The notes under the pieces: model-generated
The model's database searches: none
What the model saw: the letters and a program-made list of their open reading frames with translations, nothing else
Told to the model about the DNA's origin: nothing
In this document: piece by piece, positions 1 through 64,000 of the stretch
How the letters are laid out: every line of letters begins with the position of its first letter
Position numbering within the stretch: position 1 is the first letter of the stretch
DNA from: Spirochaetota bacterium
Lineage (GTDB): Bacteria; Spirochaetota; UBA4802; JAFGDQ01
Assembly: GCA_034190085.1 (NCBI GenBank)
Contig: JAXHTS010000071.1
Span: 3,032-67,031 of the forward strand
Direction of reading: 5' to 3'
Length of the DNA stretch: 64,000 bases
Translations under genes and position numbers: made by a program

Positions 1-713
1 TATCCAAAATCACTGGTAGTTCCGAAAATAACTGTATCCACTGACCCCTGGTAAATAACGTCTCCTCTTTTCAAAGGGATTTCCCTTATCCCTTTGGAAT
101 AGCTCGCAGAATAAACAGGCGAATTTGAATCATTGATTATTCGAACATTGAGTTTAAATCCCTTAAACAAAATATGTGGAATTGATTTGAAAAGTGTTGC
201 TGCGAAGTAACCAGCTAAAGTGTTGCTAATCTTCCATAAAATGCCTTTGGTAAAACGATTCTTTAGTTTAAGATAGTCATTGAGGATCAAAGCATCTATA
301 CCAAAACCACCGAAATGGAACATTCTTCCCTCTGCCTCTATCATGTTAAATGTTTCATAAGTTAGCTCCTCGAAAGCTAAGGGTTGTATCTTCCAGATTG
401 GTTTAACACCCTTAGGCACACCCAATAAACCGGCCCATGCATTGCCTGTCCCGAGTTTTAAGATGCCAAACTTTGGCATCTCATAATCTCCCCCAGCTTT
501 GTTACACGCTTCAACCTTTAAGTGTATCTGTTCAATTATACGCATTGCTGTTCCATCCCCTCCGCCGCACAGAATAAGGGAGTATCCCTTCTCTATAATC
601 TCATCCAAGCACTGGTCTGACTGCTCAATTGTATGTGTTACATAAATATCATCCACATCCACATGCCTATGAAAGAGTTCCAGAACGCTGTCATTAACCT
701 TGCGTGCATTCAT
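1..713 (-). CDS. Diacylglycerol-kinase-catalytic-domain (DAGK_cat) lipid kinase, YegS/BmrU-like; 5' part only, gene continues past the left window edge
   Basis: Reverse-strand translation starting at the ATG whose complement is at 711-713 gives MNARKVNDSVLELFHRHVDVDDIYVTHTIEQSDQCLDEIIEKGYSLILCGGGDGTAMRII... The GGDGT motif is the hallmark of the DAGK_cat / NAD-kinase / sphingosine-kinase fold. The frame is open to position 1. It was not in the ORF track because it has no stop inside the window. Confidence 0.5.
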   Translation of the reverse strand, partial: MNARKVNDSVLELFHRHVDVDDIYVTHTIEQSDQCLDEIIEKGYSLILCGGGDGTAMRIIEQIHLKVEACNKAGGDYEMPKFGILKLGTGNAWAGLLGVPKGVKPIWKIQPLAFEELTYETFNMIEAEGRMFHFGGFGIDALILNDYLKLKNRFTKGILWKISNTLAGYFAATLFKSIPHILFKGFKLNVRIINDSNSPVYSASYSKGIREIPLKRGDVIYQGSVDTVIFGTTSDFG

Positions 714-1238
714 ATTTAATATAACCGCAAAAGTTTTAATATTTGACCTCCATGAAGCGATAAAAAATTATAAATAGGGATAATAATAGAATTGTTATGA
801 TTCTGTCAAACTGAAATATTAAATCTTTGAATTACTTATATTATTTTCTAATAATTATCATAATGCAAAAAGATATAAAAAATCACTCCTGTTATAGGTA
901 TAATGCTTTATAGATGAATAGATCAAGATAATAAGAAATACATTAATAGGTCATAGAATAGCTAAGGGCTATCCTGGGAATAAATTATAATATAGAATTC
1001 AATTGAAGAAAGATATTTCTTTAGCCTACAAAAAACTAATTGTAGGTTGACACAAAAACCTGTATCAGAAAACATGCTCATGATGATTAGAACTGTATAG
1101 TATAAAGAATAGACAAATACTGACGAATTTGCATCCTCTCCGGTCTGTTTAATTTAATCCTCATTTAATCATAAATTAGTTATAAGTGAAATACAGTATT
1201 ATAATTACATGTCGACCAAGGAGTCTTATTAATTAACT

Positions 1239-3023
1239 ATGAACAGAAAAAAATTATATTCAAAACATACAATGTTAAAAGATCTCCTTATCATAATGAA
1301 AAAGATCGCACTATCATCAATTAACATATTCCTCATAACAGCAATTGGGATTGCGGATGAAGGGTCTGGACGAACTTTTATCACTGCTGATGAGATAAAG
1401 AAGATGAATGTACGGAACTTTTATGATCTATTAAATCAGGTTCCAGGCATTGTTGCAGATGTATCCACTGTATCGATACGCGGCTCAAAGAAGGTGAAGG
1501 TACTTCTTGATGGTCGCTCCATAAATGATCCAGTCTCTGATGATGTTAAGTGGAGTCAAGTCTCTATAAACAACGTGGAAAGGGTTGAGATTTACAAAGG
1601 CGGGGGTAGTGTTGAGTATGGTGGAGACTCCAGCGGTGGGGTTATATTGATCACTACAAAAAAGACAAAAAAATGGAGTGGGAATATTGAATCCTATGGT
1701 GGAAATCTATGTACTCAGTGTTACAGTACGGATTTACAGACAAATATCAATAACTTTATCGCAGGCGTTTCAGTTGGATATCACCGTACAGATGGCTTTC
1801 GTACAAATGATGATAGAGAAAAAAAGAGAGCAGGGATTAAGCTATCCTATGAATTGCAAAAGGATATTAAATTTTCTCCTTCATTTGATTATTATAATGA
1901 GAAAAGAGGTCTGGCTGGGGTTGTTGGACAACCTACACCTGAATACCGTAAGTATTATGAAACCAATTCAGGCACTTTGATTTCAAAAATTAAAAAGATA
2001 AAGAGCAGAACATGTATTATTGATGTTGTGGAAAAGAACAAAAATCCCGATGTTCCAATTGAAGTAAGGTTGCATCCAATAACTTTTGATCAAGAAATTA
2101 CTTCACAGTTCGCCATTAATGAACTTGGTAAACTGAGCATGGGTACTGGCATTCAGTATGCAGAGGTTGATGTAACGAAAGGTCTACCAGATGGAGAGGA
2201 AGAAGAGATGCATATAGATAGGAAATCCTGGATTTTTGCAACATATGATTATCAGTTCAAGGATTTTCCTCTATCTTTATATTCAGGGGTAAGGGGCATC
2301 TATTATTCCAGATTCCCAAATGCTATCAATCCTGAGATTCAACTTAGGTATGGAAGGGAGAAGAATGGTATCATTGTTGGATTCAACATGACAGATAATT
2401 CTCCAACCTTTAAACAGAGATATAATCAAACAACTGTAACCATGCCAAATCCGGATCTTAATAAGGAAAGGGCAATAAACAATAGTATAACCCTATTCTC
2501 CCATCAAATAGAATCCATAACTGTAAATATAGCTCCATTTTATAATATTGTATATAAAATTATTGTTTTAAACTCTTTTTATGATGGTGGGCAAAGATTT
2601 TTAAAATATGAAAACGTAGACAAGGCTATACTGAATGGAGTTGACACCTCCATAGACTGGAGACCTGCACAAACCTTTTGTCTTAATCTATGTTATATCT
2701 ATCTTAGAGCAAAAGATGATAGTACCAATAATAACCTGCCTGGAAAATCGAGGCATGAAGTAAAAATAAAATCTATAATACAGCCCTTTAATATTGTATC
2801 AATTGCCATTACAAGCTCCTATATCTCAAAGCAATACAGCAATATTAGCAATAGTAAATCAGTTGCTGGTTATTATCTTACTACATGCAGGACTGACCTC
2901 AAACTAAATAACCTTAAGGCCTTTGCTGAGGTAAAAAACATTTTTGATGAAGAGTATATATTATACTATGGTTATCCAGAATCGCCTAGAACATGGATCG
3001 CTGGACTACAATATGAATTCTGA
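1239..3023 (+). CDS. TonB-dependent outer-membrane receptor, small BtuB-size (594 aa)
   Basis: N-terminal signal/TM. Plug-domain motifs (ITADEIKKM, SIRGS, VERVEIYKGGGSVEYGG) are present. The long beta-rich C-terminal region ends in aromatic ...LQYEF, the OM beta-barrel terminal signature. Confidence 0.7.
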   Translation: MNRKKLYSKHTMLKDLLIIMKKIALSSINIFLITAIGIADEGSGRTFITADEIKKMNVRNFYDLLNQVPGIVADVSTVSIRGSKKVKVLLDGRSINDPVSDDVKWSQVSINNVERVEIYKGGGSVEYGGDSSGGVILITTKKTKKWSGNIESYGGNLCTQCYSTDLQTNINNFIAGVSVGYHRTDGFRTNDDREKKRAGIKLSYELQKDIKFSPSFDYYNEKRGLAGVVGQPTPEYRKYYETNSGTLISKIKKIKSRTCIIDVVEKNKNPDVPIEVRLHPITFDQEITSQFAINELGKLSMGTGIQYAEVDVTKGLPDGEEEEMHIDRKSWIFATYDYQFKDFPLSLYSGVRGIYYSRFPNAINPEIQLRYGREKNGIIVGFNMTDNSPTFKQRYNQTTVTMPNPDLNKERAINNSITLFSHQIESITVNIAPFYNIVYKIIVLNSFYDGGQRFLKYENVDKAILNGVDTSIDWRPAQTFCLNLCYIYLRAKDDSTNNNLPGKSRHEVKIKSIIQPFNIVSIAITSSYISKQYSNISNSKSVAGYYLTTCRTDLKLNNLKAFAEVKNIFDEEYILYYGYPESPRTWIAGLQYEF

Positions 3024-3103
3024 ATCAACTTAATGTAATAATATTAAATAACAGAAACCTCATATTCTAAAGGTACTAATCCACATTATCCTATTGATAT
3101 AAC

Positions 3104-3667
3104 TCATTTGATTAAACTCATCACTGTATCACCGCTAAGGTTCGATATGCTGGAAATGGAGCTGTAATCTATTTCAGAAAGGGCAGTTTCAATATTCCTT
3201 CTAATAGCCTCAACCTCTGAATCAGCTAAATTTGAGGCAAGTATATTCTCCACCTCTATCTGCAACCTCTTTAGTTTGGAAATATCTAAATCTATTAGAT
3301 CATCTATTTCATTTATCTTTAGATTTAGATCGCCTTCCAAATCGCTATCCTCTACAAATTTATACAAAACCTTTTCATCTTCAAACCTTACACCATTTAG
3401 AATACCATTCTGATTGTCGAATCCTTCAGCCCTGTCCTCCTTTAGCTGAAAGATGCCATCCTTTATGATCTGATTGCGCGTGAGTGATGATTGGATTGCC
3501 TTCAACTCATCCTGCATTAAAATAAGCCTGGAATTTATCTTTTTTCTAATCTCTATAGAGTCTGACTTTAACTCCTTACCCTTTTTCCCGACAGATTGTT
3601 CATCCGTCTGTATCTTACTATTCATCCTCTTGGCAGTGCTAATGATCCCATCTACAGATACCTTCAT
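3104..3667 (-). CDS. Hypothetical coiled-coil protein (187 aa)
   Basis: ORF with charged heptad-like sequence and no recognisable catalytic motif. It lies 380 bp downstream of smc on the same strand. Confidence 0.35.
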   Translation of the reverse strand: MKVSVDGIISTAKRMNSKIQTDEQSVGKKGKELKSDSIEIRKKINSRLILMQDELKAIQSSLTRNQIIKDGIFQLKEDRAEGFDNQNGILNGVRFEDEKVLYKFVEDSDLEGDLNLKINEIDDLIDLDISKLKRLQIEVENILASNLADSEVEAIRRNIETALSEIDYSSISSISNLSGDTVMSLIK

Positions 3668-4047
3668 CTAGACACCATCCATTGCGTAAATTTTTAAAAT
3701 AATGAAAAAAATTATCCCATCTCAATTTTAAGCTATCCATTTTAATGAACACCTGCACAAAGGAGACTCAAGCTCTTGTAAGAACAGAATATAAGAATCC
3801 CTTGTTAATATGCAAAATCACATTATCAAGCTATCTATAAATGCAATATAAAAATATTAACATGCAAAATATGGTAAAACTATAGATATCCCCAAATTAA
3901 TAAATAAAATTGTCTACCGTCTCATTTACATGCTTAAGAAACACCAATTTTTTTTTAACATACAGAAATATACAGTTTTGTCAATCAATTATTTACAAGA
4001 GACATAATTTTATTCAACCCTCTCGATTATCAATCATACAGTCATTA

Positions 4048-6801
4048 TTATACTGCGTCCTTTGCGATCTTATCCATTTTCATAGAGATAATTCTGGACA
4101 CCCCGGGTTCTTCCATTGTTACGCCGTAGATTGACTCACCAATACTAATGGTCTTTTTATTATGAGTAATAATAATAAACTGCGTTCTCTTTGCAAATTT
4201 TTTAAGCAACTTAATAAACCTGCCAATATTCTCTTCATCCAATGGAGCATCAATCTCATCAAGAAAATAAAAGGGAGAAGGCCTCACCATATATGTTGCA
4301 AAGAGAAGAGCTATTGCCGTTAACGCCCTCTCGCCACCGGATAAAAGATTTATATTCTTAAGCCTCTTCCCTGGTGGGCGTGCCATTATGTCTATTCCAC
4401 TCTCAAGTATGTTGCTTCTATCCGTCAATTCTATTGTGGCATCCCCACCCTCGAAAAGTTGTTTAAAAACAATAGTAAAATTCTTCCTGATCTCTTCAAA
4501 GGTTTGCTCTATCATCTGAACAGAAGTGTCAACTAAATCTCTTATAACGGATAGTATACCATCTCTGGCCTTTTCAATATCCTCTTTTTGACCTTGATAA
4601 TAATTAAACCTCTCTTTCAGATTATTATATTCTTCAACAGCAAGATTATTTATTGGGCCCAGTTCCTGCACCCTCTTTTTAAGTTCCTGAATAGTAGCTT
4701 GAAAATGATCGTAATCCGTCTTCTCAATGTCACTTGGTTCAGGTAAATCTGAAGTCTTTTTTTCATACTCTGTCCATAAATATTCCTCAATAGATTTAAT
4801 CCGAAAATCGATTTCAATAAGGTTTTTTTCCCTTTCGCTAATTTTTTCAACCACCTGCTTCTGATATTCAATATCCCTCCTATAGGCATCCGCCCTCTTT
4901 TGTGTTACTATGTTTATCTCCTCTCTCTTGGCAGTATTCTCGTGCATGTTCTTTTTGAGTGACTCACTCTTCTTATTGAATTCGAATAAAAGAGACTCCC
5001 ATTCCTTAATCTCACCAGCCAACTTTTCTGCGATATTTTCAGATTGGGATATATCATCCATAAAATTCTCTATCTGTTTTTCAATATCAATTATCTGCAT
5101 GTCAAGTGACTTAAGATGTTTCTCAATCCAATTCTTCTCATTTTCATTTATTGACAACTCCTTCTCCAATCTAGAAATTCCCCTATTCACATTCTCAAGT
5201 TCATTTTGTTCTCTTTGGATATACAATTCCAAGGCATCTATCTCAGAGCGTAAATTATCAATCAAAGACATCTTATCTCTGATGTTTCTATCTAAATCTT
5301 CTTTTTTTGCATGGATACCAGTTTTATCAAAGAGAATAGACCTAAAGCCATCCTCATATCTCTCAAACTTCAATATATCAACCTTTAGTGATTCTATATC
5401 AATATGACTCAAATCCTCAAGAGCCACCTCCACCCTGCCTGCCGGCAGGTTGATTAAAGCATCTTGAATTTTACTATCAATATTATTCAATCTATCATTT
5501 ATTCGACCCCTTACCTCCTGTCTTTTCACTTCAGAAAGCATAAGCTCCGCCTTTCGTTTTTCAATAGCATCAATGAGCCTCTTTATCACCTCCTCAAGGT
5601 TATCCCTTAACCCTTTTAGCCCCAGCTCCTCGGACTCTATTCTACCCTTATTCTCTTCAATGTTATTCCTTGACTTCTGTATTGAATCCAACTTCAACTT
5701 TTGTATTCCCAAGAGTTCATCCAACTTACAGTTATCAGTTTTAAGCCTATTCGCTAACTCCCTGCCAGCATTCTCTGTTTCACCCCTCTCTTCTCTTAAT
5801 CTATAAAGATTTTTAATCCGTTCGTCTGTCTTCTTTTTTATACTATCCCTTCGATTATGTTGCTCTTTTATTAGTCTATAATTCTTCTCTGTTTTGTTAA
5901 TAATATCCTCTACCTTTATACGATATGTATGGAGTTCCTTATCCAACTCAAATAGTTGCAATTGAATATCATTTTTAAGCTTCTCATCCCTCTCATTCTC
6001 AGCAGAAATCAATGACACCTTCGCTGAAATACTCTCCCGCTCCTGTCGAAGCCTTTCAATCCCGCTTTGCAATTTTATCTTTTTTTTACTTAAAAGTATA
6101 TATTTATGAATATGCAATTTGATGTCATTATCCTTTATGCCTTCTTTCAATGAAAGGTAAGTATTCAATTTTTCCGCTTGTTTAGCCTTTAAATCCCTCT
6201 CTCTTTCAATTTCCTTAATAATGTCATTAATCCTTTCGAGATTGCTCTCTGTATCATTTAATTTCTTTAGCGATTCCTTCTTCTGAAACTTAAACCGAGA
6301 AATTCCTGCAGCTTCTTCAAAAAGGAACCTGCGATCCTCTGGCTTATTGGATAGAATTAAATCAATCTTGCCCTGCTCCATTACAGAATAAGCGGATTTA
6401 CCAATTCCTGTATCTAGGAAGAGTGTTTCTATCTCCTTTAATCTGACTTGCGATTTATTTATATAATACTCCGATTCTCCATCACGGAATACACGTCGAC
6501 TAACTGTTACTGAATCGGAAGCAATATCCAGCAATCTACTTGAATTATCTAATGTGATAGAAATCTCAGCCAATGAAACAGGCTTTCTCTGTTCAGTACC
6601 GCTGAATATTACATCCTCCATCTTTTCTCCGCGTATACTCCTAGCCTGCTTCTCCCCAAGAACCCATCTTACACCATCCATGGTGTTAGATTTTCCGCAT
6701 CCATTGGGGCCTACAATTACAGTAATCCCTGGCTCGAAAACAATTCGCACCTTATCGGCAAAGGATTTAAATCCGAACATCTCTAAAGATTTTAGAAACA
6801 T
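4048..6801 (-). CDS. smc: Chromosome segregation protein SMC, atypically short (917 aa)
   Basis: N-terminus MFLKSLEMFGFKSFADKVRIVFEPGITVIVGPNGCGKSNTMDGVRWVLGEKQARSIRGEKMEDVIFSG is the SMC head Walker A region. C-terminus LSGGERALTAIALLFATYMVRPSPFYFLDEIDAPLDEEN...FIIITHNKKT carries the signature, Walker B and D-loop. The long central region is coiled-coil. Confidence 0.85.
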   Translation of the reverse strand: MFLKSLEMFGFKSFADKVRIVFEPGITVIVGPNGCGKSNTMDGVRWVLGEKQARSIRGEKMEDVIFSGTEQRKPVSLAEISITLDNSSRLLDIASDSVTVSRRVFRDGESEYYINKSQVRLKEIETLFLDTGIGKSAYSVMEQGKIDLILSNKPEDRRFLFEEAAGISRFKFQKKESLKKLNDTESNLERINDIIKEIERERDLKAKQAEKLNTYLSLKEGIKDNDIKLHIHKYILLSKKKIKLQSGIERLRQERESISAKVSLISAENERDEKLKNDIQLQLFELDKELHTYRIKVEDIINKTEKNYRLIKEQHNRRDSIKKKTDERIKNLYRLREERGETENAGRELANRLKTDNCKLDELLGIQKLKLDSIQKSRNNIEENKGRIESEELGLKGLRDNLEEVIKRLIDAIEKRKAELMLSEVKRQEVRGRINDRLNNIDSKIQDALINLPAGRVEVALEDLSHIDIESLKVDILKFERYEDGFRSILFDKTGIHAKKEDLDRNIRDKMSLIDNLRSEIDALELYIQREQNELENVNRGISRLEKELSINENEKNWIEKHLKSLDMQIIDIEKQIENFMDDISQSENIAEKLAGEIKEWESLLFEFNKKSESLKKNMHENTAKREEINIVTQKRADAYRRDIEYQKQVVEKISEREKNLIEIDFRIKSIEEYLWTEYEKKTSDLPEPSDIEKTDYDHFQATIQELKKRVQELGPINNLAVEEYNNLKERFNYYQGQKEDIEKARDGILSVIRDLVDTSVQMIEQTFEEIRKNFTIVFKQLFEGGDATIELTDRSNILESGIDIMARPPGKRLKNINLLSGGERALTAIALLFATYMVRPSPFYFLDEIDAPLDEENIGRFIKLLKKFAKRTQFIIITHNKKTISIGESIYGVTMEEPGVSRIISMKMDKIAKDAV

Positions 6802-7202
6802 GTAAACAACCTAGATAAATTATAATTTTACGTCAATGAATGCGCTGCGAATAAGCGACATAATATTATTGACTTGGCACTACAAATCTAACACCAATTG
6901 CCACATCGATGTAACTAAAAGAAAAGTTATTCAGTGATGAAACAACTTTACTTGGCAAAAATACTATATCTTTATCAATCATTTATTAAAACAATTACTC
7001 AAAATCAAATTCAAAGTGCAACAAAAACAGCGTTGAACGAAAAACTAACATATCAGCATCAACAAGTCAATAGAATATATTTATCAATATTACTTTACCT
7101 AGTGAATGAATAGAGACACCATCAGAATACTACCTAAAACTAAATCAGCTAAGCATAAGCTCTATAAAATAAGATAGTGAATATTGGTTTCAAGGAGTAA
7201 TA

Positions 7203-7231
7203 AAATGTATGGAAGTAACAAATGTATGGAA
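7203..7231. repeat. Tandem 12-bp direct repeat AAATGTATGGAA (7203-7214 and 7220-7231, 5-nt spacer); it overlaps a 9-codon mini-ORF (7205-7234) that has an AAGGAG Shine-Dalgarno 7 nt upstream
   Basis: Read directly from the sequence. It lies in the 3' flank of sucD. Confidence 0.6.
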
Positions 7232-7254
7232 TAATCTATAATATTTTTTTTATT

Positions 7255-7298
7255 ATTAGTCAACTACTACAAACTAAAGGTGGTAGTAGTTGACTAAT
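7255..7298. repeat. Perfect 16-bp inverted repeat (ATTAGTCAACTACTAC / GTAGTAGTTGACTAAT) with a 12-nt loop, 17 bp beyond the sucD stop
   Basis: Read directly. A T8 run precedes it on the plus strand, which gives an A-run after it on the sucD-sense strand. So it is not a canonical U-tract terminator for sucCD. Confidence 0.6.
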
Positions 7299-7314
7299 CT
7301 ATAAATGGAACAGC

Positions 7315-8187
7315 TTATTTCTTTAGTAAAGCTGCAGCAGTAACCCCAATCTCTGCGGCATTATCCACAACTGTTATTCCAGCATCTCGAAGAGCTTCCA
7401 TCTTTTCTGCAGCAGTACCCTTGCCTCCTGATATTATGGCTCCGGCATGTCCCATCCTCTTCCCCTTTGGAGCTGTTTGACCTGCTATGAAGGCTACAAC
7501 AGGCATTGATATATTCTTTTGTATAAAATCAGCTGCCTCGATTTCTAGAGTGCCGCCGATCTCGCCAATCATTACAACAGCTTCTGTTGCCGGATCCTCT
7601 TGAAAGAAAGAAAACAGTTCAATAAAACCTAACCCAATAATAGGGTCACCACCTATTCCGATAGCTGTTGTAATTCCAAGGCCTGATTTAACAACCTGGT
7701 TAACCGCCTCATAGGTAAGTGTGCCGGATTTGCTGATTAGCCCTACATTACCCTTCTTAAAAATAAAACCAGGAATAATGCCTACCTTAGCTTCGTCAGA
7801 GGTGAGTATTCCAGGACAATTTGGTCCGATTATTCTTGCGCCCCTTTTCGTTGCATAAGGTTTTGCCATTACCATATCTTTTACAGGAATTCCTTCAGTA
7901 ATGCATACAATCAATTCAATCCCAGCATCAGCAGCTTCCATAATTGCCTCTGCGGCAAAGAATGGGGGAACAAAGATTAGAGAAACATTAGCGCCTGTTT
8001 GAAGCACAGCCTCTTCAACACTATCAAACACAGGCCGTTCAAGATGAGTCTGCCCTCCCTTTCCAGGAGTCACACCACCAACAACGTTTGTCCCATAGTC
8101 TATACATTGTTGTGCATGAAATGTCCCTTCCTTTCCAGTAAATCCCTGTACAATAACCTTACTATCTCTGTTTACTAATATTCCCAT
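7315..8187 (-). CDS. sucD: Succinyl-CoA synthetase alpha subunit
   Basis: CoA-binding Rossmann fold ([12 protein letters not shown]), the catalytic His region ([14 protein letters not shown]) and the CPGI motif. 1-bp overlap with sucC. Confidence 0.9.
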
Positions 8188-9359
8188 TACTTCACCTCCT
8201 TCACCGCATCAACAGCCTTTTTAGCCCCATCAGCTAAATCGCCAGCTGCAATAATATTTTCAATGTCACTATTCTCTAAAATCTCTTTGGCAACATCACA
8301 ATTTGTGCCATCTAACCTGACAACAATAGGCACCTCAACCTTTGTCATTTTTGTTGCTTCTATAATTCCATTTGCTACCCTATCGCATCGAACAATTCCG
8401 CCGAATATGTTTACAAATATTGCCTTAACATTTTGGTCTGCTAATATAATCTCAAACCCCTTTGCCACTGTTTCCGGGCTAGCTGTGCCTCCGACATCAA
8501 GGAAATTAGCAGGTTCTCCGCCATAAAACTTTATTATATCCATAGTTGACATGGCTAAGCCCGCTCCATTAACCATACAACCTACATTGCCATCAAGTTT
8601 TACATAACTTAAATTGTGCTTGCCAGCTTCAGTTTCACTGGGTTCCTCTTCATCCAAATCCCTTAACTCTTCAATGTCCTTATTCCTGTCCAAGGCATTA
8701 TCATCAAATCCCATCTTTGCATCTAAAGCGAGAAATTTTCCTTCATCAGTTTTTATTAGCGGATTGATCTCCACCATATTCGCATCTTTATTCATATAGG
8801 CCTTATACAAGGCCTTTGCAAATCTGATGAATTCCTTTGTCTCATCCTTCGAAAGCCCCAAACCCTTTGCTAATTTTCTTCCATGATAACCAAGAAATCC
8901 TGTGGACGGATCAATGGCAGCCTGTACAATTTTTTCAGGAGTTTTTGATGCAACCTCTTCAATCTCCACACCACCTTCAGAAGAAGCCATAATTACATGC
9001 ATCTCCTTGGACCTATCCAGGACCATCCCAAGATAGTACTCAGCTTGAATATTTGCACCCTCTTCAATATAAATCTTCTTTACTTCTTTACCCTCCGGAC
9101 CGGTCTGATGGGTTATAAGCGTCTTCCCTAATATTTCATTAGCGAACTCCTTAACCTCATTAATGCTCTTTGCAAGTTTCACACCACCGGCTTTACCTCT
9201 GCCACCAGCGTGAATCTGAGCTTTTACGACCCACACCTTACCACCAAGCTTTTTTGCATTCTCAACAGCCTCTTCAGGTGTAAACGCCACATGCCCTCTT
9301 GGAGTAGGGACATTATAGTCTCTTAAAATTTCCTTTGCTTGATATTCGTGAATATTCAT
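8187..9359 (-). CDS. sucC: Succinyl-CoA synthetase beta subunit (ATP-grasp)
   Basis: [19 protein letters not shown]-terminus and ATP-grasp motifs. Translationally coupled to sucD. Confidence 0.9.
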
Positions 9360-10216
9360 ATCCTCCTCTCTTCTTATCTCAATATTTATAACTAGACTGA
9401 TCCTACAACTTCTATAATTTAATCTGGAATTTCAGCTTCACGCTCATCTTCCTGTCAACTTAGATCAATCTAAATCCACTAATTTAATAATAAAACATCC
9501 TTCACTTACTATTTTTATAATACACTAACCCCTTATCGGAAACTCAAATCAAAAATAATCCTATTTATAAATTTAGTATTAGAATTTACAGAAGCATTAA
9601 GCACAGGTCTCTTCAGTAAAATTTCCCCATTTCAAGTAACCTGTAAACCGCTTTTAAGATGCCTGACTATTGTTAAATTATTAACTCTATGGTTATATAT
9701 AAAATTCGGAGCGAAGATAAATCGGAAATTCCAAATGTCAAGAGAAAATGATATAATTATTAGCAAAAAAGGGAACCCAACTTTATCCATTCCCAGAACG
9801 ACATTTCATCAATCAATAGCAAATACAGAAATATTAATTTTTATTGACAGATTCAACATTAACAATTCATGTTGGTAAAATAATTCGTAATTCAAGTTAT
9901 TATTTTTTTATAATTATAATAATATATCTACTCTTTCAAGGTATCGAATATTGAAATGTTTATTAGTGTCAATCATTTCAATAAAGATATTTTCTCATTC
10001 ATTACACAAATAATATTATTTTGAGACAATGATTCAAGACTTATTTTGATTGTTGCTAGCTTAATCCAAAAGAGCATGATGAAGGGATTCAAATGAGAAT
10101 TATGAGTTCAAAGGAGTAAGTTGACCGTACATATTTGATTATAGTAAGACCCTTGAATCTCAAACAACTTTCTCGACAGAGTCGCCTATCTCGCTAAGAA
10201 TTTAAGGAGTTATACC

Positions 10217-12301
10217 ATGAGTACTTCAAGTTTTATTCTACTACTATTAATTTTTATATCTGTAGGTTGGTTTGGATACAGGGTTACTCAACTCTTATGG
10301 GTGCTGCGCCTTGGTCAACCAGAGGATAGATTTGACAACATTGCCCAAAGGATAATGAATGTAGTAATATTTGTGCTTGGCCAAAGGCGTGTAGTTAAAG
10401 AGATATCCGGTTGGGGACATTTCTTTATATTTTGGGGTTTTGTTGTAATTCAAATCGGCGCGTTGGAACTTTTTGCTCAGGGTTTCTTTAGAGATTTCAA
10501 ATACGACAAAATAGCAGAAGAACTAATCGGAACTCCTATTATTGGAGAGATACTTTATCTAATTATAGATATAATCTGTTTCATCGTTCTCATTGCCTTA
10601 ATGATAGGGCTTGTACGAAGATATATGCTTAAACCTGTAAGACTGGAGGCAAAGGATCCACATGCGAAGGTTGATGCAACAGTAATAATCATATTAATAT
10701 CACTAATTATTCTTACACTCTTCGGTATTAACGGAGCTGAGCTCTCTGAGAAACTTGCAGAAGATAATTTCAGCGCAATTGACAGATTTAATATGATACA
10801 GATTGCGGGACTAAGGCTCGATCTATTCATGCCTATATCCTCATTGTTTTCATATTTATTCTCTGGGGCTAGCCATACAACAGCCGAATCTATTAGAGAC
10901 GTATTCTGGTGGATACATATCATTATAATATTAGGTTTTTTAGTTTATATTCCTTACTCAAAGCATCTACATCTTCTGGGCGCTATTCCTAATGTATTCT
11001 TTAAATCATCAAAACCAGTTGGAGAACTCGCTCAACTCGACATAGACGATGAAGAGGCTGAAACATTCGGAGCCTATAGAATTGAAGATTTTACATGGAA
11101 GCAGATGCTTGATCTTTATGCATGCACTGAATGCGGAAGATGCCAGGAGAACTGTCCCGCATATCTAACAGATAAACCCCTAAGCCCAAAAGAGCTTATT
11201 CATGATCTAAAGCTTAATCTATTAAAACGAGGATTGATGCTTATTGAAGATGAAAAAGAGAGGGAAACGGATGAGGCCAAAGAATATTTAGAAAAGCCAT
11301 TAGTGGATGGCATATTGGAAGAAGAGGCCATCTGGGCATGCACAAATTGTATGAATTGTCAGGAACATTGCCCGGTTTTCATTGAGCATGTACAGAAAAT
11401 TATTGATATAAGGAGATATCAGGTTCTGACAGAGGGGAAAATGGCCACAGAATTACAGACCACCTTTACAAATATGGAAAACAACTACAATCCCTACGGA
11501 TTCGCCTTTGCTGCTAGGGCTGATTGGGTTACTGAAGACCTAGGACTAAAAACACTCTCCGAAGATTCAGAAGTTGATTATCTATACTTTGTGGGTTGCG
11601 CTGCTTCATACGATAAAAGGAATCAGGATATTGCAAGGCTACTTGTGAAAATACTGAAAAAGGCTGGATTGAAGGTGGGGATTTTAGGTTCTGAAGAAGC
11701 ATGCTGCGGTGATTCAGCATTGAGAGCCGGGAATGAGTATCTCTTCCAGACTTTAGTTACACAGAATATAGAGACATTGAATTCATACAACGTTAAAAAA
11801 ATTATAACAACATGCCCACACGGATTTAATGTTATCAAGAATGAATATCCCAAGTATGGGGGTAACTATGAGGTATATCATCATATAGATTTACTGGCCA
11901 ATCTCATAGAGGAGGGCAAATTAACCTTAACCAATCCAGTAAACGAAAAGGTCGCTTATCATGATTCATGCTTCCTCGGTAGATATAACGAAATATATTT
12001 AGCGCCAAGAAAGATATTACAAGCTATACCCGGTATAGAATTAGTAGAGATGAGTAAAAATCATAATAAGAGCATATGTTGCGGGGCTGGCGGAAGCAGG
12101 ATGTGGATAGAAGAAAAAATTGGGAAAAGGATTAATCAATACCGAACCGAAGATTTCAAAAATTCAGGGGCTAACGTAGTAGCAACGGCTTGCCCATTCT
12201 GTATGACAATGCTTTCAGATGGAATAGTGGAGATCGGACTCGATGAGAATACATACTCTGCTTACGATATACTAGAGCTTGTAGACAAAGCTCTTGCCTA
12301 G
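10217..12301 (+). CDS. Membrane-bound Fe-S oxidoreductase: NarI/HdrE-like cytochrome-b membrane domain fused to an HdrD-like domain (2x[4Fe-4S] + 2xCCG); 694 aa
   Basis: About 6 N-terminal TM helices with conserved His (GWGHFF, WWIHIII, SKHLHLL). Two ferredoxin motifs: CTECGRCQENCP and CTNCMNCQEHCP. Two CCG-type Cys clusters: CCGDSA...TTCPHG and CCGAGG...ACPFC. Strong AAGGAG RBS. Confidence 0.75.
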   Translation: MSTSSFILLLLIFISVGWFGYRVTQLLWVLRLGQPEDRFDNIAQRIMNVVIFVLGQRRVVKEISGWGHFFIFWGFVVIQIGALELFAQGFFRDFKYDKIAEELIGTPIIGEILYLIIDIICFIVLIALMIGLVRRYMLKPVRLEAKDPHAKVDATVIIILISLIILTLFGINGAELSEKLAEDNFSAIDRFNMIQIAGLRLDLFMPISSLFSYLFSGASHTTAESIRDVFWWIHIIIILGFLVYIPYSKHLHLLGAIPNVFFKSSKPVGELAQLDIDDEEAETFGAYRIEDFTWKQMLDLYACTECGRCQENCPAYLTDKPLSPKELIHDLKLNLLKRGLMLIEDEKERETDEAKEYLEKPLVDGILEEEAIWACTNCMNCQEHCPVFIEHVQKIIDIRRYQVLTEGKMATELQTTFTNMENNYNPYGFAFAARADWVTEDLGLKTLSEDSEVDYLYFVGCAASYDKRNQDIARLLVKILKKAGLKVGILGSEEACCGDSALRAGNEYLFQTLVTQNIETLNSYNVKKIITTCPHGFNVIKNEYPKYGGNYEVYHHIDLLANLIEEGKLTLTNPVNEKVAYHDSCFLGRYNEIYLAPRKILQAIPGIELVEMSKNHNKSICCGAGGSRMWIEEKIGKRINQYRTEDFKNSGANVVATACPFCMTMLSDGIVEIGLDENTYSAYDILELVDKALA

Positions 12302-12388
12302 AATTGCTGGTTGTGAATACAAAGATAAGATTAAATAATATAAGCCAATATATAAATTTAACTTATAAAGGGGGAAGAATATCAATAA

Positions 12389-14506
12389 ATGAACATTCCT
12401 GAATTCTATGATATTCCTCCTACTGACATATCCCGAGAATTTTTTTTCAACATTGGCGGCACAAATGGTTTTATGAGATGGGGTATATACTTATACCTCA
12501 TCGTTGCTATTATCTATCTTTCTTTTACTCTCATTAAAAGGGTGAGAATATGGAGAAAAGGAAATGATGAGTTAAGGACTGATTTTCCCGAAAAGAGGAT
12601 TGTCGCTATATTTAAATATGTTTTCCTTCAAGTTAAGACCTTCAGGGAGGCATATGCAGGCACAATGCATGGATGTATCTTTTTTGGTTTTTTGGGATTG
12701 TTCATTGTAATGTCACTTATTGGTCTTCAACATTATTTCACGGATCTGCTTTTCAATACAAAATTCATCTACGGTAACATATATTTAATATGGTCACTTA
12801 TAGGAGATTTCTTCGGCTTGATTATCATTACTGGTATTGTAATGGCATTCAGGAGAAGATATATATTAAAACCCAATCGGCTAGACACAAAGCCAATTGA
12901 TACATTTACCCTGATCCTCATTTTACTCATAGTTATTACGGGTTTCTTTAGTGAAGCCATGAGGATAGCAATTAGCGGCTTCCCTGAATTTGAAGTTTGG
13001 TCTCCCTGCGGTTATATACTTTCCCTTGCCTTTTCATTTTCAGACACACCGACAATTGAAGTAGCTCATTATATTAACTGGTGGATTCACACAATATCGG
13101 CTTTTGGATTCATCGGATTATTGGCATCTGGGAAATTGGGACACATACTAATTTCTTCCCTAAATGTATATTATCAAAATTTAAATACTGAAAATCCAGA
13201 CACTAAATACACTTTCCATATTATCCACCCTGCAAAGGTTGAGGATGATGATACCATTGGCGTTTCCAGGGTAGAGGAGTTTACCTGGAAGCAGCTTATG
13301 GATTGTGACGCATGTATGAGATGCGGCAGATGTCAGGACAGGTGTCCTGCTTACATAACCGAGAAACCATTATCACCAAAAAATATGATAAATGATATTA
13401 AGAATAACATGGATATTAGAATACCAAAACTGATAACAGCAGAAGATCCGACAAAAGTTGAATCACAAGCTCTAATAGGTGGCTCTGTTTTAGAAGATGT
13501 GATTTGGTCCTGTACAAATTGTGCTGCATGTCAGGAGGTCTGTCCAGTTCAGATTGAACATATGAATAAGATAACAGACATGAGACGGCATCTGGTTCTC
13601 AAAGAGAGAAAGATTTCAAGAGAACTTCAGACAGCCTTTAATAATATAGAAGAAAATTCCAATCCCTTTGGAATTTCATTTGCATCAAGGGGTGACTGGA
13701 TTACTGAAGAACTGGGTATTAAAGCCCTTTCCAAGGATCCGGATGTTGACTTTCTATATTTTGTTGGATGCTCAGCATCTTATGATAAGAGGAACCAGAA
13801 GGTAGCCTCTGCGTTGGTGAAAACATTGAAGATGGCTGGTTACAAAATTGGCATTCTTGGGTCTGAAGAAGCATGCTGTGGGGATTCTGCTATGAGAACA
13901 GGGAATGAATATCTATTCCATACACTTGCAGCGCAGAATCTTGAAACCTTTAATAACTATGGAGTAAAAAAGATCATTACCACATGTCCTCATGGATACA
14001 ACATCCTAAAAAAAGAATATCCAGAATTTGCCAAGGTTGGCGTTGATTCATATAATAATCCCTTGGAGTGCAATTATGAGGTCTATCATCATACAGAGAT
14101 TATTGCTGATCTATTACGTAAGGGACAGATCAAAATAACTAATGCCCTAATCGGAAAGATTACATATCACGATTCCTGCTTTCTCGGAAGATATAATAAG
14201 ATATATAATTACCCAAGGGATATTATCAGGGCAATACCTGGCACCGAGTTCATTGAGATGAACTGGCATCATAAGACAAGTTTTTGCTGTGGTGCAGGAG
14301 GTGGACTCATGTGGCTTGATGAAAATTTGGGAAGCAGGATTAATCAATTCAGAACAAAAGATGCACATGATACAGGTGCTACGAAAATAGGGACAGCTTG
14401 TCCATTCTGCTTGACAAAGATAACTGATGGTATTACTGAGCTTGATATTCAGAATATGGAAACCTGTGATATAGTGGAACTTGTATATAACTTAATGGAA
14501 AAATAA
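12389..14506 (+). CDS. Paralogous membrane-bound HdrE::HdrD-like Fe-S oxidoreductase, 705 aa (same architecture as the upstream gene)
   Basis: Same domain order. WWIHTISAF and GKLGHIL His in the membrane domain. CDACMRCGRCQDRCP and CTNCAACQEVCP. CCGDSAM...TTCPHGYN and CCGAGGG...ACPFC. Roughly half the residues are shared with the first copy. Confidence 0.75.
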   Translation: MNIPEFYDIPPTDISREFFFNIGGTNGFMRWGIYLYLIVAIIYLSFTLIKRVRIWRKGNDELRTDFPEKRIVAIFKYVFLQVKTFREAYAGTMHGCIFFGFLGLFIVMSLIGLQHYFTDLLFNTKFIYGNIYLIWSLIGDFFGLIIITGIVMAFRRRYILKPNRLDTKPIDTFTLILILLIVITGFFSEAMRIAISGFPEFEVWSPCGYILSLAFSFSDTPTIEVAHYINWWIHTISAFGFIGLLASGKLGHILISSLNVYYQNLNTENPDTKYTFHIIHPAKVEDDDTIGVSRVEEFTWKQLMDCDACMRCGRCQDRCPAYITEKPLSPKNMINDIKNNMDIRIPKLITAEDPTKVESQALIGGSVLEDVIWSCTNCAACQEVCPVQIEHMNKITDMRRHLVLKERKISRELQTAFNNIEENSNPFGISFASRGDWITEELGIKALSKDPDVDFLYFVGCSASYDKRNQKVASALVKTLKMAGYKIGILGSEEACCGDSAMRTGNEYLFHTLAAQNLETFNNYGVKKIITTCPHGYNILKKEYPEFAKVGVDSYNNPLECNYEVYHHTEIIADLLRKGQIKITNALIGKITYHDSCFLGRYNKIYNYPRDIIRAIPGTEFIEMNWHHKTSFCCGAGGGLMWLDENLGSRINQFRTKDAHDTGATKIGTACPFCLTKITDGITELDIQNMETCDIVELVYNLMEK

Positions 14507-14527
14507 AATAATAAGGAGTATTGATAT

Positions 14528-16855
14528 ATGGAAGTTAATTTATTCTACATTGCACCAATAGGTTCACTTGTTGCCCTCCTTTTTGCATGGTTCTTCTACA
14601 AGAACATGATGAAGGCGGATGAAGGCAACGAGACAATGATAGAGATTGCGGGTCATGTAAGAGAGGGGGCTTTGGCTTATCTTATAAGGCAGTATAAGGT
14701 TGTAACGATTGTATTTATCGTTCTTCTTATAATCCTATCGCTTTTGGCCTTTTTGGGTGTTCAAAATCCATTTGTGCCTGTTGCTTTTCTAACAGGCGGC
14801 TTTTTTTCTGGACTATGCGGCTATCTTGGGATGAGAACAGCTACAAATGCCTCATCCAGGACAGCCTATGGAGCTTCTCAATCGCTGAATAGAGGATTGA
14901 GGGTGGCTTTCAGATCTGGCGCTGTGATGGGCTTGGTTGTAGTTGGATTCGGTCTCATCGATATTTCTATCTGGTATCTGGTTCTCAATTATCTATATGA
15001 CAATAATGTCTGGGGGCTCAGTCAATCTCTAATTGAAAAGGTTGGCATTGCAGGTGGAGTATATAATGAAGGTCTGATTGCTTCTCCTGATTTTAAGCAT
15101 GCAAAGCTTGTTGAGATCACTACTACTATGATTACCTTTGGAATGGGTGCATCAACCCAGGCACTCTTTGCAAGGGTCGGAGGCGGCATATTTACAAAGG
15201 CTGCTGATGTAGGAGCTGACCTTGTTGGCAAGGTTGAGGCAGGAATTCCAGAGGATGATCCCAGAAATCCTGCTACTATAGCTGATAATGTTGGCGATAA
15301 TGTTGGCGATGTTGCGGGTATGGGTGCTGACCTCTATGAATCATACTGTGGTTCAATTCTTGCAACCGCTGCTCTTGGTGCGGCATTACCAATTTCATCC
15401 GGTTATGGTGGATTAAAGGCTGTGATCGCACCCATGATCGTCGCAGGTCTCGGTATTATCTTTTCAATCCTCGGCATTTTCGCTGTCAAGACGAAAGAAG
15501 AGGCATCAATGAAGAATCTACTCAAGTCTTTGAATCTGGGTGTATGGGGCAGTTCAGTTCTTATACTTATAGCATTAGCTGTAATGGTGCAAATAGGACT
15601 AATAAACTGGGGAATATTTGGCGCTGTTATTGCCGGACTCATTGCTGGACTTATTATTGGTCAATCAACAGAGTACTATACCTCAGATGAATATAAACCA
15701 ACACAGGGGATAGCAGATCAAGCCAGGATGGGATCCGCTACAACAATTATTGAAGGTATTGCAACTGGAATGTATTCAACCGGGATACCTGTTATTACAA
15801 TAGTAATTGGTATTCTAGTTGCTTTTGGTTTATCCGGAGGATTCACAAATATTTCACAAGGTCTTTATGGTATTGGATTTGCTGCAGTGGGGATGCTCTC
15901 AACGTTAGGGATTACACTGGCAACGGATGCATATGGTCCCATCGCAGACAATGCCGGCGGCAATGCAGAGATGAGTGGATTGGATCCAAAAGTAAGAGAA
16001 CGTACAGATGCCCTAGATATGCTTGGCAATACAACCGCTGCAACAGGAAAGGGATTCGCTATCGGTTCCGCAGCGTTAACAGCCATGGCACTGCTCTCAG
16101 CCTATCTTGAAGAGGTGAAACTCTGGCTTGGGAAACTGGCTGGAAGCGAGTTTTTCCAGGTGGGTACGATTAAGTTCTATAATATATTGCCTGATGGCGT
16201 CACCCTTGGGCCAAATGATGTAATCGCTCATAGCGCTAAAATGGCTGACTTTGTTAGGGCATATGATATTACACTCATGAATCCGAAGGTACTTTGTGGA
16301 CTATTTCTTGGCGCCATGATGGCATTTGTATTCAGTGCTATGACCATGAAGGCTGTTGGTAGGGCCGCTGGATCAATGATCGAGGAAGTAAGAAGGCAAT
16401 TCAGGGAAAAGCCCGGCATTCTTGATAAAACAGAGAAACCTGATTATGCCCAGTGCGTAGCCATCTCTACAGCCGGAGCTCAGAAAGAAATGATTGTACC
16501 ATCCCTTTTGGCGATTATAGCACCTGTTCTTACAGGTTTATTTCTTGGTGTTTCCGGTGTTATGGGTCTTCTAGCTGGTGGTTTGACCGCTGGTTTCTCT
16601 CTGGCATGTATGCTAAATAATGCTGGAGGAGCCTGGGACAATGGCAAAAAATATATCGAAAAAGGACACTATGGCGGCAAAGGCTCAGAGGCTCATAAGG
16701 CAGGAGTTGTTGGGGATACAGTTGGCGATCCATTCAAAGACACTTCAGGTCCTTCACTAAATATCCTTATCAAACTAATGACCATGGTCTCAGTTGTATT
16801 TGCTGGTGTCGTGATCAAATTCTCACCTGAAATAGGTAAGATACTGGGCTTCTGA
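14528..16855 (+). CDS. hppA: Membrane-integral proton/sodium-translocating pyrophosphatase, K+-dependent type
   Basis: 775 aa with 15-16 TM. Conserved [12 protein letters not shown] and [18 protein letters not shown] motifs. Ala rather than Lys in GNTTAA marks the K+-dependent subfamily. 21-bp gap from the upstream gene. Confidence 0.9.
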
Positions 16856-16879
16856 ATATAGCTTGTACTATCTATATTT

Positions 16880-16924
16880 TAATTTACTCCTTTCCTTAGT
16901 CTTGATAGGGAAAGGAGTAAATTA
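16880..16924. terminator. 16-bp near-perfect inverted repeat (TTATTTACTCCTTTCC / GGAAAGGAGTAAATAA, 13-nt loop) between convergent hppA and metXW; putative bidirectional terminator lacking a U-tract
   Basis: Read directly. It sits 25 bp after the hppA stop and 26 bp after the metXW stop. Confidence 0.35.
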
Positions 16925-16949
16925 GATACAATGTAATTTACTCGTCTAA

Positions 16950-18704
16950 TCACTTCTTAGTTATCTTCACAATAACCCGATCAGCCCCTATATTGTATCT
17001 TTTAAGATATGTAAAGATATGACTTGTTATCCCATTGGGTATAGAAACAACTTCAAGAATTGAAATATCATTCTCCATGCAAAAATCCTTGAAATCATTC
17101 AATGAAAGAAAATGAATATTAGGAGTGTTATACCACTTATTTGTCATTTTTTGAGAAAGAGGCAGACATCCCTTGATCGATAAGACAACTCTCTGCTTCC
17201 AGTTGGCAAAATTGATAAATGAGACAATACCCATCCTTGCCACCCTGAGCATTTCTGTTAATACAAGATGCGGCTTATGTACCTCCTGAAGTGTACGGGA
17301 TAGGATCGCGTAATCATAAAAATTATCAGGGATCATGCCAAGACCTTCATCAAGGTCAACCTGAAATACTGACACACCCTTTCTGTTGCATTCGATTATA
17401 TTCTTAACATCTATATCAATGCCATGCACTGATACACTATCCCTTATTAGCATCTTTTGTAGAAATGATCCATCTCCACAACCTAAATCAAGAAGCTTGC
17501 TTGAAGGCTTTATCATTCGTGCAATGATCTCAAAATCCTTGATATGAGCTTCATCAAAAATTTGATCTTTCTTATTACTAGAATAAGGATCCTCAAAAAA
17601 GGAATATATTAAGCTATTTAGATCACTATTACTAATCAGAAATGAATCGTGCCCAAATTGAGATGCCAAATTACAATAGGTCACATCTTTACCAGATATA
17701 AGCAGGTTTTCAGCCAACTCCTTTGATTGCTCTGCTGGATAAAGCCAGTCTGAGGAGACAGAAATGATAAAAAATTTAGACTCCAATTTTCTGAATACCT
17801 CATCAAGCGACCCACCCCTTTCTGTAAGGGAGAAGGAGTCCATGGCCGCAGTAATATAGAGGAAGGAATTTGCATCAAAACGTTCTACAAAACTTCTACC
17901 CTGATAGTCTAGATAACTTTCAACCTGAAAATCCGTATTAAAGGGACTCCTTTCTCTATCTTCACGCCTCTCTCTACCGAACTTTACATCCATTGATTCC
18001 TTGGAAAGATAGGTTATATGACCAATCATACGTGCAAGTGATAATCCCTTATTTGGAATATCTCTACCATAATAATAACCATCATTCCATAAGGGATCAG
18101 CCATGATAATATTGCGAGCAACAATATCAAAAGAGAGAGCCTGGGCTGATAGGCTCTCAGTAGCGGCTATGCATACAGCCTTTTCAATAAAGTCTGGATA
18201 GCGCACACACCACTCGAGAACCTGAAGACCTCCTGCTGACCCCCCTATCACTCCATAGAGCCTCCTTATACTAAGTAAATCAAGCAACTTCTTTTGGAGT
18301 TCAACCATATCCCCAATCGTGATTTCAGGAAAGTTCGTAGCATAAATCTCTCCTGTCGCTGGATTTATGGATGATGGACCAGTTGTACCCTTGCATCCGC
18401 CCAAAATATTTGAACAGATAACATGAAACCTCTCAGTATCAATTCCTTTGCCAGGTCCGATCATATTATCCCACCAACCCACACTCTTTTCATCATTGGT
18501 ATGATAACCAGCAGCATGAGCATCCCCTGATAGGGCATGACATACCAGAATGACATTATCACCCTTTTCAGATAATTTTCCATATCGCTCAAAGGCAACC
18601 TCCACCCTGGAGAGCGTACCTCCCCTCTCGAGTTTAAAATCCCCATCTGGAAGAGGAATACCCATAATCTCTGTGTGAACGATTCCAATAGATCTTTTGT
18701 TCAT
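16950..18704 (-). CDS. metX: Homoserine O-acetyltransferase MetX fused to a MetW-like methyltransferase-fold domain (584 aa)
   Basis: The N-terminal ~370 aa is an alpha/beta-hydrolase MetX (MGIPLPDGDFKLERGG..., GGSAGGLQ nucleophile elbow GxSxG). The C-terminal ~200 aa is MetW-like (LDLGCGDGSFL SAM-binding motif I). 1-bp overlap with metY. Confidence 0.8.
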   Translation of the reverse strand: MNKRSIGIVHTEIMGIPLPDGDFKLERGGTLSRVEVAFERYGKLSEKGDNVILVCHALSGDAHAAGYHTNDEKSVGWWDNMIGPGKGIDTERFHVICSNILGGCKGTTGPSSINPATGEIYATNFPEITIGDMVELQKKLLDLLSIRRLYGVIGGSAGGLQVLEWCVRYPDFIEKAVCIAATESLSAQALSFDIVARNIIMADPLWNDGYYYGRDIPNKGLSLARMIGHITYLSKESMDVKFGRERREDRERSPFNTDFQVESYLDYQGRSFVERFDANSFLYITAAMDSFSLTERGGSLDEVFRKLESKFFIISVSSDWLYPAEQSKELAENLLISGKDVTYCNLASQFGHDSFLISNSDLNSLIYSFFEDPYSSNKKDQIFDEAHIKDFEIIARMIKPSSKLLDLGCGDGSFLQKMLIRDSVSVHGIDIDVKNIIECNRKGVSVFQVDLDEGLGMIPDNFYDYAILSRTLQEVHKPHLVLTEMLRVARMGIVSFINFANWKQRVVLSIKGCLPLSQKMTNKWYNTPNIHFLSLNDFKDFCMENDISILEVVSIPNGITSHIFTYLKRYNIGADRVIVKITKK

Positions 18705-20002
18705 TATTTTATCTTCTCAAGCGCCTGCTTGAAATCATTTATAATGTCTCTAATAGACTCAATCCCTACAGATACCCTGATTAATTCAGGGGTCACACCA
18801 GCAGCCCACTGGGCTTCCACACTCATCTGTTGATGACTCGTTGAAGCGGGATGCAATACCAAGGTCTTAGCATCGCCCACATTTGCCAAATGGCTTGCAA
18901 GCTTAACTGAATCAATAAATTTTACCGCAGCCTCAATCCCACCCTTTATACCGAAGCCTAAAACCGATCCAAATCCTCCCTTTAGGTACTTCTTTGCCTT
19001 ATTATACGCCGGATGCTCAGGTAAACCCGTATAGTTTACCCATTCTACTCTATCATTGGATTTTAAAAATTGGGCCAATTCCATCGCATTCTTACAGTGC
19101 TTTGTGATACGCAAGGGAAGCGTCTCCAATCCCTGTAGAAACAGGAAAGAATTAAATGGACTGGGACACATCCCGATATTACGCATCCCCTGCACTCGCG
19201 CCTTAATGATAAAAGCAATGTTGCCCATATCTGGATAATCTGAAAACCTATTCCAATATGAGAGTCCCTCATAGCTTTCATCAAGCTCAGTAAACTCAGG
19301 AAACCTTCCATTACCCCAGTCAAATTTACCTCCATCTATAATTATCCCTCCAATTGAGGTGCCATGTCCTCCTATCCATTTTGTGCATGAATGAATAACA
19401 ATATCTGCTCCATGTTGAATAGGCTTGCAGAGTATAGGAGCAAATGTATTATCTATGATGACAGGAATCCCATAACTATGCGCTACCTCAGCTACACCCT
19501 CTATATCTGCCACATCACCGCTTGGATTTCCAATGGTTTCAAGAAACACAGCTTTGGTATTATCACATATTGCCTTCTCTACCTCCTCAGGAGTAGGCTC
19601 ATTAAGAAATGTTGTTTCAATACCAATTCTTGGCAATGTATACCTAAAGCAGGTTTCAGTGCCACCATATAATGATGCTGAAGATACGATATGATCCCCG
19701 CATCTTGCAATGGTATGAATAGCAAGAAATATTGCAGCCATACCACTTGAGGTTCCAAGAGCGGCAGTTCCTCCTTCAATTACTGAAATTCTTGATTCCC
19801 ATACTTCGGTTGTGGGATTCATCAATCGTGTATAGATATTCCCGAACTTTTGCATACTAAACAAATCAGCAGCATCCTGACTATCCTCAAAAACAAAGCT
19901 TGTTGTCTGGTATATCGGAACTGCCCGCGAACGTGTTGATGGATCAGGCTTTTGACCAGCATGAATAGCCTTTGTTTCAATTCCATAATCCTTTTGATGC
20001 AT
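18704..20002 (-). CDS. metY: O-acetylhomoserine sulfhydrylase (PLP-dependent, Cys/Met metabolism family)
   Basis: 432 aa with the PLP-lysine context HSCTKWIGGHGTSIGG. Upstream partner of metX. Confidence 0.8.
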   Translation of the reverse strand: MHQKDYGIETKAIHAGQKPDPSTRSRAVPIYQTTSFVFEDSQDAADLFSMQKFGNIYTRLMNPTTEVWESRISVIEGGTAALGTSSGMAAIFLAIHTIARCGDHIVSSASLYGGTETCFRYTLPRIGIETTFLNEPTPEEVEKAICDNTKAVFLETIGNPSGDVADIEGVAEVAHSYGIPVIIDNTFAPILCKPIQHGADIVIHSCTKWIGGHGTSIGGIIIDGGKFDWGNGRFPEFTELDESYEGLSYWNRFSDYPDMGNIAFIIKARVQGMRNIGMCPSPFNSFLFLQGLETLPLRITKHCKNAMELAQFLKSNDRVEWVNYTGLPEHPAYNKAKKYLKGGFGSVLGFGIKGGIEAAVKFIDSVKLASHLANVGDAKTLVLHPASTSHQQMSVEAQWAAGVTPELIRVSVGIESIRDIINDFKQALEKIK

Positions 20003-20498
20003 GATATTTTCCTTCTATATTTTTTTCCTTATCCCTGAGAGTCTGCCAATAGTTAACAATTATCCATTGAACAATGATATAAGTCTTGAAATGTAGATTC
20101 TCTTAGTTCACTGGGTTGAAGAAAATAGTACATTCATCTCTCTTTTAGAATGTTTATATTGGGATATGATGGTGATAATGAAAAGTACTAAATGAAATAA
20201 CAACGTAATTATATCAAAATAATAATATTATTTGTATACCCCATCTCGAAATACCATCAATGTAATTAAAATAGTGGCAAATTATCCATATCACCAAAAT
20301 ATGTCAATGATAATATCAACCAGTAAGATTTTCCTCTACATCTAATCTTTCTACAATCGAGCAAATTTTATCAAGAAAGAGGATAATGAGTTGAATGCAA
20401 TTAGCCATTTTTACATCTTTGTCTGATTATAGCTTGACATTAAAATATTTACCTCTTCAATAAGAGGTCAATTATAATAGAAAGGGGAGGTAAGAGAT

Positions 20499-20867
20499 AT
20501 GAAAAAGCAAATTATGGTTTTATTCATGATCATTGCTATTTGCTCCATAATGACAGGTTGTATCTATCATCACATTAAATCGCCCTTTGTTTTAAATAAA
20601 GGCACAAATTATCAACTAACCACTGATGACTTCAAAATCATCGGTAGTGTAGAAGAAAAAGGCACAATAAGAAATATTCTCTTTCTTTTTCAATGGGGTG
20701 GTGACGGTTTTAAAATACTTGAAGAGAAAGCAAAGGAGATGGGAGGGGATGATATTATTAATTATACTTTTGACGTTGAAAACTTCGGGATATGGATTAT
20801 CTACAACTCCTTTACTTGGAATGCAAGGGGAACTGTTATTAAATACAGGGATAAAGCGGTAAAATAA
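20499..20867 (+). CDS. Small putative lipoprotein (122 aa)
   Basis: Signal peptide MKKQIMVLFMIIAICSIMTGC with a lipobox-like Cys. No other motif. Confidence 0.35.
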   Translation: MKKQIMVLFMIIAICSIMTGCIYHHIKSPFVLNKGTNYQLTTDDFKIIGSVEEKGTIRNILFLFQWGGDGFKILEEKAKEMGGDDIINYTFDVENFGIWIIYNSFTWNARGTVIKYRDKAVK

Positions 20868-20897
20868 TCTCCTCTTCATCTGAATATTCATTAGGGC

Positions 20898-21557
20898 CTA
20901 CTCACCAAGATAGAGATCCTCCCAGTAACTATTCAGGATATTTAATGTTGAGCCCTCCCACTCCAGAACTCCCCTCTTTTTTAAACGAAGAATAAGTCTG
21001 GAAAATGTTTCAGGGATGGTTCCTATTACAGAGGCTATATCCTTTTTGGACAGCTTAATATCATAGGAGTCCTTTTTTCCGTAACGATCGACAAGAAACA
21101 TAAAAAAGCGTTCCTCAACATCATAAGAGGTTAGATAAAGGATTCTGTTAGTAAGATAGCGCATTCTCTTCATTAATATTGCAATAAACTCATTACGGAA
21201 GTCAGATTGGTCTAATAAGACGTAAAATGAAAAACGCTGGATGGCAAAGAGAGAAGCATCTGTAACAGCCACTGCGCTAACAGGATAGCAATTATTTTCA
21301 AAGAGTATCGTTTCAGCGAATACTTCATTAGGCTTCACGAGTCTAATGGTTATTTCCCTCCCATCTGGCGCGGCTTTATAAAGCTTCACACTCCCTTCAG
21401 CAAGAATATAAAAGGTAGAACCGACATCCTCTTCTAAGAAGAGTATCTCATTACGGGAGATTGAAATAATTGAGCCCTGTTTGGCTATTTCTCCTCTGGC
21501 AGAAAGGCTGATATCTCTGAAGAATTCGGTTTTTTTCAAAAGATCATCTATGTCCAT
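20898..21557 (-). CDS. Crp/Fnr-family transcriptional regulator, HcpR-like
   Basis: cNMP-binding beta-roll followed by a C-terminal HTH (DIASVIGTIPETFSRLILRLKKRGVL). No N-terminal Cys cluster, so it is not FNR proper. Divergent from hcp. Confidence 0.75.
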   Translation of the reverse strand: MDIDDLLKKTEFFRDISLSARGEIAKQGSIISISRNEILFLEEDVGSTFYILAEGSVKLYKAAPDGREITIRLVKPNEVFAETILFENNCYPVSAVAVTDASLFAIQRFSFYVLLDQSDFRNEFIAILMKRMRYLTNRILYLTSYDVEERFFMFLVDRYGKKDSYDIKLSKKDIASVIGTIPETFSRLILRLKKRGVLEWEGSTLNILNSYWEDLYLGE

Positions 21558-21615
21558 AACATGACAGTGTTACTATTTTAGGTTAGAAATTGCAATAAGG
21601 ATTTTTTAATGCTAA

Positions 21616-21629
21616 TTGACATAGGTCAA
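21616..21629. promoter_or_regulatory. Candidate Crp/Fnr (HcpR) operator: TTGAC-ATAG-GTCAA palindrome, 77 bp upstream of the hcp start
   Basis: Perfect 5-4-5 palindrome read directly. A further TTGAC half-site lies 12 bp downstream. It sits in the hcpR/hcp divergent intergenic region. Confidence 0.45.
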
Positions 21630-21705
21630 TGAGTCTTTGACGGATAGGTTGTATAAATTGCATAAGAAAAATTCAAATGATTAAGTTAATATTTAGGAGG
21701 TTAAA

Positions 21706-23346
21706 ATGAGCATGTTTTGTTATCAATGCCAGGAAACAGCTAAGAATAGAGGCTGTTCAGTTAAAGGAGCCTGTGGGAAAACGGATGAAACTGCCAATCT
21801 GCAGGATTTGCTGATCTTTGTCTTAAAGGGAATATCAATCTTTGGAGAGGAAGCCAAGAAACAGGGTATAGAGGACCCAAAGTTAGGATTATTTATTTCT
21901 CAGGCCCTCTTTACTACTATTACGAATGTAAATTTTGATAGTGATAGAATAATTTCACTTATTCAAGAAGGTCTAAAAATAAAGGAAATATTGAAAAAAG
22001 AATATGAAAAAGCTCTACCAAGGGATTTGCATGAATCAGCGCTCTGGTTTTCAGACGATTTCGCTGAATTTCACAGGAAGGCAGCAGAGGTTGGTATTCA
22101 TTCTACTGAGAATGAAGATGTACGCTCACTCAGGGAACTATTGATTTATGGATTAAAGGGAATCGCTGCTTATGCTCATCACGCTGAGGTTTTAGGTTAT
22201 CGCAATCAGGATATCTATGATTTTCAGATAGATGGTCTAGCATCCACTACTAAAGATCTAACACAGGAAGAGATGGTGAATCTTGTGCTAAAAGCCGGTA
22301 AAATTGCTGTTGAGACAATGACATTGCTTGATGAAGCTAACACTCGGACTTATGGCAATCCTGAAATAACTGAGGTGGATATTGGCGTAAAAGATAATCC
22401 TGGGATACTAATCAGTGGTCATGATCTGAAGGACTTGGAAGAGCTTTTGGAACAGACCAAAGGGACGGGTGTGGATGTATATACTCATGGCGAGATGCTA
22501 CCAGCGAATTATTATCCAGCCTTTAAAAGATATAAGAATCTCATCGGCAACTACGGGGGATCGTGGTGGAGGCAGAAGGAGGAGTTTGAATCCTTCAATG
22601 GGCCAATTCTATTTACAACTAACTGCCTAGTGCCGCCAAGGGACTCCTATAAGGATCGAGTGTTCACAACCGATGTGGTTGGCTACCCGGGGATAAAGCA
22701 TATACCAGATAGAACAGATGAAGGGAGTAAGGATTTTTCGGAGATTATTGAGATGGCAAAAAAATGTCGTCCCCCTGTGGAAATCGAGTCTGGGAAGATA
22801 GTAGGGGGATTTGCTCACGATCAGATTATTACGCTTGCAGATAAAGTAATAGATGCCATTAAATCGGGCGCTATCAAGCGCTTTGTTGTTATGGCCGGTT
22901 GTGATGGGCGTCATAAAGAGAGAGATTATTTTACTGAAGTTGCACAAGGGCTTCCTGAGGATGCAGTAATACTAACAGCAGGCTGCGCTAAGTATAGATA
23001 CAACAAACTCAATCTTGGCGAAATAGATGGCATCCCTAGGGTGCTGGATGCGGGTCAGTGCAATGATTCTTACTCCCTTGCTGTAGTAGCCCTGAAATTG
23101 AAGGAAATATTCCAACTGGAAGACATAAATGAGCTTCCAATATCATACGACATCGCATGGTATGAGCAGAAGGCTGTTGCTGTTCTCCTGGCGCTCCTTT
23201 ACCTTGGCATTAAGGGGATTCGCCTGGGGCCTAGCCTTCCAGCATTTTTATCGACAAATGTTGTCAAGGTGCTTATAGAAAATTTTGATATCAAACCAAT
23301 TGGCAGAGTAAAAGCAGATATAAACAGCATTATGGCAGGGAAGTGA
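21706..23346 (+). CDS. hcp: Hybrid-cluster protein / hydroxylamine reductase
   Basis: N-terminal Cys motif [23 protein letters not shown] and hybrid-cluster ligands (546 aa). Confidence 0.9.
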
Positions 23347-23621
23347 CATAGGTAAAGAAACAACCGTTTACTGGTTCTGAATTAGTGGAATGTATGAGCA
23401 AAGACAGACTAGCCCAAATTTCTAACCGGTGAACGGTTGAATAAAGATCCTTGAATTTCCGGTGTATATTATCCAAGCATAGATATCATTTGATGATCTA
23501 TAACTCATCCAATTGTGTATACTCAAAATGATTGACAAGGGACATAAATATAATTATGAATTGAATTGATCATCATCGAAATGCACATCAAAATATTATT
23601 TATAGAATTAGGGGATCGGCT

Positions 23622-24287
23622 ATGGAAATCACACAACCCGATGTCAAGCTCCTTGCAGTAACACAGGATGGAGAGAAGTTAATTGAGGAGGCAGGACGGA
23701 CCTGTTATCTATCTATAGACAGGATTACAGAGAATAGCGAGAAACAATTTATTAGAAACTGTATTAAAAGCGGCCATCATTCTATTTTAGAACATGCAAG
23801 CGCAACATTCAGGATAAAGGGGGCTTCCAGAGCCTTTACTCATCAACTTGTCAGGCATAGGCTGGCAAGCTTTTCACAACAGTCTCAAAGATACGTAAAT
23901 GAATCAGAATTCAATTATATCCTTCCGCCAAATATCCTTAAAAACAGCAAGGCCCATGGCATTTTCAAGGATTTTATTGAAAGCTCTAGAAGGGTATACA
24001 AGGAACTCCGTGAAATGGGAATAAAGAAGGAGGACGCCAGGTTTGTCCTTCCCAATGCTCTAGAAAGCCAGATTATTTTTACCGCAAATTTTCGGGAATT
24101 ACGCCATATCTTTTCACTTAGGCTTAAAAAAAATGCCCAGTGGGAAATCAGGAGGGTTTGTGTTGAAATGCTGAAAATCATGCAAGGTGTGGCTCCATCT
24201 GTTTTTGAGGATTATATATTGGATGAAAGCAACTGTACAGCAAGATCAAAATTAGAGCAGACAAACGGTGTTGAGGGTAAGGAATAG
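23622..24287 (+). CDS. thyX: Flavin-dependent thymidylate synthase ThyX
   Basis: ThyX signature RHRxxSxxxxSxR is present as RHRLASFSQQSQRY. Confidence 0.85.
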   Translation: MEITQPDVKLLAVTQDGEKLIEEAGRTCYLSIDRITENSEKQFIRNCIKSGHHSILEHASATFRIKGASRAFTHQLVRHRLASFSQQSQRYVNESEFNYILPPNILKNSKAHGIFKDFIESSRRVYKELREMGIKKEDARFVLPNALESQIIFTANFRELRHIFSLRLKKNAQWEIRRVCVEMLKIMQGVAPSVFEDYILDESNCTARSKLEQTNGVEGKE

Positions 24288-24290
24288 AAA

Positions 24291-25934
24291 TTACTCCTGA
24301 TCATTTTTTATGTAGAGTGTCTGAGTTGGGAATGGAATGGCGATATTCGATTCATTCAATGCCTTATAGATCGCCTTTGTGGCCTCCATCTTCTTAAATA
24401 GCTTATTATTGTAATCGGGTATCCAGAACTTAGCCTGGAAATTTAGCGAAAAATCACCCATTTCTATAAACAAACACTGTGGAGCTGGATCATCAGATAA
24501 ATCTTCAATTCCCTTCAATGCATTCAAAACAACCTCCTCTACTCTATCGACATCCGCTCCATAGGCCACACTAAAATTAACAACTATTCTAAAAGCGGGA
24601 TCTGGCAGGACAAAATTTTTAAACTTCGTATTAGAGAGATCGCCATTGGGGATGATTATCATCTCATTATCAAAGGTTAATAGCTTTGTATTCCTTAATC
24701 CCACCTCTTGAATTATACCCGTATCATCATCAATTGTCACCATATCACCCGCTGCAATTGAATGATCAAGGGCAAGAAAAATTCCTCCAATAAAATCTGC
24801 AAGACTATCCCTCACTGCAAAACCGACGGCTATACCCATTATCCCAATGGATGCTATAAAGGGACCAACATCAATATCAAACTTTGACAAAATTATAATC
24901 GTACCTATTATAACAACTGAAATCTTAATTAAACTCACAAAAAGCGGCATCAAATCCCTATTAACCCGGGGATTTATTTTATCCGCAACATCCTTCCCCA
25001 TAAAAAGCGCCAAACCCTCTATAACTAATATTATTTCATAAATAACTAATGCAATTATGAAAGCAACTATTATAGCGTTTAGTGTACTATATATATTGGG
25101 AGAGATATCCAATAAAATAAGTGATAACCTTATACCAATTAGTATAATAATCCACTTTAATGTTCTTCTAAACTTTCGAATTATACTCTCATCAATCGAT
25201 CCATTTGCCAATTCAATTATCCTCGGGAAAAACCGCTTTATAAGTAAAGAAGTCAGCTTGGAGAGAAAATAAAAAAAGAAAATCATTAAAATAGCAAAAA
25301 TCCATTTATTGCGTATAAATCTGCCAATCATAGACTCTTTAATTCTATCAAGATATTTCTTGGAACGGGTCTTCTCCCTCTTCTCTAAATTCAAGCTGTA
25401 CTTAGATAAAACATTTTTCACCAACCAATCTGTGCTACTTTGCGAAAATTTATCCAGGGTGTTAAGCAAATACTCATTCATCTCCCCATCAAAGGCATAA
25501 TCTCTATCAACATTCTCAACACCAAAAACTGCGACCTTATACTCGATCCTCATACTAGTCCCATGAATAATATACCTGCCATAAAGACCGATATCAGCAT
25601 TGATATCCTCAAAAAATCTCAAGGCCACATGCTTATCATACAACATCTCCGGGGTCATTCCTCTACGCTTGATCTCCCTATCCAGCAATCTTGAATCTAA
25701 AACTTTAAATCCAATATAATCGGATATATGCCCAGAGATCAGCTCTGGAATATATGTTGAAATATACTTGAGATCTGAATCAGAATAATTATAAAATGGG
25801 AGTATAACAATGATCTTATCGTTATTACTATCCTGTTCTTGGGTAGTATTTATAGCGTTTGTGTCAACAGCGAATGTGAAGGATAAATTCCCCAGCAACA
25901 GGGAAATAAATATTATTATACGAAAATAGATCAT
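24291..25934 (-). CDS. MscS-family mechanosensitive channel with an N-terminal periplasmic extension (547 aa)
   Basis: Signal peptide, multiple TM, the MscS pore helix region GIMGIAVGFAVRDSLADFIGGIFLALD and a C-terminal beta domain. Confidence 0.75.
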   Translation of the reverse strand: MIYFRIIIFISLLLGNLSFTFAVDTNAINTTQEQDSNNDKIIVILPFYNYSDSDLKYISTYIPELISGHISDYIGFKVLDSRLLDREIKRRGMTPEMLYDKHVALRFFEDINADIGLYGRYIIHGTSMRIEYKVAVFGVENVDRDYAFDGEMNEYLLNTLDKFSQSSTDWLVKNVLSKYSLNLEKREKTRSKKYLDRIKESMIGRFIRNKWIFAILMIFFFYFLSKLTSLLIKRFFPRIIELANGSIDESIIRKFRRTLKWIIILIGIRLSLILLDISPNIYSTLNAIIVAFIIALVIYEIILVIEGLALFMGKDVADKINPRVNRDLMPLFVSLIKISVVIIGTIIILSKFDIDVGPFIASIGIMGIAVGFAVRDSLADFIGGIFLALDHSIAAGDMVTIDDDTGIIQEVGLRNTKLLTFDNEMIIIPNGDLSNTKFKNFVLPDPAFRIVVNFSVAYGADVDRVEEVVLNALKGIEDLSDDPAPQCLFIEMGDFSLNFQAKFWIPDYNNKLFKKMEATKAIYKALNESNIAIPFPTQTLYIKNDQE

Positions 25935-26938
25935 ATCCCTATCTCTTCCCCAATCCTTAAGTGAATATATCTTTCCTTAAATGCGTCTTTGAACCTATCG
26001 ATGCTCCAATCAGAGCTGTCATGTGGAGAGAGGGAGACTAATCTCACATCCTCTCTTTTGATTACCTCTATTGCTCTAGCTACATCCTTCTCATTTACTC
26101 CCCTAAATGGAGTCCGATCTGAACCGACAATACCCTGTAGATTCAAGGGGCCAATCATAATCCTTCCGCCATTAACTGGCAGGTGAAGCCCTCCTATAAT
26201 AGCATAAATCGGCTCTGTGAAGAGCATCCTGGTTCTTTCAATTATCCTTTCAATAGTCTGATGGCCACATCCAATAATGAGGACCACCCCCTTCCCTTTC
26301 ACATTTATAGCCAAACTCTGCTCCTCAATATACCCCGCCATAAACAAAAATCTTTGAATAATCCCAATGCTTGCAATGCCCGGCATTATTATTCTCGGTT
26401 CTCTTATCTCCTCTACAAGTGGATCGGGATTCCACCTCGACGGATTAAGTCTACCTGGAGCATAGACAGGGATACTCCCAATATCAACACTACCCTGAGA
26501 TAAGCTGAATGTCTTCTCCCTCTGTTCCCTCATCCCACCAACGTGATCTAGATGGATGTGGCTAATAAAGATCATGTCAATATCACTAATATTTTTGCCA
26601 AGCACCCTCATATTATGAAGAAGGGCTGAAGGATGCTCCCTACGAGCATTGTATCCCACATCCATCATTATTGATGTATCATCGGCCTTGATAAGATATG
26701 AAACACCTGCCTCTGTCTTAAGCTCCCTATTGGAGGAATAATAATCAATCACTGGTAGAATTGATAATGACTTAACAAAACCAGGAGATGGAAAGGATTC
26801 ATAACGCTTCCCATCCAGCTCAATAGATACCCTCCTCCTTCCGATCATTAATTGGATAACCTTTAGAAATAAAAACAAAATAATACAGGCAAGTAAAACC
26901 AATAGGACAATTAATATAGTGTATAGTAAACTAACCAT
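25931..26938 (-). CDS. Membrane-anchored MBL-fold metallo-hydrolase
   Basis: N-terminal TM. HxHxDH zinc motif is present as SHIHLDHVGG. 4-bp ATGA overlap with the downstream MscS gene. Confidence 0.65.
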   Translation of the reverse strand: MVSLLYTILIVLLVLLACIILFLFLKVIQLMIGRRRVSIELDGKRYESFPSPGFVKSLSILPVIDYYSSNRELKTEAGVSYLIKADDTSIMMDVGYNARREHPSALLHNMRVLGKNISDIDMIFISHIHLDHVGGMREQREKTFSLSQGSVDIGSIPVYAPGRLNPSRWNPDPLVEEIREPRIIMPGIASIGIIQRFLFMAGYIEEQSLAINVKGKGVVLIIGCGHQTIERIIERTRMLFTEPIYAIIGGLHLPVNGGRIMIGPLNLQGIVGSDRTPFRGVNEKDVARAIEVIKREDVRLVSLSPHDSSDWSIDRFKDAFKERYIHLRIGEEIGI

Positions 26939-27031
26939 TCAAATGCCTCCCGGAAATCAATTGACTGGGATTATTAGGAAGTTGGTTGAGCATGTTGGAG
27001 AAATCATAAACAAGAATAATTGAGAGATTGA

Positions 27032-27907
27032 TTAAGCAACACCGACAGAACCCTTATTATAATTATTCTTTATTTTATATTTAATCATGTTCTTGCCGTC
27101 CTGCTTTGCAGAATACATGAGGGTGTCTGCCTCTTTTATCATCTCATCAATACCCTTTGGTGGGCACTTAAAAGTTACCACACCAAAACTGAAGGTCACT
27201 GACCAACCACCTTCCTTTACAATCTCCATAAGATTTGCCTGAAGCTTGAGTGCTACTTCACGCGCTGATTTAGATCCAGTTTCAGGTAACAGTATAATAA
27301 ATTCATCGCCCCCTAATCGCGCTACTACATCAATTGCTCGGGTATTACTACTTAAAGTGTTGGCCACTGAATAGAGGAGCGCATCGCCCTTGCTATGTCC
27401 TAATGTATCATTAACATTCTTAAAATCATCAATATCCATATATGCAACTGAGAAGGGCCGCTTAAGCCTGTTCGACCTAAGAATCTCCATGTTTGCGGAT
27501 TTCAGAAAGGATCGCCTATTAGCTATCCCGGTTAATGAATCAGTCATGGCAAGCTCTCGCTGTCGATCTAATGAACTCTTCAATTTCGACAAGCCAAGGG
27601 TAATGATTAAAAAAACGATCAACCTGAATGTTTGATTCAAAGAAGGCACCAAGGCATTGGAAAAAGAACTTATCATTATAAAATCAGCTAAAAGCCAGGA
27701 CATGGCGCTAATAATTGAAATAAAGATCCCTGCCGATTTCCCAATATACCATGTAGCAATATAAATTGGAAAAATGTAAAAGAGGGTCAATTCCCATTCT
27801 GGTCCAGTGAGTAAACGTACAATCCCTACCAATACGCTCAATACAAAGAGTACTGAAATCATGAGGTATTTGGAATATCTAGTTAAGTAATTGTTTAAAT
27901 CTATCAT
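27032..27907 (-). CDS. Membrane-anchored diguanylate cyclase (GGDEF)
   Basis: About 5 N-terminal TM helices. Catalytic RLGGDEF motif with an RxxD I-site (RAID) just upstream. Confidence 0.8.
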   Translation of the reverse strand: MIDLNNYLTRYSKYLMISVLFVLSVLVGIVRLLTGPEWELTLFYIFPIYIATWYIGKSAGIFISIISAMSWLLADFIMISSFSNALVPSLNQTFRLIVFLIITLGLSKLKSSLDRQRELAMTDSLTGIANRRSFLKSANMEILRSNRLKRPFSVAYMDIDDFKNVNDTLGHSKGDALLYSVANTLSSNTRAIDVVARLGGDEFIILLPETGSKSAREVALKLQANLMEIVKEGGWSVTFSFGVVTFKCPPKGIDEMIKEADTLMYSAKQDGKNMIKYKIKNNYNKGSVGVA

Positions 27908-28036
27908 AAATACTAATTCTTAATTATACCTATTAATATGTAACAGGATCAATATAGAATCAATAATGACTTTACTCTAAACCCCAACTAAAGGACATCG
28001 AAATACATCGTGTATATTTTTTTGTAAGTTTATTCT

Positions 28037-28960
28037 CTACCCTCTTATCCATTTATAAAAAATAGAAGAGAGACTATAATAAGCGGCTAATGGGAAAGAT
28101 ACTATTAAGGAAAAGAGGATTATATAGAAAAAACTGATAACATGCCTAACAATAGCAAGATAATTAAGTATCTCAAAACCATATTTCTTGAAAGCAGCAA
28201 TTGGATCTGGTTCAGGAACCATCTTCTCAGCAAAATCAGTCAACAAAGAGGTTGTGCTAGCTATATCTAAAAATTTTGGATAAGCAGCATTTATCTTCCA
28301 CTGAACAGCCTTTGTAACGCCAACAGAATACCTTGTAAAATAATAGACAATAATAAAGCCTAAAATGAGAAGAATAAAGGAGACAAAGAGGTACAGAGCC
28401 GTATAAAACCACTTCTCTTTAAAAAATTTAGTGAAATCCTTTCCTATTTCAATTAAGCTCTTGCCTTCGCCAATCATCAAGGGTGTTATAAGAATTACGC
28501 TGAGTGAAATTATTAAACAAATAAAATTTATAGAAAACAAGGGAATTGTCAACAATAATACTATCACAGAGCCAATATATGGGATATGACCGAATAAGGA
28601 AAATCCAACTTCAAGTAACACTATACCAAAAAGAAATAGAACGACAATCAGGGAAATAACTAATATATAATGTGATCTTCTTGAGATATCCTTGAATATC
28701 CCCATAATAGAAGAGCCCTCTAAATTTATATTTAATCTGTGTACACCAGCCAGACCCAAAAGAAGAGAGCTAAACAGCATAAATAATCCAATATTCTGCA
28801 GAATATATGAGTAGACACTATTCTTTGGTGTTTGACTCGCTATAATAAACAAAAGAAAAATAATAAAAAAACCAAACACCACTGACATCCATGTTATCAT
28901 GAAACTCTTCTTAAAATTGTTAGGATTGAACATGCTGCTCATCTCTGCTTTTAATTCCAT
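28037..28960 (-). CDS. Polytopic membrane protein of unknown function (307 aa)
   Basis: Six or more hydrophobic helices and no recognisable motif. Confidence 0.4.
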   Translation of the reverse strand: MELKAEMSSMFNPNNFKKSFMITWMSVVFGFFIIFLLFIIASQTPKNSVYSYILQNIGLFMLFSSLLLGLAGVHRLNINLEGSSIMGIFKDISRRSHYILVISLIVVLFLFGIVLLEVGFSLFGHIPYIGSVIVLLLTIPLFSINFICLIISLSVILITPLMIGEGKSLIEIGKDFTKFFKEKWFYTALYLFVSFILLILGFIIVYYFTRYSVGVTKAVQWKINAAYPKFLDIASTTSLLTDFAEKMVPEPDPIAAFKKYGFEILNYLAIVRHVISFFYIILFSLIVSFPLAAYYSLSSIFYKWIRG

Positions 28961-29269
28961 ATAACTCTCCCCAAAAATATTTATTGTCCCTATCTTATAT
29001 ATATGTCGATTTTTTAAGAAAAAATATCAAGCAATAAAAACAACAAATCGACAAATCCTGAATTTCCTTGGTTTAGGATGGTATGAAAGGCTCACTCTCT
29101 GACAATAAGCACTCACAAGAGATAAAATTTATCATCATGAATGAGAGCATTAAAACACTATAAACAACATTAACCAAATTAATTCATCAATGAATATTTG
29201 TGGAGTAAAGAATTATAAAATTGTAAAATTTCTATACACTTTCGAAAAAAATACTGATCTCTCCCTCAT

Positions 29270-29806
29270 TTACTCCAGCGTCTCATCTCGAATAAAAAAA
29301 GATGAAAGGTATACTGAGAATAGCCCTACTGTAATTCCTACAGCAATCCCCAACAGAATATCGGTTGGATAATGTTTAACCAGAATGATCCTTGAGAGAC
29401 AAATGAGAAGGGAGTTAATTAAGAGTATACCAAAAAATCTCCTAACTAAGAAAAAGTAGACAATAAAAAATGCTGAGATATTCGATGCATGATTCGATGG
29501 CATTGAATAATCCTTAGCTCTCTTTGAGATTGATCTTTGAGTTATGTTTAATTCTACCTTAGGTCTATCCCTGCCAATCATAGGTTTCAATACCCTGTAA
29601 CAAAAGATATCAGAGAAAGACACTGATAATGCAACAACAATAAAAAATCGTAAAGATCCCTTTTTAAGTTTATAAACCGCATATGAAATAAAGATACTTG
29701 AAGTTAACAATATATAAAACTTGCCAGATATAAACTCAAAGATATTAAATAAAAAAGTATCCCTTAAATTCCAGAAAAAAATTGCTATTTCCTGTTCCAA
29801 TACCAA
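29270..29806 (-). CDS. PAP2-family membrane phosphatase
   Basis: The three PAP2 motifs are present: KxxxxxxRP (KPMIGRDRP), PSGH-like (SMPSNHASN) and SRxxxxxHxxxD-like (VKHYPTDILLG). Confidence 0.55.
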   Translation of the reverse strand: MVLEQEIAIFFWNLRDTFLFNIFEFISGKFYILLTSSIFISYAVYKLKKGSLRFFIVVALSVSFSDIFCYRVLKPMIGRDRPKVELNITQRSISKRAKDYSMPSNHASNISAFFIVYFFLVRRFFGILLINSLLICLSRIILVKHYPTDILLGIAVGITVGLFSVYLSSFFIRDETLE

Positions 29807-30108
29807 ATTTTCCTACCCCATGCTTGAAAGTATATTCCCGACCTTCACTAAAAAACCCAATATACTATGCAAAGAAATATATAATTGCTTCGCAAGCCTA
29901 ACAAATTCAGACTCCCAAGTCAATGTAAATAATATTAATTCTTAACACTACCAATTCTTCATTCAATTTAAAAACTAATCTGTATATAAAAATTTTTATT
30001 TAAAAATCATTCCCTTGTTGAATATTCCTAAAAGTCTCATTTTATTAGGCTGAAAATTTCAGAATAAATCTATGTAATTCTTTATATTCTAATTCATTAA
30101 AATTAGTG

Positions 30109-30138
30109 TTGACTAAATTTATTATGCAGACTTAATAT
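30109..30138 (+). promoter_or_regulatory. Possible sigma70-like promoter for the dtxR-feoB operon (TTGACT-N17/18-TAATAT)
   Basis: Read directly, about 130 bp upstream of the start. The -10 element is a weak match. Confidence 0.2.
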
Positions 30139-30269
30139 ATTAAGAAATAACGAATTATTCAATAATACTAAAGGATATCCCTGTCTCACCCCTCCTTTAG
30201 GATTTAGTAAGAAAGATGAGAACGCATATACATTTATAACAAAGAGAACTGTAGAGATATGAGGTTAAA

Positions 30270-30971
30270 ATGACGAAAAACAACAAAAACAGCATATATT
30301 TTGAAAATACAGAACTCTCTTCCCATATGGAAGACTATTTAGAGATAATAGCAACCATCTCTAGAAAGAAAAAAGTTGTAAGAGTTAAGGATATTGCAAG
30401 AGGACTGAACATTAAGATGCCCAGCGTAACCTCAGCATTAAACAAGCTTATGCAAAAGGGCCTAGTCAACTATGAGAAGTATGGTTTCATAGAACTTACC
30501 GAAGAGGGTGAAAAACTAGCCGAAAGGGTTTATAGCCGCCACAGACTCCTGATCGATTTCTTCAATATTATGTTAAGAATAGATAGAGAGAAGGCTGATG
30601 AAGAGGCCTGCCGAATAGAACATCATCTATCTCCATTGGCATGCAAGCAAATATACAAGCTTTTAGAATTTTATAAGTCTGAAAAGGACTCAAATCAAAA
30701 ATGGACAGTTGAGCTGAGAAAAAACCTCGATGAGAGACTCCTCAGTGATCTGAAAGAGGGAGACACTTCAACTATAGTTAACATTAAAGGCAGTGGAACA
30801 GTAAAAAAAAGACTCCACGAAATGGGATTCAGGAAGGGTGAGCAGTTAAAGATCATACAGTATGCACCCCTTAAGGATCCCATTAAGATAGCTATTAAAG
30901 ACTTTTATATCTCACTAAGAATCGATGAAGCTAAACTATTGGTAGTTAAACCACTTTTTTTAAAGGATTAG
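30270..30971 (+). CDS. DtxR/MntR-family metal-dependent repressor with a C-terminal FeoA (SH3-like) domain
   Basis: N-terminal winged HTH (EDYLEIIATISRKKKVVRVKDIARGLNIKMPSVTSALNKL...LTEEGEKLAERVYSRHRLLIDFF). The C-terminal ~75 aa is FeoA-like (TIVNIKGSGTVKKRLHEMGFRKGEQLKIIQ). Ends 4 bp before feoB. Confidence 0.7.
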   Translation: MTKNNKNSIYFENTELSSHMEDYLEIIATISRKKKVVRVKDIARGLNIKMPSVTSALNKLMQKGLVNYEKYGFIELTEEGEKLAERVYSRHRLLIDFFNIMLRIDREKADEEACRIEHHLSPLACKQIYKLLEFYKSEKDSNQKWTVELRKNLDERLLSDLKEGDTSTIVNIKGSGTVKKRLHEMGFRKGEQLKIIQYAPLKDPIKIAIKDFYISLRIDEAKLLVVKPLFLKD

Positions 30972-30975
30972 ATTA

Positions 30976-33183
30976 ATGGGAAACAAGAATATTGTTGTAG
31001 GATTATTGGGGAATCCCAACAGCGGCAAAACTACTATTTTTAATGCTCTAACAGGTGCAAGACAAAAGGTTGCTAACTGGAGTGGAGTAACCGTTGAGAA
31101 GAGGGAGGGAGTTCTGCATCATAATGGATATACAATTAAAGTGGTTGATCTACCTGGCACATACAGTCTTACCTCCTACAGCATTGAGGAGATAATAACC
31201 AGGGATTTTATTATCAATGAGCATCATGATGCAATAATAAATATAGTTGATGCAGGTAATATAGAGCGAAATATGTATCTCACAACACAGCTTATTGAGA
31301 TGGGCACAAGGGTAGTTGTTGCGCTGAATATGTATGATGAAGCCATATCAAAAGGACTAGATATTGATGCGGACAAGCTGGGAACACTCTTAGGAATGCC
31401 GATCATTAAGACTGTTGGAACACGATCAACCGGGATTGAAGAACTAAAAGATGCCGTAATACGAGTTGCTGAAAGGAAAAGCTTAAAGACTAGACACATT
31501 CATGTTAATTATGGATCGGATGTTGAAAAGGAGATACAAAACATACAACAGACGATATGGAGGGTAAAGAAGATAGGGGAGACATATTCCACCCGCTGGC
31601 TCGCAATAAGACTTTTGGAAAGGGACAATGATGTCCAAAGAAAGCTTGCAGATTATCCAAATTATGAAGATATATTAGACCAGGCTGAGAAGAGCAGCAA
31701 AGGGTTAGAGGATAAATTTAAAGACGAAATCGAAACTATATTCACAGAGCTGAGATATGGTTTCATCTCTGGCGCTATTAAGGAATCAGTACAGGAATCG
31801 CACGTTAAACGAACAGATATATCTGAGGCTATTGATAGGATAATAATAAACAAATACCTCGCCTTCCCCATCCTAATAATATTTATGTGTGCCCTTTTTC
31901 AGCTCACCTTCACACTGGGCGAATATCCTATGAGACTTATCGAAAAAGGGATAAACATTATCAGCGCGACAATTGGGGAATACCTTCCTAATGGCCAACT
32001 GAAAAGGATGATAATCGATGGTATCATTGGAGGAGTTGGTGGGGTTATTGTGTTCCTTCCCAACATCCTTATCCTCTTTATGGGAATCAGTTTTATGGAA
32101 GACACCGGGTATATGGCAAGAGCAGCCTTTAAAATGGATAAGATTATGCATAAACTGGGGCTACACGGCAAATCATTCATCTCACTTGTCATGGGATTCG
32201 GCTGCAATGTGCCGGCTATTCTGGCGACTCGATCATTGGAGAACAAGCAGGACAGAATTCTTACAATATTGATAAATCCCTTTATGAGTTGCTCAGCAAG
32301 GCTGCCAGTCTATATTCTATTTGCTGGCACATTTTTTAGAGAACACGCCGGGATTATCATTATTTCTCTGTATCTAATAGGAATTACCCTCTCTTTTTTA
32401 TCAGCAAAGCTATTTAAATTCCTATTTTTTAAGGGTGAATCCACTCCCTTTGTAATGGAATTGCCACCCTACAGAATGCCAACACTCAAGACAACCCTCC
32501 TACATATGTGGGATAGGGGATCGATTTATCTCAGAAAAGTAGGCGGCATAATACTTATATTTTCCATTATCATCTGGATATTGAGTGAATATCCAAAATC
32601 ACCTGATATTGAAAAAAAATACAATAACAAGCTATCCCATATAGACAGGATATTCTCTCTGGATATTCAAAAAGCTATGGATTCCCTCAGCCTAAATTCC
32701 AAAGAATTAGATTCAATAAAAGAAGAACATAGACTTGCCAGAAAAATCCTGATTCGAGAAAAAAAAATTGAGGAAATGAAATACACATTTATTGGCAGAT
32801 TTGGTGATATAGTCTTCCCTTTTATCAAACCACTCGGGTTCAACTGGCAGATGGGAATTTCTCTCTCAACTGGATTTGTAGCAAAGGAGATAGTAGTTAG
32901 CACTATGGGAGTACTCTACCATGCCCCTGATACAGATGCTGATGAAAACAAATATATGTCTTTAGGTGACATACTCAAGAGGGAGGAATTTGGGATTACC
33001 CCATTGATTGCCTACACATTTTTATTATTTGTACTACTCTATATACCATGTCTTGGAACTGTTGTTGTTATAGATAGAGAGGCAGGTTGGCCTTGGGCCT
33101 TATTTTCATTATTTTACCAGATCATTTTGGCATGGGTTGTATGTTTTATATTTTATAATACAGGTCTTTTACTCGAATTTTGA
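30976..33183 (+). CDS. feoB: Ferrous iron transporter FeoB
   Basis: N-terminal G-domain (GNPNSGKTTIFNALTG, DLPGTYSL) followed by the polytopic permease domain. 735 aa. Confidence 0.9.
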   Translation: MGNKNIVVGLLGNPNSGKTTIFNALTGARQKVANWSGVTVEKREGVLHHNGYTIKVVDLPGTYSLTSYSIEEIITRDFIINEHHDAIINIVDAGNIERNMYLTTQLIEMGTRVVVALNMYDEAISKGLDIDADKLGTLLGMPIIKTVGTRSTGIEELKDAVIRVAERKSLKTRHIHVNYGSDVEKEIQNIQQTIWRVKKIGETYSTRWLAIRLLERDNDVQRKLADYPNYEDILDQAEKSSKGLEDKFKDEIETIFTELRYGFISGAIKESVQESHVKRTDISEAIDRIIINKYLAFPILIIFMCALFQLTFTLGEYPMRLIEKGINIISATIGEYLPNGQLKRMIIDGIIGGVGGVIVFLPNILILFMGISFMEDTGYMARAAFKMDKIMHKLGLHGKSFISLVMGFGCNVPAILATRSLENKQDRILTILINPFMSCSARLPVYILFAGTFFREHAGIIIISLYLIGITLSFLSAKLFKFLFFKGESTPFVMELPPYRMPTLKTTLLHMWDRGSIYLRKVGGIILIFSIIIWILSEYPKSPDIEKKYNNKLSHIDRIFSLDIQKAMDSLSLNSKELDSIKEEHRLARKILIREKKIEEMKYTFIGRFGDIVFPFIKPLGFNWQMGISLSTGFVAKEIVVSTMGVLYHAPDTDADENKYMSLGDILKREEFGITPLIAYTFLLFVLLYIPCLGTVVVIDREAGWPWALFSLFYQIILAWVVCFIFYNTGLLLEF

Positions 33184-33546
33184 AATAATGAATACAATTA
33201 CTGAATTATGTTTTGCTTTTAGTCAAAAGATATTTCACCATTCCTTTTCTTATGACCTCGAAATAGAAATTGAAAGACATTGTTTCAGAAATACATCCAT
33301 ATAAATGAAAGGATGTTTATGCATCTAACAGTACAGCGTATTTAACATCTCTACAAAAGTGGGAAGGTCTATAAAGACTACACTAAAATGAGAAAAAAGA
33401 GATTTCTGCTACCAATGGAATGATATAAGATTGACATTGTTATTTCTAAAATCAAGATGAGCCGAATTACATTTAAAAACTTGCTTGAAAATCTAATTTA
33501 AAACATTATAGATGACATATTACACTACAATTACCAGAATATTGAA

Positions 33547-33909
33547 ATGGCAAAGACATATAAACAAATTGAAGATCACATAGTGAATAGCATCATTGGT
33601 GAAGGATCTGAATTCAGGGGAGAATTCACTATAAATGGACTCTTAAGAATAGACGGAAAATTCAAGGGCACCATTGAAACCGATGGTAAGGTATTGATTG
33701 GGCAAACAGGTGAGGCGATAACAGATATAAAAGCACGGATTGTGATTGTAGGAGGCATTGTCAGGGGGAATATCTTTGCTACTGAAAGGGTTATTATGTT
33801 GTCATCAGGGCAAATAAAGGGAAACATAATAACGCCAAGTATCATTATGGAAGAGGGAGTCGTCTTTGATGGCAACTGCACAATAAATGAAAGGATTGAT
33901 GACATATGA
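33547..33909 (+). CDS. Bactofilin (polymer-forming beta-helical cytoskeletal protein)
   Basis: 120 aa with repetitive beta-helix windings (G.I.G...G.V.G.I, GKFKGTIETDGKVLIGQTGE...). Confidence 0.65.
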   Translation: MAKTYKQIEDHIVNSIIGEGSEFRGEFTINGLLRIDGKFKGTIETDGKVLIGQTGEAITDIKARIVIVGGIVRGNIFATERVIMLSSGQIKGNIITPSIIMEEGVVFDGNCTINERIDDI

Positions 33910-34355
33910 TTAATATTACATCAACAAACCCCAAAAAGAATGAGAATACGAAGATAAAAACCAAAAAGCATTCCCAGCAGATAAAACATAAGGAAGCAAC
34001 ATTCAAATCGGCCTTACAGAGTACATTCTCATCTAATTTTCAGGGTACCATTGAAGATCTTCTAAATGATCTGAGAGAAGAAGAAAAGCGCTTTATAGAT
34101 AATCAATCGCTAAACAACCTAGAGAGATATAAAGGAATAGTACAACAGATCCTGAAAAAAATCCTTGATAAGGGCTTTGATACTAAGACCCTGAGGAGTT
34201 GTAAAAGGGATAGAGCTGATTTCATTATAGTTCAGGAGATCAATTCACAATTAATCCAAATATCATCAGCTATAACTCATCGGACAAACAGCGCCTTCAA
34301 CCTGTTAAAGAAAATTGAAGAGGTACGTGGACTTATATTTGATCTCTTATATTGA
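33906..34355 (+). CDS. YaaR/DUF327-like small protein (149 aa)
   Basis: Size, charged helical composition and position immediately upstream of holB and the PSP1 gene match the yaaR-holB-yaaT synteny of Bacillus subtilis. 4-bp ATGA overlap with the bactofilin gene. The assignment is by synteny, not motif. Confidence 0.3.
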   Translation: MINITSTNPKKNENTKIKTKKHSQQIKHKEATFKSALQSTFSSNFQGTIEDLLNDLREEEKRFIDNQSLNNLERYKGIVQQILKKILDKGFDTKTLRSCKRDRADFIIVQEINSQLIQISSAITHRTNSAFNLLKKIEEVRGLIFDLLY

Positions 34356-34462
34356 TCTTTCATGATGCAGAGTATGAGAAATCGACAATCCATAATGTGA
34401 CAATTATTGTGATAACTCAATAAAAACCGTCATAAGCAAAGGCACTGATATAACCAAATATA

Positions 34463-35479
34463 ATGAATACCACTGGGATAATAGGGCATCAGAGTCAAAT
34501 TAATAGGTTAGATTTAATTCTGAAAAGTCGAAATATCCCCAACACGATTTTATTCAGCGGACCTCCCAGCATTGGCAAAAGGACAATTGCACTTCGATTC
34601 CTAAATGCCCTCTTCTGCGAAAGCAACAATCCACCATGTTTAAATTGCTCAGCTTGCAATCAGATTGCCAAGGGAATTCTACCCGATCTTATAGCGATAT
34701 CTCCAAATGATAAGGGAATAATACCAATTGGAGATAGAAATAAGAGAGAAGCTGGAAGCATCAGATGGCTTATTGAGAGGACATCCAGAAAATCATTCTT
34801 TAACAAAACCGGAGTTCTTATAGATAGGGTTGATAGAGCCACTGAGGAGGGACAGAATGCGCTCCTAAAAAGTATTGAGGAGCCCGGGGACTCCCTTTTT
34901 ATTATACTGATCACCTCAAATAGGACGAAACTACTCCCTACAATATTATCAAGGTGTTTCGAGATTCGGTATTCACACCTTTCAAAGGAAGAAATATTGA
35001 AAATAATAGAATGTGAGGATTTACCTCAGCATGATCTTGATTTTATTGCTGATATCTCAGGTGGATCAGTAGAAATCGCTCTATTGCTTTTAAACAAGGA
35101 TATCCGATTTGAAATATTAAAGATCTGCAATGAAATTTCATCATTCCTTAACGAGAAGACCATTCTTAATTTAAACTTTGAGATAATGAAGAAGAATATC
35201 AGCATCGATCTTTTATTGAAGATAATAACAAACATCTACAGACATAACCTATTATCTTTAATCTCTGACAATAAAAATGACCCCAACATTGATGGGATTT
35301 ATATTAAGGATGATCAAAAGTTATTTGCTTTGCTTAAAATACTACTTGTCTTGGGAAGGGGCGCTATCTATAATTTGAAACCCGAAATTGCGTTAAAGGG
35401 CATGCTGCATGCACTATATAATAATTCTTTTGAAGACATGTCAATGTTGAAGGTCCCTAATCTTGTTTTAGGAGGATAA
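34463..35479 (+). CDS. holB: DNA polymerase III delta-prime subunit
   Basis: AAA+ P-loop-like GPPSIGKRTIA. Zn module CLNCSACNQIAKG. Sensor motifs. 338 aa. Confidence 0.8.
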   Translation: MNTTGIIGHQSQINRLDLILKSRNIPNTILFSGPPSIGKRTIALRFLNALFCESNNPPCLNCSACNQIAKGILPDLIAISPNDKGIIPIGDRNKREAGSIRWLIERTSRKSFFNKTGVLIDRVDRATEEGQNALLKSIEEPGDSLFIILITSNRTKLLPTILSRCFEIRYSHLSKEEILKIIECEDLPQHDLDFIADISGGSVEIALLLLNKDIRFEILKICNEISSFLNEKTILNLNFEIMKKNISIDLLLKIITNIYRHNLLSLISDNKNDPNIDGIYIKDDQKLFALLKILLVLGRGAIYNLKPEIALKGMLHALYNNSFEDMSMLKVPNLVLGG

Positions 35480-35484
35480 AGCCT

Positions 35485-36342
35485 ATGTTTGTCACTGGTG
35501 TAAGGCTGAGAAATTGTTATCAAATATGCTATGTGGAGACAGAGAATTCAACTGTAAAAATAGGATGTAATTACATTATAGAGACTGAACATGGAATTGA
35601 TATTGGAAGAATCTGCAAATGTCCATGTCATATAAAAGACAATGATATTGAAAAGAATGGCAGACTAATCCGAGAATCAACTCATGATGATAATATGATT
35701 CTACCTGATATTCAAAACATTGAGGGGAAGGCCTTTCATCTCTGCAAAGAGAAGGCAAGGCAAAGGCAATTAGATATGAAACTGATATCAGTAAAATGCC
35801 TTTTTGATAAGACCAAGATCATTTTCTATTTTGTTTCTGAGAACAGGGTTGATTTCAGGGAGCTTGTGAAGGATTTAGCTGCTGTTTGCAAAACAAGAAT
35901 TGAGATGAGACAAATAGGAGTAAGGGATGAAGCAAGACTGATTGGAGGATTCGGCCCCTGTGGAAGAGAATTCTGTTGTGTTCATCTGCAGGAAGGATTT
36001 GCCCCGGTTTCAATAAAAATGGCAAAGGAACAGAATATAAACCTCAATTCACAAAAGATTTCTGGGATGTGCGGTCGACTTTTATGTTGCCTTGGCTATG
36101 AATATGATGTCTACAAAGAACTTAATCAGGATATACCCCCTCAAGGCACAAGGGTTATGCTAGGTGATAAATTCTATGTAATAGAGTTTATTGATACATT
36201 AAAGAGACATGTTGGAATAAGATATGAGAACTCCTTTATTGAAATTTCCATCGATGACATTGTGTATAAAGGCAATAAATACCATATTAATCCAGATGTA
36301 ATACAGAGCGACTCTAATATACAAGATGGAGTCGATTCATAA
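35485..36342 (+). CDS. PSP1 C-terminal-domain protein (YaaT/RicT-like)
   Basis: 285 aa. Cys-rich motifs (CGREFCCV..., MCGRLLCCLGYEYD) are typical of the PSP1/RicT family. Conserved position after holB. Confidence 0.7.
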   Translation: MFVTGVRLRNCYQICYVETENSTVKIGCNYIIETEHGIDIGRICKCPCHIKDNDIEKNGRLIRESTHDDNMILPDIQNIEGKAFHLCKEKARQRQLDMKLISVKCLFDKTKIIFYFVSENRVDFRELVKDLAAVCKTRIEMRQIGVRDEARLIGGFGPCGREFCCVHLQEGFAPVSIKMAKEQNINLNSQKISGMCGRLLCCLGYEYDVYKELNQDIPPQGTRVMLGDKFYVIEFIDTLKRHVGIRYENSFIEISIDDIVYKGNKYHINPDVIQSDSNIQDGVDS

Positions 36343-36388
36343 AATGATGACAACTATCTATTGTATAAATTCACCAAAGAGGTCTTAA

Positions 36389-38281
36389 ATGAATAAATGT
36401 TTCTATATTACTACTCCAATATATTATGTCAACGCTGAACCCCATATTGGACATGCTTATTCCACTATTTTGGCAGATTTTCTTAATAGATTCTATCAAA
36501 TGTTGGACTACACTTCGTATTTTTTAACTGGTACTGATGAACATGGCACCAAGATATTGGAGGCAGCCATACACAATAATTGCAGCGCTCAAGAATATGC
36601 GGACAGGATCAGCCAACTCTTTAGGCAGACATGGACTGATATGGATATCAGGTTTGATGATTTTATCAGAACAACAGAGGAGAGACACAAAAGGGTTGTA
36701 CACCTGATACTACAGAGGATCTATGATAACGGAGATATCTATTTTGGGAGTTATGGTGGGGATTATTGTGTCGGTTGTGAAAGATTTATTGCTGCAAAGG
36801 ATATTATTGATGGGAAGTGCCCTGAACACAATAAGGAGTTAGAGTACATTGAAGAGAATAATTACTTTTTCAAAATGAGCAGATATCAGGACTGGCTTGT
36901 TAATCATATAAAAAATACACCTGGTTTCATTAGACCTGAGAGGTATAAGAATGAGGTTTTATCTATTATAGAGGGAGATATTCTTGAGGATCTATGTATC
37001 TCCAGACCCAGATCACGCCTTGAATGGGGCATTCCCCTTCCATTTGATGATAATTATGTAACCTATGTGTGGTCTGACGCGCTGATAAACTATATAAGCG
37101 CGATTGGATATCCTGATGATGATAGATTCAGGAAATACTGGCCAGTTTCACAACATATAATTGCTAAGGATATCCTCAAACCTCATGGTATATTCTGGCC
37201 TACAATGCTTAAAGCAGCGGGTATTGAGCCATACAAACATCTCAATGTGCATGGTTACTGGAATATGGATGAGGCCAAGATGTCGAAAAGCCTTGGCAAT
37301 GTGGTGAATCCAAAGGAATTAATAAAAAAATATGGAAATGATCAGATAAGGTATTTCTTCTTAAGGGAAATGACCTTTGGATTGGATGCCAAATTTTCTG
37401 AAGAGGCGATTATTAATAGAATCAACTATGATCTGGCCAACGACCTGGGCAACCTGATAAAAAGAACATTTAATATGATAGAAAAATATTTTAATAACCG
37501 AATACCTCCCTTTTGTCCCCAATATCCTATGGGCAGGATTCAATTGTCAGAAAATCTGAAGAGTTCAATGAAGGAATATATTAAGAATGTTGAAAAATTT
37601 CAATTTAGCATTGGGCTTGAGAGGCTCTGGGAGTTTGTCAGATCCTTAAACAAATATATTGATGAGAATAAGCCGTGGGAATTGGCCAAGGATGAGAAGA
37701 GATCTGCCCTCTCTTCAACACTCCGAAACTTGCTAGAATCTATTCACAGCATCTCTATATTGCTATCGCCTGTATGTATAAACATCTCCCCAAAGATTAT
37801 CGACGCCCTGAATGCAAAAAATGCTAATAGAGACATAAATGAAATTATATCATTGAACCTACTTGAAGATAACCAGGAGATAAAGGATATTGGTGTCCTC
37901 TTCCCCCGACATATTAAAGAAAAAAAAGAGAATGTTTCAGATGTTAATGAAGGCCTAATTGATATAAGCGATTTTGAAAAAGTTGACATCAGAGTGGCAA
38001 AGATTCTCGAGGCCTCTAAAATCGAGGGATCAGATAATCTGCTTCAGCTAAAGGTTGATTCAGGCCATGACACAAGAACAATAATTGCAGGTATAGCAAA
38101 ATTTTACTTGCCAGAAAATCTTATTGACAAAAAAATACTACTCGTCGCTAATCTGAAGGTCGCTACCATCTTTAAACGCAAATCCTATGGTATGCTTTTA
38201 GCGGCCAGGAATAAAAAGGATAAAAAACCGATACTAATAGAAATTGATGAAAAAATCCCTGTTGGTGCGAGATTATCATAG
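36389..38281 (+). CDS. metG: Methionyl-tRNA synthetase with a C-terminal tRNA-binding (EMAP/Trbp111-like) domain
   Basis: HIGH motif (PHIGHAYS), KMSKS motif, Zn knuckle (CVGCERF...CPEHN) and a C-terminal OB-fold domain. Confidence 0.9.
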   Translation: MNKCFYITTPIYYVNAEPHIGHAYSTILADFLNRFYQMLDYTSYFLTGTDEHGTKILEAAIHNNCSAQEYADRISQLFRQTWTDMDIRFDDFIRTTEERHKRVVHLILQRIYDNGDIYFGSYGGDYCVGCERFIAAKDIIDGKCPEHNKELEYIEENNYFFKMSRYQDWLVNHIKNTPGFIRPERYKNEVLSIIEGDILEDLCISRPRSRLEWGIPLPFDDNYVTYVWSDALINYISAIGYPDDDRFRKYWPVSQHIIAKDILKPHGIFWPTMLKAAGIEPYKHLNVHGYWNMDEAKMSKSLGNVVNPKELIKKYGNDQIRYFFLREMTFGLDAKFSEEAIINRINYDLANDLGNLIKRTFNMIEKYFNNRIPPFCPQYPMGRIQLSENLKSSMKEYIKNVEKFQFSIGLERLWEFVRSLNKYIDENKPWELAKDEKRSALSSTLRNLLESIHSISILLSPVCINISPKIIDALNAKNANRDINEIISLNLLEDNQEIKDIGVLFPRHIKEKKENVSDVNEGLIDISDFEKVDIRVAKILEASKIEGSDNLLQLKVDSGHDTRTIIAGIAKFYLPENLIDKKILLVANLKVATIFKRKSYGMLLAARNKKDKKPILIEIDEKIPVGARLS

Positions 38282-38345
38282 ATTCAATTACTTTCTTTAA
38301 AAAATTTCCTTCTTAATACAGCAACAGAGTAGAGGGAGCAATAAA

Positions 38346-38834
38346 ATGAAAATAGGACTTATATCCGACACACACAACAACATAGACATAACTAAAAGGG
38401 CTGTTGAAGTCTTTAAAGAAAGAAACGTTGATATGGTAATTCATGGGGGTGATCTGACCTCTCCAAGGATGATAGACCTTTTCAAGGAGTTGAGTTGTAT
38501 ATTTATTCTTGGCAATGGAGATTTTGAAGTTGAATTGATAAACAAAAAATCCAGGAATCTTGGATTTGCCGCAGCTCAATACTCTTGTGATCTTAAACTA
38601 GATAATAAACGATTATTTGCGATGCATGGAAATGATGCCAAAACAATTAAAGACGTTATTCGATCAGGCGAATATGATTATATAATTAAAGGTCATACGC
38701 ATTGTTATGAAAATTACATATCCAACAATACAAGGGTAATTAATCCTGGCTCATTACAGGATGGAAAAGAAAATTTCATTGCTATTCTAAACACTGGGGA
38801 TGATGAGGTAGATAAGATTAGAATCGAGGTTTAA
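38346..38834 (+). CDS. Calcineurin-like metallophosphoesterase, YfcE/MJ0936 family
   Basis: Motifs DTHNN, GGDLTSP, GNGDFE, GHTH. Confidence 0.7.
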   Translation: MKIGLISDTHNNIDITKRAVEVFKERNVDMVIHGGDLTSPRMIDLFKELSCIFILGNGDFEVELINKKSRNLGFAAAQYSCDLKLDNKRLFAMHGNDAKTIKDVIRSGEYDYIIKGHTHCYENYISNNTRVINPGSLQDGKENFIAILNTGDDEVDKIRIEV

Positions 38835-39703
38835 CATCTATCTAAAATCTCCATTATCCTATCAAAATCATCCAGCGAATAATAACTTATCTCTATTCGT
38901 CCTCCCTCGCCAATGTGTTTTATCTCCACCTTAGTCCCAAGAATAGAAATAAGTCTATCCTCCAAAATTTTAATATGCGGGTCCTTAGATATTGATTTCC
39001 TGTTAGATCTATTCTTCTCACCCTTTTCATTCTCCACTATTCTTTCAACATCCCTTACGGATAACTTGTTTCTAATTATCTCATTGCAGAGTGGGATCTG
39101 TCTCTTTGCAGATACAGATAGTAAAACCTTTGCATGACCAATACTGATTTTTCCATCTGAGATAGCCTGTTGAATCTCATCTGGGAGGTTCAACAACCTC
39201 AGGATATTCGCAATCGTAGCCCTTTCCTTTCCCACCCTTGTGGCTATATCCTGCTGTTTCAAATTAAACCTATCAATTAAGACTCTGTAAGCTCTTGCCT
39301 CCTCAATGGGATCTAAATCCTTCCTCTGTATATTCTCAATCAAGGCAATAGTAAGGTTTTTCTCCTCCTCAGCATGGATAATAATTGATCTAATCTTATC
39401 TAAACACGCCAGCTTAGCGGCTCTGAGTCTTCTCTCTCCAGCAACAACATAGTAATCCTCTTCATTCTTCCTGACTATAATTGGTTGTATAATTCCAAAA
39501 GACTCTATGGATTCAGCCAAACCCCTTATCTCATCCTCATCAAAGTATGTTCTGGGTTGATCAGGATTAGGTTTAATTATATCAATAGGAATATCTACAA
39601 TTCTATCCCCTTCATGGAGTATATTCTCCTCAAATTCATCAACGATCGTGGTTGAACTGGATATTATCGCTCCGAGTCCCTTTCCCAAAACCCTTTTAGC
39701 CAT
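38831..39703 (-). CDS. parB: Chromosome partitioning protein ParB/Spo0J
   Basis: ParB box with the CTPase motif GERRLRA, plus an HTH. 8-bp overlap with parA. Confidence 0.85.
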
Positions 39704-40457
39704 TTCTTAATACCTCTTCAGCAAGTCTCTCATAACTTTGACTACCTACGCTCTTTCTATCATAATGACCTATCGGTTTACCGAATGATGGGGCTTCAGA
39801 GAGTTTAACATTCCTCGGAACAATTGTATTCAAAACCTTATCTCTGAAATGCTTCCTAACATCTGAGACAACCTGTTGTGAAAGATTGGTTCGCGAATCA
39901 TACATAGTAAGGATTACGCCTTCTAACCTAAGCTTTTTATTCAAATTCTCCTGCACAATTGCAATAACCTTCAATAACTGACCCAATCCCTCAAGGGCAT
40001 AGTATTCACACTGCAAAGGGATAAGAACTGAATCAGCTGCGACAAGACTGTTGATTGTTAAGATACCTAAAGAGGGCGGACAATCTATAAAAAAGATATC
40101 AAAGTCATGCTTTATCCTACTTATTGCCCTTTTTAAAATGAACTCACGATTCTTTTCATTTAAAAGTTCAATCTGTGCTCCTGAAAGATCTATATTTGAG
40201 GGAATAATATAGAGATTTTCTATTCCACTCTTTACTATGGCATCTTCTATTTGAACCTGCCCTATCAATACATCATAAATAGTGGTATCTAACTCTTTGG
40301 TGTTAATTCCAAGCCCATAACCAGCATTTGCTTGAGGATCGATGTCAATAATCAATACCCTCTGACCCTTCTCAGCCAGAAAGGCTGAAAGATTTATTGA
40401 TGTCGTCGTCTTCCCCACACCACCCTTTTGATTTGAAACAGATATTACCCTACCCAT
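39696..40457 (-). CDS. parA: Chromosome partitioning ATPase ParA/Soj
   Basis: Deviant Walker [12 protein letters not shown]. 253 aa. Confidence 0.85.
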
Positions 40458-40674
40458 TTATTATCCTTGTTGAAGTCAATTACACCTATCCTGATTTAAT
40501 CATCATCAATACAGCTCATATATGGGAAAATTTCTTCCAGTATACCCCTTCTTTTACGGAAAAAAGGGACCCAATAGGATTGGACCTCTCCCCAAATAGG
40601 CAAATTGACATCCGTCTCTTATACCTTTGGTTATGTATTAAATGCTATTAACACAATATAAGATAGGATTGCAA

Positions 40675-41877
40675 CTATTTTTGTCTTATTCTTCCGTGAA
40701 ATTTTCTAGGAGCAACCATCTTCTCAATCCTATAAATAATAAATATAACTACACAGACAAGAAGTGCTAAAAGCCCCTTTTGGTAATATGGTAGGAATCG
40801 TGAACCCCTAGCTGATAGAATTCCATAAGCTCCGGATTCAATTTTGGTGGAGGGGTATACCTTCAGGATGTGATAACCTTCTAATTCAGCATCTATATTC
40901 AAATAGAATTCCCCTTCAGAGGGATCTAAAGAAATTATTAACCTATCATCCATATCAAAAAGATCAACCTGGAAGAGACCCGCCCTGGAGTCAAAATAGA
41001 TAGTGTTCTTTCCCCTTGATAAATAAATTCTGTAGGTCCTACTGCTCTCCCATCCCCTAACGGAATCGACAATTGAACTGCTGACATCCTGTTCCCATTT
41101 GTCAGCTATATCTATTAAGTTACTAAGTATATGCCTGTATGAAATTCTGTAGATCATATACCTCAACAACTCTCTATTGTATCCCTTATTATGATAACTG
41201 GTATACAGGGCCTCTCCCTCTCCCCTCTTAAGGATTGAGATGATTGGACCAAATTTAATACCCTTTGGTGTCTCAAAGGAGCCTTCAGCAACAACCTCCG
41301 CCTCTTTAACAGACTTAACTGCAATCCATCCCTGATGAAACATATAAAGGGCTAATTTTTCATTCCTGCAAAAGCAATATAACTCATCCTTTAGCTCAAG
41401 GGTTACCCTACCAGCCATTCCCATATTCGGAAAGTCATCGAAAAATTCAAAGGGTTTTAAAGAACCCTGAAGAAATTCATATGAATAACCAGAGAAATAC
41501 CCCACCCCCCCATCATGAATAAAAGATTTAATATTATTACAAATTTTTTCTCTATTTACTTCAGAAATGTCGTTTTTCAATAAAACTGCCTGAACCTTAG
41601 TCCCTCTTGAAAGAATATTCACGTTAGTCTCGATTGGCTTATACATCCCACAGGGAAAAAAAATTGCCCTATATTTATTATATATCTCCTCATTCTCAAG
41701 ATCATGACATTTTATCAAATGATATGGAATTCCATATCTTCTTAAAGCCCTCTCAACCCTATCAAATTTACCTTTAACTACCGCAATCCCTTTGATATCA
41801 TTTGTAGCAAAAAGTTTATTTAGGGGAAAAAATAACAGAAGGTGGGAAATAATAATTAAATAATGTAACAATTTCAC
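40675..41877 (-). CDS. Exported hypothetical protein with a C-terminal TM anchor and basic tail (400 aa)
   Basis: Signal peptide MKLLHYLIIISHLLLFFPLNKLFA. C-terminal hydrophobic helix GLLALLVCVVIFIIY followed by RIEKMVAPRKFHGRIRQK. An internal HDGGVGYFSGYS motif is faintly reminiscent of GATase1/ThuA-like folds; that is speculative. 6-bp gap to the upstream gene. Confidence 0.4.
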   Translation of the reverse strand: MKLLHYLIIISHLLLFFPLNKLFATNDIKGIAVVKGKFDRVERALRRYGIPYHLIKCHDLENEEIYNKYRAIFFPCGMYKPIETNVNILSRGTKVQAVLLKNDISEVNREKICNNIKSFIHDGGVGYFSGYSYEFLQGSLKPFEFFDDFPNMGMAGRVTLELKDELYCFCRNEKLALYMFHQGWIAVKSVKEAEVVAEGSFETPKGIKFGPIISILKRGEGEALYTSYHNKGYNRELLRYMIYRISYRHILSNLIDIADKWEQDVSSSIVDSVRGWESSRTYRIYLSRGKNTIYFDSRAGLFQVDLFDMDDRLIISLDPSEGEFYLNIDAELEGYHILKVYPSTKIESGAYGILSARGSRFLPYYQKGLLALLVCVVIFIIYRIEKMVAPRKFHGRIRQK

Positions 41878-41883
41878 GATCGG

Positions 41884-43827
41884 TTATATATTAATCTCCT
41901 TTATCTTTCTTAAAATCTCTCTCCTCTCATCAAGCCTTGATAAGATGCCTTCATCAATACATTCATTGGCAAGCTGATATGAAAAAGCGATTATGTGAAT
42001 AATGATGCCTCCCTTCAAAGAATTGCTAAGCACGCTCTTTCCTATAAGTTGATCCGAGAGCAGGCGCATATCCTTTAATCCTATTACACGACAATCAGAA
42101 AAAGGGATAGGTCGATCCCCCTCAACCCCTTCCCTCTCCGCTACTTTTACATCCATTGGCGTTCGTATAAGATCAGTATTTGATATTTCACTACCCTTCT
42201 CTTTCCATCGTCTGTGTATATCATATAACCTCTGCAACTCAGCTCCAATATTAAAGAAGAGATCCCCTATAAGCAATATTAACCTTTCAACCTGAGCCAT
42301 TGAAGGGATTTTCCCCTTTAGAATTTTTAAAACCTCTTCCCTGCCTACTGCCATCCTGGGATTATTGCTTCTAAATAAGTGCATCTCCCCTAAAAGTTCA
42401 GAAAGCCGCTTCATCTCATTTGAAAAATATTGAGCATTAAAGATCATTCCTTCATGATGATTCTGATCCTTATCCTCGAAAGTAATAATTGATCCATTAA
42501 AAAAGGGGACAAAGGAATTATTAAAAAAATTTATACATTCATCAAGAAAGGTAAGAAAATCCCTCTCATAAACAACACTATAATCCTTCTGTTTCCTATT
42601 ATCAATTTTCCACTGATCCTCAAAGGCCCGATAAAGAATATTCTGACCCTCAATTTTTAATTTAATGAGTGAATGAAGTTCATTATAGGGGATCAACTCC
42701 TCCTTAAGCTTTCCAATATGCCTTTCCTTTCTGGATTCCTCATCTTTACCAACTGTCTTTAAAAAATCAATACTATAATCCCAAACCTCACCATTTATTT
42801 GCGGTGCGGTAATATTAAAATAGTCTGTAATATCTTTGATTTCAACATCCTTCAGGAAGATAAGCGCCTCAATCAATATAATCAATAACTCAGATAAAGA
42901 GCTAATCCCATATCTTAAACGAAGCTGATTTGATAAAACACTCTCTGAATCAATTCTTGTGGGTAAAAAAGATCGTAAAATCATCATATACTCATAAATC
43001 TTCTTCTCCTTATCAAGATTTCTCTTCTCCTTTTCCCTCTTCAAACTCTCAGAATCAGTTTGATCAATCTTCTCCTTCAATAAATCATCTGACAATCTCA
43101 ATTTATTCTCAACAAGCAGAATAATCTGTTCCTTTGTCTCGATATCTATCGTTAAAAAAGAAAAAAAATGTACGATATAACTCTTTAACTCCAATTCAAA
43201 TGAGCGCCTATCCATCCACTTCAATTCATCAAAACTGTACTTGACAATAGGGGTTTCCATCATCCATCTTCTAAATATCCGCAAATAATTAAAATGTGTA
43301 GCATCCTCGATTGATTTGTCCTTGAGAATCTCCATTAAAATAGCAGGCAATCTGGATAATATCATTTCCTGATAAGATATAATCCACCGAATTATCTTTA
43401 ACAATCTTCTGTTGGGGATTAATCTCCTCTTTATCCCAATACCCAATCTATTATTTGTACGAATAAGATACCTCTTCCTAAATATTTTGAGTTTTTTATA
43501 CCTCCAATAAATATCCTTGATAAATTGATTAGTATCTAAGGGATCAGATTTATTCACGTCAGAAGAAGCAGTATCCTGTCTATATTCACCCCTTGGGGAT
43601 TTAGTATCCATTCTATCACTACCCTTACTACTCTTTGATTTATCATCACAAGACTTAATAAGATCTACAATGGCGCTATATCTCTCACCCGAGGGTATCG
43701 TCGTGTTCTTGATTAAAGACCGTACTATCTCCATTTTATCAGATGGGATATCCTTACTCGCAAGAAGAGCCTTTGCCCTCCTCTCTATCTTCTCATTTTC
43801 CTTATCACTTAACATATTTATATCCAT
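41884..43827 (-). CDS. Hypothetical cytoplasmic protein (647 aa), no recognisable domain
   Basis: Long ORF, very basic/helical. It is the first gene of an apparent four-gene minus-strand unit ending in parA-parB. Confidence 0.4.
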   Translation of the reverse strand: MDINMLSDKENEKIERRAKALLASKDIPSDKMEIVRSLIKNTTIPSGERYSAIVDLIKSCDDKSKSSKGSDRMDTKSPRGEYRQDTASSDVNKSDPLDTNQFIKDIYWRYKKLKIFRKRYLIRTNNRLGIGIKRRLIPNRRLLKIIRWIISYQEMILSRLPAILMEILKDKSIEDATHFNYLRIFRRWMMETPIVKYSFDELKWMDRRSFELELKSYIVHFFSFLTIDIETKEQIILLVENKLRLSDDLLKEKIDQTDSESLKREKEKRNLDKEKKIYEYMMILRSFLPTRIDSESVLSNQLRLRYGISSLSELLIILIEALIFLKDVEIKDITDYFNITAPQINGEVWDYSIDFLKTVGKDEESRKERHIGKLKEELIPYNELHSLIKLKIEGQNILYRAFEDQWKIDNRKQKDYSVVYERDFLTFLDECINFFNNSFVPFFNGSIITFEDKDQNHHEGMIFNAQYFSNEMKRLSELLGEMHLFRSNNPRMAVGREEVLKILKGKIPSMAQVERLILLIGDLFFNIGAELQRLYDIHRRWKEKGSEISNTDLIRTPMDVKVAEREGVEGDRPIPFSDCRVIGLKDMRLLSDQLIGKSVLSNSLKGGIIIHIIAFSYQLANECIDEGILSRLDERREILRKIKEINI

Positions 43828-44272
43828 AATTATGAATATTCAGGCACCATCTTATTATACCCTCAAAAGCCCATAGTGTAGGTATTACAGAACACTTAAA
43901 GAGCCTGAATCATACTATAGGGTTCTTTTCATCCCTTTTATGTGGAAATTGTATCCAAATTTGAAACTTTAATCCCTAAAGGTGGTCATATGCAGCCCAA
44001 AGGTACCGACTAAAATCAATTTATTATAACAAATACCATGACTATGTCCATTAGTTTTTACTATACGCACAACAGAATTATGTCAGTTTACAATTTCTCA
44101 ATTACACATCCTTTTAATTAAAAAAAGATAGAACTTAACCATAGTGCTGATAATCCAATAATAACAGGCATTATATCAAGGGAATAATCAATAAAAGATA
44201 AAATGAGTTGACTAGGTTATACCACTGATCTTCTAATATAATTAAGTCTAATCAACATTAACAGGAGAGAAT

Positions 44273-44812
44273 ATGCCTGAGGTTGGGATAATTCTTGGTA
44301 GCGATTCTGATTTGCCAAAGATAAAAAGGAGCTTTGAGTTGCTGGATGAATTTAGTGTTAGTTACGAAATCACTATCTCATCTGCGCATAGAACACCGGA
44401 TAGAACTAAAAAATGGGTTGAATCTGCAGAGGAACGAGGTATTAGGGTAATAATCGCTGCTGCTGGAGGTGCAGCTCACCTACCTGGCGTTGTCGCAGCT
44501 CATACGATCCTCCCAGTAATTGGCATTCCAATAGAGACGAAGATAGCAGGCGGTATGGATTCAATCCTATCAATACTCCAAATGCCTTCAGGCATACCGG
44601 TTGCTACTATGCCATCTGGCAAGGCGGGGGGAGAGAATGCTGCACTATTAGCCATAAGCATTCTTGCGTTGATCAATGATCAATACAACTCAAAACTAAT
44701 AGAATTTAGGAGACGGATGAAGCAAAGGATTAACGATAAAAATGACAGATTGAACTCAATCGGCTATAGAGAATATCTCAGGGACACAGAGGGGGGAAAT
44801 GAACGAAAATAG
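44273..44812 (+). CDS. purE: N5-carboxyaminoimidazole ribonucleotide mutase
   Basis: GSDSDLP ... AAAGGAAHLPGVVAAHT motifs. Confidence 0.85.
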   Translation: MPEVGIILGSDSDLPKIKRSFELLDEFSVSYEITISSAHRTPDRTKKWVESAEERGIRVIIAAAGGAAHLPGVVAAHTILPVIGIPIETKIAGGMDSILSILQMPSGIPVATMPSGKAGGENAALLAISILALINDQYNSKLIEFRRRMKQRINDKNDRLNSIGYREYLRDTEGGNERK

Positions 44813-46367
44813 GATTGAGAATATTTCCACAGATAGAGTTCTCATCCTCGATTTTGGCTCACAGTATACACAGCTAATAGCGAGAAGGATCAGGGAATTG
44901 GGAGTATATGCTGAGATAGTACCCTATCTACATTCAACTGATTTAATCAAAGATGATAAGCCGGGTGCTATTATTCTTTCAGGAGGGCCATCCTCCCTCT
45001 ATGAAAGGGATGCCCCACAGATAAAAGATGATATATTCAGGATAGATATACCAATACTGGGAATATGTTATGGATTTTATACAATTGTTAATGCCTTCAA
45101 TGGAGGGATAGAGTCATCAAATCATAAAGAATATGGCAGAACCACCATCAAAATTCAGGGGAAATCCGCTCTGTTCAATGGGCTGAATAAAAATGAGATC
45201 GTCTGGATGAGTCATGGCGACAGGGTTGTAGCCATTCCGAAAGAATTTAATGTTATTGCACAATCAGATAATTCCATGATCGCAGCCATTGAGAATAATA
45301 AAAAACGAATATATGGAGTTCAATTCCATCCAGAGGTTTTTCATACAGTTCATGGTACAGAGATAATAAAAAACTTCATTCTCACCATATGCGGATTACG
45401 CCCTTCCTGGTCGATGAAATCATTTATCTCATCATCCATTAAATCGATAAAGGAAAGGGTAAAGGATGGAAGTGTGTTGTTAGGTCTCTCTGGAGGGGTT
45501 GACTCATCAGTGACTGCAATATTACTACAGAAAGCAATTGGGGACAAGCTCACTTGCGTCTTTGTAAATAACGGACTACTTCGTAAAGATGAGCAGAAAA
45601 TTGTAATCAATAGATTCCAGAAGCACCTTAAATTAAATTTAATATGTGTTGATGCGTCAAAAAGATTCCTATCTAAGCTAAAGGGAGTAGAAGACCCTGA
45701 AAAGAAGAGGAGAATAATAGGTAGGGAGTTCGTAAAGGTATTTATTAAGGAGGCAAAAAAGATCGGGAAATTCGACTTTCTGGCTCAAGGGACCCTCTAT
45801 CCTGATGTAATCGAGTCGGTTTCAACAAAGGGACCTTCGGATACAATTAAAAGCCATCATAATAGGGCACCTGATATACTTAAACTTATTAAAAATGGAA
45901 AGGTAATTGAACCCCTGAAGGATCTCTTTAAGGATGAGGTGAGAATTCTCGGGAAAGAGCTTAAGATGCCAGATGAGCTAATATATAGACAACCCTTTCC
46001 AGGACCTGGCCTTGCTATTCGAATTATAGGAGAGGTTAATCAAAGAAGAATATCAATACTACAGGAGGCTGATGATATACTGGTTGAAGAGATAAAGGGG
46101 GCGGATCTCTATGATAAACTATGGCAATCCTTTGCCGTCCTGTTGCCTGTAAGGTCTGTTGGAGTTATGGGGGATAGGAGAACATATGACAACGTAATTG
46201 CCCTAAGATGTGTCACATCCGTTGATGCAATGACCGCTGACTGGGCATTCCTTCCTGAAGAATTGCTTCAGAGGATATCTAATAGAATTATAAATGAGGT
46301 ACACGGGATAAACAGGGTGGTTTACGATATCTCTTCAAAACCCCCAAGCACAATCGAGTGGGAATAA
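44799..46367 (+). CDS. guaA: GMP synthase (glutamine-hydrolysing)
   Basis: GATase-1 domain followed by an ATP-PPase domain with SGGVDSSV and a conserved C-terminal dimerisation domain. Overlaps purE by 14 bp. Confidence 0.9.
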   Translation: MNENRIENISTDRVLILDFGSQYTQLIARRIRELGVYAEIVPYLHSTDLIKDDKPGAIILSGGPSSLYERDAPQIKDDIFRIDIPILGICYGFYTIVNAFNGGIESSNHKEYGRTTIKIQGKSALFNGLNKNEIVWMSHGDRVVAIPKEFNVIAQSDNSMIAAIENNKKRIYGVQFHPEVFHTVHGTEIIKNFILTICGLRPSWSMKSFISSSIKSIKERVKDGSVLLGLSGGVDSSVTAILLQKAIGDKLTCVFVNNGLLRKDEQKIVINRFQKHLKLNLICVDASKRFLSKLKGVEDPEKKRRIIGREFVKVFIKEAKKIGKFDFLAQGTLYPDVIESVSTKGPSDTIKSHHNRAPDILKLIKNGKVIEPLKDLFKDEVRILGKELKMPDELIYRQPFPGPGLAIRIIGEVNQRRISILQEADDILVEEIKGADLYDKLWQSFAVLLPVRSVGVMGDRRTYDNVIALRCVTSVDAMTADWAFLPEELLQRISNRIINEVHGINRVVYDISSKPPSTIEWE

Positions 46368-46429
46368 TGGATGTTGCGATATTAAATTCCCATTCAAGGA
46401 TGGGATTGCATCAATACTTGTGGGATCTT

Positions 46430-46918
46430 CTATCTATACTTAATCTCCCTCTGAATTTCTCTCTCTCCCTCTCTCTTCTGAATGGACTTCCTCTTATCAT
46501 ATTTTGTCTTCCCCTTACCCAAACCAAGTAAAATCTTCACTTTACCATTCTTAAAATACAATTTTATTGGAACCAATGAATACCCCTTCTCTCTAAGCTT
46601 TCCTGTTAACCTCTTTATCTCCTGTTTATGGAGCAATAGCTTTCTTTCTCGAATAGGATCATGGTTAAACCTATTGCCAGACTCATATTGAGAGATATTC
46701 ATCCCAACTATGTAAGCCTCACCCTTGTCAATCCGTGCATAGGCCTGTTTGATGCTGACCTTCCTCTTCCTCATGGATTTCACTTCGGTCCCTAAAAGCA
46801 CAATTCCTGCCTCAAATGTATCTATTATCTCATATTCAAATCTTGCACTCTTGTTATTTGCTATTTCTATAATCTTATCCTGCATATTGATCTCTAATCT
46901 TAATAATGTATACTGCAT
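46430..46918 (-). CDS. smpB: SsrA-binding protein
   Basis: 162 aa with a typical SmpB core and basic C-terminal tail. Confidence 0.85.
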   Translation of the reverse strand: MQYTLLRLEINMQDKIIEIANNKSARFEYEIIDTFEAGIVLLGTEVKSMRKRKVSIKQAYARIDKGEAYIVGMNISQYESGNRFNHDPIRERKLLLHKQEIKRLTGKLREKGYSLVPIKLYFKNGKVKILLGLGKGKTKYDKRKSIQKREGEREIQREIKYR

Positions 46919-47212
46919 CTATGCTGTTACTATCAGTTTACAATTCTATTCCACTTCTTGTGTAAACCATATTATTTAGAATCTGCTAGTTTTATGCATC
47001 TTTTTTTTCAATTAAGCTTGAAATCTAAAGTATCGAAAATATATTATAGCAATAATATTTCTCTATAATTGAACATTATGCTTTATTTAGCATAATGTTA
47101 ATATTTTTCAAACCATCAACTTTAAATACACTTTTAGACCCTCCTATGAAAGAGGGTATCTCAACCATCGCTTATTTGAGTATATACGATAAAAACTATA
47201 AAATTTGGTTAC

Positions 47213-49375
47213 ATGTTGCTACAAATAGAGATTAGCATAATAATAATTGCAATTATAATAAATTTATACTTTTCCTTTACTAATATAATTAACAGATACA
47301 GGTTTACAGTAAACAGACTCTTTGCACTGATCTCTTTTCTTGGAGCGATTCTATCTTCGTCCTTTCTCTATATTATTCTCTTTCCTGATTCTGAAAACCT
47401 ATCCATAGCTGGCAAATCATCCCTGGGTACGCTTTTATTAGTCTGTATTCTGGTCTTCTGTTTAAGTGAGATCTATCCTCGATGGGAAAAAAAAACTTCC
47501 GATTGGTTCATCATCCTATCTTTAATCCCTGGCATTGTTGTCTGTCTTCTCACAGTATTCACTGATCTGATTATAGTTGAAATTGGTTATGATGAAAGCT
47601 TAAGATATACGCTTGGAATCCTGTTCCCAATCCTTCCTGCCACATTTGGTGTATATTTTATTGGTTCCTATTCTATCCTTCTATATAAATATAAATACCT
47701 TGAGAATGAATCATTCAAATATCAGTTATTTCATTTTCTTATGGGGATCAATGTTGGAGCTTTATGCTTTCTTATTCTCACAGTAATATTTCCTCTCTTT
47801 TTGAATGTAACTATATTCAGGAATATTGGGATATCACTCTCTAGCATACTATTATTGATAGTGAGTAATTATGCTGTTTCCGATGATAGGTTACTGGATT
47901 TTAAACAATTTTACCTGAAATTAGTATATTGGCTGATACTATTGGTAATTATTCTATTCCCAATCTATTCTGGATTGGAATATTATAATTGGCTAATTAT
48001 AAGTAAATATTCAATACCTCCATTAGGGATTGCAATACTCCTATCTCTCTTCCCTTTTTTATTATTCAGATATATAAGCCCACAGGTTGAAAAGCTGTTG
48101 CAAAAAAGGTATAAATCCCTTGAAAGAGCCTTTAATGAATCTCTGGAGGAGATAACAAATATCACAAATCCGAATGATAAGAGAGAGGATTGGGATACAA
48201 TTTTAAAAAATACCATTAACTCCATCCAGACAAAATTGAAAATTGCAGACGCCTCTCTATATCTATATAATGTTGAGGAGTATAAATTCTCATTGAGTTA
48301 CGGTTTTGGAGATGCAATCAAAATATATGAAATAAATGAAGATAGTGATTTAGCATTATGTCTAAAAGAGCATAAGATCCTAATTGAAAAATCAATGCTC
48401 TTTACAGATGAAACATTGAGTAAATATAAAGAATCTCTTCTAAATATCTTCAATGAAAAAAGCATTCAGATAGCCCTGCCATTATTCAATCATGAAAAAA
48501 CTCTTATAGCAATCTTATTACTCGGGAGACTACAAAACAGGAAGCCCTATCTAACGGATTTTCTATCCCTATTAGAAACATATAGAATTCAACTCAGCAT
48601 ATCACTGGCAAATTCCATTATTCAAAATGAAATGAAGGTGACACAGATTATAAAACATGATAAGACTGTTGTGACTACTATTAAGAAAAAAATAATTCCA
48701 AAGAGATTAAAACAAATAGATGGCATTAGAATCAGTTCCTTTTTTTTAGACAACTCTGAATATGGTGGAGATTATTTTGACTCAGTGAGAATCGCTGCAG
48801 ATAAATTAGGAATTTTTATGACCAACACCTCAGACACGGGTGTTGATTCTGGGATACTCGCCCTTGAGATCTATTCAGTCCTGCAGACCCAAATGACAAA
48901 ATACAGCTCACCTGAAAGGTTATTAAACAATATAAACAGGGTAGTATCCTCCTCAAGATTCTCTGATAAATATGCCCAAGCCTCTTATCTGGTTTATTCT
49001 TCATCCTCAAATGAATTGAAATTCTCAAATGCAGCCTATAATCCTCTAATCCTACTTGATGTTGATGAGATGAACTTTCAGGAACTCGATGTAGATGGCA
49101 TCCCTCTAGGGATTGATCTCAACTTTTCATACAGATCCAAGAATTTCAGGGTGAGGCCCAATACAATTGGTGTATCCTATTCCAATGGGATCCTTGCAGC
49201 AATAAATAAAAATGGCGAAAATTATTCAATTGAAAGATTAAAAAAAATTATCACCAATAATATTAATGATACCCCTACCATGCTTATAAGAAATATATAT
49301 TCAGATTTTAGTAATTTTGTTAAAGGAACTGAGTTGCTAAATGACGCAAGCCTAATAATATTTAGAATAGGATAA
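47213..49375 (+). CDS. Membrane sensor protein with a C-terminal SpoIIE/PP2C-type phosphatase domain
   Basis: About 9 N-terminal TM helices and a central GAF-like region. C-terminal PP2C-type motifs (GGDYFD, TSDTGVDSG, NAAYNPLILL, DGIPLGI). Confidence 0.6.
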   Translation: MLLQIEISIIIIAIIINLYFSFTNIINRYRFTVNRLFALISFLGAILSSSFLYIILFPDSENLSIAGKSSLGTLLLVCILVFCLSEIYPRWEKKTSDWFIILSLIPGIVVCLLTVFTDLIIVEIGYDESLRYTLGILFPILPATFGVYFIGSYSILLYKYKYLENESFKYQLFHFLMGINVGALCFLILTVIFPLFLNVTIFRNIGISLSSILLLIVSNYAVSDDRLLDFKQFYLKLVYWLILLVIILFPIYSGLEYYNWLIISKYSIPPLGIAILLSLFPFLLFRYISPQVEKLLQKRYKSLERAFNESLEEITNITNPNDKREDWDTILKNTINSIQTKLKIADASLYLYNVEEYKFSLSYGFGDAIKIYEINEDSDLALCLKEHKILIEKSMLFTDETLSKYKESLLNIFNEKSIQIALPLFNHEKTLIAILLLGRLQNRKPYLTDFLSLLETYRIQLSISLANSIIQNEMKVTQIIKHDKTVVTTIKKKIIPKRLKQIDGIRISSFFLDNSEYGGDYFDSVRIAADKLGIFMTNTSDTGVDSGILALEIYSVLQTQMTKYSSPERLLNNINRVVSSSRFSDKYAQASYLVYSSSSNELKFSNAAYNPLILLDVDEMNFQELDVDGIPLGIDLNFSYRSKNFRVRPNTIGVSYSNGILAAINKNGENYSIERLKKIITNNINDTPTMLIRNIYSDFSNFVKGTELLNDASLIIFRIG

Positions 49376-49440
49376 TAACATTTCCTCATCAATCATAACC
49401 GCATATGGCAAACAAACAACATTATAATGATTGAACATAT

Positions 49441-50541
49441 ATGATGGATTTTAGTGAAACCACAAAAGAACTAATCGCGACTTTAAAAAAATATAATAGC
49501 TTGCTTGTTTGTATAAAAGGCTCACCCGATCCGGATGCTATTGCATCATCACTTGCATTAAAAATAATAAGCGACAAACATGGAATTAAAACAGATATCA
49601 TTGCGTTTACAGAGACCTCCCTGCCACAGAATAAAGCAATAATTGATGAGTTTCATATACCAATACATTTTGAAAAATCAATCTCACATATCCTAAATCA
49701 CGATGCTTATGCAGTATTAGATCATCAATCTGCATATATTAAGGATATACCATCAACAATCCCCTGCGCAATCCATATCGATCATCATGAAATCGTCAAT
49801 GATTCAGTAAATGTTGATTTTAAAATCATAATGGAGGAAGTCGGCTCAGTCAGTACAATTATGGCACTATTTTTACATGAGTTAGAGATTGAACTCGATG
49901 AATGCCAACTAAAAGCTGTATCAACCGCACTCCTCTATGGAATACAGACAGACACTGATAACCTAAAACATGCAAATGAACTTGATTATGAGGCTATTAA
50001 ATATCTTTCTCGAAATTCAGATAGTGAAATCATCAATCGTATTACTGGCATTCCCCTTACAAGAAAGATGATCGAATTCCTTGGCGATGCCATCAAGAAC
50101 AAGTACATCTATAAGGATTGGCTTATTACAGGAATAGGATTTATCGATGAATCCTACAGGGATAATATTGCAATAATTGCAGATTTTCTACTCAACCGGG
50201 AGGATGTAACAACCGTAATCGTTTTTGCAGGTATTAGAAAGAATAAAAAAAGGGGATTAACTCTAGATGCTTCAATCAGAACAGAGGATGAAAATATCGA
50301 TTTAAATGAACTGATAAAAAAAATCTCCTCAGAGGGTGGAGCGAGAAGATATAAGGGTGCCTATCAAATAGATATGGACTATTTCACTAATTGTCCAGAT
50401 CAAAACCTTCTTTGGACAATAATTAACAATACTACTATTGAGGTGTTTAAAAAACAGAGAGATATCATTTATCTTATAGAATTAAAGGGTTTCTTTAATA
50501 AATATAAAAATAGAATCAAAAAATTTATATATGGCAAATAA
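49441..50541 (+). CDS. nrnA: DHH/DHHA1 phosphoesterase, NrnA-like
   Basis: DHH motif (IHIDHHE) and a C-terminal DHHA1 region with GGG. Confidence 0.65.
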   Translation: MMDFSETTKELIATLKKYNSLLVCIKGSPDPDAIASSLALKIISDKHGIKTDIIAFTETSLPQNKAIIDEFHIPIHFEKSISHILNHDAYAVLDHQSAYIKDIPSTIPCAIHIDHHEIVNDSVNVDFKIIMEEVGSVSTIMALFLHELEIELDECQLKAVSTALLYGIQTDTDNLKHANELDYEAIKYLSRNSDSEIINRITGIPLTRKMIEFLGDAIKNKYIYKDWLITGIGFIDESYRDNIAIIADFLLNREDVTTVIVFAGIRKNKKRGLTLDASIRTEDENIDLNELIKKISSEGGARRYKGAYQIDMDYFTNCPDQNLLWTIINNTTIEVFKKQRDIIYLIELKGFFNKYKNRIKKFIYGK

Positions 50542-50569
50542 GGGCAGATTTGAAATATTCATTCTCTCC

Positions 50570-53500
50570 TCAAAATAGTAGGGTGAGACTGAATCCAATC
50601 TCATAGGAGCGTATCTCCCTATTTATACCATTAGTGTCTCTATTCCTGAATCTCTCCAGTGCCCAACGCGCTGAAAGCCCCCCTTGAATATTCTTATGAA
50701 GATCCATTGTCAGTTTCCCGATTATCAGATGCTGGTCGTATGGCTCAGGAGAAACAGTATCCGAATAATCATATCTATTGAGTAAAAGAGAATATTCCAA
50801 ACTTATGATTGGCAATGATTCAAGTTCATATAAATTGGAGAATAGATTATATATCAATTGAACATCGGTTTCATATAAAATTGAAAAATTATATCCCCGC
50901 TCCCTCTCCTTGAATGAATCTATTATTTGCATATTAGTCACATAGATATCATCACTTTTCGACCTCTTTGATTCGTCTGTAGAAATATACTCCCTTCTTT
51001 TTCTTAGCCTGTAATCCATTCCAATGTTTAAGCTCAGACTTGTTCTGTCCCATTTAAATATTATTCCCATGTTTGGGGAATGGGTATCCTCTTCAATATT
51101 TGAAGTTATGATCATATTCCTACTAAAATCATACCCGGCATTCACACTTGCTGAATGATATGGCATCCCTATTACATTGGGCCTAAAAAACCAAAAATTG
51201 AAAATCTGCATAAGATCAATAATTATGTTTAGGTTATCGCTCACTGTGACTACCTGCTGAGGGGTTCCGTATATATTTTGTCGTTCGCTAACCTGATTTA
51301 AGCCCATTCCAAAATTCAGAACAATCCACCGGAAATCAAGAGTAGAGCTTACACCAATGTTATCAATCAATCTCAGATTGTTATTATAGTCTATGGCTGA
51401 TGATCCATTGGTATAATTTATCTCCCTGTTAAACTTTCTGTATGCATAATCTCTACCATTTGCAAAGTTTCCTCGCCCCATAAAAGGATACCATGGGGGG
51501 AAGTCAAAAGGATTCATACAAATGTCAGCAAATCCATTGTATACCCTCCTTATACCATAATCCTCATCAAGGGAGGATGTCCCCTCCCCCTCGTATGGAA
51601 CATCTATCTCTTGAAAGAATATAGATCGTGAATAACTAATATTTAAATTTCGAAAAAACTCCATCCCTTTTATCTTGTTGAAAGCGAAGGGCAAATCGAG
51701 TCGATTAGAGACTAGCGTGTTTGCATCTTTGGATCTAATATATTTATCTGATATTATCCTCTCACTATCATCGTAATCACTAAAATTATCCTCAATGTAG
51801 TTGAAGACCAATCTCAACTCTGGTGAGATCAGGGTTAGCTTCCTTAAACCAAAACTTAGTCCTATCTCTTTATCCCTTCCAACGAATTTAAAGTCCTTAT
51901 TGTATACAAAGGGGAGATGAAATCCACCATCAACCTCCGACAAAATCTCCATATCATTCTCATCCATCCTCCCCTTCAATTCAACGATCTCATGTGTGCT
52001 ACTATTAACAGATGGTTTGAAGAATAAAAATGAGTTTTGATAATCTGCGCGAATTTGAGCCCCACCCTTTTGCCTCTTCTCCACCTCGTTGAGTGAGATG
52101 AACTGCTCAAGCTCTCCCAGCCCCTTCTCAACAGAATTTCGTCCTATGTCTTCCTCCTGAAAAAATGCATCCATAACAATTGTAGTTGTTATGTTTCCCC
52201 AGAGTTTACTATTGATCCTATTTTGTAAAACCAAGGTTGGTGTGTAAACCTGGTTCTGGGTGTGTGCGTTGATCCTGAAATCCGATATATATCTCTCTTT
52301 CAGATTATCATATATATCCTGTTTGTATATCAACTTTATACTGGGGAAGATGTATTTATCAGATACAAAATCAGACTCAAATAAGAGACTCTTCTTCTCT
52401 GTCTCTCCTCTACTCTCTTCATGCACCTCTTCATTGAAGCTATCAGTTATTGAATCCTCAACTGAAAAATTTAATTGAACCCTCCAGTTTGGCAGAATGT
52501 TAATAGATGAAAAGACCTCATTGCTCTTCTCCCTAATATCATCCATTGTCTTCCCTATGGTGTTGAAGTTGTACCCATGCCCCTTTCCTATATACTTGAT
52601 AATAAAATCTGATAACACCGGTGTGCCGATATCGGATATATACAATGGTCTCTTAAAGGAAATCTTCCCCTCATACCAGTAAGCGCTATCCCGCAGCATT
52701 TCTGGTTCACTGACATACATGTCGTTTACCCAGAATTTTCCGCTATTTACGCCACTAATCCCAATTTCAATAAATGAGATCCTTTTCATATCTGGATTAC
52801 CGGCAATATTACTAATCTCGACATCACCATTAGATCCGCTCTTAAGCTTCAATCTTATCTCCCTCCATATGCCAATATAATCCATTGAAAATCCATACTC
52901 ATAATAATCATCCTCTGATGATCCGATCTTTAGGGTTATTGAATCACCAATTGAAAACTCCCTGAAGTTAAACCATATATTCATTGTCTTGTAAAATCTG
53001 ATGTCCATCGGACGTAAGAACTTTCTGGAAGCAGAACCCGTTGAATTGTCATACTCAATCTGGAGCGCTGTCTCCCTCTCTTTTGATAATTCTACATCAT
53101 TTTTATCCCCATATAGAGATTCATAATTATTATTAACCAAAGATATATATGACTCAGCCCTATAATCGGCATCATTTAAAGTATCAACCTTAGTAATACG
53201 AAGAGATCCACTGTCGTCCCTCCAACTCGAAGATACAAATCGAATGCTGTTAATATAAATAGTACCCTTTACCGCGCTATTCCTCAAAAGATAGAGCCTT
53301 AATGACTCCACCTGTTTAAGGATTTCGATCTGACTGTCATCGATTCTATCTCTATCCAGATAAATTCTAATATTTTCCCAATCAGTATTGGATCCATCAA
53401 TGGATATTGCAGAGGATGGAGTTGTGAATACCCCTGGGAGGGTGATTACATGTTCATCTTTATCAAGTATCCCATTCCTATTGAGGTCTTCACTATTGAG

Positions 53501-56215
53501 CGCGCCATCTCCCATGGTTATCTGACTAAGCTTAGGGCCTGTGCCAATTATCGTTTGAACATTTCCATCAAATTGATACCCGATATCCTCCTCTATCCCA
53601 GCGGAGGGATCATAATCGAGAAATCCATTATTATTGACATCCTCAGTATCGAGCAGATCATCATCATCGGAATCCTCGTTTATCCTTCCGATGTCAATGC
53701 AGAAATCAACTTCACCACTAACACCCTCTGCGCGATACCATATCTCTACATATTGCAATCCTGAAAAATCAACAGCCATAGCAGAGGGCATTGGGGTTAC
53801 AATTGGAATGCAATCACCAGTAGAGAAATCGAAATTCAAAACCAGGGACCTCTGCGTTTCAAGCGGTTGGATTGAATCAGGTATATGTCCAATCGCTACA
53901 TTATAAGGACCTGGTTTTATTGAATATGAGACGCTATAGGGGATAAAGTCAATCCCCCTTAGTGTATCAGGATGAAATGGATCTCTATAGTAGTAATAAT
54001 ACAAAATTCCCCTATTGTCTTGAGCTAAACCGATAGGCATCGATGAAAGCCACCAGTCCTTCTCGGATAGAGAGAGGGGTACAATCTCATCAGTTGCCTC
54101 CATGCTATCGATTAGTGCTTTGCCAAAGGTATTGATTTTTTTGTAGCTTCTAGCATATTCCGCATAACAATCTATTTCCACTGGAACTGATTTGGGCTTT
54201 ATGCCAGTAATATTATTTATGAATCTCTTTAATCTTGCTTCTCCAAGATGTAGTGACGTGTCTCCCTCAAAAACAAGGGTCTGTTCTGGCTCACTTCCGA
54301 TATTAGGAATTACATCATCCCCGGATTCCCTTGTATAAAGGAGAGTACCCCCAACGTCAAGACTCCTATTTACCCTATAATCACCACGTATTCCGCCACT
54401 AAAGGACTTAGACTGTGAATTAAAGGGTAGATACTCGTATTTTACCTCGATCTCTGTCTTTGGGCCAATTAGCGGATTATTGGGATCAATGAATTCTAAA
54501 AAACCTGAAGTATAATCGAGTGAGTATAATGAGGGTGCTATTTCTAAGCCGTTTATTCGTATCCGAACACTCTCTGGAATTATATTAAAATGCTTTAACT
54601 GAAAGCTTCTGGCCTCCCTGTAATAATCAATTCTAATCTTATAAATAGATGAAAGATAAGCATTCGTCTGTTGCTTTTCAGAATAGATCACATCTGCATC
54701 ATTCATATCCAAGAGCTGCCGGAAGGGCTCCCTAAGGTGGAACTCTACTATACCATTGGTATAATCCACAGAATATTTCCCCAACTTAGCAACATCACTC
54801 TTTGGCAAAAGTGTATTTTCTCTATAAAAAAGTATTCTGAAATTATCCTCCAGAAGCTGTCTGTCCCCAATATTATAGAATGATCGTATCTCATATATAT
54901 CACGATTGATCCTGCCATCACCATTGACATCATCACCATGAGTCTCATCTAGGGAGTATCCATATTTGATGAATACAAAGTTCTTGCCTGAAAACATCCC
55001 ACCAGGGTGATTTGAACTACCTGGAGATAGAGCGCATGGATCTGCGGTAGATCGGTCTTTAAGCCAATATACTGCAAAAATATTCGCATTCTCTGGAATA
55101 TTTTTAATAAAAGTAATTAAGCCAGTGGCATAATTTATCTTATAATCTATGCCGGAAATCAATTTTGAATAATAACAATTATCTAAGGTGAGTCTAATGG
55201 CGTTATAATTATTCTGCGGATTCTTATCATCAATGTATATTTCAAAACCAGATGGTTCAATATTTACAGGATAGAGAGTATAAATTTCTGGATTTGACGG
55301 TGATGACGTGACCACGACAGAATTTAATACCTCTCCATCAGAAGGGATAGATATCCTATTATCATACCTAATAAATGGTTCGATCTGATAGTATATGTTT
55401 CTTATGTATTGATATTCTGATAGCCTGATATAACTCGGAGAAGCATTGCCACGAAATATCTCAATCTCTGTCTCACCCCTTGATACGCTGCCAAAGGCCC
55501 TGATTCTCAAGTTCTCCTTCTTTAAGGCTACATCAATCCCAATACCCTTCATTGAGGTTTCATCAAAAGCAACATACTTTGACTTCTCAAGATTTATATC
55601 AATCTCACCGGCATTTATCTCCCTAATAACCTCTTCCTCACGAATAGCCCGATATCGCATCACATAGTGATTGTCGCTCTTATCACTATCATGGTCAATA
55701 TAAACGGTAAGGCGTCTACCGATATCGCCTTCCATATGAAGTTGCAGTTCATGCTCTGCATTGAATCCATCCTTAATAACCCTTGAAACTGGTTTGTCCT
55801 CATCATATCTACGGTAACTATCCTTTGTAAATTTCGATTTGCCATATAGCAGATCAATCTTAAGCGAACCATAAGAGTTGATATTCACCTCACCCCTCTT
55901 CTCAATGCTGAATCCCTCATCAAAAAGGTTTTCTGTAATAGGTTTATATTTTATTGAGGTGACATATTTCTCCCAATCCCCCTCAAGATATACAAATGGA
56001 TGAGTGATGTTCTCGTTTATTTCATTAATAAATATATTCTCTTTTTGAAGAGAGATGCCTACTTCTCCTCCTTCTGAGTTTGACTCAATATATCTTAGCA
56101 GGATGTCTTTGAAACCTCTTTCCACATAAGTTACTTTTGAAAAGGCAACAGCCAATAAGCATGTTGTCCCCAAATATATTAATAACTTAATACAAAGGGA
56201 CACCCTTATTATCAT
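50570..56215 (-). CDS. Giant secreted outer-membrane protein (1881 aa) with C-terminal beta-barrel signature; SprA-like candidate
   Basis: N-terminal signal peptide. Two D-x-N-x-N-G-x-x-D Ca-binding-type loops (DVNNNGFLDYD, DLNRNGILDKD). Extensive beta-rich Y/F/N/S composition. Terminal ...IGFSLTLLF with C-terminal Phe. Confidence 0.5.
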   Translation of the reverse strand: MIIRVSLCIKLLIYLGTTCLLAVAFSKVTYVERGFKDILLRYIESNSEGGEVGISLQKENIFINEINENITHPFVYLEGDWEKYVTSIKYKPITENLFDEGFSIEKRGEVNINSYGSLKIDLLYGKSKFTKDSYRRYDEDKPVSRVIKDGFNAEHELQLHMEGDIGRRLTVYIDHDSDKSDNHYVMRYRAIREEEVIREINAGEIDINLEKSKYVAFDETSMKGIGIDVALKKENLRIRAFGSVSRGETEIEIFRGNASPSYIRLSEYQYIRNIYYQIEPFIRYDNRISIPSDGEVLNSVVVTSSPSNPEIYTLYPVNIEPSGFEIYIDDKNPQNNYNAIRLTLDNCYYSKLISGIDYKINYATGLITFIKNIPENANIFAVYWLKDRSTADPCALSPGSSNHPGGMFSGKNFVFIKYGYSLDETHGDDVNGDGRINRDIYEIRSFYNIGDRQLLEDNFRILFYRENTLLPKSDVAKLGKYSVDYTNGIVEFHLREPFRQLLDMNDADVIYSEKQQTNAYLSSIYKIRIDYYREARSFQLKHFNIIPESVRIRINGLEIAPSLYSLDYTSGFLEFIDPNNPLIGPKTEIEVKYEYLPFNSQSKSFSGGIRGDYRVNRSLDVGGTLLYTRESGDDVIPNIGSEPEQTLVFEGDTSLHLGEARLKRFINNITGIKPKSVPVEIDCYAEYARSYKKINTFGKALIDSMEATDEIVPLSLSEKDWWLSSMPIGLAQDNRGILYYYYYRDPFHPDTLRGIDFIPYSVSYSIKPGPYNVAIGHIPDSIQPLETQRSLVLNFDFSTGDCIPIVTPMPSAMAVDFSGLQYVEIWYRAEGVSGEVDFCIDIGRINEDSDDDDLLDTEDVNNNGFLDYDPSAGIEEDIGYQFDGNVQTIIGTGPKLSQITMGDGALNSEDLNRNGILDKDEHVITLPGVFTTPSSAISIDGSNTDWENIRIYLDRDRIDDSQIEILKQVESLRLYLLRNSAVKGTIYINSIRFVSSSWRDDSGSLRITKVDTLNDADYRAESYISLVNNNYESLYGDKNDVELSKERETALQIEYDNSTGSASRKFLRPMDIRFYKTMNIWFNFREFSIGDSITLKIGSSEDDYYEYGFSMDYIGIWREIRLKLKSGSNGDVEISNIAGNPDMKRISFIEIGISGVNSGKFWVNDMYVSEPEMLRDSAYWYEGKISFKRPLYISDIGTPVLSDFIIKYIGKGHGYNFNTIGKTMDDIREKSNEVFSSINILPNWRVQLNFSVEDSITDSFNEEVHEESRGETEKKSLLFESDFVSDKYIFPSIKLIYKQDIYDNLKERYISDFRINAHTQNQVYTPTLVLQNRINSKLWGNITTTIVMDAFFQEEDIGRNSVEKGLGELEQFISLNEVEKRQKGGAQIRADYQNSFLFFKPSVNSSTHEIVELKGRMDENDMEILSEVDGGFHLPFVYNKDFKFVGRDKEIGLSFGLRKLTLISPELRLVFNYIEDNFSDYDDSERIISDKYIRSKDANTLVSNRLDLPFAFNKIKGMEFFRNLNISYSRSIFFQEIDVPYEGEGTSSLDEDYGIRRVYNGFADICMNPFDFPPWYPFMGRGNFANGRDYAYRKFNREINYTNGSSAIDYNNNLRLIDNIGVSSTLDFRWIVLNFGMGLNQVSERQNIYGTPQQVVTVSDNLNIIIDLMQIFNFWFFRPNVIGMPYHSASVNAGYDFSRNMIITSNIEEDTHSPNMGIIFKWDRTSLSLNIGMDYRLRKRREYISTDESKRSKSDDIYVTNMQIIDSFKERERGYNFSILYETDVQLIYNLFSNLYELESLPIISLEYSLLLNRYDYSDTVSPEPYDQHLIIGKLTMDLHKNIQGGLSARWALERFRNRDTNGINREIRSYEIGFSLTLLF

Positions 56216-56292
56216 TGACTATTTCTTTATGAGGAATGAAATGATTTTAGAAGAAATGAAAGAACAAATCAGGAATATTATATCAATATTTT

Positions 56293-57288
56293 TTACCAGA
56301 CTCTGCTCATATAGGGATAAGGATTTGATGCGGCATGACCGACCCTAATCTCATAGTGACAATGATTACCGGTTGCTGCTCCGGTTTGTCCCACATAGGC
56401 TATTATTGTGCCCTTCTTCACTCGATCTCCCTTTTTCACTATTATCTTAGAACAGTGGCCATACATCGACTGAAATCCATACTTATGTTTTATTCTTACT
56501 AAATACCCGTAACCGCTTCCCCATCCAGCTGAAACCACCACACCTGGCGCTGTTGCTCTTATCGCTGTGCCTGGTGGAGCGGCAATATCTATCCCAGTAT
56601 GAAAGTCTCTTCCAAAACCAAAAGGGGATCGTCGCCATCCGAATAGTGAAGTAATATGCCCCCTGTTTGGAACAATTGACGGCATATCACCTATTACCTT
56701 GCTTCTAACATCAACAAAGGTTTTAATAGTTTTTATGATATTTGTTGTGCTGACAATATCTTTTTGTAAACCTGCTAACGTAAATATTTCTTCAGGTAGT
56801 ATATTATTAAGGCCCTCAAGTGTATTCAAATCACCCGCATCAGATAAAACACTATTCCATACCTTACCAATATCAATATCACCAACAGTCATTTTATATA
56901 AGTCGCTCACTTCTGGTTTAATATTCTTTATCATCTCATCTATTTTGTTTGTATGCTTTTCAAATCTCAACAAGTGAGATCTTATATCCATGTAATCGGA
57001 CAACAATCTCTGTTCTTCACGCTCGATAGCAGCATTTTTTATGATTGCATAGGTTGAAGTTGATATAACGATCACAAATAGTATCAAGAAAAAGGATAAT
57101 GTAAATTTTGATATTTGAAAATTAAATATTCTCTTCTGGTTATGTGGTATAAACATAACGGTCATCTTTTCATGACCCTTTTCCAAATAACTATCCCATC
57201 TCCTATTGAGTCTCCTCTTATATACATAGTAAGACTCTGAAACCCATTTCTTAATTCTATTTCGATACTTCTTTATCATAAATCTCAT
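56293..57288 (-). CDS. Membrane-anchored M23/LytM-family metallopeptidase (EnvC/NlpD-like)
   Basis: N-terminal TM and a coiled-coil segment. C-terminal M23 domain with HTGIDIAAPPGTAIRA ... GHCSKI ... HCHYE. Sits 77 bp upstream of the giant gene on the same strand. Confidence 0.8.
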   Translation of the reverse strand: MRFMIKKYRNRIKKWVSESYYVYKRRLNRRWDSYLEKGHEKMTVMFIPHNQKRIFNFQISKFTLSFFLILFVIVISTSTYAIIKNAAIEREEQRLLSDYMDIRSHLLRFEKHTNKIDEMIKNIKPEVSDLYKMTVGDIDIGKVWNSVLSDAGDLNTLEGLNNILPEEIFTLAGLQKDIVSTTNIIKTIKTFVDVRSKVIGDMPSIVPNRGHITSLFGWRRSPFGFGRDFHTGIDIAAPPGTAIRATAPGVVVSAGWGSGYGYLVRIKHKYGFQSMYGHCSKIIVKKGDRVKKGTIIAYVGQTGAATGNHCHYEIRVGHAASNPYPYMSRVW

Positions 57289-58052
57289 CTTGCCTTCCTA
57301 TTCCAACTAAATCGTATGACTTTTTCTATTTGATATGCGTTTACTCAATCATAACCCCAATATATGATAATGGATAATCATTCTAAAATAGAATCAAAGA
57401 GGTATGCAGATTGATGACGCTCCAGCAAAAAATCAACTCCAATAATATTTACATTGATAAAAGCTAAATACTAACAATATAGTCGGATATAGAAAGCATA
57501 CTTCAATTAAAAGTAGTTTGTATGAATGTTGATTGTACAATACTTTATATTATCATTACACTAATATCATATCTTCCAAGCTTTATACCCTAAACATAAA
57601 TGGAATCAATGATTCAAATTAACCTTTTCGGTGTATTGCGATAAGACTTTTACGCAATTGCCTCATTAGTATTTCCACAACATACTCGTGACAAATACTA
57701 TGTCATGGAAATCCATTGACGAAGTCCAATATAAAGGACTTATACCATAGCCTTTATCAAAATAAACAACCGCCTATTTTAGATAATATTATTAATTTAA
57801 GCAACCATTTTTTATGGGAATTAAATTTATTATGAATTATGATATTCAAATATAGGATAAATATTATTTTCACGACAATAATAATGATAATAACAGAATG
57901 TGCCAGAGGTTTTTTTAAAGTGTTTAAAAATATAATAAAACTTGTTGAAATATCACTATATTCTAATAATTCTTGCATTCAATTATCATCTTTGCTTCAA
58001 AAAATTGCCCTGAATAATAATAATCGTTCAAAATAACAGGAGGACAACCTAT

Positions 58053-58814
58053 ATGAATTCTTCAGATTCTGTTAACATAGAGAAAACCCTATCTTCTGCA
58101 ATCGATAAAGCGCTTCATCAGGCCAACAATCTGCTTCATATGATCAAGGACTATAAAAAAATAAAAATAAAACAGATTCTTGATCTGGAATACAATCACT
58201 ATTCAATAGATGCTAATGGAGTCGTAAGCATATCATCACGGTGGCCTATTGTTAGGTTGCATGAATTTATTTCTGATGATCTCGGCATCGTACAGGGTGC
58301 GGAAGATATATTGATATATGAAAGGTATATTCAACATGAGGGATTTCCATTAACAGAGTCCAGGTTTCTGACCAGTCTGCGATACAACCCAGAGAATTGT
58401 TGGCATGTTCGCGAGGATATTCAAAATGAATTTCCACATTATGTGGTGCATGGTTCGGATATTCTTATGGTGCAGGCTGGGAGTTTTGCTGGAGCTTCAG
58501 CAATATTGCCAATATTTCATGAAGATGTGATTCTGGGCAATGGATGCATAAGAATCAGGGTAAAGGCTGAAATTTGCGAGGTATTTTATTTGCTAAATGT
58601 CCTTCACTACTATTATTCACAAGGAATAATACAGATTTCACATAAGGGAGCCCGAGACAAAATCACTATAGAATCGTTATTAAACATTCAATTACCGAAT
58701 CCTCCGATGGAGGAGCAGAAGCGTATCGCTGACACACTTCTGAAGCTGTCTGGGGCCATGGTTGCACAAACAACTTACAGCGATGAGATGCTGAATCTTA
58801 AAGGTATGATTTAG
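58053..58814 (+). CDS. Type I restriction-modification specificity subunit (HsdS)-like protein, single target-recognition domain (half-S), orphan
   Basis: TRD-opening motif SRWPIVRLHEFI, GSDILMVQAGSFAGASAIL and the conserved inter-domain motif LPNPPMEEQKRIADTL (cf. LPPLxEQxxI of HsdS). Strong AGGAGG RBS. No hsdM or hsdR in the window. Confidence 0.55.
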   Translation: MNSSDSVNIEKTLSSAIDKALHQANNLLHMIKDYKKIKIKQILDLEYNHYSIDANGVVSISSRWPIVRLHEFISDDLGIVQGAEDILIYERYIQHEGFPLTESRFLTSLRYNPENCWHVREDIQNEFPHYVVHGSDILMVQAGSFAGASAILPIFHEDVILGNGCIRIRVKAEICEVFYLLNVLHYYYSQGIIQISHKGARDKITIESLLNIQLPNPPMEEQKRIADTLLKLSGAMVAQTTYSDEMLNLKGMI

Positions 58815-59147
58815 CGTCATTAGCAACTGCTTGACAATTCATATTATTATTAATCATAAATTGTATGATAGTTAAAAATGAGAACTCCTTATAATGCGTT
58901 GCTTTAGTATAACTATCCTTGTTATAGAGCACTACTCATTAATATCATAATTAATTGATCACAATCATCATGTTTAGAATAAGTCACTCAAGTAATCTTA
59001 ACAGGACTATCTGTGTAGGGATTGAACAAATATTATTATGAAATCGCTGCTAATGGTTAACCATTTATATCTTACGATTACGGCTTTTAATGATATAATG
59101 ATAATTACTAGGAATAATTATACTTCAATAACAAACAGGTTACAGGG

Positions 59148-61022
59148 ATGATCAGTGTTGAGAACCTAACTAAAAATTTCGGGAACAGGCTACTACTTGA
59201 TGAAGTTAGCCTAAAGATTAATTCCAGAGAACGTGTTGGCCTTGTTGGGCGTAATGGACATGGGAAGACCACACTTTTCCGTATCTTAATCGGCGAGGAA
59301 CCTTATGACAAGGGCAGCATCATTATTCCCAAGTACTATCGTATCAGCTATGTTCGTCAAATAATTGATTTTACCCAGGATACAGTATTAAAGGAAGGCA
59401 TGACGGGACTTATGGAAGGAGAACTCGATCATTTTTGGAAAGTCGAGAAAATCCTAGCAGGTCTTGGATTTTCTAATAAGGATATGCAACGAGACCCCAG
59501 AGATTTCTCAGGAGGCTACCAAGTTAGACTGAATCTGGCTAAAGCGCTTGTTTCCGAACCAAATCTTCTTCTTTTAGATGAGCCTACCAATTATCTTGAT
59601 ATCACCTCTATTCGTTGGATTGAACGTTTTCTATTAAACTGGCCTAACGAATTGTTACTTATCACTCACGACAGGAGCTTTATGGACAAGATCGTAACAC
59701 ATACAATTGGAATTCATCGAAAAAAAACGCGCAAAATACTCGGAAATACAGGGAAGCTTTACGCGCAGATTGCTCAAGTGGAAGAGATATATGAAAAAAC
59801 CCGCCTTAAGGATGAGCGTCGGAGGAAAGATGTTGAGCAGTTCATAAACCGTTTCAGGGCTAAAGCTAGACTTGCCAATCTGGTGCAGTCACGTATTAAG
59901 AGCCTGGATAAAATGCAGAAGCGGGATAAGCTTGAAAAAATTCAGACACTCGACTTCTCCTTTAGAGATAACCCATTTTCAGGAAAAAGCGTTCTGAGCG
60001 CTCGGGATGTCTACTTTTCATACAATTCCGATATCCCGCTTATCAAAAATTTTAATATCACTATTAAACCGCGCGATAGAGTCTGTATAATAGGTAAAAA
60101 TGGAAAAGGAAAAACAACGCTTCTAAAGCTATTGGCAGGGACTCTCAATCCTCAAAAAGGTGAAATCATAACTACTCCTAATGTGATTAAAGGATTATTT
60201 GAACAGACAAACATCAAAAGCCTTATAGACAAGAGAACAGTTGAAGAGGAGCTTCTCTATTCACACTCAGATGTGGATAGACAGATGGCTCGCGATATAT
60301 GTGGGGCCATGATGTTTAAGGGCGATGATGCGCTGAAGAGGATCAACGTGCTTTCAGGTGGAGAGAAGAGCAGGGTCATGCTTGGGAAGCTGCTCGTAAC
60401 CCCAGTAAATCTGCTGCTCTTGGATGAACCGACTAACCATCTTGACATGGAGTCATGCGATGCTCTGCTTTCAGCGATTGACAACTTTGATGGCGCTGTA
60501 ATTATTGTAACACACAATGAAATGTTCCTTCACGCCCTTTCGGAAAGGCTTATAGTATTTCAAAATAATCGCATTTATGTTTTTGAGGGGAATTATCAAA
60601 ATTTTTTAGATAATAATGGATGGGAAGAAGAGAAAATATCAATTATATCTACTAATAAAGATGATGCGCTAGATAATGAATATAATACAAAAATCAGTAA
60701 AAAGGATATTAGACGACATCGCTCTCAAATAATCACTGACCGGTCGAGTGTCTTAAAACCCCTTAAAGCACAAATAGACCAGATAGAAGCGGAGATTGAA
60801 GCCAAAGAAGAGGAACTGGAAGAGAACAACAGGTTCATGATAGAGGCGTCAGCATCCCAAGATGGCGAAAGGATATCGGAACTTTCTCAGTCCATACATA
60901 ACTGCAAATCTGTCATTGACAGCCTATTCGATGAGCTTGAGGAGCTAACAAACAACTTTAATGAGCAAAGCGCTCTCTTTGAGAAAAGACTAAATCATCT
61001 TGAACATATCAAAGATTTCTAG
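59148..61022 (+). CDS. ABC-F family ATPase (soluble, two NBDs, C-terminal coiled-coil); probable translation factor rather than transporter
   Basis: Two Walker A motifs (GRNGHGKTT, GKNGKGKTT) and two signature motifs (FSGGYQVR, LSGGEKSR). No TMD. Charged helical tail. Confidence 0.8.
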   Translation: MISVENLTKNFGNRLLLDEVSLKINSRERVGLVGRNGHGKTTLFRILIGEEPYDKGSIIIPKYYRISYVRQIIDFTQDTVLKEGMTGLMEGELDHFWKVEKILAGLGFSNKDMQRDPRDFSGGYQVRLNLAKALVSEPNLLLLDEPTNYLDITSIRWIERFLLNWPNELLLITHDRSFMDKIVTHTIGIHRKKTRKILGNTGKLYAQIAQVEEIYEKTRLKDERRRKDVEQFINRFRAKARLANLVQSRIKSLDKMQKRDKLEKIQTLDFSFRDNPFSGKSVLSARDVYFSYNSDIPLIKNFNITIKPRDRVCIIGKNGKGKTTLLKLLAGTLNPQKGEIITTPNVIKGLFEQTNIKSLIDKRTVEEELLYSHSDVDRQMARDICGAMMFKGDDALKRINVLSGGEKSRVMLGKLLVTPVNLLLLDEPTNHLDMESCDALLSAIDNFDGAVIIVTHNEMFLHALSERLIVFQNNRIYVFEGNYQNFLDNNGWEEEKISIISTNKDDALDNEYNTKISKKDIRRHRSQIITDRSSVLKPLKAQIDQIEAEIEAKEEELEENNRFMIEASASQDGERISELSQSIHNCKSVIDSLFDELEELTNNFNEQSALFEKRLNHLEHIKDF

Positions 61023-61239
61023 ATGAGTCAACAATTCTTCTTTATGCATATTTTTTGTTACTAGTGGACTAATAAACAATACAGAAAGGCCTCTTTTGTA
61101 TTGACTTTTTAAAACCAATATTTCAACATCGATCATATAAACCCTTTTAGCGGATGATCATGAAATAATGAGAGCTGTTTCTCAGGAATTGAGTGATGAA
61201 GACGCAGTCTTCAACAATTTTAATACTCGCGTTTAATCA

Positions 61240-61890
61240 TTGAGTTTGGGAGCAATCATTATGCAGAAAAAAAATCAATTAAAAGCACAGCCATTAACAT
61301 ATAATGGAAGAAAGGAAATTGTTTACTGGTTAACCAAAAGCACAGCTAGAATATTATTATTCCCATTTTTCAGATTGGAAATAAATGGTCGTGAAAATCT
61401 CCCAAAGAGAGGACCCTTTATCCTATTACCCAAACATCAACGTTGGGAGGATGTACCCCTTGTGGGTATTACCCTACCGAAAAATGTATACTATGTTGCC
61501 AAACATGAGCTGTTCAGCAACAACCTCACTAGTTGGTTTTTTGAATCTATTGGGGCTGTGCCATTAAACAGACAACGTCCACTGGAGAGCAGGCCCTATC
61601 TTCGCGCCTTAATAGAATTGATAAAGAAGGGAGAACGGATTGTGCTTTTCCCTGAGGGCACATATTATGTAAATGAAATGGGACCTGGAAATATTGGAAT
61701 CTTGAGGTTTATACTTTCGCGCTTTGATGTTCCATTCATTCCAATTGGAATCTGCTATTCAAAGGTTGGATTCCGGACTGACGTATGTATCTCTATTGGG
61801 AACCCTCTCTATGGTAATTCATCAGAGTCTCCAGAAACCTTTCTAGAAAAGACGATGAAGGAGATCGCTTTTCTCTCAGAACTCATTTAA
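61240..61890 (+). CDS. Lysophospholipid acyltransferase (PlsC-like)
   Basis: HX4D motif in PKHQRWEDVP and a downstream FPEGT motif. Confidence 0.6.
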   Translation: MSLGAIIMQKKNQLKAQPLTYNGRKEIVYWLTKSTARILLFPFFRLEINGRENLPKRGPFILLPKHQRWEDVPLVGITLPKNVYYVAKHELFSNNLTSWFFESIGAVPLNRQRPLESRPYLRALIELIKKGERIVLFPEGTYYVNEMGPGNIGILRFILSRFDVPFIPIGICYSKVGFRTDVCISIGNPLYGNSSESPETFLEKTMKEIAFLSELI

Positions 61891-62105
61891 ATTACTTCTC
61901 TCTGCTATGTAAATATATCAGAATAAGTGAAACAGCATTTTCTCCAATTTGTAAAATCTGAATATTAAGAAAGATGCTATTTCTTAAAAGCAAAATAATT
62001 CCCAAAAAATACTTTACAAAAGTTGCTATCAGGTTCGCCATTAAACCAATGGCTTTTGCCTATGTTCAGTAATTGAGCACCAGTTAACTATTTGGAGGAT
62101 AAATT

Positions 62106-63044
62106 ATGAGAAAGAAAGTGACAATAGTTGGAGCAGGTAATGTTGGCGCCACTACAGCGCAAAGAATTATCGAAAAGGATTTTGCAGATGTTGTTATGAT
62201 CGATATCCTTGAAGGTGTTCCACAGGGAAAAGCTCTGGATATGACTGAGGCGTCAACCCTCATGAAGCATGATTCAATAATTGTAGGCGGAAATGATTAT
62301 AAATTAACAGAGGATTCGGATATTGTTGTCATTACTGCTGGTGTTCCGAGAAAGCCTGGAATGTGCCGTGATGACCTATTGAATACTAACGCGGATATAA
62401 TTAAAAAGGTCGTTGAACAAATTATGCAATACTCCTCAAATACAATCATAATAGTAGTTAGCAATCCACTTGATGCATTGTGCCATGTGGCGTATAAAGT
62501 CAGCGGTCTTCCAAGATCAAGGATAATTGGAATGGCCGCATTACTCGATTCAGCACGTTTTAGGGCCTTTATTGCTATGGAGTTAGGGTATTCTGTAAGT
62601 TCAGTTCGCGGCCTGGTGTTGGGTTCTCATGGAGATCAAATGGTGCCATTAGTGCGATATACCACTGTTGCAGGAATACCACTACAGCAACTACTATCAG
62701 AGGAAAAGATTGAACAATTAGTGCAGAGAACAAAAAATGCTGGAGCCGAGATTGTACGACTCTTGAAATCAGGAAGCGCCTTTTATGCACCATCAGCAGC
62801 AACCTCAATCATGGTAGAATCAATCCTCTCTGATAAAAATAAAATAATCCCCTGTTCTGTTTACTTAGAGGGCGAGTATGGGATTAGTGACCTCTTTGTT
62901 GGTGTTCCAGTTAAGCTTGGTGACTGCGGCGTCAAGGAGATTATTGAGATTGAATTGAATGATGAGGAGAGGAATTCCTTAATGAATTCAGCAAAAGCTG
63001 TAGAGGAACTTGTTAACAAATTAAAAAAAACAGGTTATCTCTAA
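62106..63044 (+). CDS. mdh: Malate dehydrogenase (LDH-like family)
   Basis: [11 protein letters not shown]-binding motif, substrate-specificity Arg in GVPRKPGM (MDH, not LDH) and the catalytic His loop. Confidence 0.85.
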
Positions 63045-63118
63045 ATGTTCTGTAAAGATATTTTTAATCTATTGATACTGCCGATGCAACAATATGGGCA
63101 ATTACGAGAATGAAATAA

Positions 63119-64000
63119 ATGAATATCCAAGAAATCACACCTAATTTACACCTCATCAATCTGAAACAGGATATTAGTGGTTTTAGAAATTTTATTAGTT
63201 CATGGATTTTCAATAGTAATATCAATTTCCTGGTTGATATTGGGCCTGCTGCCACTATTAAATCATTACTGGAGGCTTTAGAGGAACTAAATATTAAGAA
63301 ACTTGATTACATATTATTAACCCATATACATCTGGACCATGCCGGTGGTATTGGTCATTTAATAGATCTTTTCCCGGAAGCTAAAGTCGTTTGCTGCCAA
63401 AAAGGGATAAAACATCTTGTTGATCCTGAAAAGCTATGGGAAGGAAGCACAAAAGCCCTTAAGGATATTGCCCTAAAGTACGGCCAGATAAAACCAACAC
63501 CAAAGGAGAGGATAATTCCTGCCGAGGAGTTCAATTCATCAGGGATACAAGCAATAAACACTCCAGGACATGCAGCGCATCATGTAAGTTATGTTTATGA
63601 TAAATATCTTTTTGCAGGAGAAGCTGGAGGAGTATTCCACTCCTTCAATAATGAACTTTATCTGAGACCTGCCACCCCACCAGTTTTTTATTTGGAGGAG
63701 GCGGTCGAGAGTATCAATAAACTTATAGAATTGGGAAAAAAGCACATCTGTTATGGTCACTTTGGTCATTTCGACAACTCATTGGATACTTTATCCATGC
63801 ACAAAAATCAATTATATTTATGGAAGAATATAATTTCTGATGTGCTCAACTCCTCTAGTAAAGAAAATTTAATAGAAAATTGTGTATCAACTCTTCTTTC
63901 GAGAGATGATCTTTTTAAGCCATTAAATGGATTTGATGAAGATATTATTCAGAGGGAATTATACTTTGTGAAAAACAGCATTAGAGGCTATCTTGGATAC
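63119..64000 (+). CDS. MBL-fold metallo-hydrolase, 3'-truncated at the window edge
   Basis: The ATG at 63119 opens a frame to the end of the window. HxHxDH motif present as THIHLDHAGG. Absent from the ORF track because it has no stop. Confidence 0.55.
   Translation, partial: MNIQEITPNLHLINLKQDISGFRNFISSWIFNSNINFLVDIGPAATIKSLLEALEELNIKKLDYILLTHIHLDHAGGIGHLIDLFPEAKVVCCQKGIKHLVDPEKLWEGSTKALKDIALKYGQIKPTPKERIIPAEEFNSSGIQAINTPGHAAHHVSYVYDKYLFAGEAGGVFHSFNNELYLRPATPPVFYLEEAVESINKLIELGKKHICYGHFGHFDNSLDTLSMHKNQLYLWKNIISDVLNSSSKENLIENCVSTLLSRDDLFKPLNGFDEDIIQRELYFVKNSIRGYLGY

What the first reader, a model, noticed from the sequence alone, without database searches (positions are those of the whole stretch)
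10217..16855. Apparent operon: two tandem paralogous HdrE::HdrD-like membrane Fe-S oxidoreductases followed by a K+-dependent membrane pyrophosphatase
What the sequence shows: both 700-aa proteins combine a NarI/HdrE-type di-heme-like membrane domain, two C-x2-C-x2-C-x3-CP ferredoxin motifs and two CCG (DUF224) domains. They are roughly half identical to each other. Gaps of 87 bp and 21 bp place them in one transcriptional unit with hppA.

What is established: this fused architecture is that of the membrane 'Fe-S oxidoreductase' of syntrophs (proposed quinol-dependent reverse electron transfer partner of EtfAB) and of DsrMK/HdrED modules.

What is inference: here no etfAB, dsr or hdrABC partner is adjacent. 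Instead, the partner is an ion-pumping PPase. That suggests a compact module in which a PPi-generated ion gradient energises endergonic quinol-linked thiol/disulfide or flavin redox chemistry. Duplication of the oxidoreductase implies two substrate specificities. I know of no such gene triad described as a unit.
Basis: partly seen in the sequence, partly recalled or inferred. Interest (0 to 1): 0.62.

Follow-up and report, generated by a model that had tools for sequence, protein, structure and literature searches.

The report
Two ETF-quinone oxidoreductases beside a pyrophosphatase
The three genes are real, but the two "HdrED-like" proteins belong to the recently solved EtfD/EMO family, which passes fatty-acid-oxidation electrons to menaquinone, and the sodium-type pyrophosphatase next to them looks like an inherited neighbour rather than a proven partner.

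Summary
Three same-strand genes lie at 10217-12301 (A), 12389-14506 (B) and 14528-16855 (hppA), separated by 87 and 21 bp.

A and B match the cryo-EM structure of M. smegmatis EtfD (9OJN) over their full length. Both keep the three haem histidines, all eight cubane cysteines, and the non-cubane-cluster ligands. A capping His and a Gly replace the catalytic Cys of heterodisulfide reductase. They are therefore ETF:(methyl)menaquinone oxidoreductases, not thiol/disulfide enzymes.

They are not recent duplicates. Overall identity is 43%: 28% in the membrane domain and 57% in the soluble part. A falls with the etfB-etfA-EMO operon proteins. B belongs to a clade of uncultured Spirochaetota.

hppA carries the K+-dependent signature and the Na+-type gate (E6.53).

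B followed by hppA recurs in 12 of 43 related loci and is co-inherited. An unrelated neighbour, metX/metW, is retained just as often (14 of 41). Most relatives have a terminator-like hairpin between the two genes. Only this window lacks it and also carries A.

A PPi-powered reverse-electron-transfer module remains possible but unproven. I rate this a new member of a known kind, of modest interest.

The parts
9360..10216 (.). 858-bp AT-rich intergenic region between divergent sucC (-) and EMO-A (+). It presumably holds the promoter(s) of the A-B-hppA unit. An AAGGAG ribosome-binding site lies at about 10205-10210.
   Evidence: Sequence read. Only weak (9/12) promoter-like matches at 9853-9881, 9992-10019 and 10173-10201. 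No Rfam family. No ORF longer than 52 aa. No Crp/Fnr-type palindrome in this region.
10217..12301 (+). EMO-A, an EtfD/EMO-family membrane ETF:(methyl)menaquinone oxidoreductase of 694 aa. It has a 5-TM cytochrome-b domain (aa 1-262; His68, His234, His252), an HdrC-like 2x[4Fe-4S] domain (aa about 291-405) and an HdrB-like non-cubane-cluster domain with two CCG motifs (aa about 451-694; C-P-H535-G536).
   Evidence: Pfam. 9OJN match at E=1e-119 over the whole length. AlphaFold2 model with pLDDT 84 and pTM 0.79. Foldseek against 9OJN gives TM 0.85/0.80 and E=4e-39. Ligand columns. Nearest relatives (about 51% identity) are all in etfB-etfA-EMO clusters.
12302..12388 (+). A-B intergenic gap of 87 bp. 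It has no significant secondary structure, a GGGGGAAG ribosome-binding site before B, and one weak promoter-like match at 12311-12339.
   Evidence: Fold z-score +0.5, with 141 of 200 shuffles folding as well.
12389..14506 (+). EMO-B, a second EtfD/EMO-family oxidoreductase of 705 aa. His94, His234 and His252 are the haem ligands. All cubane and non-cubane-cluster cysteines are present, as is C-P-H535-G536. It has a 26-aa N-terminal extension that A lacks. It is the lineage-conserved copy, with 60-68% orthologues in many uncultured Spirochaetota/'Leptospirales' MAGs.
   Evidence: 9OJN match at E=1e-106. The AlphaFold2 model was poor (pLDDT 58.7, shallow alignment), so the fold is inferred from sequence homology only.
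14507..14527 (+). B-hppA junction of 21 bp, with an AAGGAG ribosome-binding site and no hairpin. Most relatives carry a strong terminator-like hairpin at the equivalent position.
   Evidence: Relatives: z -3.1 to -7.8 and 0 of 200 shuffles in L009, L019, L023, L025, L042, L044 and L049.
14028..14056 (+). Best sigma-70-like match of the region (TTGCCA-17-TATAAT, 11/12), inside the B coding sequence. It is a possible internal promoter for hppA and a caveat to the single-operon reading.
   Evidence: The total of promoter-like matches was not above the shuffle expectation (22 found against 28 expected), so it may be chance.
14528..16855 (+). hppA, a membrane-integral pyrophosphatase of 775 aa. It has the K+-dependent signature ([10 protein letters not shown]: Ala12.46, Gly12.49) and the gate Glu at 6.53 (GADLYES), which is the Na+ (or Na+/H+) pumping type. 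It carries an insertion of about 55 aa (aa about 530-584) relative to Vigna H+-PPase.
   Evidence: Pfam at 879 bits. NCBIfam NF001954 at 1011 bits against a cut-off of 894. Alignment to 4A01. Residue rules from PMC10897367. The same motifs occur in all 11 full-length EMO-linked orthologues.
16878..16926 (.). 21-bp perfect inverted repeat between convergent hppA (+) and metX-metW (-). It is probably a bidirectional transcription terminator closing the unit.
   Evidence: Sequence. RNAfold -29 kcal/mol, z -6.1, 0 of 200 shuffles.

Best explanation
Genes A and B encode two anciently diverged members of the EtfD/EMO family. These are single-chain membrane enzymes. An HdrB-like pair of non-cubane Fe-S clusters takes electrons from reduced electron-transferring flavoprotein (ETF), which is loaded by acyl-CoA dehydrogenases. 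An HdrC-like pair of [4Fe-4S] cubanes relays the electrons, and a NarI-like haem-b domain delivers them to (methyl)menaquinone. They are not disulfide reductases.

B is the copy native to this clade of uncultured, probably anaerobic, fatty-acid-oxidising Spirochaetota. A comes from the clade normally encoded in etfB-etfA-EMO beta-oxidation operons. A differs from B mainly in the membrane (haem/quinone) domain, so the two most likely differ on the quinone or energetic side rather than in the donor.

The third gene encodes a K+-dependent, Na+-type ion-pumping pyrophosphatase. Its position after B is an old, vertically inherited neighbourhood of this lineage. In relatives it is usually punctuated by a terminator-like hairpin and has been lost repeatedly. 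In this genome the hairpin is gone and A has been added, so the three genes are probably co-transcribed here.

Any functional link is indirect and not a complex. PPi from acyl-CoA synthetase would be converted into membrane potential, and that potential could help the uphill ETF-to-menaquinone step.

Shown: the family assignment, the ligand set, the phylogenetic split, the synteny statistics and the hairpins. Inferred: the ETF donor, the quinone acceptor, co-transcription, and any energetic coupling.
For: Family. Full-length matches to the solved M. smegmatis EtfD 9OJN for A and B. The model of A superposes on 9OJN with TM 0.85/0.80. The three haem His, eight cubane Cys, the non-cubane-cluster Cys and the capping His are all present, matching the residues defined in the SaEMO and MsEtfD structure papers.

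ETF link. All four A-clade relatives examined lie directly after etfB-etfA, with fadD, FadL, thiolase, enoyl-CoA hydratase or acyl-CoA dehydrogenase nearby. More distant homologues, including L048 and L053 beside the B clade, also flank etfAB. An acyl-CoA dehydrogenase with a TetR gene lies just beyond the window end.

Not duplicates. In the NJ tree A branches with the etfBA-linked clade and B with the Spirochaetota clade. The two clades show a swapped R-x-x-E / E-x-x-R motif at the end of TM4 and differ at the N-terminus. Identity is 28% in the TM domain against 57% in the soluble part, and GC3 is uniform, which argues against recent import.

Synteny. hppA follows the B-orthologue in 12 of 43 informative loci plus L062, and in none of about 40 more distant EMO loci. 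EMO and hppA identities co-vary, which indicates co-inheritance. The control neighbour metXW is retained in 14 of 41 loci. Terminator-like hairpins lie between EMO and hppA in 7 of 9 distinct relatives. A decayed PPase sits next to an intact EMO in L022.

Window-specific compaction. The 21-bp and 87-bp gaps have no structure, and one strong hairpin follows hppA.

Ecology. Uncultured Spirochaetota that express butyrate and isobutyrate oxidation genes together with ETF:quinone oxidoreductase in digesters have been reported in PMC7382037.
Against: No etfAB was found in the 64-kb window or the roughly 12 kb of added flank, so the donor is inferred from homology only.

No transcript data exist. An 11/12 promoter-like site inside B could make hppA independent even here.

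In relatives the two-gene EMO-hppA block is flanked by opposite-strand genes on both sides. Several gaps (77-99 bp) leave little room for a separate promoter after the hairpin. The pair could therefore be an attenuated operon there, which would favour a real functional link.

The adjacency survives across deep divergence, with EMO identity down to 59% within the clade and 44% for L062.

The model of B was too poor to test its fold.
Confidence: 0.6

Rival explanations
1. Dedicated PPi-powered reverse-electron-transfer module. The Na+-PPase is co-expressed with the EMOs so that PPi hydrolysis builds the membrane potential. That potential drives electrons from ETF across the membrane to a periplasm-side (methyl)menaquinone site, a SaEMO-type reverse redox loop. 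It would replace the ATP-driven pumping proposed for Syntrophus.
For: SaEMO is proposed to be driven by proton-motive force. Here the three genes are packed with 87-bp and 21-bp gaps and a single terminal hairpin. The EMO-hppA pair is co-inherited over deep divergence and forms an isolated two-gene same-strand block in relatives. A membrane PPase is up-regulated with butyrate in digester syntrophs (PMC7082340). Fatty-acid activation yields PPi (textbook knowledge).
Against: The adjacency is confined to one lineage and is no better conserved than that with unrelated metXW. 31 of 43 clade members lack it. Terminator-like hairpins separate the genes in most relatives. L022 keeps the EMO while its PPase has lost its catalytic motifs. 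The PPase gate is Na+-type, so it supplies membrane potential and a Na+ gradient, not the protons that the distal quinone site consumes. Whether B has the SaEMO distal-site residues could not be settled.
Confidence: 0.2
2. The two proteins are HdrED/DsrMK-type quinol-linked thiol/disulfide (heterodisulfide or DsrC-like) reductases.
For: Domain order is the same as in a fused HdrE plus HdrD. There are weak NCBIfam similarities to HdrB, HdrC, DsrK, TmcB and HmcF. The closest folds after EtfD are HdrB chains.
Against: All those NCBIfam scores are far below their cut-offs, for example DsrK 51 and 77 bits against 400, and HdrB 41 and 33 against 345. His535 occupies the CoM-site position, and Gly536 replaces the bridging catalytic Cys, as in non-catalytic SaEMO. 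No dsr, hdrA or thiol-cofactor genes are in the window.
Confidence: 0.03
3. One or both paralogues take electrons from a donor other than ETF, for example a lactate, glycolate, glycerol-3-phosphate, succinate-type or DgcB/FadF-like partner dehydrogenase. They would use the same Fe-S/haem wire to the quinone pool. This would explain why no etfAB is nearby.
For: CCG/non-cubane-cluster domains serve many dehydrogenases, including GlpC, GlcF, LutA/LldE, TfrB and archaeal Sdh. B-clade genes are stand-alone in most genomes. The divergent neighbours are sucCD, and mdh and fumarase are on the same contig.
Against: The full three-domain fusion with the haem-b domain is the EMO/EtfD architecture specifically. 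The closest structural and sequence match over the full length is EtfD. Homologues of both clades occur next to etfAB. Per the EMBO paper, EtfD lies close to the etfAB genes only 'in some bacterial genomes'.
Confidence: 0.12

Closest known systems
SaEMO, the ETF:methylmenaquinone oxidoreductase of Syntrophus aciditrophicus (SYN_02638; cryo-EM, bioRxiv 10.64898/2026.08.18.745454)
   Same: Single chain of about 700 aa (706 against 694 and 705). It has a 5-TM NarI-like domain with three conserved His at the same 18-residue spacing (H233/H251 against H234/H252). It has two cubane clusters and two non-cubane clusters. The His-Gly pair (H534-G535 against H535-G536) predicts a capped FeS3 and a Cys-deficient FeS4 of the [4Fe:5S] type, and both Cys of the first CCG motif are kept.
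   Different: In SaEMO-type organisms etfAB is adjacent, whereas here it is not. No PPase is linked to SaEMO, and its driving force is attributed to an ATPase.
Mycobacterial EtfD (M. smegmatis 9OJN; M. tuberculosis Rv0338c)
   Same: It is the best solved-structure match for both A and B over the full length. Cofactor-ligand positions are the same. Its function is to link beta-oxidation, via ETF, to menaquinone.
   Different: MsEtfD has C-T in the first CCG motif and C-P-H-C, giving a linear [3Fe-4S] cluster. A and B have C-C and C-P-H-G. MsEtfD carries a disordered C-terminal tail of about 265 aa that is absent here, and it binds a single haem. Identity is about 35%.
HdrDE, the membrane heterodisulfide reductase of Methanosarcina
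   Same: The same three modules (cytochrome b, 2x[4Fe-4S], two CCG/non-cubane-cluster domains) and a predicted similar overall structure.
   Different: HdrDE is two subunits rather than a fusion. It has a catalytic, solvent-open non-cubane site with a bridging Cys, which here is capped by His and replaced by Gly. Its substrates are methanophenazine and CoM-S-S-CoB, which bacteria lack.
K+-dependent Na+-pumping membrane pyrophosphatase (Thermotoga maritima TmPPase, 4AV3/5LZQ)
   Same: Ala12.46 and Gly12.49 (K+-dependent) with the gate Glu at 6.53. It gives a full-length H_PPase match.
   Different: The protein is overall closer in sequence to Vigna H+-PPase (520 against 469 bits). It carries an insertion of about 55 aa after TM12. 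A Na+/H+ dual specificity cannot be excluded from sequence.

Membership tests
EtfD/EMO (membrane ETF:(methyl)menaquinone oxidoreductase) | One polypeptide with an N-terminal 5-TM NarI-like cytochrome-b domain, an HdrC-like 2x[4Fe-4S] domain and an HdrB-like double-CCG (non-cubane-cluster) domain | tested here: met
   Pfam CCG x2 plus Fer4. Full-length alignment to 9OJN for A and B. The model of A has five long helices plus short connectors after TM1 and TM4, and superposes on 9OJN at TM 0.85. The model of B was too poor to use.
EtfD/EMO (membrane ETF:(methyl)menaquinone oxidoreductase) | Three conserved haem-ligand histidines (SaEMO H87/H233/H251; MsEtfD H78/H223/H241) | tested here: met
   A has H68/H234/H252 and B has H94/H234/H252. 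They are conserved in 91/91, 90/91 and 91/91 aligned homologues. Definitions.
EtfD/EMO (membrane ETF:(methyl)menaquinone oxidoreductase) | Eight Cys of two cubane [4Fe-4S] clusters and the Cys ligands of two non-cubane clusters, with a His capping FeS3 (SaEMO H534; MsEtfD H583) | tested here: met
   All are present in A and B. H535 is conserved in 91/91 homologues. C-P-H-G is as in SaEMO.
EtfD/EMO (membrane ETF:(methyl)menaquinone oxidoreductase) | ETF as the electron donor (genetic linkage to etfBA in many genomes; physical ETF binding) | tested here: inconclusive
   No etfAB in the window or the added flanks. A's relatives are etfBA-linked in 4 of 4 look-ups. B's orthologues are mostly stand-alone. 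Binding cannot be tested in silico here.
EtfD/EMO (membrane ETF:(methyl)menaquinone oxidoreductase) | Haem b content and menaquinone/methylmenaquinone reduction | not testable with these tools
   This needs haem staining, redox titration and quinone assays.
SaEMO subtype (twin distal haem, reverse redox loop driven by proton-motive force) | Distal-site residues E22, A101/Ser, H109 and E187 (Ca2+), and a TM helix II position that leaves room for the twin haem | tested here: inconclusive
   The SaEMO sequence and coordinates were not obtainable. At the end of TM4 the B clade has invariant E189-x-x-R192, while the A clade has R-x-x-E (A: N172-G-A-E175). Which residue equals E187 is unresolved.
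HdrDE / HdrBC heterodisulfide reductase | Catalytic non-cubane clusters with a displaceable bridging Cys (HdrB C81/C234) and an open substrate site; scores above the HdrB/HdrC model cut-offs | tested here: not met
   Gly536 replaces the Cys and His535 caps the site. NCBIfam HdrB scores 41 and 33 bits against 345, and HdrC 43 and 34 against 160.
DsrMK (sulfate-reduction complex module) | DsrK equivalog score; separate DsrM; dsr gene context | tested here: not met
   DsrK scores 51 and 77 bits against a cut-off of 400. The protein is fused. No dsr genes are in the window.
K+-dependent Na+-type membrane pyrophosphatase | Ala at 12.46 and Gly/Ala at 12.49 (K+ dependence); semi-conserved Glu at 6.53, not 6.57 | tested here: met
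   [10 protein letters not shown] and GADLYES, aligned to VrPPase 4A01, where E301 (6.57) faces Gly in the window protein. Rules. The ion actually pumped cannot be tested here.

The most novel reading that the evidence does not exclude
In this Spirochaetota lineage an old EMO-hppA neighbourhood has been welded into a true three-gene operon. A Na+-pumping pyrophosphatase would turn the PPi released by fatty-acid activation into membrane potential. That potential would directly power uphill ETF-to-menaquinone electron transfer through a SaEMO-like enzyme (B). A second EMO with a very different membrane domain (A) would work at another quinone site or in another direction. This would be a PPi-driven reverse redox loop, possibly with two quinone sites on opposite membrane faces.
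Probability: 0.15. Interest if true: 0.6.

Novelty: new member of a known kind. Interest (0 to 1): 0.3.

Why it matters
If the energetic link were real, some anaerobic fatty-acid oxidisers would pay for their hardest redox step, ETF to menaquinone, with pyrophosphate rather than ATP. That is relevant to the energy budget of syntrophy.

As it stands, the value is mainly in annotation. Two genes labelled '(Fe-S)-binding protein / heterodisulfide reductase-related' can be named EtfD/EMO-type ETF:menaquinone oxidoreductases. One genome holds one member of each of two deeply split EMO clades that differ chiefly in the haem/quinone domain. That makes it a natural pair for testing what sets the direction and energy coupling in this newly solved family.

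Tried and rejected
- Rfam scan of the whole window: no hits.
- Crp/Fnr-type palindrome search: none in the upstream region and no enrichment.
- Small ORFs or gene relics in the 858-bp upstream region: nothing.
- tblastn for etfA, etfB, TetR, fadD and FadL relics in the window: nothing.
- The genome-contig scan with B alone returned only 10 loci. The survey therefore rests mainly on the metagenome scan, which keeps the 80 best of 527 and is biased towards B-like sequences.
- The AlphaFold2 model of B from 15 close orthologues was poor (pLDDT 58.7), so it was not used for fold search.
- I tried to identify the SaEMO sequence among 331 collected homologues by its published residue numbers. I also looked for it in supplements and in the Agne et al. 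paper. Both failed, so neither paralogue could be assigned to the twin-haem subtype.
- My first idea was that A lacks the E187-like Glu. I withdrew it after finding a conserved Glu three residues later in the A clade.
- The tool's terminator scan missed the bulged hairpin in L025, which RNAfold and the shuffle test detect.
- The third protein-database search and the representative-library search were not used, because no open question justified their cost.

Full report
**1. Observation**

All are on the + strand, with gaps of 87 and 21 bp. They form an isolated same-strand block. Divergent sucCD lies upstream, beyond an 858-bp AT-rich spacer. A convergent metX-metW fusion lies downstream.

Pfam finds two CCG domains and a 4Fe-4S dicluster domain in both A and B, and a full-length H_PPase domain in the third protein. 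Both C-x2-C-x2-C-x3-C-P motifs are present in each.

Two details need correction. A and B are 43% identical, not about half. The NarI Pfam model is only marginal in B (22.7 bits against a cut-off of 22.9) and absent in A.

**2. What A and B are**

Both proteins match a single solved structure over their full length: M. smegmatis EtfD, PDB 9OJN (E=1e-119 and 1e-106). An AlphaFold2 model of A (pLDDT 84, pTM 0.79) superposes on 9OJN with TM-scores 0.85/0.80. HdrB chains come next, and NarI is only a weak hit. The model of B was poor (pLDDT 58.7), so B rests on sequence homology.

Two 2026 structure papers define the family.
- Mycobacterial EtfD (PMC13083937).
- The Syntrophus aciditrophicus ETF:methylmenaquinone oxidoreductase SaEMO (bioRxiv 10.64898/2026.08.18.745454).

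Their defining residues are all present here.
- Three haem histidines: A H68/H234/H252 and B H94/H234/H252, with the same 18-residue spacing as SaEMO H233/H251.
- Eight cubane cysteines.
- The cysteines of the two non-cubane clusters.
- The histidine that caps cluster FeS3.

These columns are conserved in essentially all of 91 aligned homologues.

Both proteins read C-P-H-G. That is the SaEMO state (H534, G535), in which His blocks the site that binds CoM in heterodisulfide reductase and Gly replaces the bridging catalytic cysteine. NCBIfam models for HdrB, HdrC and DsrK score far below their cut-offs. The proteins are therefore electron wires from ETF to the quinone pool, not thiol/disulfide reductases. 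No curated NCBIfam model reaches its cut-off, which explains the generic public names '(Fe-S)-binding protein' and 'heterodisulfide reductase-related'.

**3. A and B are not recent duplicates**

B has many 60-68% identical orthologues, all from uncultured Spirochaetota or 'Leptospirales' MAGs. A has no relative above about 52%.

In an NJ tree of 91 homologues, A sits on a long branch with a clade whose genes follow etfB-etfA. B sits inside the Spirochaetota clade.

All four A-clade relatives whose context I retrieved lie in etfB-etfA-EMO clusters. These clusters also carry acyl-CoA synthetase, FadL, thiolase, enoyl-CoA hydratase or acyl-CoA dehydrogenase.

The divergence between A and B is concentrated in the membrane domain: 28% identity there against 57% in the soluble Fe-S part. 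The clades differ in three ways.
- At the periplasmic end of TM4 the A clade has R-x-x-E and the B clade has E-x-x-R.
- The B clade has an N-terminal extension of about 26 residues.
- They differ at the column that may correspond to SaEMO H109.

GC3 is uniform across the locus, so A is not a recent import.

I could not obtain the SaEMO sequence. Which paralogue, if either, has the twin-haem, proton-motive-force-driven distal site therefore remains open. An early idea that A lacks the E187-like glutamate was withdrawn.

**4. The pyrophosphatase**

Aligned to Vigna H+-PPase (4A01), the window protein has Glu at position 6.53 and Gly at 6.57 (GADLYES). It also has [10 protein letters not shown], that is Ala12.46 and Gly12.49. 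By the rules summarised in PMC10897367, this is a K+-dependent enzyme of the Na+ (or Na+/H+) pumping type.

The gradient the enzyme makes is chiefly electrical plus Na+. All 11 full-length EMO-linked orthologues share these motifs.

**5. Is the hppA neighbourhood meaningful?**

I collected 97 loci with EMO homologues and 10-kb flanks and scanned them with tblastn.

Among 43 informative B-clade loci, 12 have hppA (75-86% identical) directly downstream on the same strand, with gaps of 77-216 bp. One deep-branching sister, L062, has it too. None of about 40 more distant EMO loci has it, and none of the A-clade loci. No locus has a second EMO in tandem, so the triad is unique to this window.

EMO and hppA pairwise identities co-vary. 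hppA-linked members are scattered, often basally, through the B clade. This pattern fits one ancient linkage that was then inherited and repeatedly lost.

Three results argue against reading it as a dedicated module.
- An unrelated neighbour, divergent metX/metW, is retained just as often (14/41 against 12/43).
- In 7 of 9 distinct relatives the EMO stop codon is followed by a strong GC-rich hairpin. In several it is followed by a run of Ts, a classic terminator shape. The z-scores are -3.1 to -7.8, with 0 of 200 shuffles folding as well.
- In L022 an intact B-orthologue (63.5% identical) is followed by a 731-aa PPase relic. It is only 25% identical and its catalytic motifs are destroyed.

Some evidence points the other way. 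In relatives the pair is an isolated two-gene same-strand block. Some gaps are too short to hold an obvious promoter after the hairpin, so attenuated co-transcription is possible there.

**6. What is special in this window**

Both gaps lack any significant structure (z +0.5 and -1.25). A single 21-bp perfect inverted repeat (-29 kcal/mol, z -6.1) follows hppA. The ancestral inter-gene hairpin has therefore been lost and A has been added upstream. A three-gene operon is the simplest reading.

The caveat is an 11/12 sigma-70-like site inside B at 14028-14056. It could drive hppA separately, although promoter-like matches overall are not enriched.

**7. Mechanism**

The best-supported reading has four steps.
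- Acyl-CoA dehydrogenases reduce ETF.
- ETF docks on the non-cubane-cluster domain of A and/or B.
- Electrons pass through FeS4/FeS3, the two cubanes and haem b to menaquinone or methylmenaquinone.
- The PPase hydrolyses PPi, for example from AMP-forming acyl-CoA synthetases, and pumps Na+.

The ETF genes are not in the window. An acyl-CoA dehydrogenase with a TetR gene lies a few kb beyond the window end, on a Logan contig that overlaps it.

Uncultured Spirochaetota that oxidise butyrate and isobutyrate and express ETF:quinone oxidoreductase are known from digesters (PMC7382037). A membrane PPase is induced by butyrate in other digester syntrophs (PMC7082340). SaEMO is proposed to be driven by proton-motive force that an ATPase supplies.

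A contribution of the PPase to the membrane potential consumed by an EMO is thus physiologically reasonable. It is not demonstrated by anything in the sequence, and a physical complex is not expected.

**8. Comparison and novelty**

A and B are new members of the EtfD/EMO family. hppA is an ordinary K+-dependent Na+-type M-PPase. In the searched library I found no paper that mentions pyrophosphatase, EtfAB and methylmenaquinone together, and the SaEMO preprint does not mention pyrophosphate or pyrophosphatase at all.

The new points are modest.
- A lineage-restricted EMO-hppA synteny.
- Its local compaction into a probable operon.
- The co-occurrence in one operon of members of two deeply split EMO clades that differ mainly in the quinone/haem domain.

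**Verdict**

Interest is about 0.3. The PPi-driven reverse-loop reading keeps a probability of about 0.15-0.2.

Noticed in passing
L022:12209-14404 (+), directly downstream of a B-orthologue: A 731-aa ORF that is colinear with the clade's hppA, including the clade-specific insertion, but only 25% identical. Its catalytic motifs are destroyed (DNVGDNVGD to AETIGAGIAG; [10 protein letters not shown] to SGSADRGQYA). Pfam H_PPase scores 81 bits against 879 for the window gene. It is either a decaying pseudogene in a GC-rich genome or a catalytically dead PPase derivative.
   Followed up: partly
window 16106-16282 (hppA aa about 527-585): An insertion of about 55 aa between SAYLEE and NPKV relative to Vigna H+-PPase. 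It is also recognisable in the L022 relic, so it is a trait of this PPase clade. Its function is unknown.
   Followed up: no
window 9360-10216: An unusually long (858 bp), very AT-rich intergenic region between divergent sucC and EMO-A. It has no Rfam hit, no ORF over 52 aa and no recognisable gene relic.
   Followed up: partly
window 16950-18704 (-): metX (homoserine O-acetyltransferase, alpha/beta-hydrolase) and metW are fused into one 584-aa ORF here. They are separate adjacent genes in relatives (for example L098 7709-9515). In relatives they lie divergently upstream of the EMO, whereas here they lie convergently downstream of hppA, so the block has been rearranged.
   Followed up: partly
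L103:11986-16394 (about 1-5.5 kb beyond the window's end, same organism): Two-subunit class-I fumarase, a 612-aa acyl-CoA dehydrogenase and a TetR regulator follow malate dehydrogenase (window 62106-63044). Together with sucCD (7315-9359) this hints at a dicarboxylate/acyl-CoA metabolism that would feed ETF and the quinone pool.
   Followed up: no
B-clade loci (12 of 45 aligned, for example P0204 = L007 and P0239): A subset of the Spirochaetota EMO clade has lost the ligands of the distal non-cubane cluster (C461S, C496D, C497S, G536D in B numbering). This resembles the FadF/DgcB state mentioned in the EtfD paper. These enzymes would carry only one non-cubane cluster.
   Followed up: no
window 20898-23346: A Crp/Fnr-family regulator lies divergent from a hybrid-cluster protein (hcp). 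With thyX, feoAB and a DtxR-FeoA fusion nearby, this is consistent with an anaerobic lifestyle.
   Followed up: no
window 50570-56215 (-): A very large ORF (1881 aa) with no Pfam annotation on record in the matching Logan contig. It was not examined.
   Followed up: no

Follow-up and report, generated by a model that had tools for sequence, protein, structure and literature searches.

In other phyla, rsmG and mnmG widely occupy a conserved place upstream of parAB without a functional link to it, and on this precedent a position beside parAB says little about what a gene does. Among the polar landmark proteins, which hold ParA or the origin, Caulobacter has TipN and PopZ; the Vibrio gene hubP is not known to lie at a par locus. 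The HubP protein of Vibrio combines a periplasmic domain with one transmembrane (TM) helix and a cytoplasmic partner-binding region, and it binds ParA1 (PMC8789113). Among spirochaetes, the lineage-restricted ParZ of Borreliaceae took over control of ParA within a parAZ operon, and it is a DNA-binding centromere protein with a ParB-like N-terminal LG(R/K)GL peptide, the motif defined in the same work as ParA-activating (PMC9712426).

Against this background we analysed a 64-kb window (the whole stretch of 64,000 nucleotides) from an uncultured Spirochaetota bacterium, in which genes for a 647-aa and a 400-aa protein (hereafter A647 and B400) precede parA and parB. The gene order, spacing and common strand given in the initial annotation were confirmed by the coordinates, with the locus containing the following features:

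44023..44050, minus strand: putative promoter-like site (TGGACA, 16 nt, TG-TATAAT; 11/12 matches), from a consensus scan alone
41884..43827, minus strand: A647 ORF, 647 aa, ATG start
40675..41877, minus strand: B400 ORF, 400 aa, GTG start, 6 bp past the A647 stop
40458-40674, minus strand: 217-bp spacer from B400 to parA
40565..40593, minus strand: weak hairpin resembling a terminator (about -9 kcal/mol), with TTTTT after it, within that spacer
39696..40457, minus strand: parA, 253 aa, Soj-type Walker ATPase
38831..39703, minus strand: parB, 290 aa, with ParB_N, HTH_ParB and ParB_C domains and an N-terminal LGKGL

The neighbouring parA and parB are canonical chromosomal ParABS genes whose reading frames overlap by 8 bp, encoding a Soj-type ParA (Pfam AAA_31, E 1.7e-72) and a ParB with the full domain set (ParB_N 6e-29, HTH_ParB 5e-37, ParB_C 1e-12) and LGKGL at residues 6-10. 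The promoter-like site lies about 195 nt upstream of the A647 ORF, inside a divergent spacer shared with purE. The hairpin of the 217-bp spacer is not kept in relatives, and a conserved terminator between B400 and parA was ruled out as a general feature, being seen in few loci only. An Rfam scan of positions 38000-45000 returned nothing relevant. Nearby parS sites, raised in the initial annotation, did not materialise: the canonical sequence (TGTTNCACGTGAAACA) gave no match at ≤3 mismatches across the 64-kb window and none at ≤2 mismatches in related par loci, and the window's two perfect 16-bp palindromes agree with a rough chance expectation of about 2. The parS of this lineage may lie elsewhere or be divergent in sequence.

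Evaluating the distribution of both proteins, we found 47 clusters of full-length homologues for A647 and 37 for B400, at 29-56% identity and all from metagenome-assembled genomes of uncultured Spirochaetota (GC 37% to 58%), such that both are real genes rather than chance ORFs. Among 1.84 billion proteins the A647 family has 103 representatives, about 47 of them full-length, and a profile search of this set added two distant full-length relatives (~620 aa) located away from par genes, while the B400 profile recovered the same tight family only (weakest match E 1e-110, with an empty twilight zone). Neither protein matched PADLOC or PHROGs. A mobile or plasmid origin of the par locus was ruled out, as tblastn against plasmid records matched neither protein; GC around the locus is in line with that of the remaining window. 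Both are uncharacterised families lacking a curated model, which bears out their proposed status as candidates for new families.

The AlphaFold (AF2) models of the two proteins are confident (pLDDT 86.5 for A647 and 87.9 for B400). A647 is modelled as a cytoplasmic, mostly helical protein, agreeing with the second word of its earlier description as "basic helical"; the first word holds only mildly for the whole chain (pI 8.8), with a net charge of +16 in one segment. Its N-terminal part divides as follows:

43657..43806, minus strand: A647 residues 8-57, conserved three-helix bundle (alignment and AF2; block pLDDT about 88-91)
43528..43650, minus strand: A647 residues 60-100, poorly conserved, low-confidence linker (pLDDT < 50 at 66-91)
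43378..43527, minus strand: A647 residues 101-150, strongly basic (+16), conserved beta-hairpin (alignment, AF2, charge)

The bundle has the consensus KKIERRAKALLL.KDIP..KM.IVRSL and the hairpin FKKRYLIH.NNRLGIG..KRLIP, with R135, L136 and P138 invariant. As first described, A647 has no recognisable domain (0 Pfam and 0 NCBIfam matches at E ≤ 1), and it matched no PDB sequence profile; Foldseek found no PDB fold relative below E 0.43, with TM-scores ≤ 0.13. A647 is thus a coherent, full-length new family that connects to no described family and to no solved PDB fold. The RLGIG within the hairpin (residues 127-131), modelled as its turn and with its glycines separated by Ile, Phe or Leu, was ruled out as a ParB-like ParA-activating peptide, since the basic residue is absent and the motif is not terminal; the A647 N-terminus itself carries no LG(R/K)GL-type peptide, and B400 ends in a different motif, [RK][RK][FY]SGR, at its C-terminus. 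The NCBI annotation of A647 begins at Met5 (643 aa).

B400 is predicted to be a bitopic inner-membrane protein, in which a signal peptide leads into a periplasmic ectodomain and a C-terminal TM helix connects this to a basic tail in the cytoplasm:

41806..41877, minus strand: B400 residues 1-24, N-terminal hydrophobic export signal
41092..41796, minus strand: B400 residues ~28-262, alpha/beta domain with a class-I glutamine-amidotransferase-like fold (ThuA-like, GH42 middle domain, GIFT)
40807..41088, minus strand: B400 residues ~264-357, beta-sandwich resembling PPC/collagen-binding and GOLD domains
40714..40785, minus strand: B400 residues 365-388, C-terminal TM helix
40678..40713, minus strand: B400 residues 389-400, basic cytoplasmic tail (APRKFHGRIRQK)

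The family agrees with this topology, which the initial annotation had read from one sequence: among 45 full-length homologues, 38 possess the N-terminal hydrophobic segment, 43 the C-terminal TM helix and 34 the tail motif ([RK][RK][FY]SGR, with Gly395 in 28/31 sequences), and 13 of the 45 carry a lipobox-like Cys within the signal region. The tail motif is retained where A647 adjoins, including in a clade without adjacent parAB, and is degenerate in some members that have parAB and lack A647. An alternative NCBI call of 347 aa for B400 was ruled out, its TTG start at codon 54 cutting away family-conserved residues. Whether either protein belongs to a well-known family received a divided answer, positive for B400 at the level of fold (GATase1/ThuA-like plus beta-sandwich) and negative for A647. 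The B400 N-terminal domain has the three-layer alpha/beta flavodoxin-like fold of the GATase1/ThuA-like superfamily in its model, while searches of Pfam and NCBIfam (GATase, ThuA, DUF4159 and others) gave nothing at E ≤ 1 save a chance-level DUF3801 (E 0.12), and PDB sequence profiles gave chance-level matches only (E ≥ 0.087).

To evaluate whether A647 and B400 belong together, we considered their spacing, which across 41 loci runs from -4 to 116 bp around a median of -1 bp, with overlapping stop and start codons or a gap ≤ 22 bp in 38 of them. Judged from this spacing, the two genes are translationally coupled, and through this coupling their products probably work as a pair. The pair also persists in one clade where the adjacency to parAB is gone (L046, L073, L075, L080 and L096). 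The reading we favour, at somewhat under an even chance, is that A647 and B400 form a lineage-specific two-gene operon of uncultured Leptospirales-like Spirochaetota whose products act jointly at the inner membrane. Under such a model, B400 would be exported, its ThuA/GATase1-like domain and beta-sandwich forming a periplasmic, non-catalytic binding or scaffold module, held by the single C-terminal TM helix with its conserved basic tail of ~12 residues toward the cytoplasm. A647, synthesised in step with B400 via the overlapping stop and start codons, would be the cytoplasmic partner, probably docked to the membrane through the B400 tail, its own very basic hairpin segment, or both, such that the two might form a physical complex. 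The proximity of the pair to parAB would then represent ancestral gene order in the lineage, with ParABS, canonical and usually preceded by its own spacer, presumably functioning independently of it.

The pair is not always linked to parAB. Related genomes present five gene orders (A647-B400-parAB, B400-parAB, A647-B400 without parAB, A647-parAB, and A647 alone), and whether orthologues keep the linkage had a mixed answer: same-strand placement directly upstream of parAB recurs in the window and about 50 related loci, whereas A647 lacks B400 or parAB downstream in 21 of 41 species-level loci (18 of these with >1 kb of downstream sequence), and at clade level the parAB-less pairs named above depart from it entirely. 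Between B400 and parA, relatives have gaps of 1 to 1123 bp (median 162 bp); a gene on the opposite strand intervenes in L045-type loci, and L047 possesses a strong terminator (-30.7 kcal/mol). By these three features parAB appears separable from the pair, and the initial annotation's description of the genes as co-transcribed with parA-parB is weakened, co-transcription in the window, with its 217-bp spacer and weak hairpin, being unproven on the sequence. Each gene order is monophyletic, so that two or three rearrangement events suffice to explain them, and the junction from parB through a metallophosphoesterase gene to metG is broken about as often. From gene order, the linkage to parAB looks ancestral but eroding, and its conservation should be read with caution as two or three ancestral rearrangements, not as many independent associations.

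The same distribution bears on a rival explanation, in which the two proteins are a split polar landmark or tether for ParABS, with B400 anchoring to a periplasmic or cell-wall feature and A647 serving as a cytoplasmic adaptor, so that together they would capture ParA or the ParB-origin complex at the membrane, in the manner of HubP or TipN but from two polypeptides. Beyond the recurrent upstream placement, three observations favour it, and each counts against our preferred reading: of three B400 clades, two keep the gene adjacent to parAB even though its flanks have altered (both flanks changed in L045 and L047); ten loci have B400-parA gaps ≤ 20 bp, implying that the genes are transcribed together in these; and A647 stands 41 bp upstream of parA without B400 in L036. 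Adding to these, A647 of a sister clade follows a gene for a periplasmic coiled-coil protein with an OmpA (peptidoglycan-binding) domain, the B400 topology is analogous to that of HubP (PMC8789113), and ParZ shows that the par locus of a spirochaete can include a lineage-specific partner (PMC9712426). This support is, however, positional only and reflects few independent events; about half of the A647 species are unlinked, one clade has the pair without parAB, ParB retains its own ParA-activating motif, no canonical parS turned up in the window or related par loci, and our searches revealed no sequence or fold likeness to HubP, TipN, PopZ or DivIVA. Furthermore, B400 is almost wholly periplasmic, and its ~12 cytoplasmic residues limit any direct tethering role. 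We consider the tether unlikely, and with it a two-piece, envelope-spanning landmark that would position the ParABS-segregated origin in long, thin spirochaetes by coupling A647 to ParA or ParB, which we rate equally low.

Less likely again is an enzymatic role, by which B400 would be a periplasmic hydrolase or transferase acting through Ser129 on an envelope polymer, with A647 as a regulator, a chaperone or an unrelated co-expressed protein. Many enzymes, and also accessory domains of glycoside hydrolases, figure among its fold neighbours, and conserved polar residues are present (D39 in 30/31 sequences, S129 and S132 in 29/31 each, E83 in 28/31, and R239, R244 and E277 in 31/31); in the secondary structure of the model, the near-invariant S129 lies at a strand-helix junction, such that a catalytic role may be possible. 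Against this, no catalytic family model was matched, and the best fold matches (ThuA-like proteins, GH42 middle domains and GIFT domains) are non-catalytic to our knowledge. The 31 sequences contain neither a Cys-His-Glu triad nor any invariant Cys or His: C76, placed in the PGG-equivalent loop by a positional mapping that draws on secondary structure rather than superposition, is Cys in 22/31 and Ser in 9/31, and H181 is His in 27/31 and Tyr in 4/31. An active glutamine amidotransferase was ruled out for want of the conserved triad. We infer that the ectodomain is non-catalytic.

Least likely of all, A647 and B400 could be unrelated neighbours without a shared function, as lineage-specific genes in a slowly rearranging block, a reading favoured by A647 standing alone in many genomes, by at least 11 loci with B400 and no adjoining A647, and by L029 and L045, probably one genome in which the two genes lie apart (which also counts against the favoured reading and means that the two are not obligatorily co-encoded), but opposed by the tight spacing in 38 of 41 loci and by the intact pair in the clade that parted from parAB.

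Returning to the inner-membrane two-protein module, if the pair is a lineage-specific envelope module only, the gain would be modest, namely two new families for uncultured spirochaetes; B400 would carry the non-catalytic GATase1/ThuA-like fold over to a periplasmic protein anchored in the membrane, and A647 would add a confidently predicted helical architecture of 650 residues without a solved relative. If contact with ParAB were true instead, the pair would be the first membrane tether encoded in a par locus, representing a new class of chromosome tether, and the second case after Borrelia ParZ of spirochaete partition rewired by lineage-specific proteins, bearing on origin positioning in very long cells.

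Placed beside known systems, B400 shares its fold with the ThuA-like/GATase1 superfamily (PDB 4jqs, 1t0b and 3rht, and the GH42 beta-galactosidase middle domain 4ucf), yet it is only 9-16% identical to these fold matches and, unlike them, is exported, membrane-anchored and fused to a beta-sandwich and C-terminal TM helix, with the triad absent and none of Pfam, NCBIfam or the PDB giving a sequence match. GldG of gliding bacteria has an extracytoplasmic domain between N-terminal and C-terminal membrane segments, as does B400. The fold likeness extends to GIFT-domain proteins (GldG, IFT52 and OST48; the domain is named in PMC9582644), but B400 is much shorter than GldG and has no ABC_transp_aux (PF09822) match, and its neighbours are A647 and parA, with no gldA/gldF-type ABC-transporter genes nearby in the window or the loci examined. 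With rsmG/mnmG (gidB/gidA) the pair has in common its relative place, strand and conservation by descent directly upstream of parA-parB, whereas the proteins are unrelated and matched no GidA or GidB model. ParZ differs in that the genes for A647 and B400 precede parA, the B400 protein is periplasmic, LGKGL is retained in this ParB, and the A647 hairpin is hydrophobic where the catalytic Arg/Lys would be expected. Lastly, B400 possesses the periplasmic domain and TM helix of a HubP-type architecture but little cytoplasmic sequence, and A647 could by analogy supply the missing cytoplasmic region, such that the pair could copy HubP as two proteins beside parAB; HubP itself has a LysM periplasmic domain and acidic cytoplasmic repeats, in contrast to the ThuA-like ectodomain and the helical A647 with its basic segment found here.

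We evaluated the region from 38831 to 44050, where four consecutive genes lie on the minus strand; the arrangement and the features of the two upstream proteins agree with the initial annotation.

41884-43827 (-), A647, a 647-aa ORF, first in transcription order
40675-41877 (-), B400, a 400-aa ORF starting with GTG, 6 bp after A647
40565-40593, weak hairpin with T5 in the B400-parA spacer (-9 kcal/mol)
39696-40457 (-), parA, separated from B400 by a 217-bp spacer
38831-39703 (-), parB, last of the four
44023-44050, best promoter-like site (11/12 matches, consensus scan), upstream of A647

Both partition proteins are canonical by Pfam/NCBIfam model search, ParA matching AAA_31 at 1.7e-72 and ParB matching ParB_N, HTH_ParB and ParB_C, with the ParA-activating LG(R/K)GL motif (PMC9712426) present at the ParB start. 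Local GC equals that of the remaining window. Canonical parS (TGTTNCACGTGAAACA), which the initial annotation had suggested seeking nearby, was absent at ≤3 mismatches throughout the 64-kb window and at ≤2 mismatches across about 50 related par loci (scan of L001-L092), the sole match in that scan being L032:1181, in a locus with no parA or parB detected. The centromere of this lineage may be a different sequence or may be located elsewhere.

The window also holds an SMC homologue about 35 kb from parAB (917 aa, SMC_N 2.9e-70, 4048-6801, -), a tandem pair of paralogues of ~700 aa each, containing both 4Fe-4S dicluster domains and CCG cysteine-rich domains (10217-14506, +) and followed by a membrane H+-pyrophosphatase gene, and a very large uncharacterised 1881-aa ORF (50570-56215, -; no Pfam match at E ≤ 1e-5) with a Peptidase_M23 gene next to it (56293-57288). 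A 366-aa ORF (49441-50541, +) has no Pfam match at 1e-5, carries a DHH-like 'HIDHH' motif and may be a divergent DHH-family phosphoesterase.

Across related loci the A647 and B400 genes are tightly paired, with a median gap of -1 bp (range -4 to 116, n=41) and common ATGA-type stop/start overlaps, which together indicate translational coupling. The B400-to-parA gap is more variable (median 162 bp, range 1-1123, n=52), measuring ≤20 bp in 10 loci and about 760-1120 bp in 13. In L045, the one wide-gap locus with gene calls, it is filled by an opposite-strand 188-aa gene without a Pfam match (L045:7221-7787, -), and the other wide gaps could hold a similar insertion; the gap in L047 contains a strong terminator (-30.7 kcal/mol). 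Because the window's own spacer has only a weak hairpin, the consensus scan listed no minus-strand sigma-70-like site inside it, and the best site lies upstream of A647, transcriptional read-through into parAB is plausible. In the initial annotation's description, co-transcription is the one element that is inferred.

Both families are real and lineage-restricted. Homologues of A647 (47 clusters, 29-56% identity, nearly all full-length) and B400 (37 clusters, 35-54% identity) are all annotated 'hypothetical protein', and their named sources are all uncultured Spirochaetota or Spirochaetes MAGs. Alignment columns average 50% identity in A647 and 44% in B400, and host GC ranges from 37% to 58%, a spread indicating that both families have long been present in this lineage. 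Neither protein matched Pfam or NCBIfam models at E ≤ 1, bearing out the reading of A647 as having no recognisable domain, and neither matched PADLOC, PHROGs or 72,556 plasmid records. The B400 profile search returned 47 proteins (weakest E 1e-110) with an empty twilight zone, i.e., no marginal relatives. For A647, reading all 1.84 billion cluster representatives gave 103 proteins, of which about 47 are full-length, as well as two more remote relatives, each about 620 aa long (E 2e-5 and 1e-4), that align with A647 at an hhalign probability of 95% over about 150 C-terminal residues.

L093:7001-8860 and L094:7001-8872, distant A647-like proteins of 619 and 623 aa

One of these genes sits between PRA-PH and HisF genes on a Leptospira-type contig (DUF1577 gene nearby) and the other ahead of a competence gene, with no par genes in the vicinity of either.

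The AlphaFold2 model of B400 is confident (pLDDT 87.9, pTM 0.82).

Residues 2-15, signal-like helix
Residues ~28-262, alpha/beta domain
Residues ~264-357, eight-strand beta-sandwich
Residues 365-388, TM helix
C-terminal to the TM helix, 12-residue basic tail

The topology proposed from the sequence is seen in this model and recurs among 45 full-length homologues, with an N-terminal hydrophobic segment in 38 (13 with a lipobox-like Cys), a C-terminal TM in 43 and a [RK][RK][FY]SGR-type tail in 34, so that B400 is bitopic and almost entirely periplasmic. We rejected the public NCBI annotation (P0048, 347 aa; TTG start at codon 54), since it deletes the signal peptide and family-conserved residues 28-53; the GTG at 41877 is therefore preferred and agrees with the homologues. 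No Cys or His is invariant among 31 sequences (C76 is Ser in 9, H181 Tyr in 4), which rules out a classical amidotransferase. B400 is a periplasmic, membrane-anchored protein with a non-catalytic-looking ThuA-like fold.

A647 is cytoplasmic and without a solved relative, and its AlphaFold2 model is also confident (pLDDT 86.5, pTM 0.60).

Residues 8-57, conserved N-terminal three-helix bundle
Residues ~60-100, disordered linker
After the linker, highly conserved basic beta-hairpin FKKRYLIH.NNRLGIG..KRLIP
Remaining about 500 residues, helices and small beta elements

Its description as basic holds for residues 101-150 (net +16), but overall the protein is only mildly basic (pI 8.8).

We scored neighbours by tblastn at the 41 A647 loci that a scan of one genome per GTDB species had yielded. 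The full A647-B400-ParA-ParB order was found in 17, usually with metallophosphoesterase, MetG and PSP1 next on the opposite strand, which is also the window's layout; in one further locus A647-B400 runs off the contig end, in another (L012) A647 itself does so, and L036, from a deep-branching genome, has A647-ParA-ParB with a 41-bp gap and without B400 (L036:4166-7771). Linkage recurs in many relatives, but 21 of the 41 have neither B400 nor ParAB downstream (>1 kb of downstream sequence in 18 of these). Linked loci form a single clade in the neighbour-joining tree. Seven unlinked loci share the order coiled-coil lipoprotein (~230 aa), signal-peptide coiled-coil OmpA-domain protein (~350 aa), A647 and MatE transporter (L002:6078-7812, L022:6176-7930 and five similar), so that in this sister clade A647 has a different envelope-protein neighbour.

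Viewed from B400 (45 metagenome loci plus 3 look-ups), a same-strand ParA follows in 33 of the 37 loci with a visible downstream region, A647 being absent upstream in at least 11 of those 33 (e.g., L045 and L047; also L095), while four loci carry A647-B400 without parAB and with fliM following on the other strand (L046, L073, L075 and L080; also L096). The B400-parAB locus L045 and the lone-A647 locus L029 come from the same sample (GC 57.7% and 57.8%, tetranucleotide correlation 0.96) and are probably one genome with A647 and B400 at separate sites. The B400 tree has three clades with one arrangement each (A647-B400-parAB, A647-B400 without parAB, B400-parAB without A647), so two or three rearrangements suffice for all orders. 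The parB/metallophosphoesterase junction has broken with about the same frequency. The parAB adjacency looks ancestral, and in some loci it is operonic; however, it has eroded roughly as fast as the gene order around it.

We tentatively favour, at somewhat less than an even chance, an envelope module that lies beside parAB by descent. Most economically, A647 and B400 would form a two-protein inner-membrane module, with A647 connected to B400 through the latter's conserved cytoplasmic tail and TM helix. The tail motif is kept in the clade with A647 but without parAB and has degenerated (...SRLR, ...TRLWR) in certain members with parAB but without A647, a small piece of evidence favouring tail-A647 over tail-ParA coupling. 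The rsmG/mnmG-parAB linkage, widely conserved in other phyla and functionally unrelated, cautions against inferring function from position beside parAB.

A split tether for ParABS formed by A647 and B400 is unlikely; its architecture would be comparable to HubP (PMC8789113), and lineage-specific par partners have precedent (PMC9712426). That B400 is a periplasmic enzyme seems quite improbable, and that A647 and B400 are unrelated neighbours slightly more so.

There is so far no sign of a new kind of system, and interest in the pair would rise sharply if either protein interacted with ParA or ParB. A647 is an orphan family whose confidently predicted structure is unmatched. B400 is a new sequence family whose fold belongs to a known superfamily, although its export and membrane anchoring are unusual.

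Follow-up and report, generated by a model that had tools for sequence, protein, structure and literature searches.

The minus strand of the 64-kb window, as we term the whole stretch of DNA analysed, carries a giant gene directly preceded by a peptidase gene. Both ORFs, when re-read, are as the first-pass annotation had described them, 1881 aa in the case of the giant protein, with a gap of 77 bp to the co-oriented M23 gene upstream. Positions in the window are as follows:

50570..56215 (-), gene for the giant SprA/Sov-superfamily outer-membrane protein, an ORF of 1881 aa
56138..56215 (-), signal peptide, aa 1-26, with a predicted SPase I site between AFS and K (sequence, family alignment and modelled N-terminal helix)
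54026..54661 (-), stretch closest to SprA in sequence, aa 519-730 (TIGR04189 positions 577-790), also well aligned in hhalign
53615..53641 (-), first DxNxNGxxD Ca-binding-type loop, aa 859-867, DVNNNGFLD (sequence)
53462..53488 (-), second DxNxNGxxD loop, aa 910-918, DLNRNGILD (sequence)
52754..53377 (-), approximate limits of an internal CBM-like beta-sandwich domain, aa ~947-1154
50573..52741 (-), C-terminal aa ~1159-1881, with 26 long beta-strands in a row that make up most of the predicted transmembrane barrel wall
50573..50605 (-), beta-signal at the C-terminus, ...YEIGFSLTLLF, with terminal Phe (sequence, alignment)
56216..56292 (-), 77-bp spacer from the M23 gene to the giant gene, with no terminator-like hairpin
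56293..57288 (-), gene for the M23 (LytM-type) metallopeptidase, 331 aa and membrane-anchored (PF01551, 3.3e-33)
57037..57105 (-), aa ~62-84 of the M23 protein, predicted to be its only transmembrane anchor, after a basic cytoplasmic tail (sequence)
56320..56604 (-), catalytic domain of the M23 protein, aa 229-323, containing H230-x3-D234 and H309-x-H311 (PF01551; motif reading)

The giant protein is 100% identical to SVZ03_14090 of a Spirochaetota MAG. A sequence database search returned 143 close homologues of 1850-1930 aa, and the family is annotated as "hypothetical" in the databases. The NCBI start for the giant gene is 30 codons downstream, resulting in an 1851-aa product; a second, independent gene call gives 1881 aa. 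The annotation is corrected here on both counts, the label 'hypothetical protein' and a start codon that deletes the signal peptide. An Rfam scan of the 64-kb window gave no match.

The signal peptide reads MIIRVSLCIKLLIYLGTTCLLAVAFS followed by K, and M1 is invariant and the A24-x-S26 site conserved among 38 homologues. At the C-terminus hydrophobic residues alternate and F1881 is invariant, also among 38 homologues, so that the protein has both the Sec signal peptide and the C-terminal beta-signal with an aromatic end expected of a BAM substrate. In the family alignment E858, D859, N861 and N863 of the first loop are invariant and D867 almost so; in the second loop E909, D910 and G915 are invariant, with N914, L917 and D918 almost invariant. 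The motif DxNxNGxxD occurs only twice in the six frames of the window, both times in the giant protein, and the second loop (LNSEDLNRNG) aligns in hhalign with the similarly acidic, Ca-loop-type TEDLDGD motif of SprA. The signal peptide, the two loops and the ...SLTLLF ending with its terminal Phe, all noted on first reading, are borne out by conservation within the family.

The M23 protein scores 114 bits against PF01551 (gathering score 28.7), and the zinc-ligand motifs, HxxxD and HxH, are kept in 57-61 of 61 orthologues. With its catalytic residues intact, the protein is, as read from its sequence, a membrane-anchored peptidoglycan endopeptidase. The EnvC-like coiled coil attributed to it in the first-pass annotation did not survive comparison with the EnvC profile, PRK11637, which matches the LytM domain only (aa 205-329), its 67.5 bits falling short of the 270-bit cutoff. 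EnvC and NlpD, degenerate LytM amidase activators that have the LytM fold in common with the M23 protein, are missing the metal ligands; the M23 protein keeps these and is therefore not EnvC-like. Its anchor and LytM domain are also separated by only ~120 residues, and nothing in it matches the coiled-coil part of the EnvC profile. The EnvC-like reading is accordingly rejected, on a score below cutoff and on intact active-site residues. Enzymes of the MepM, ShyA, Pgp3 and DipM type have, as does the M23 protein, an M23 domain with HxxxD/HxH ligands, one N-terminal transmembrane segment and a periplasmic catalytic domain. Unlike these, the M23 protein is without a LysM or OapA domain and is encoded at a conserved place before the SprA-like gene, and it scores far under the cutoffs of all NCBIfam equivalogs.

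An M23 gene lies directly upstream, on the same strand, at 61-65 of ~74 informative loci (~85% of clade loci), with a median spacer of 68 nt at 57 related loci. The lack of a terminator-like hairpin in the 77-bp spacer makes co-transcription plausible, and the two genes are probably co-transcribed in most of the clade; a promoter scan did no better than on shuffled sequence. The first-pass annotation had remarked that no such adjacency has been described for the T9SS, which is right: the adjacency is clade-specific. As the M23 gene (61 loci) is no better kept than two unrelated neighbours, a convergent DHH gene (59 loci) and a SpoIIE gene (51 loci), and as one subclade and the sister families lack it, the case for a functional link with the peptidase is weak.

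SprA/Sov (TIGR04189, PF14349; PDB 6H3I, 6H3J, 8GL6, 8GL8) is the known T9SS outer-membrane translocon of F. johnsoniae and Porphyromonas gingivalis. The giant protein had been assigned to this family on size and character, with the two profiles suggested as the check. TIGR04189 does match, at 100.1 bits (E 5.4e-29) with the best stretch limited to aa 519-730, and so falls below the curated equivalog cutoff of 200 bits; PF14349 (SprA_N) has no match in the giant protein, nor does any Pfam family at E<=1. A Pfam scan extended to three homologues returned nothing useful, and PF14349 is absent from the precomputed annotation of all close homologues, some of which list PF27067. Sequence searches of the PDB, with the single sequence and with a 38-sequence profile, gave no match at E<=10, SprA included. 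SprA was reached only through fold comparison and profile-profile comparison.

In Foldseek searches with the two halves of the protein, SprA is the best match of the N half at 3.8e-34 (next best 1e-4) and of the C half at 2.8e-26 (next best 8e-6), and the strong matches of both independently modelled halves are four F. johnsoniae SprA chains only. The predicted fold therefore matches solved SprA above any other structure. With hhalign, the family profile aligned to a profile of five proteins of the SprA family, of which three carry an SprA/Sov annotation at source, with a probability of 100% and an E-value of 6.4e-45 over 1057 columns. A greedier setting, which gave one equal-scoring alignment, extended this collinearly, with query columns 98-1856 aligned to template columns 206-2335 of 2409. 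The giant-protein family profile also matches, at 8.5e-80, a family with candidate division FCPU426 members (P0202) that scores 265 bits against TIGR04189, above cutoff, and that matches annotated Chlorobiales SprA at 1e-24 and Bacteroidetes SprA at 1e-10. Intermediate sequences of this kind link the giant-protein family to SprA. By these profile comparisons, the giant protein is a divergent SprA/Sov homologue at the superfamily level, full-length and collinear, and with its relatives constitutes a distinct subfamily under the curated SprA thresholds. The original assignment thus stands as superfamily homology; as an ordinary SprA it does not.

AlphaFold models were made of two overlapping halves, one of which is aa 682-1881 (pLDDT 83.5). 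In the C-half model the last ~720 aa, beginning at aa ~1159, contain 26 long strands at high pLDDT, in agreement with the beta-rich character noted from the sequence. About 10 further candidates for long strands lie at aa 110-266 and 604-694. Summed over the two half-models the strands fit a total of ~36, although closure of the barrel, its exact strand number, a cap and a lateral opening are not visible in a protein modelled in halves. SprA is a closed 36-strand barrel with an extracellular cap and a lateral opening (PMC10994853).

SprA is, and the giant protein is predicted to be, a giant single-chain outer-membrane beta-barrel with beta-sandwich inserts and a Sec signal peptide, but in structure alignments they are only ~10-13% identical, and the giant protein, at 1881 aa, has ~500 residues less than SprA (~2400). 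There are ~70 poorly conserved mature residues before the first aligned column, versus ~200 in SprA, the N-terminal extension of which folds inside SkpA in F. johnsoniae (PMC10994853). PorV, Plug, PPI, SprE or GldKLMN partners are not known for the giant protein. The preceding gene is usually an M23 peptidase gene rather than the ruvA that precedes Bacteroidota sprA, and the host belongs to the Spirochaetota, unlike the Bacteroidota hosts of SprA.

Relatives of the giant protein are present in 126 species-representative genomes. All 80 that were retrieved come from Spirochaetota MAGs, none of the homologues found is from a cultured organism, and the 64-kb window itself contains Leptospira-type families. 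The subfamily is conserved across an uncultured, Leptospira-related Spirochaetota lineage, and it looks vertically inherited across the whole lineage, not recently transferred. The giant gene behaves as a conserved housekeeping gene of this lineage. The gene had also been put forward as a phylogenetic marker of the FCB superphylum; as the host is a Spirochaetota MAG, that reading fails, and neither the host nor any of the 80 retrieved relatives is placed in the Bacteroidota or FCB superphylum. Related families are also present in MAGs labelled Elusimicrobia, FCPU426 and Hydrogenedentota. SprA-like proteins from FCPU426, Elusimicrobia and other uncultured groups (P0202, P0275, P0313, P0319, P0321) are closer to the giant protein than is Bacteroidota SprA, matching its family profile at E 1e-70 to 1e-80. 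They belong to the same superfamily, are annotated as 'hypothetical' and have a housekeeping genomic setting, but they are longer (2000-2200 aa), have fn3/CBM inserts, adjoin lptF-lptG with no M23 neighbour and, in several cases, have PF14349 and exceed the TIGR04189 cutoff. A sister family (the P0137 group, ~2000 aa, from Leptospiraceae/Spirochaetia MAGs) is, like the giant protein, from Spirochaetota, with a profile match of 979 bits, and is likewise below the TIGR04189 cutoff, at 168 bits. Its neighbourhood differs, with a STAS-domain gene upstream, zapA downstream and no M23 gene. In the literature on SprA or T9SS in spirochaetes, Leptospira and Elusimicrobia, we found no SprA homologue reported from spirochaetes; one preprint describes a PorV/PorQ-family annotation in Brachyspira for a protein that is FadL-like in structure.

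The window, ~12 kb of sequence beyond it and +/-8 kb around 80 related loci yielded no T9SS genes; among these regions no PorV, GldK/L/M/N (PorK/L/M/N) or CTD-cargo gene was seen. T9SS genes are normally scattered in the genome, and this absence therefore says little. Bacteroidota sprA also lies outside T9SS clusters, as in the ruvA-sprA arrangement of one locus (L086) and the lack of T9SS neighbours at another (L082), which likewise makes the absence from the window uninformative. At least two of the 53 signal-peptide ORFs in the flanks were required for a match to count, and no T9SS-specific family, including PorV and TIGR04183/TIGR04131, was matched in this small, syntenic sample, in which single-member matches are mostly unlisted. 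A faint Por_Secre_tail match lies 4 kb from an FCPU426 homologue. The lptF-lptG pair divergently adjoins the SprA-like gene in 4 of 4 non-FCB, non-spirochaete relatives examined, two of which are closely related, and in Spirochaetota the neighbours of SprA-like genes encode M23 peptidase, an MlaD-domain protein, LpxB, MreBCD-PBP2-RodA, PBP1 and ZapA. Two ORFs of 647 and 400 aa (40675-43827) were considered as partners and rejected, as the similar-sized pair that flanks the giant gene in a subclade consists of aconitase genes unrelated to these ORFs.

We consider it fairly probable that the giant protein is an SprA-type translocon homologue, a Sec-exported, BAM-inserted, protein-conducting outer-membrane channel of a distinct Spirochaetota subfamily. 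It would be exported by Sec by virtue of the N-terminal signal peptide, and be inserted into the outer membrane by BAM through the C-terminal beta-signal ending in Phe. There it would most likely form a capped barrel of very large size, filled with water, that lets folded periplasmic proteins pass to the cell surface. The M23 endopeptidase might open the cell wall locally, or be a mere housekeeping neighbour.

It seems rather unlikely that the protein instead serves as translocon in a complete canonical T9SS, with a GldK/L/M/N-type motor/ring, a PorV-type carrier, SprE/PorW and CTD-tagged cargo encoded elsewhere in the genome and perhaps taken up from FCB bacteria. The full-length homology to SprA, the similarly isolated sprA genes of Bacteroidota (L086, L082) and the faint Por_Secre_tail match near the FCPU426 homologue are consistent with such a system, but the protein scores far under the equivalog cutoff for SprA and has little of the N-terminal extension, the family appears to have been inherited vertically across the whole lineage, and, as a weak test, the signal-peptide ORFs of the flanks revealed no T9SS-specific family. 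Published surveys and reviews also argue against it: among 2,484 genomes surveyed, no clade but Bacteroidetes was found to have a T9SS (PMC4793230), and reviews describe T9SS as Bacteroidota- or FCB-specific (PMC7463736, PMC12398890, PMC10994853).

The lptF-lptG adjacency in the four non-FCB, non-spirochaete relatives, the envelope or housekeeping neighbours in Spirochaetota and the housekeeping-like conservation of the giant gene would all fit an SprA-shaped barrel that helps to build or maintain the envelope, for example by bringing lipoproteins, LPS-linked material or further components of the envelope to the surface, and that does not secrete folded cargo. This we regard as improbable: the characterised superfamily members are, to our knowledge, all protein translocons, the lptFG synteny comes from four loci only, two of them closely related, and such a role has no mechanistic precedent. 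An unrelated adhesin, S-layer or porin-type protein, with only a generic beta-barrel similarity to SprA, is effectively refuted and was rejected. Generic barrels align over <=400 residues compared to 797 for SprA, in Foldseek SprA stands apart from all others by at least ~20 orders of magnitude, with the N half and the C half alike, and the collinear hhalign columns, more than 1000 in number, include non-barrel domains.

Published work regards SprA/Sov as the translocon that marks a secretion system specific to Bacteroidota/FCB. The locus described here adds an unannotated SprA-superfamily protein that is conserved across a whole Spirochaetota lineage and has related families in other non-FCB candidate phyla, and the SprA-superfamily genes outside FCB all lie in housekeeping/envelope neighbourhoods. 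One tentative possibility is that SprA-type barrels are an older and wider outer-membrane export device than the FCB T9SS, working in Spirochaetota, Elusimicrobia, FCPU426 and comparable lineages without the GldKLMN motor, where they may provide a housekeeping route for surface proteins/lipoproteins, coupled in this lineage to a dedicated M23 cell-wall hydrolase. If true, the giant protein would be a candidate for the missing pathway by which spirochaetes export to the cell surface. Either T9SS-like secretion is far more widespread than thought, or the barrel had an older or different role and was later recruited by the T9SS.

Two adjacent minus-strand ORFs, 77 bp apart, were recovered exactly as the first-pass annotation has them.

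50570..56215, (-) strand: giant-protein gene, ORF of 1881 aa
56293..57288, (-) strand: M23 peptidase gene, ORF of 331 aa

The giant protein matches 'hypothetical protein SVZ03_14090' from a Spirochaetota MAG at 100% identity, but the NCBI model of the latter is 1851 aa, starts 30 codons later and so loses the signal peptide; the stretch cut off by this start choice is 56126-56215 of the window. Both the alignment of the family and an independent gene prediction back the 1881-aa form. Three features read at first pass were all found: a typical signal peptide, MIIRVSLCIKLLIYLGTTCLLAVAFS, with predicted cleavage before K, and with M1 and the A-x-S site conserved in an alignment of 38 homologues; two DxNxNGxxD loops (aa 859-867 and 910-918), whose key residues do not vary within the family and which are the only matches to this pattern in a six-frame scan of the whole window; and a C-terminus, ...YEIGFSLTLLF, with alternating hydrophobic residues and a terminal Phe invariant in the family alignment. 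As signal peptide, loops and C-terminal Phe are conserved in homologues, the ORF is real rather than a chance occurrence.

The curated models for SprA/Sov, the outer-membrane translocon of type IX secretion (T9SS), gave a mixed answer. TIGR04189 matched the giant protein (5.4e-29), but scored 100 bits where the cutoff is 200 and aligned to little beyond aa 519-730, and PF14349 had no match, the Pfam search being empty; PDB sequence searches also returned zero matches. The protein was modelled as two overlapping halves, each on a 38-sequence alignment (aa 1-1000, pLDDT 73; aa 682-1881, pLDDT 83.5), and in Foldseek comparisons with the PDB the four F. johnsoniae SprA chains took ranks 1-4 for both the N half (3.8e-34, runner-up 1e-4) and the C half (2.8e-26, runner-up 8e-6). 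A family profile (aa 101-1250), searched against 1.84 billion representatives, identified 1564 relatives at E<=1e-3, of which 610 reach E<=1e-30. These 1564 cluster representatives (50% identity) constitute a SprA-like superfamily of ~1500-2300 aa proteins, nearly all unlabelled; the few labels among matches P0133-P0264 are Leptospiraceae, Spirochaetia, Hydrogenedentota, Elusimicrobia, FCPU426 and 'bacterium'. Annotated SprA sequences were reached through one intermediate representative, P0202, which has PF14349, belongs to a family that includes candidate division FCPU426 members, and has among its matches a Chlorobiales 'T9SS outer membrane translocon Sov/SprA' (1e-24) and a Bacteroidetes SprA (1e-10). 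With TIGR04189, P0202 and two other relatives, P0180 and P0137, score 265, 210 and 168 bits, respectively (cutoff 200). Alignment by hhalign of the window family with five SprA-family sequences, three of them source-annotated SprA/Sov, gave a probability of 100% (E 6.4e-45, 1057 columns), and a greedier setting extended this collinearly to query columns 98-1856 and template columns 206-2335 of 2409, with the second acidic loop, LNSEDLNRNGILD, aligned to a TEDLDGD-type motif of SprA. As structure and profile-profile comparison agree, the mixed result from the curated models notwithstanding, the question is settled: the giant protein is a genuine SprA/Sov-superfamily member over its whole length. 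The SprA-like assignment made at first pass thus stands at the superfamily level but not by the curated equivalog thresholds, and the group is a distinct, shorter subfamily that fails those tests. SprA/Sov is a known kind of protein; what is new is a subfamily with neither description nor annotation, outside the curated family limits.

The domain map was drawn from the two half-models, and its boundaries are approximate.

aa 1-26: signal peptide
aa 27-108: low-confidence, poorly conserved segment (models)
aa 110-266: first long strands and the most conserved motifs, DHDS and REINAGEID (models)
aa ~270-600: inserted domains (models)
aa 604-694: four long strands (models)
aa ~700-1154: mixed domains, including two Ca-type loops (models)
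aa ~947-1154: CBM-like beta-sandwich (matches to CBM11/22/30)
aa ~1159-1881: 26 long strands (models)

Counted over the separately modelled halves, these 26 strands plus ~10 N-terminal candidate strands would be compatible with the 36 of the SprA barrel (PMC10994853). Relative to SprA, the giant protein lacks ~110 residues N-terminally, ~230 mid-protein and ~190 in the C-terminal third (hhalign). The N-terminus of F. johnsoniae SprA is folded within the SkpA chamber (PMC10994853), whereas the corresponding segment of the giant protein is short and unconserved.

In the protein encoded upstream, a basic cytoplasmic tail is followed by a single transmembrane segment (aa ~62-84), a ~120-aa linker and an M23 domain (PF01551, 3e-33). 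As its zinc ligands, HxxxD (H230, D234) and HxH (H309, H311), are intact and kept in orthologues, it is predicted to be an active LytM-type endopeptidase. Its description as EnvC-like was not sustained: the EnvC profile covers the LytM domain only and scores far under cutoff, which, with the intact ligands, rules out an EnvC-like degenerate activator. An M23 orthologue lies immediately upstream on the same strand at 61-65 of ~74 informative loci (80 related loci), separated from the giant gene by a median of 68 nt, and the 77-bp spacer has no terminator-like hairpin; co-transcription with the giant gene is plausible. Convergent, functionally unrelated downstream genes are, however, nearly as constant (DHH at 59 loci, SpoIIE at 51). 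One subclade of related loci (L005, L007, L009, L010, L013, L020, L030, L031) has the giant gene without the M23 partner, next to aconitase, IMPDH, hom/thrC or fliD genes; in a sister family within Spirochaetota the neighbours are a STAS gene (upstream) and zapA (downstream); and there is no M23 neighbour at the FCPU426, Elusimicrobia, Chlorobiales and Bacteroidetes homologue loci. A functional link is therefore viewed with caution, and the pairing is a clade-specific feature of gene order. The interval upstream of the M23 gene (57289-58814) comprises ~760 bp of non-coding, AT-rich sequence and a lone HsdS-type ORF (type I restriction specificity, 253 aa), with hsdM/hsdR absent nearby; in 27 related loci this place is instead taken by an MlaD-domain gene and radA, both on the M23 strand.

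The 120 homologues listed all measure 1850-1930 aa, share 42-57% identity with the giant protein, derive from Spirochaetota/Leptospirales MAGs and are 'hypothetical' or without product name. A one-genome-per-species scan found 126 relatives, and all 80 retrieved are from Spirochaetota MAGs. Small proteins encoded at 3104-3667 and 20499-20867 match Leptospira-defined families (LIC10415, the LIC11742 lipoprotein, DUF6567), which supports a Leptospira-related host. Elsewhere the window carries ordinary chromosomal genes (purE, guaA, smpB, parAB, metG, feoAB, H+-PPase, sucCD, others). Beside parAB, two adjoining (-) ORFs of 400 and 647 aa (40675-43827) have no Pfam or NCBIfam match, and two tandem HdrD-like paralogues of ~700 aa each, with Fer4 and CCG domains (10217-14506), are followed by the H+-pyrophosphatase gene. 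The host is outside the FCB superphylum, and the proposal that the giant protein marks FCB ancestry falls with its Spirochaetota source.

That the giant protein is an unrelated adhesin or barrel is effectively excluded by the Foldseek matches of both halves to SprA and by hhalign. We consider it reasonably likely that it is a SprA-type barrel acting as a protein-conducting channel: it would cross the inner membrane by Sec, be placed in the outer membrane by BAM, and there conduct proteins through that membrane. That it instead belongs to a full canonical T9SS whose other genes lie elsewhere in the genome seems unlikely. There are no T9SS genes in the 64-kb window, in ~12 kb of extra flank or within +/-8 kb of 80 relatives, and, in a weak test, none of the T9SS sorting-domain families was matched by at least two of 53 flank signal-peptide ORFs; these negatives carry little weight, as even Bacteroidota have their T9SS genes dispersed, exemplified by the ruvA-sprA arrangement at Bacteroidota locus L086. 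Among 2,484 genomes surveyed, only those of Bacteroidetes had T9SS (PMC4793230), reviews term it Bacteroidota- or FCB-specific (PMC7463736, PMC12398890, PMC10994853), and we found no literature report of a spirochaete SprA homologue. One of the 53 ORFs is a cyclophilin-type peptidyl-prolyl isomerase (NCBIfam PRK10903, 1.5e-76). A PPI subunit belongs to the F. johnsoniae translocon (PMC10994853), but with a single member only this is probably coincidence.

A SprA-shaped barrel that serves envelope biogenesis, and not cargo secretion, appears quite improbable. It is favoured by envelope-related neighbours of the giant gene in Spirochaetota and by lptF-lptG, which divergently adjoins the SprA-like gene in each of the four relatives from outside FCB and the spirochaetes whose gene context was examined (FCPU426, an Elusimicrobia MAG and two further lineages).

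L081:5908-16225, SprA-like gene with lptF-lptG
L085:7707-15619, SprA-like gene with lptF-lptG
L087:5276-14630, SprA-like gene with lptF-lptG
L088:926-10208, SprA-like gene with lptF-lptG

At L087 and L088, a Peptidase_M28 gene overlaps the 3' end of the SprA-like gene.

This SprA-type subfamily sits in a phylum from which T9SS is not known, with a clade-specific M23 partner. Though less likely than not, SprA-type barrels may be an older, widespread export device that, in Spirochaetota and further phyla outside FCB, does without GldKLMN.

Follow-up and report, generated by a model that had tools for sequence, protein, structure and literature searches.

What does a restriction specificity subunit do where none of its usual partners is encoded nearby? 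The question is raised by a solitary HsdS-like gene (58053..58814, + strand) in the window, the 64,000-nucleotide stretch of a Spirochaetota bacterium contig analyzed here. The encoded protein of 253 aa (hereafter the S-like protein) is identical to NCBI MDY6935342.1, which is annotated as [quoted passage not shown] The open reading frame lies where the initial annotation had placed it, and a direct reading of the sequence confirms the strong ribosome-binding site described there (AGGAGG, 58038..58043, + strand), 9 nt 5' of the ATG. Both of the quoted protein motifs were also located: the first, RWPIVRLHEF, spans residues 63-72, and the second, LPNPPMEEQKRIADTL, residues 214-229.

Profile searches bore out the proposed homology to HsdS. 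The Pfam family PF01420 (Methylase_S/TRD domain) matches with an E-value of 1.2e-10 and a score of 42.3 bits (cutoff 22), the Specificity_I models of PADLOC match with a best value of 7.9e-17, and among S subunits of solved structure, 5ybb, 3okg, and 1yf2 are matched with E-values of about 4e-8. The PF01420 match covers one stretch only, which agrees with the claim of a single target recognition domain (TRD), and the TRD1-CR1-TRD2-CR2 layout of HsdS (CR, conserved region) was not found. On balance, and with modest confidence, we regard the gene as one of a set of solitary, one-headed HsdS derivatives of single origin, so far known only from Spirochaetota and vertically inherited, that now serve as an exapted module independent of restriction-modification (R-M).

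Domain Layout and Predicted Structure

The AF2 model, built from 36 sequences (pLDDT 93.3, pTM 0.88), predicts a TRD globule carried on a two-helix stalk. The predicted N-terminal helix (residues 3-43; 58059..58181, + strand) corresponds to the central CR1 helix of a two-TRD HsdS minus its first ~12 residues, and the C-terminal helix (residues 219-252; 58707..58808, + strand) to the distal conserved region CR2. Between them lies the TRD fold, which is acid-shifted (residues 50-215; 58200..58697, + strand; AF2 and Foldseek). Foldseek aligned the model over its full length to the S subunit of M. jannaschii (1yf2_A, TMq 0.73, 252 columns) and gave a TMq of 0.72 for PacII S (PDB 7vs4), the TRD fold and conserved-region helices being common to these canonical subunits and the S-like protein. 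The family HMM matches CR1, TRD2, and CR2 of canonical two-TRD HsdS, that is, the C-terminal half, with E-values down to 1e-36 to 1e-40, and it aligns the N-terminal helix to the canonical stretch "...SVDEAIEK...LKKGLMQELLT."

Where canonical HsdS has two TRDs, the S-like protein has one, and its coiled coil is shorter at the end that would adjoin TRD1. CR1 lacks its initial ~12 residues and CR2 its final ~20, two segments that are mutual partners in the antiparallel coiled coil of canonical HsdS. Because both coiled-coil helices are present, the protein is better described as a one-headed S than as a TRD with a single helix, and the homodimerizing half-S pictured in the initial annotation needs adjusting, as helices are predicted both before and after the TRD.

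The C-terminal helix carries a family-specific LSGxMVAQE motif and is without the terminal LMQxLLTGKxRV motif. K35, Q222, and L230 are invariant in the family helices, and the PP..EQK helix cap is conserved in common with canonical HsdS. In PacII, the CR helices form a four-helix bundle with the M subunits (PMC9613975). Helix hydrophobicity was considered as a sign of lost HsdM binding and proved uninformative, the pattern being alike in the solitary family and its canonical relatives. A possible metal site (H156/C165/C175/H185) was set aside as well, since its residues are invariant in 11 close members and not across the 36-member family. A search of viral structures in BFVD matched only giant-virus fusions of a methyltransferase and a TRD.

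Distribution, Inheritance, and Selection

Judged by its sequence relatives, the gene is not a one-off orphan but a member of a monophyletic Spirochaetota family newly recognized here. A word-indexed search of 5.8 billion proteins returned 11 proteins only. When 1.84 billion representatives were searched exhaustively with a profile, about 35 clusters matched end to end (220-272 aa), and a scan of GTDB gave two loci only. All family members derive from MAGs or metagenomes, and those bearing organism names are all from Spirochaetota or Leptospiraceae MAGs. The family is monophyletic, and no two-TRD protein is nested within it, in a neighbor-joining tree of the TRD columns that carries no bootstrap support.

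The S-like gene is intact and under purifying selection. Full-length orthologs are kept across lineages at 32-49% identity, and dN/dS is 0.16-0.47 (about 0.3); in the comparison with neighboring genes it is 0.23-0.47, against ~0.15 for the ABC-F gene and 0.09-0.19 for MscS. Between the window and locus L001, identity amounts to 47.5% for the S-like protein, 48% for MscS, 54% for SucC, 58% for SucD, and 60% for ABC-F, and dS per genome pair is alike for the S-like, ABC-F, and MscS genes. From these alignments, the family appears to be inherited vertically among core genes and to diverge at about the pace of its core neighbors. The initial annotation had raised horizontal acquisition, to be judged by GC content and codon usage against the flanks. 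The GC content (0.388) and GC3 (0.370) of the gene equal those of its neighbors (0.37-0.40), so there is no compositional sign of recent acquisition. Recent transfer is also disfavored by tblastn searches of 72,556 plasmids and 50,697 phage genomes, which returned no homolog.

Genomic Context

The flanks are those described initially: a gene for an M23 peptidase (- strand) and one for an 1881-aa protein lie upstream, and a gene for an ABC-F ATPase lies downstream. The reported lack of hsdM and hsdR nearby also stands, as Pfam detected neither in the window (all 42 ORFs that reach 120 aa, and both window ends). No methyltransferase, helicase-nuclease, or recombinase is encoded in the window, which spans 58 kb upstream and 5 kb downstream of the gene. 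At more than 20 homologous loci, where the orthologs are lodged among housekeeping genes in six distinct neighborhoods, no methyltransferase, HsdR, or recombinase occurs within ±8-10 kb; the adjacency to hsdM and hsdR expected of an hsdS gene is thus found neither in the window nor at these loci. No second hsdS copy was found in the window or at the homologous loci. A shared small downstream partner was considered and rejected, as the 121-, 94-, and 189-209-aa proteins of the different clades are mutually unrelated and absent from the window.

Acid Shift of the TRD

The family has a median pI of 5.35 and a net charge of -6, with 34 of 36 members negative, whereas a median pI of 9.04 and a net charge of +4 were obtained for the corresponding halves of 108 canonical relatives (Mann-Whitney p 1e-15); a net-negative matching half also occurs in 13% of the canonical relatives. 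The charge shift is located in the TRD, whose columns average a net charge of -4.4 in the family vs. +4.1 in the 108 canonical relatives. Lysine or arginine residues conserved in the closest canonical relatives are lost at positions 76, 89, 94, 123, 129, 141, and 210 of the window protein. One of these, position 129, is paired with R257 of PacII S in a profile alignment that is itself weak (E 5.6e-5); experiments have validated R257 as a contact to the DNA backbone (PMC9613975). Neither hypervariability nor exchange of the TRD, as seen in HsdS, is observed in the family, and the TRD core is conserved across its members.

Comparison With Known Systems

Canonical HsdS is encoded next to hsdM and hsdR and has a basic, hypervariable TRD, whereas the S-like gene is solitary and vertically inherited and its TRD is conserved and acidic. 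Half HsdS proteins (derivatives of EcoR124I, EcoDXXI, and NgoAV, the engineered S. aureus half-HsdS, and the lactococcal single-TRD S) likewise consist of a single TRD and CR helix material, and they can rebuild a functional S by dimerizing and work with M in trans (PMC6158711, PMC12418389). However, the half-S proteins described are N-terminal halves (TRD1 and CR1) truncated inside an R-M locus or carried on plasmids, whereas the S-like protein is a C-terminal half with both helices, matching CR1 and CR2, and belongs to an old monophyletic family in a core chromosomal context outside any R-M locus and without plasmid or phage matches.

A closer parallel may be Esub1 of Streptococcus pyogenes (PDB 8vsq, 8vsr), which is annotated as an S subunit, also has a TRD-like head and a helix, and likewise has its gene apart from hsdM. 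The protein is a homodimer of half-S-like form with no detectable HsdM binding, and its authors conclude that it is not an S subunit and propose a stand-alone DNA-binding factor (PMC11754733). Foldseek aligned the S-like protein to Esub1 with a TMt of 0.78 and an E-value of 3.6e-7. Relatedness by sequence is not detectable: 14% of the structurally aligned residues are identical, and Esub1 was not among the PDB matches of the S-like protein by phmmer or hmmsearch. The likeness is at the level of the fold: Esub1 (~185 aa) has an insertion helix and is without an N-terminal helix, whereas the S-like protein has one. Esub1 also comes from another phylum and context, with the phage protein paratox as its known partner. 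By analogy, the S-like protein may work like Esub1 though it is not a member of that family.

The staphylococcal hsdS_short of hsdRSMS operons is likewise a short, conserved, non-variable S-like gene, and its authors argue against a truncated remnant (PMC10030836). However, hsdS_short sits in a complete Type I operon with hsdM, hsdR, and a long hsdS, whereas the S-like gene is solitary. The PADLOC model for mad5 of the MADS defense system matches at 3.6e-12, weaker than the generic Specificity_I matches. MADS was rejected as the system concerned, as the match of the ABC-F protein to mad3 reflects generic ABC similarity and no other mad genes are present.

Possible Functions and Alternative Explanations

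The initial annotation had offered three options, and the third, an S-like module recruited by another system, is the best supported of them. We propose a single origin for the family, in which a Type I specificity subunit with two TRDs would have been reduced to its C-terminal half; of this, the central CR helix and one TRD would have been retained, along with the distal CR helix in shortened form. Its members would no longer be specificity subunits of a local R-M enzyme. Instead, they may be stand-alone recognition or adaptor proteins, acting as a monomer or as a stalk-mediated dimer in a manner analogous to Esub1. The ligand may be a partner protein, or else DNA that is bound differently or less tightly.

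The main alternative is a genuine Type I S subunit acting in trans with a chromosomally distant hsdM and possibly hsdR, either as a one-headed M-S complex on a short asymmetric site or as a dimer on a palindromic bipartite site. The HsdS homology is clear over helix, TRD, and helix, and single-TRD S proteins are known to work with M subunits from elsewhere (PMC12418389, PMC6158711). Moreover, the strongly conserved helices (K35, Q222, L230, and LSGxMVAQE) suggest a conserved protein partner, and M binding could persist given that both CR helices are covered and their hydrophobic pattern is canonical-like. On the other hand, the S-like protein lacks the terminal motif of CR2 as well as the beginning of CR1, the TRD is vertically inherited rather than variable or exchanged, and its acid shift comes with the loss of conserved basic residues. 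The conserved core synteny and the lack of M or R genes at the distances searched around the gene and its homologs also speak against a subunit acting in trans, which we consider unlikely, although a serious contender.

A different role is suggested by the ABC-F neighbor (59148..61022, + strand), an ATPase of 624 aa with two ABC domains, a PtIM linker, and a C-terminal coiled coil (Pfam ABC_tran x2, ABC_tran_Xtn, ABC_tran_CTD). Despite genome rearrangements, the S-like gene has remained next to this ABC-F gene or in its vicinity. At L001, L003, L005-L008, L012, L022, and L023, orthologs of the ATPase (58-61% identity) are adjacent or close to S-like genes; the S-like gene is directly upstream in two lineages and less than 6 kb away in a third. 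The S-like protein could then be an accessory factor of ABC-F, its acidic head or stalk binding the ATPase or else mimicking or recognizing ribosomal nucleic acid, and so tuning this translation factor. Direct upstream adjacency in the window, L001, L003, L005, L006, L007, and L008 would fit such a role, as would the 4-bp gene overlap in four of those loci, the distance of only 5.5 kb between the genes in L012, L022, and L023, and the acidity of the S-like protein. In the window genome, the pair also stayed joined while MscS and sucCD moved elsewhere. However, adjacency is absent in the Leptospiraceae clade, L014, and L017-L020, the L012 group has the two genes in reverse order, and decaying ancestral synteny (MscS, S-like, ABC-F) can account for the pattern. 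The ABC-F protein is, furthermore, an ordinary member of its family; NCBIfam ABC-F models match it with scores that do not reach the equivalog cutoffs. An accessory role is improbable. The same low standing applies to its evolutionary corollary, a long shot in which the TRD fold was exapted in spirochaetes as an acidic one-headed partner of a co-inherited translation ATPase; the S-like protein may in that case be a nucleic-acid mimic or an RNA- or ribosome-directed adaptor that ties a restriction module to translation control.

Least probable, to the point of being nearly negligible, is the first option of the initial annotation, a decaying Type I remnant that outlasted its hsdM and hsdR, or else a silent cassette for phase variation that recombines with an expressed hsdS elsewhere: the single TRD, the S-subunit annotation, and a 21-nt inverted repeat (57410-57430 / 58484-58504) overlapping the most conserved motif could point that way, but the ORF is full-length with a strong ribosome-binding site, its orthologs are full-length and under purifying selection at the identities and dN/dS given above, the window holds neither a recombinase nor a second copy (tblastn), and the repeat, with a score of 13, is within reach of shuffled controls (9.97 ± 1.03, maximum 15; p about 0.01-0.05, borderline) and absent from 17 other loci.

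The preferred reading, an exapted module independent of R-M, bears on how such genes are labeled. The public label "restriction endonuclease subunit S" implies a role in defense, whereas the evidence points to an old, lineage-wide, chromosomally fixed S derivative with the behavior of a housekeeping or accessory gene. If this is true, the family would be a second independent reuse of the TRD/coiled-coil scaffold outside R-M, after Esub1, with a distinct one-headed architecture that keeps both stalk helices, and it would bear on the domestication of R-M parts and on genome counts of R-M and defense content. For a phylum that has received little study, the S-like protein would also be a tractable candidate sequence-specific regulator or adaptor. 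Should it serve a distant HsdM instead, it would mark a conserved epigenetic system and a lineage-wide methylation pattern in these spirochaetes.

Intergenic Regions

The spacer between the S-like and ABC-F genes (58815..59147, 333 bp) has no terminator-like site on the + strand, and the 4-bp overlap takes its place in the four orthologous loci. Upstream, a divergent intergenic region of 764 bp (57289..58052) separates the S-like gene (+ strand) from the M23 peptidase gene (- strand). A hidden pseudogene or second, inverted S copy was sought there by tblastn with the S-like protein, MscS, and other neighbors from homologous loci, and none was found. No tRNA was detected in the gap, and Rfam gave no match there, whether at the gathering threshold or at E<=1. 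A replication origin was considered given the change in the sign of the GC skew at ~58 kb, and this idea was dropped because the skew follows gene strand across the window and dnaA is absent. The gap holds promoter-like consensus matches only. Its AT-richness, which the initial annotation had stressed, is not unusual: the GC content of 0.274 lies within the range of 0.26-0.35 for all 16 intergenic regions longer than 150 bp in the window, another of which is 857 bp long.

The S-Like Gene in the Window

The solitary HsdS-like gene (S-like gene; 58053-58814, plus strand) encodes, as described in the initial annotation, a 253-aa protein with a single target-recognition domain (TRD), and a ribosome-binding site (AGGAGG) lies 9 nt before its ATG. 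The homology to Type I specificity subunits proposed there was borne out by Pfam (PF01420 over a single stretch, E 1.2e-10), the PADLOC Specificity_I models (best 7.9e-17), and profile searches, in which the solved S subunits 5ybb, 3okg, and 1yf2 matched at ~4e-8. PADLOC also assigned the protein to mad5 of the MADS defense system (3.6e-12), and mad3 (1.5e-37) was the call for an ABC-F ATPase at homologous locus L012 that is 58% identical to the window ABC-F (59148-61022). These matches look like generic Specificity and ABC similarity, and no further mad genes occur near the S-like and ABC-F genes.

The gene is flanked on the minus strand by an M23 peptidase and a 1881-aa protein, and on the plus strand by the ABC-F ATPase, an acyltransferase, and malate dehydrogenase. 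A Pfam scan of all window ORFs of at least 120 aa, with inspection of both window ends, recovered housekeeping functions only (including SMC, SucCD, H+-PPase, ThyX, MscS, FeoAB, MetRS, ParAB, GuaA, and SmpB) and no methyltransferase, helicase-nuclease, or recombinase, in agreement with the earlier remark that neither hsdM nor hsdR is nearby. There were no tRNA or Rfam matches across the window. The upstream gap is as AT-rich as had been noted (764 bp, GC 0.274), but it is not special, as all 16 intergenic regions >150 bp in the window have a GC of 0.26-0.35, compared to 0.37-0.41 for genes. Long AT-rich intergenic regions are the rule in this genome, and one of them (9360-10216) spans 857 bp. 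The GC and GC3 of the S-like gene are the same as those of its neighbors, and composition therefore does not suggest the recent horizontal acquisition that had been raised for testing against the flanks.

A Solitary Family in Spirochaetota

When 5.8 billion proteins were searched through a word index with the S-like query, only 11 proteins were retrieved, which share 35-49% identity over the full length and, with one exception, are ~243-250 aa long. The exception (P0009; L007, 5463-6407) is annotated as 314 aa with a 70-aa N-terminal extension that has no counterpart in other members, and its start codon is probably mis-called. A further ~25 clusters of 220-272 aa emerged when 1.84 billion cluster representatives were searched exhaustively with a profile; they match end to end and ranked above or among ordinary two-TRD HsdS of 400-440 aa. 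In a neighbor-joining tree of TRD columns without bootstrap support, the 36 solo representatives group in a single clade, and none of the 108 two-TRD (canonical) relatives falls inside it. All organism-named members are from Spirochaetota, 'Spirochaetes', or Leptospiraceae MAGs, and tblastn found no homologues in plasmid and phage collections. The S-like gene is a family member and no one-off.

Predicted Architecture and Charge

A confident AlphaFold2 monomer model built from the 36-sequence alignment (pLDDT 93.3, pTM 0.88) places the TRD fold (~50-215) between two helices (3-43 and 219-252). In Foldseek comparisons, the whole chain superposes on two S subunits, those of M. jannaschii (TMq 0.73, 252 columns) and PacII (TMq 0.72), and the streptococcal half-S-like protein Esub1 matches the TRD and C-terminal helix (TMt 0.78). 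Against canonical HsdS, the family HMM covers the central (CR1) and distal (CR2) conserved-region helices and the TRD2 between them. It has no counterpart for the initial ~12 residues of CR1 (PPLxEQxKIAxIL) or for the final ~20 of CR2 (LMQxLLTGKxRV). In the antiparallel coiled coil of canonical S, these two segments adjoin each other beside TRD1. From the predicted model and the HMM alignment, we infer a one-headed S with a single TRD and a complete but shortened two-helix stalk, whereas a classical dimerizing half-S consists of a TRD and one helix.

The solo family is acidic (median pI 5.35, median net charge -6, 34 of 36 net-negative) compared to the best-matching halves of the 108 canonical relatives (median pI 9.04, net charge +4, 13% negative; Mann-Whitney p 1e-15). 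The shift is located in the TRD, where the summed mean charge is -4.4 in the solo family and +4.1 in canonical relatives, and includes the loss of conserved basic residues at window protein positions 141 (K in 88/108 canonical relatives), 89 (K, 83/108), 123 (K, 75/108), 129 (R, 68/108), 94 (R, 54/108), 210 (K, 53/108), and 76 (K, 50/108). Position 129 aligns with R257 of PacII S, a DNA-backbone contact identified by mutagenesis (PMC9613975), although the profile alignment is weak (E 5.6e-5) and the mapping is indicative only. Invariant or near-invariant gains in the solo family are K35, E176, H185, and an LSGxMVAQE motif.

Genomic Contexts and Inheritance

Six arrangements were recognized among >20 loci with 8-10 kb flanks. 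In the window (i), a minus-strand M23 peptidase gene precedes S-like, ABC-F, acyltransferase, and Mdh genes. The second (ii; L001, L003, L005-L008) has RseC, MscS, S-like, and ABC-F followed by minus-strand sucDC, with a 4-bp overlap between S-like and ABC-F at four loci, and the third (iii; L014) has MscS (4-bp overlap), S-like, a 94-aa ORF, and an acyltransferase. The fourth (iv; L012, L013, L022, L023) comprises ABC-F, two Lcl_C genes, a hybrid kinase/SpoIIE phosphatase and a 360-390-aa protein on the minus strand, and S-like; L013, on a shorter contig, has no ABC-F match. In the Leptospiraceae clade (v), every S-like gene precedes a gene for a conserved 121-aa protein, and in (vi; L017-L020) a minus-strand nitroreductase precedes S-like and BcrAD/DUF2229.

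The 121-aa protein is acidic and has no family match (L002 2013-2378, L009 3640-4005, L015 3129-3494, L016 8789-9154, L010 ~7440-7810). Three of these five Leptospiraceae loci also carry an MNT (Polbeta)/HepT toxin-antitoxin pair, inserted immediately upstream of S-like. In L012 (8844-9413), L013 (5318-5947), and L023 (10841-11410), the gene directly downstream of S-like encodes a conserved, helical 189-209-aa protein with no relation to the 121-aa protein.

Between the window and the L001 genome, identity is 47.5% for the S-like protein, 48% for MscS, 54% for SucC, 58% for SucD, and 60% for ABC-F. The MscS (24291-25934, minus strand) and sucCD (7315-9359, minus strand) genes that flank the S-like/ABC-F pair in L001-type genomes lie 33 kb and 49 kb from it in the window, and the pair has therefore remained intact through rearrangement. 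Within each pair of closer genomes, dS is alike for S-like, ABC-F, and MscS, with dN/dS of 0.23-0.47, ~0.15, and 0.09-0.19, respectively. This pattern of divergence indicates that the S-like gene is functional and vertically inherited, and about twice as relaxed as its neighbors.

Possible Roles of the S-Like Protein

We lean toward the solo family being an exapted, stand-alone recognition or adaptor protein that would act independently of restriction-modification (R-M), because of its core synteny, long-distance vertical inheritance, TRD that is conserved and not variable, trimmed stalk, and acid shift. Of the options in the initial annotation, this corresponds to the recruited recognition module. 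The closest functional precedent is Esub1, a half-S-like homodimer for which HsdM binding is not convincing and which its authors regard as no S subunit (PMC11754733), although the two are unrelated in sequence and differ in architecture. S-like genes of orphan, truncated, or non-canonical type have precedents, and this gene is not categorically new. What is new is a monophyletic solitary family, so far seen only in Spirochaetota, with a predicted one-headed CR1-TRD-CR2 architecture, housekeeping-like inheritance, and marked electrostatic divergence from canonical relatives.

The 8-10 kb flanks contain no R-M methyltransferase, HsdR, or recombinase in any of the six arrangements, and a PADLOC scan of 45 neighbor ORFs confirms this. 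A trans-acting S subunit serving a distant HsdM is a possible but less likely explanation; single-TRD S proteins can function with an M subunit that is encoded elsewhere (PMC6158711, PMC12418389). The sole hint of a partner is that the S-like gene is repeatedly linked to one ABC-F ortholog, which is adjacent in two lineages and <6 kb away in a third. A functional link between the two is improbable, as the linkage is missing from three other contexts and is explainable as eroding ancestral synteny.

The remnant or shuffling cassette suggested initially is rejected, as the ORF is intact, has a strong ribosome-binding site and conserved orthologs, and is under purifying selection, and neither a second hsdS copy nor a recombinase was found in the window or the homologous loci. 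The search for inverted-repeat recombination sites yielded one 21-nt repeat (57410-57430/58484-58504, 19/21), which has a borderline score of 13 against shuffled sequences (9.97 +/- 1.03, maximum 15) and does not occur at 17 other homologous loci. It overlaps the codons of FAGASAI, the most conserved motif of the solo family, which the upstream arm echoes by reading FAGASSI when reverse-complemented.

Other Genes in the Window

The 1881-aa protein (50570-56215, minus strand) has no Pfam match and a sub-threshold match to TIGR04189 (T9SS outer-membrane translocon SprA/Sov; E 5e-29, 100 bits vs. a cutoff of 200). Neither of the two ORFs (400 aa and 647 aa) that directly follow parAB on the minus strand (40675-43827) matched Pfam or NCBIfam. 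Upstream of the H+-pyrophosphatase are tandem paralogues of ~700 aa (10217-12301 and 12389-14506, plus strand) with 4Fe-4S dicluster and CCG (HdrD-like) domains.
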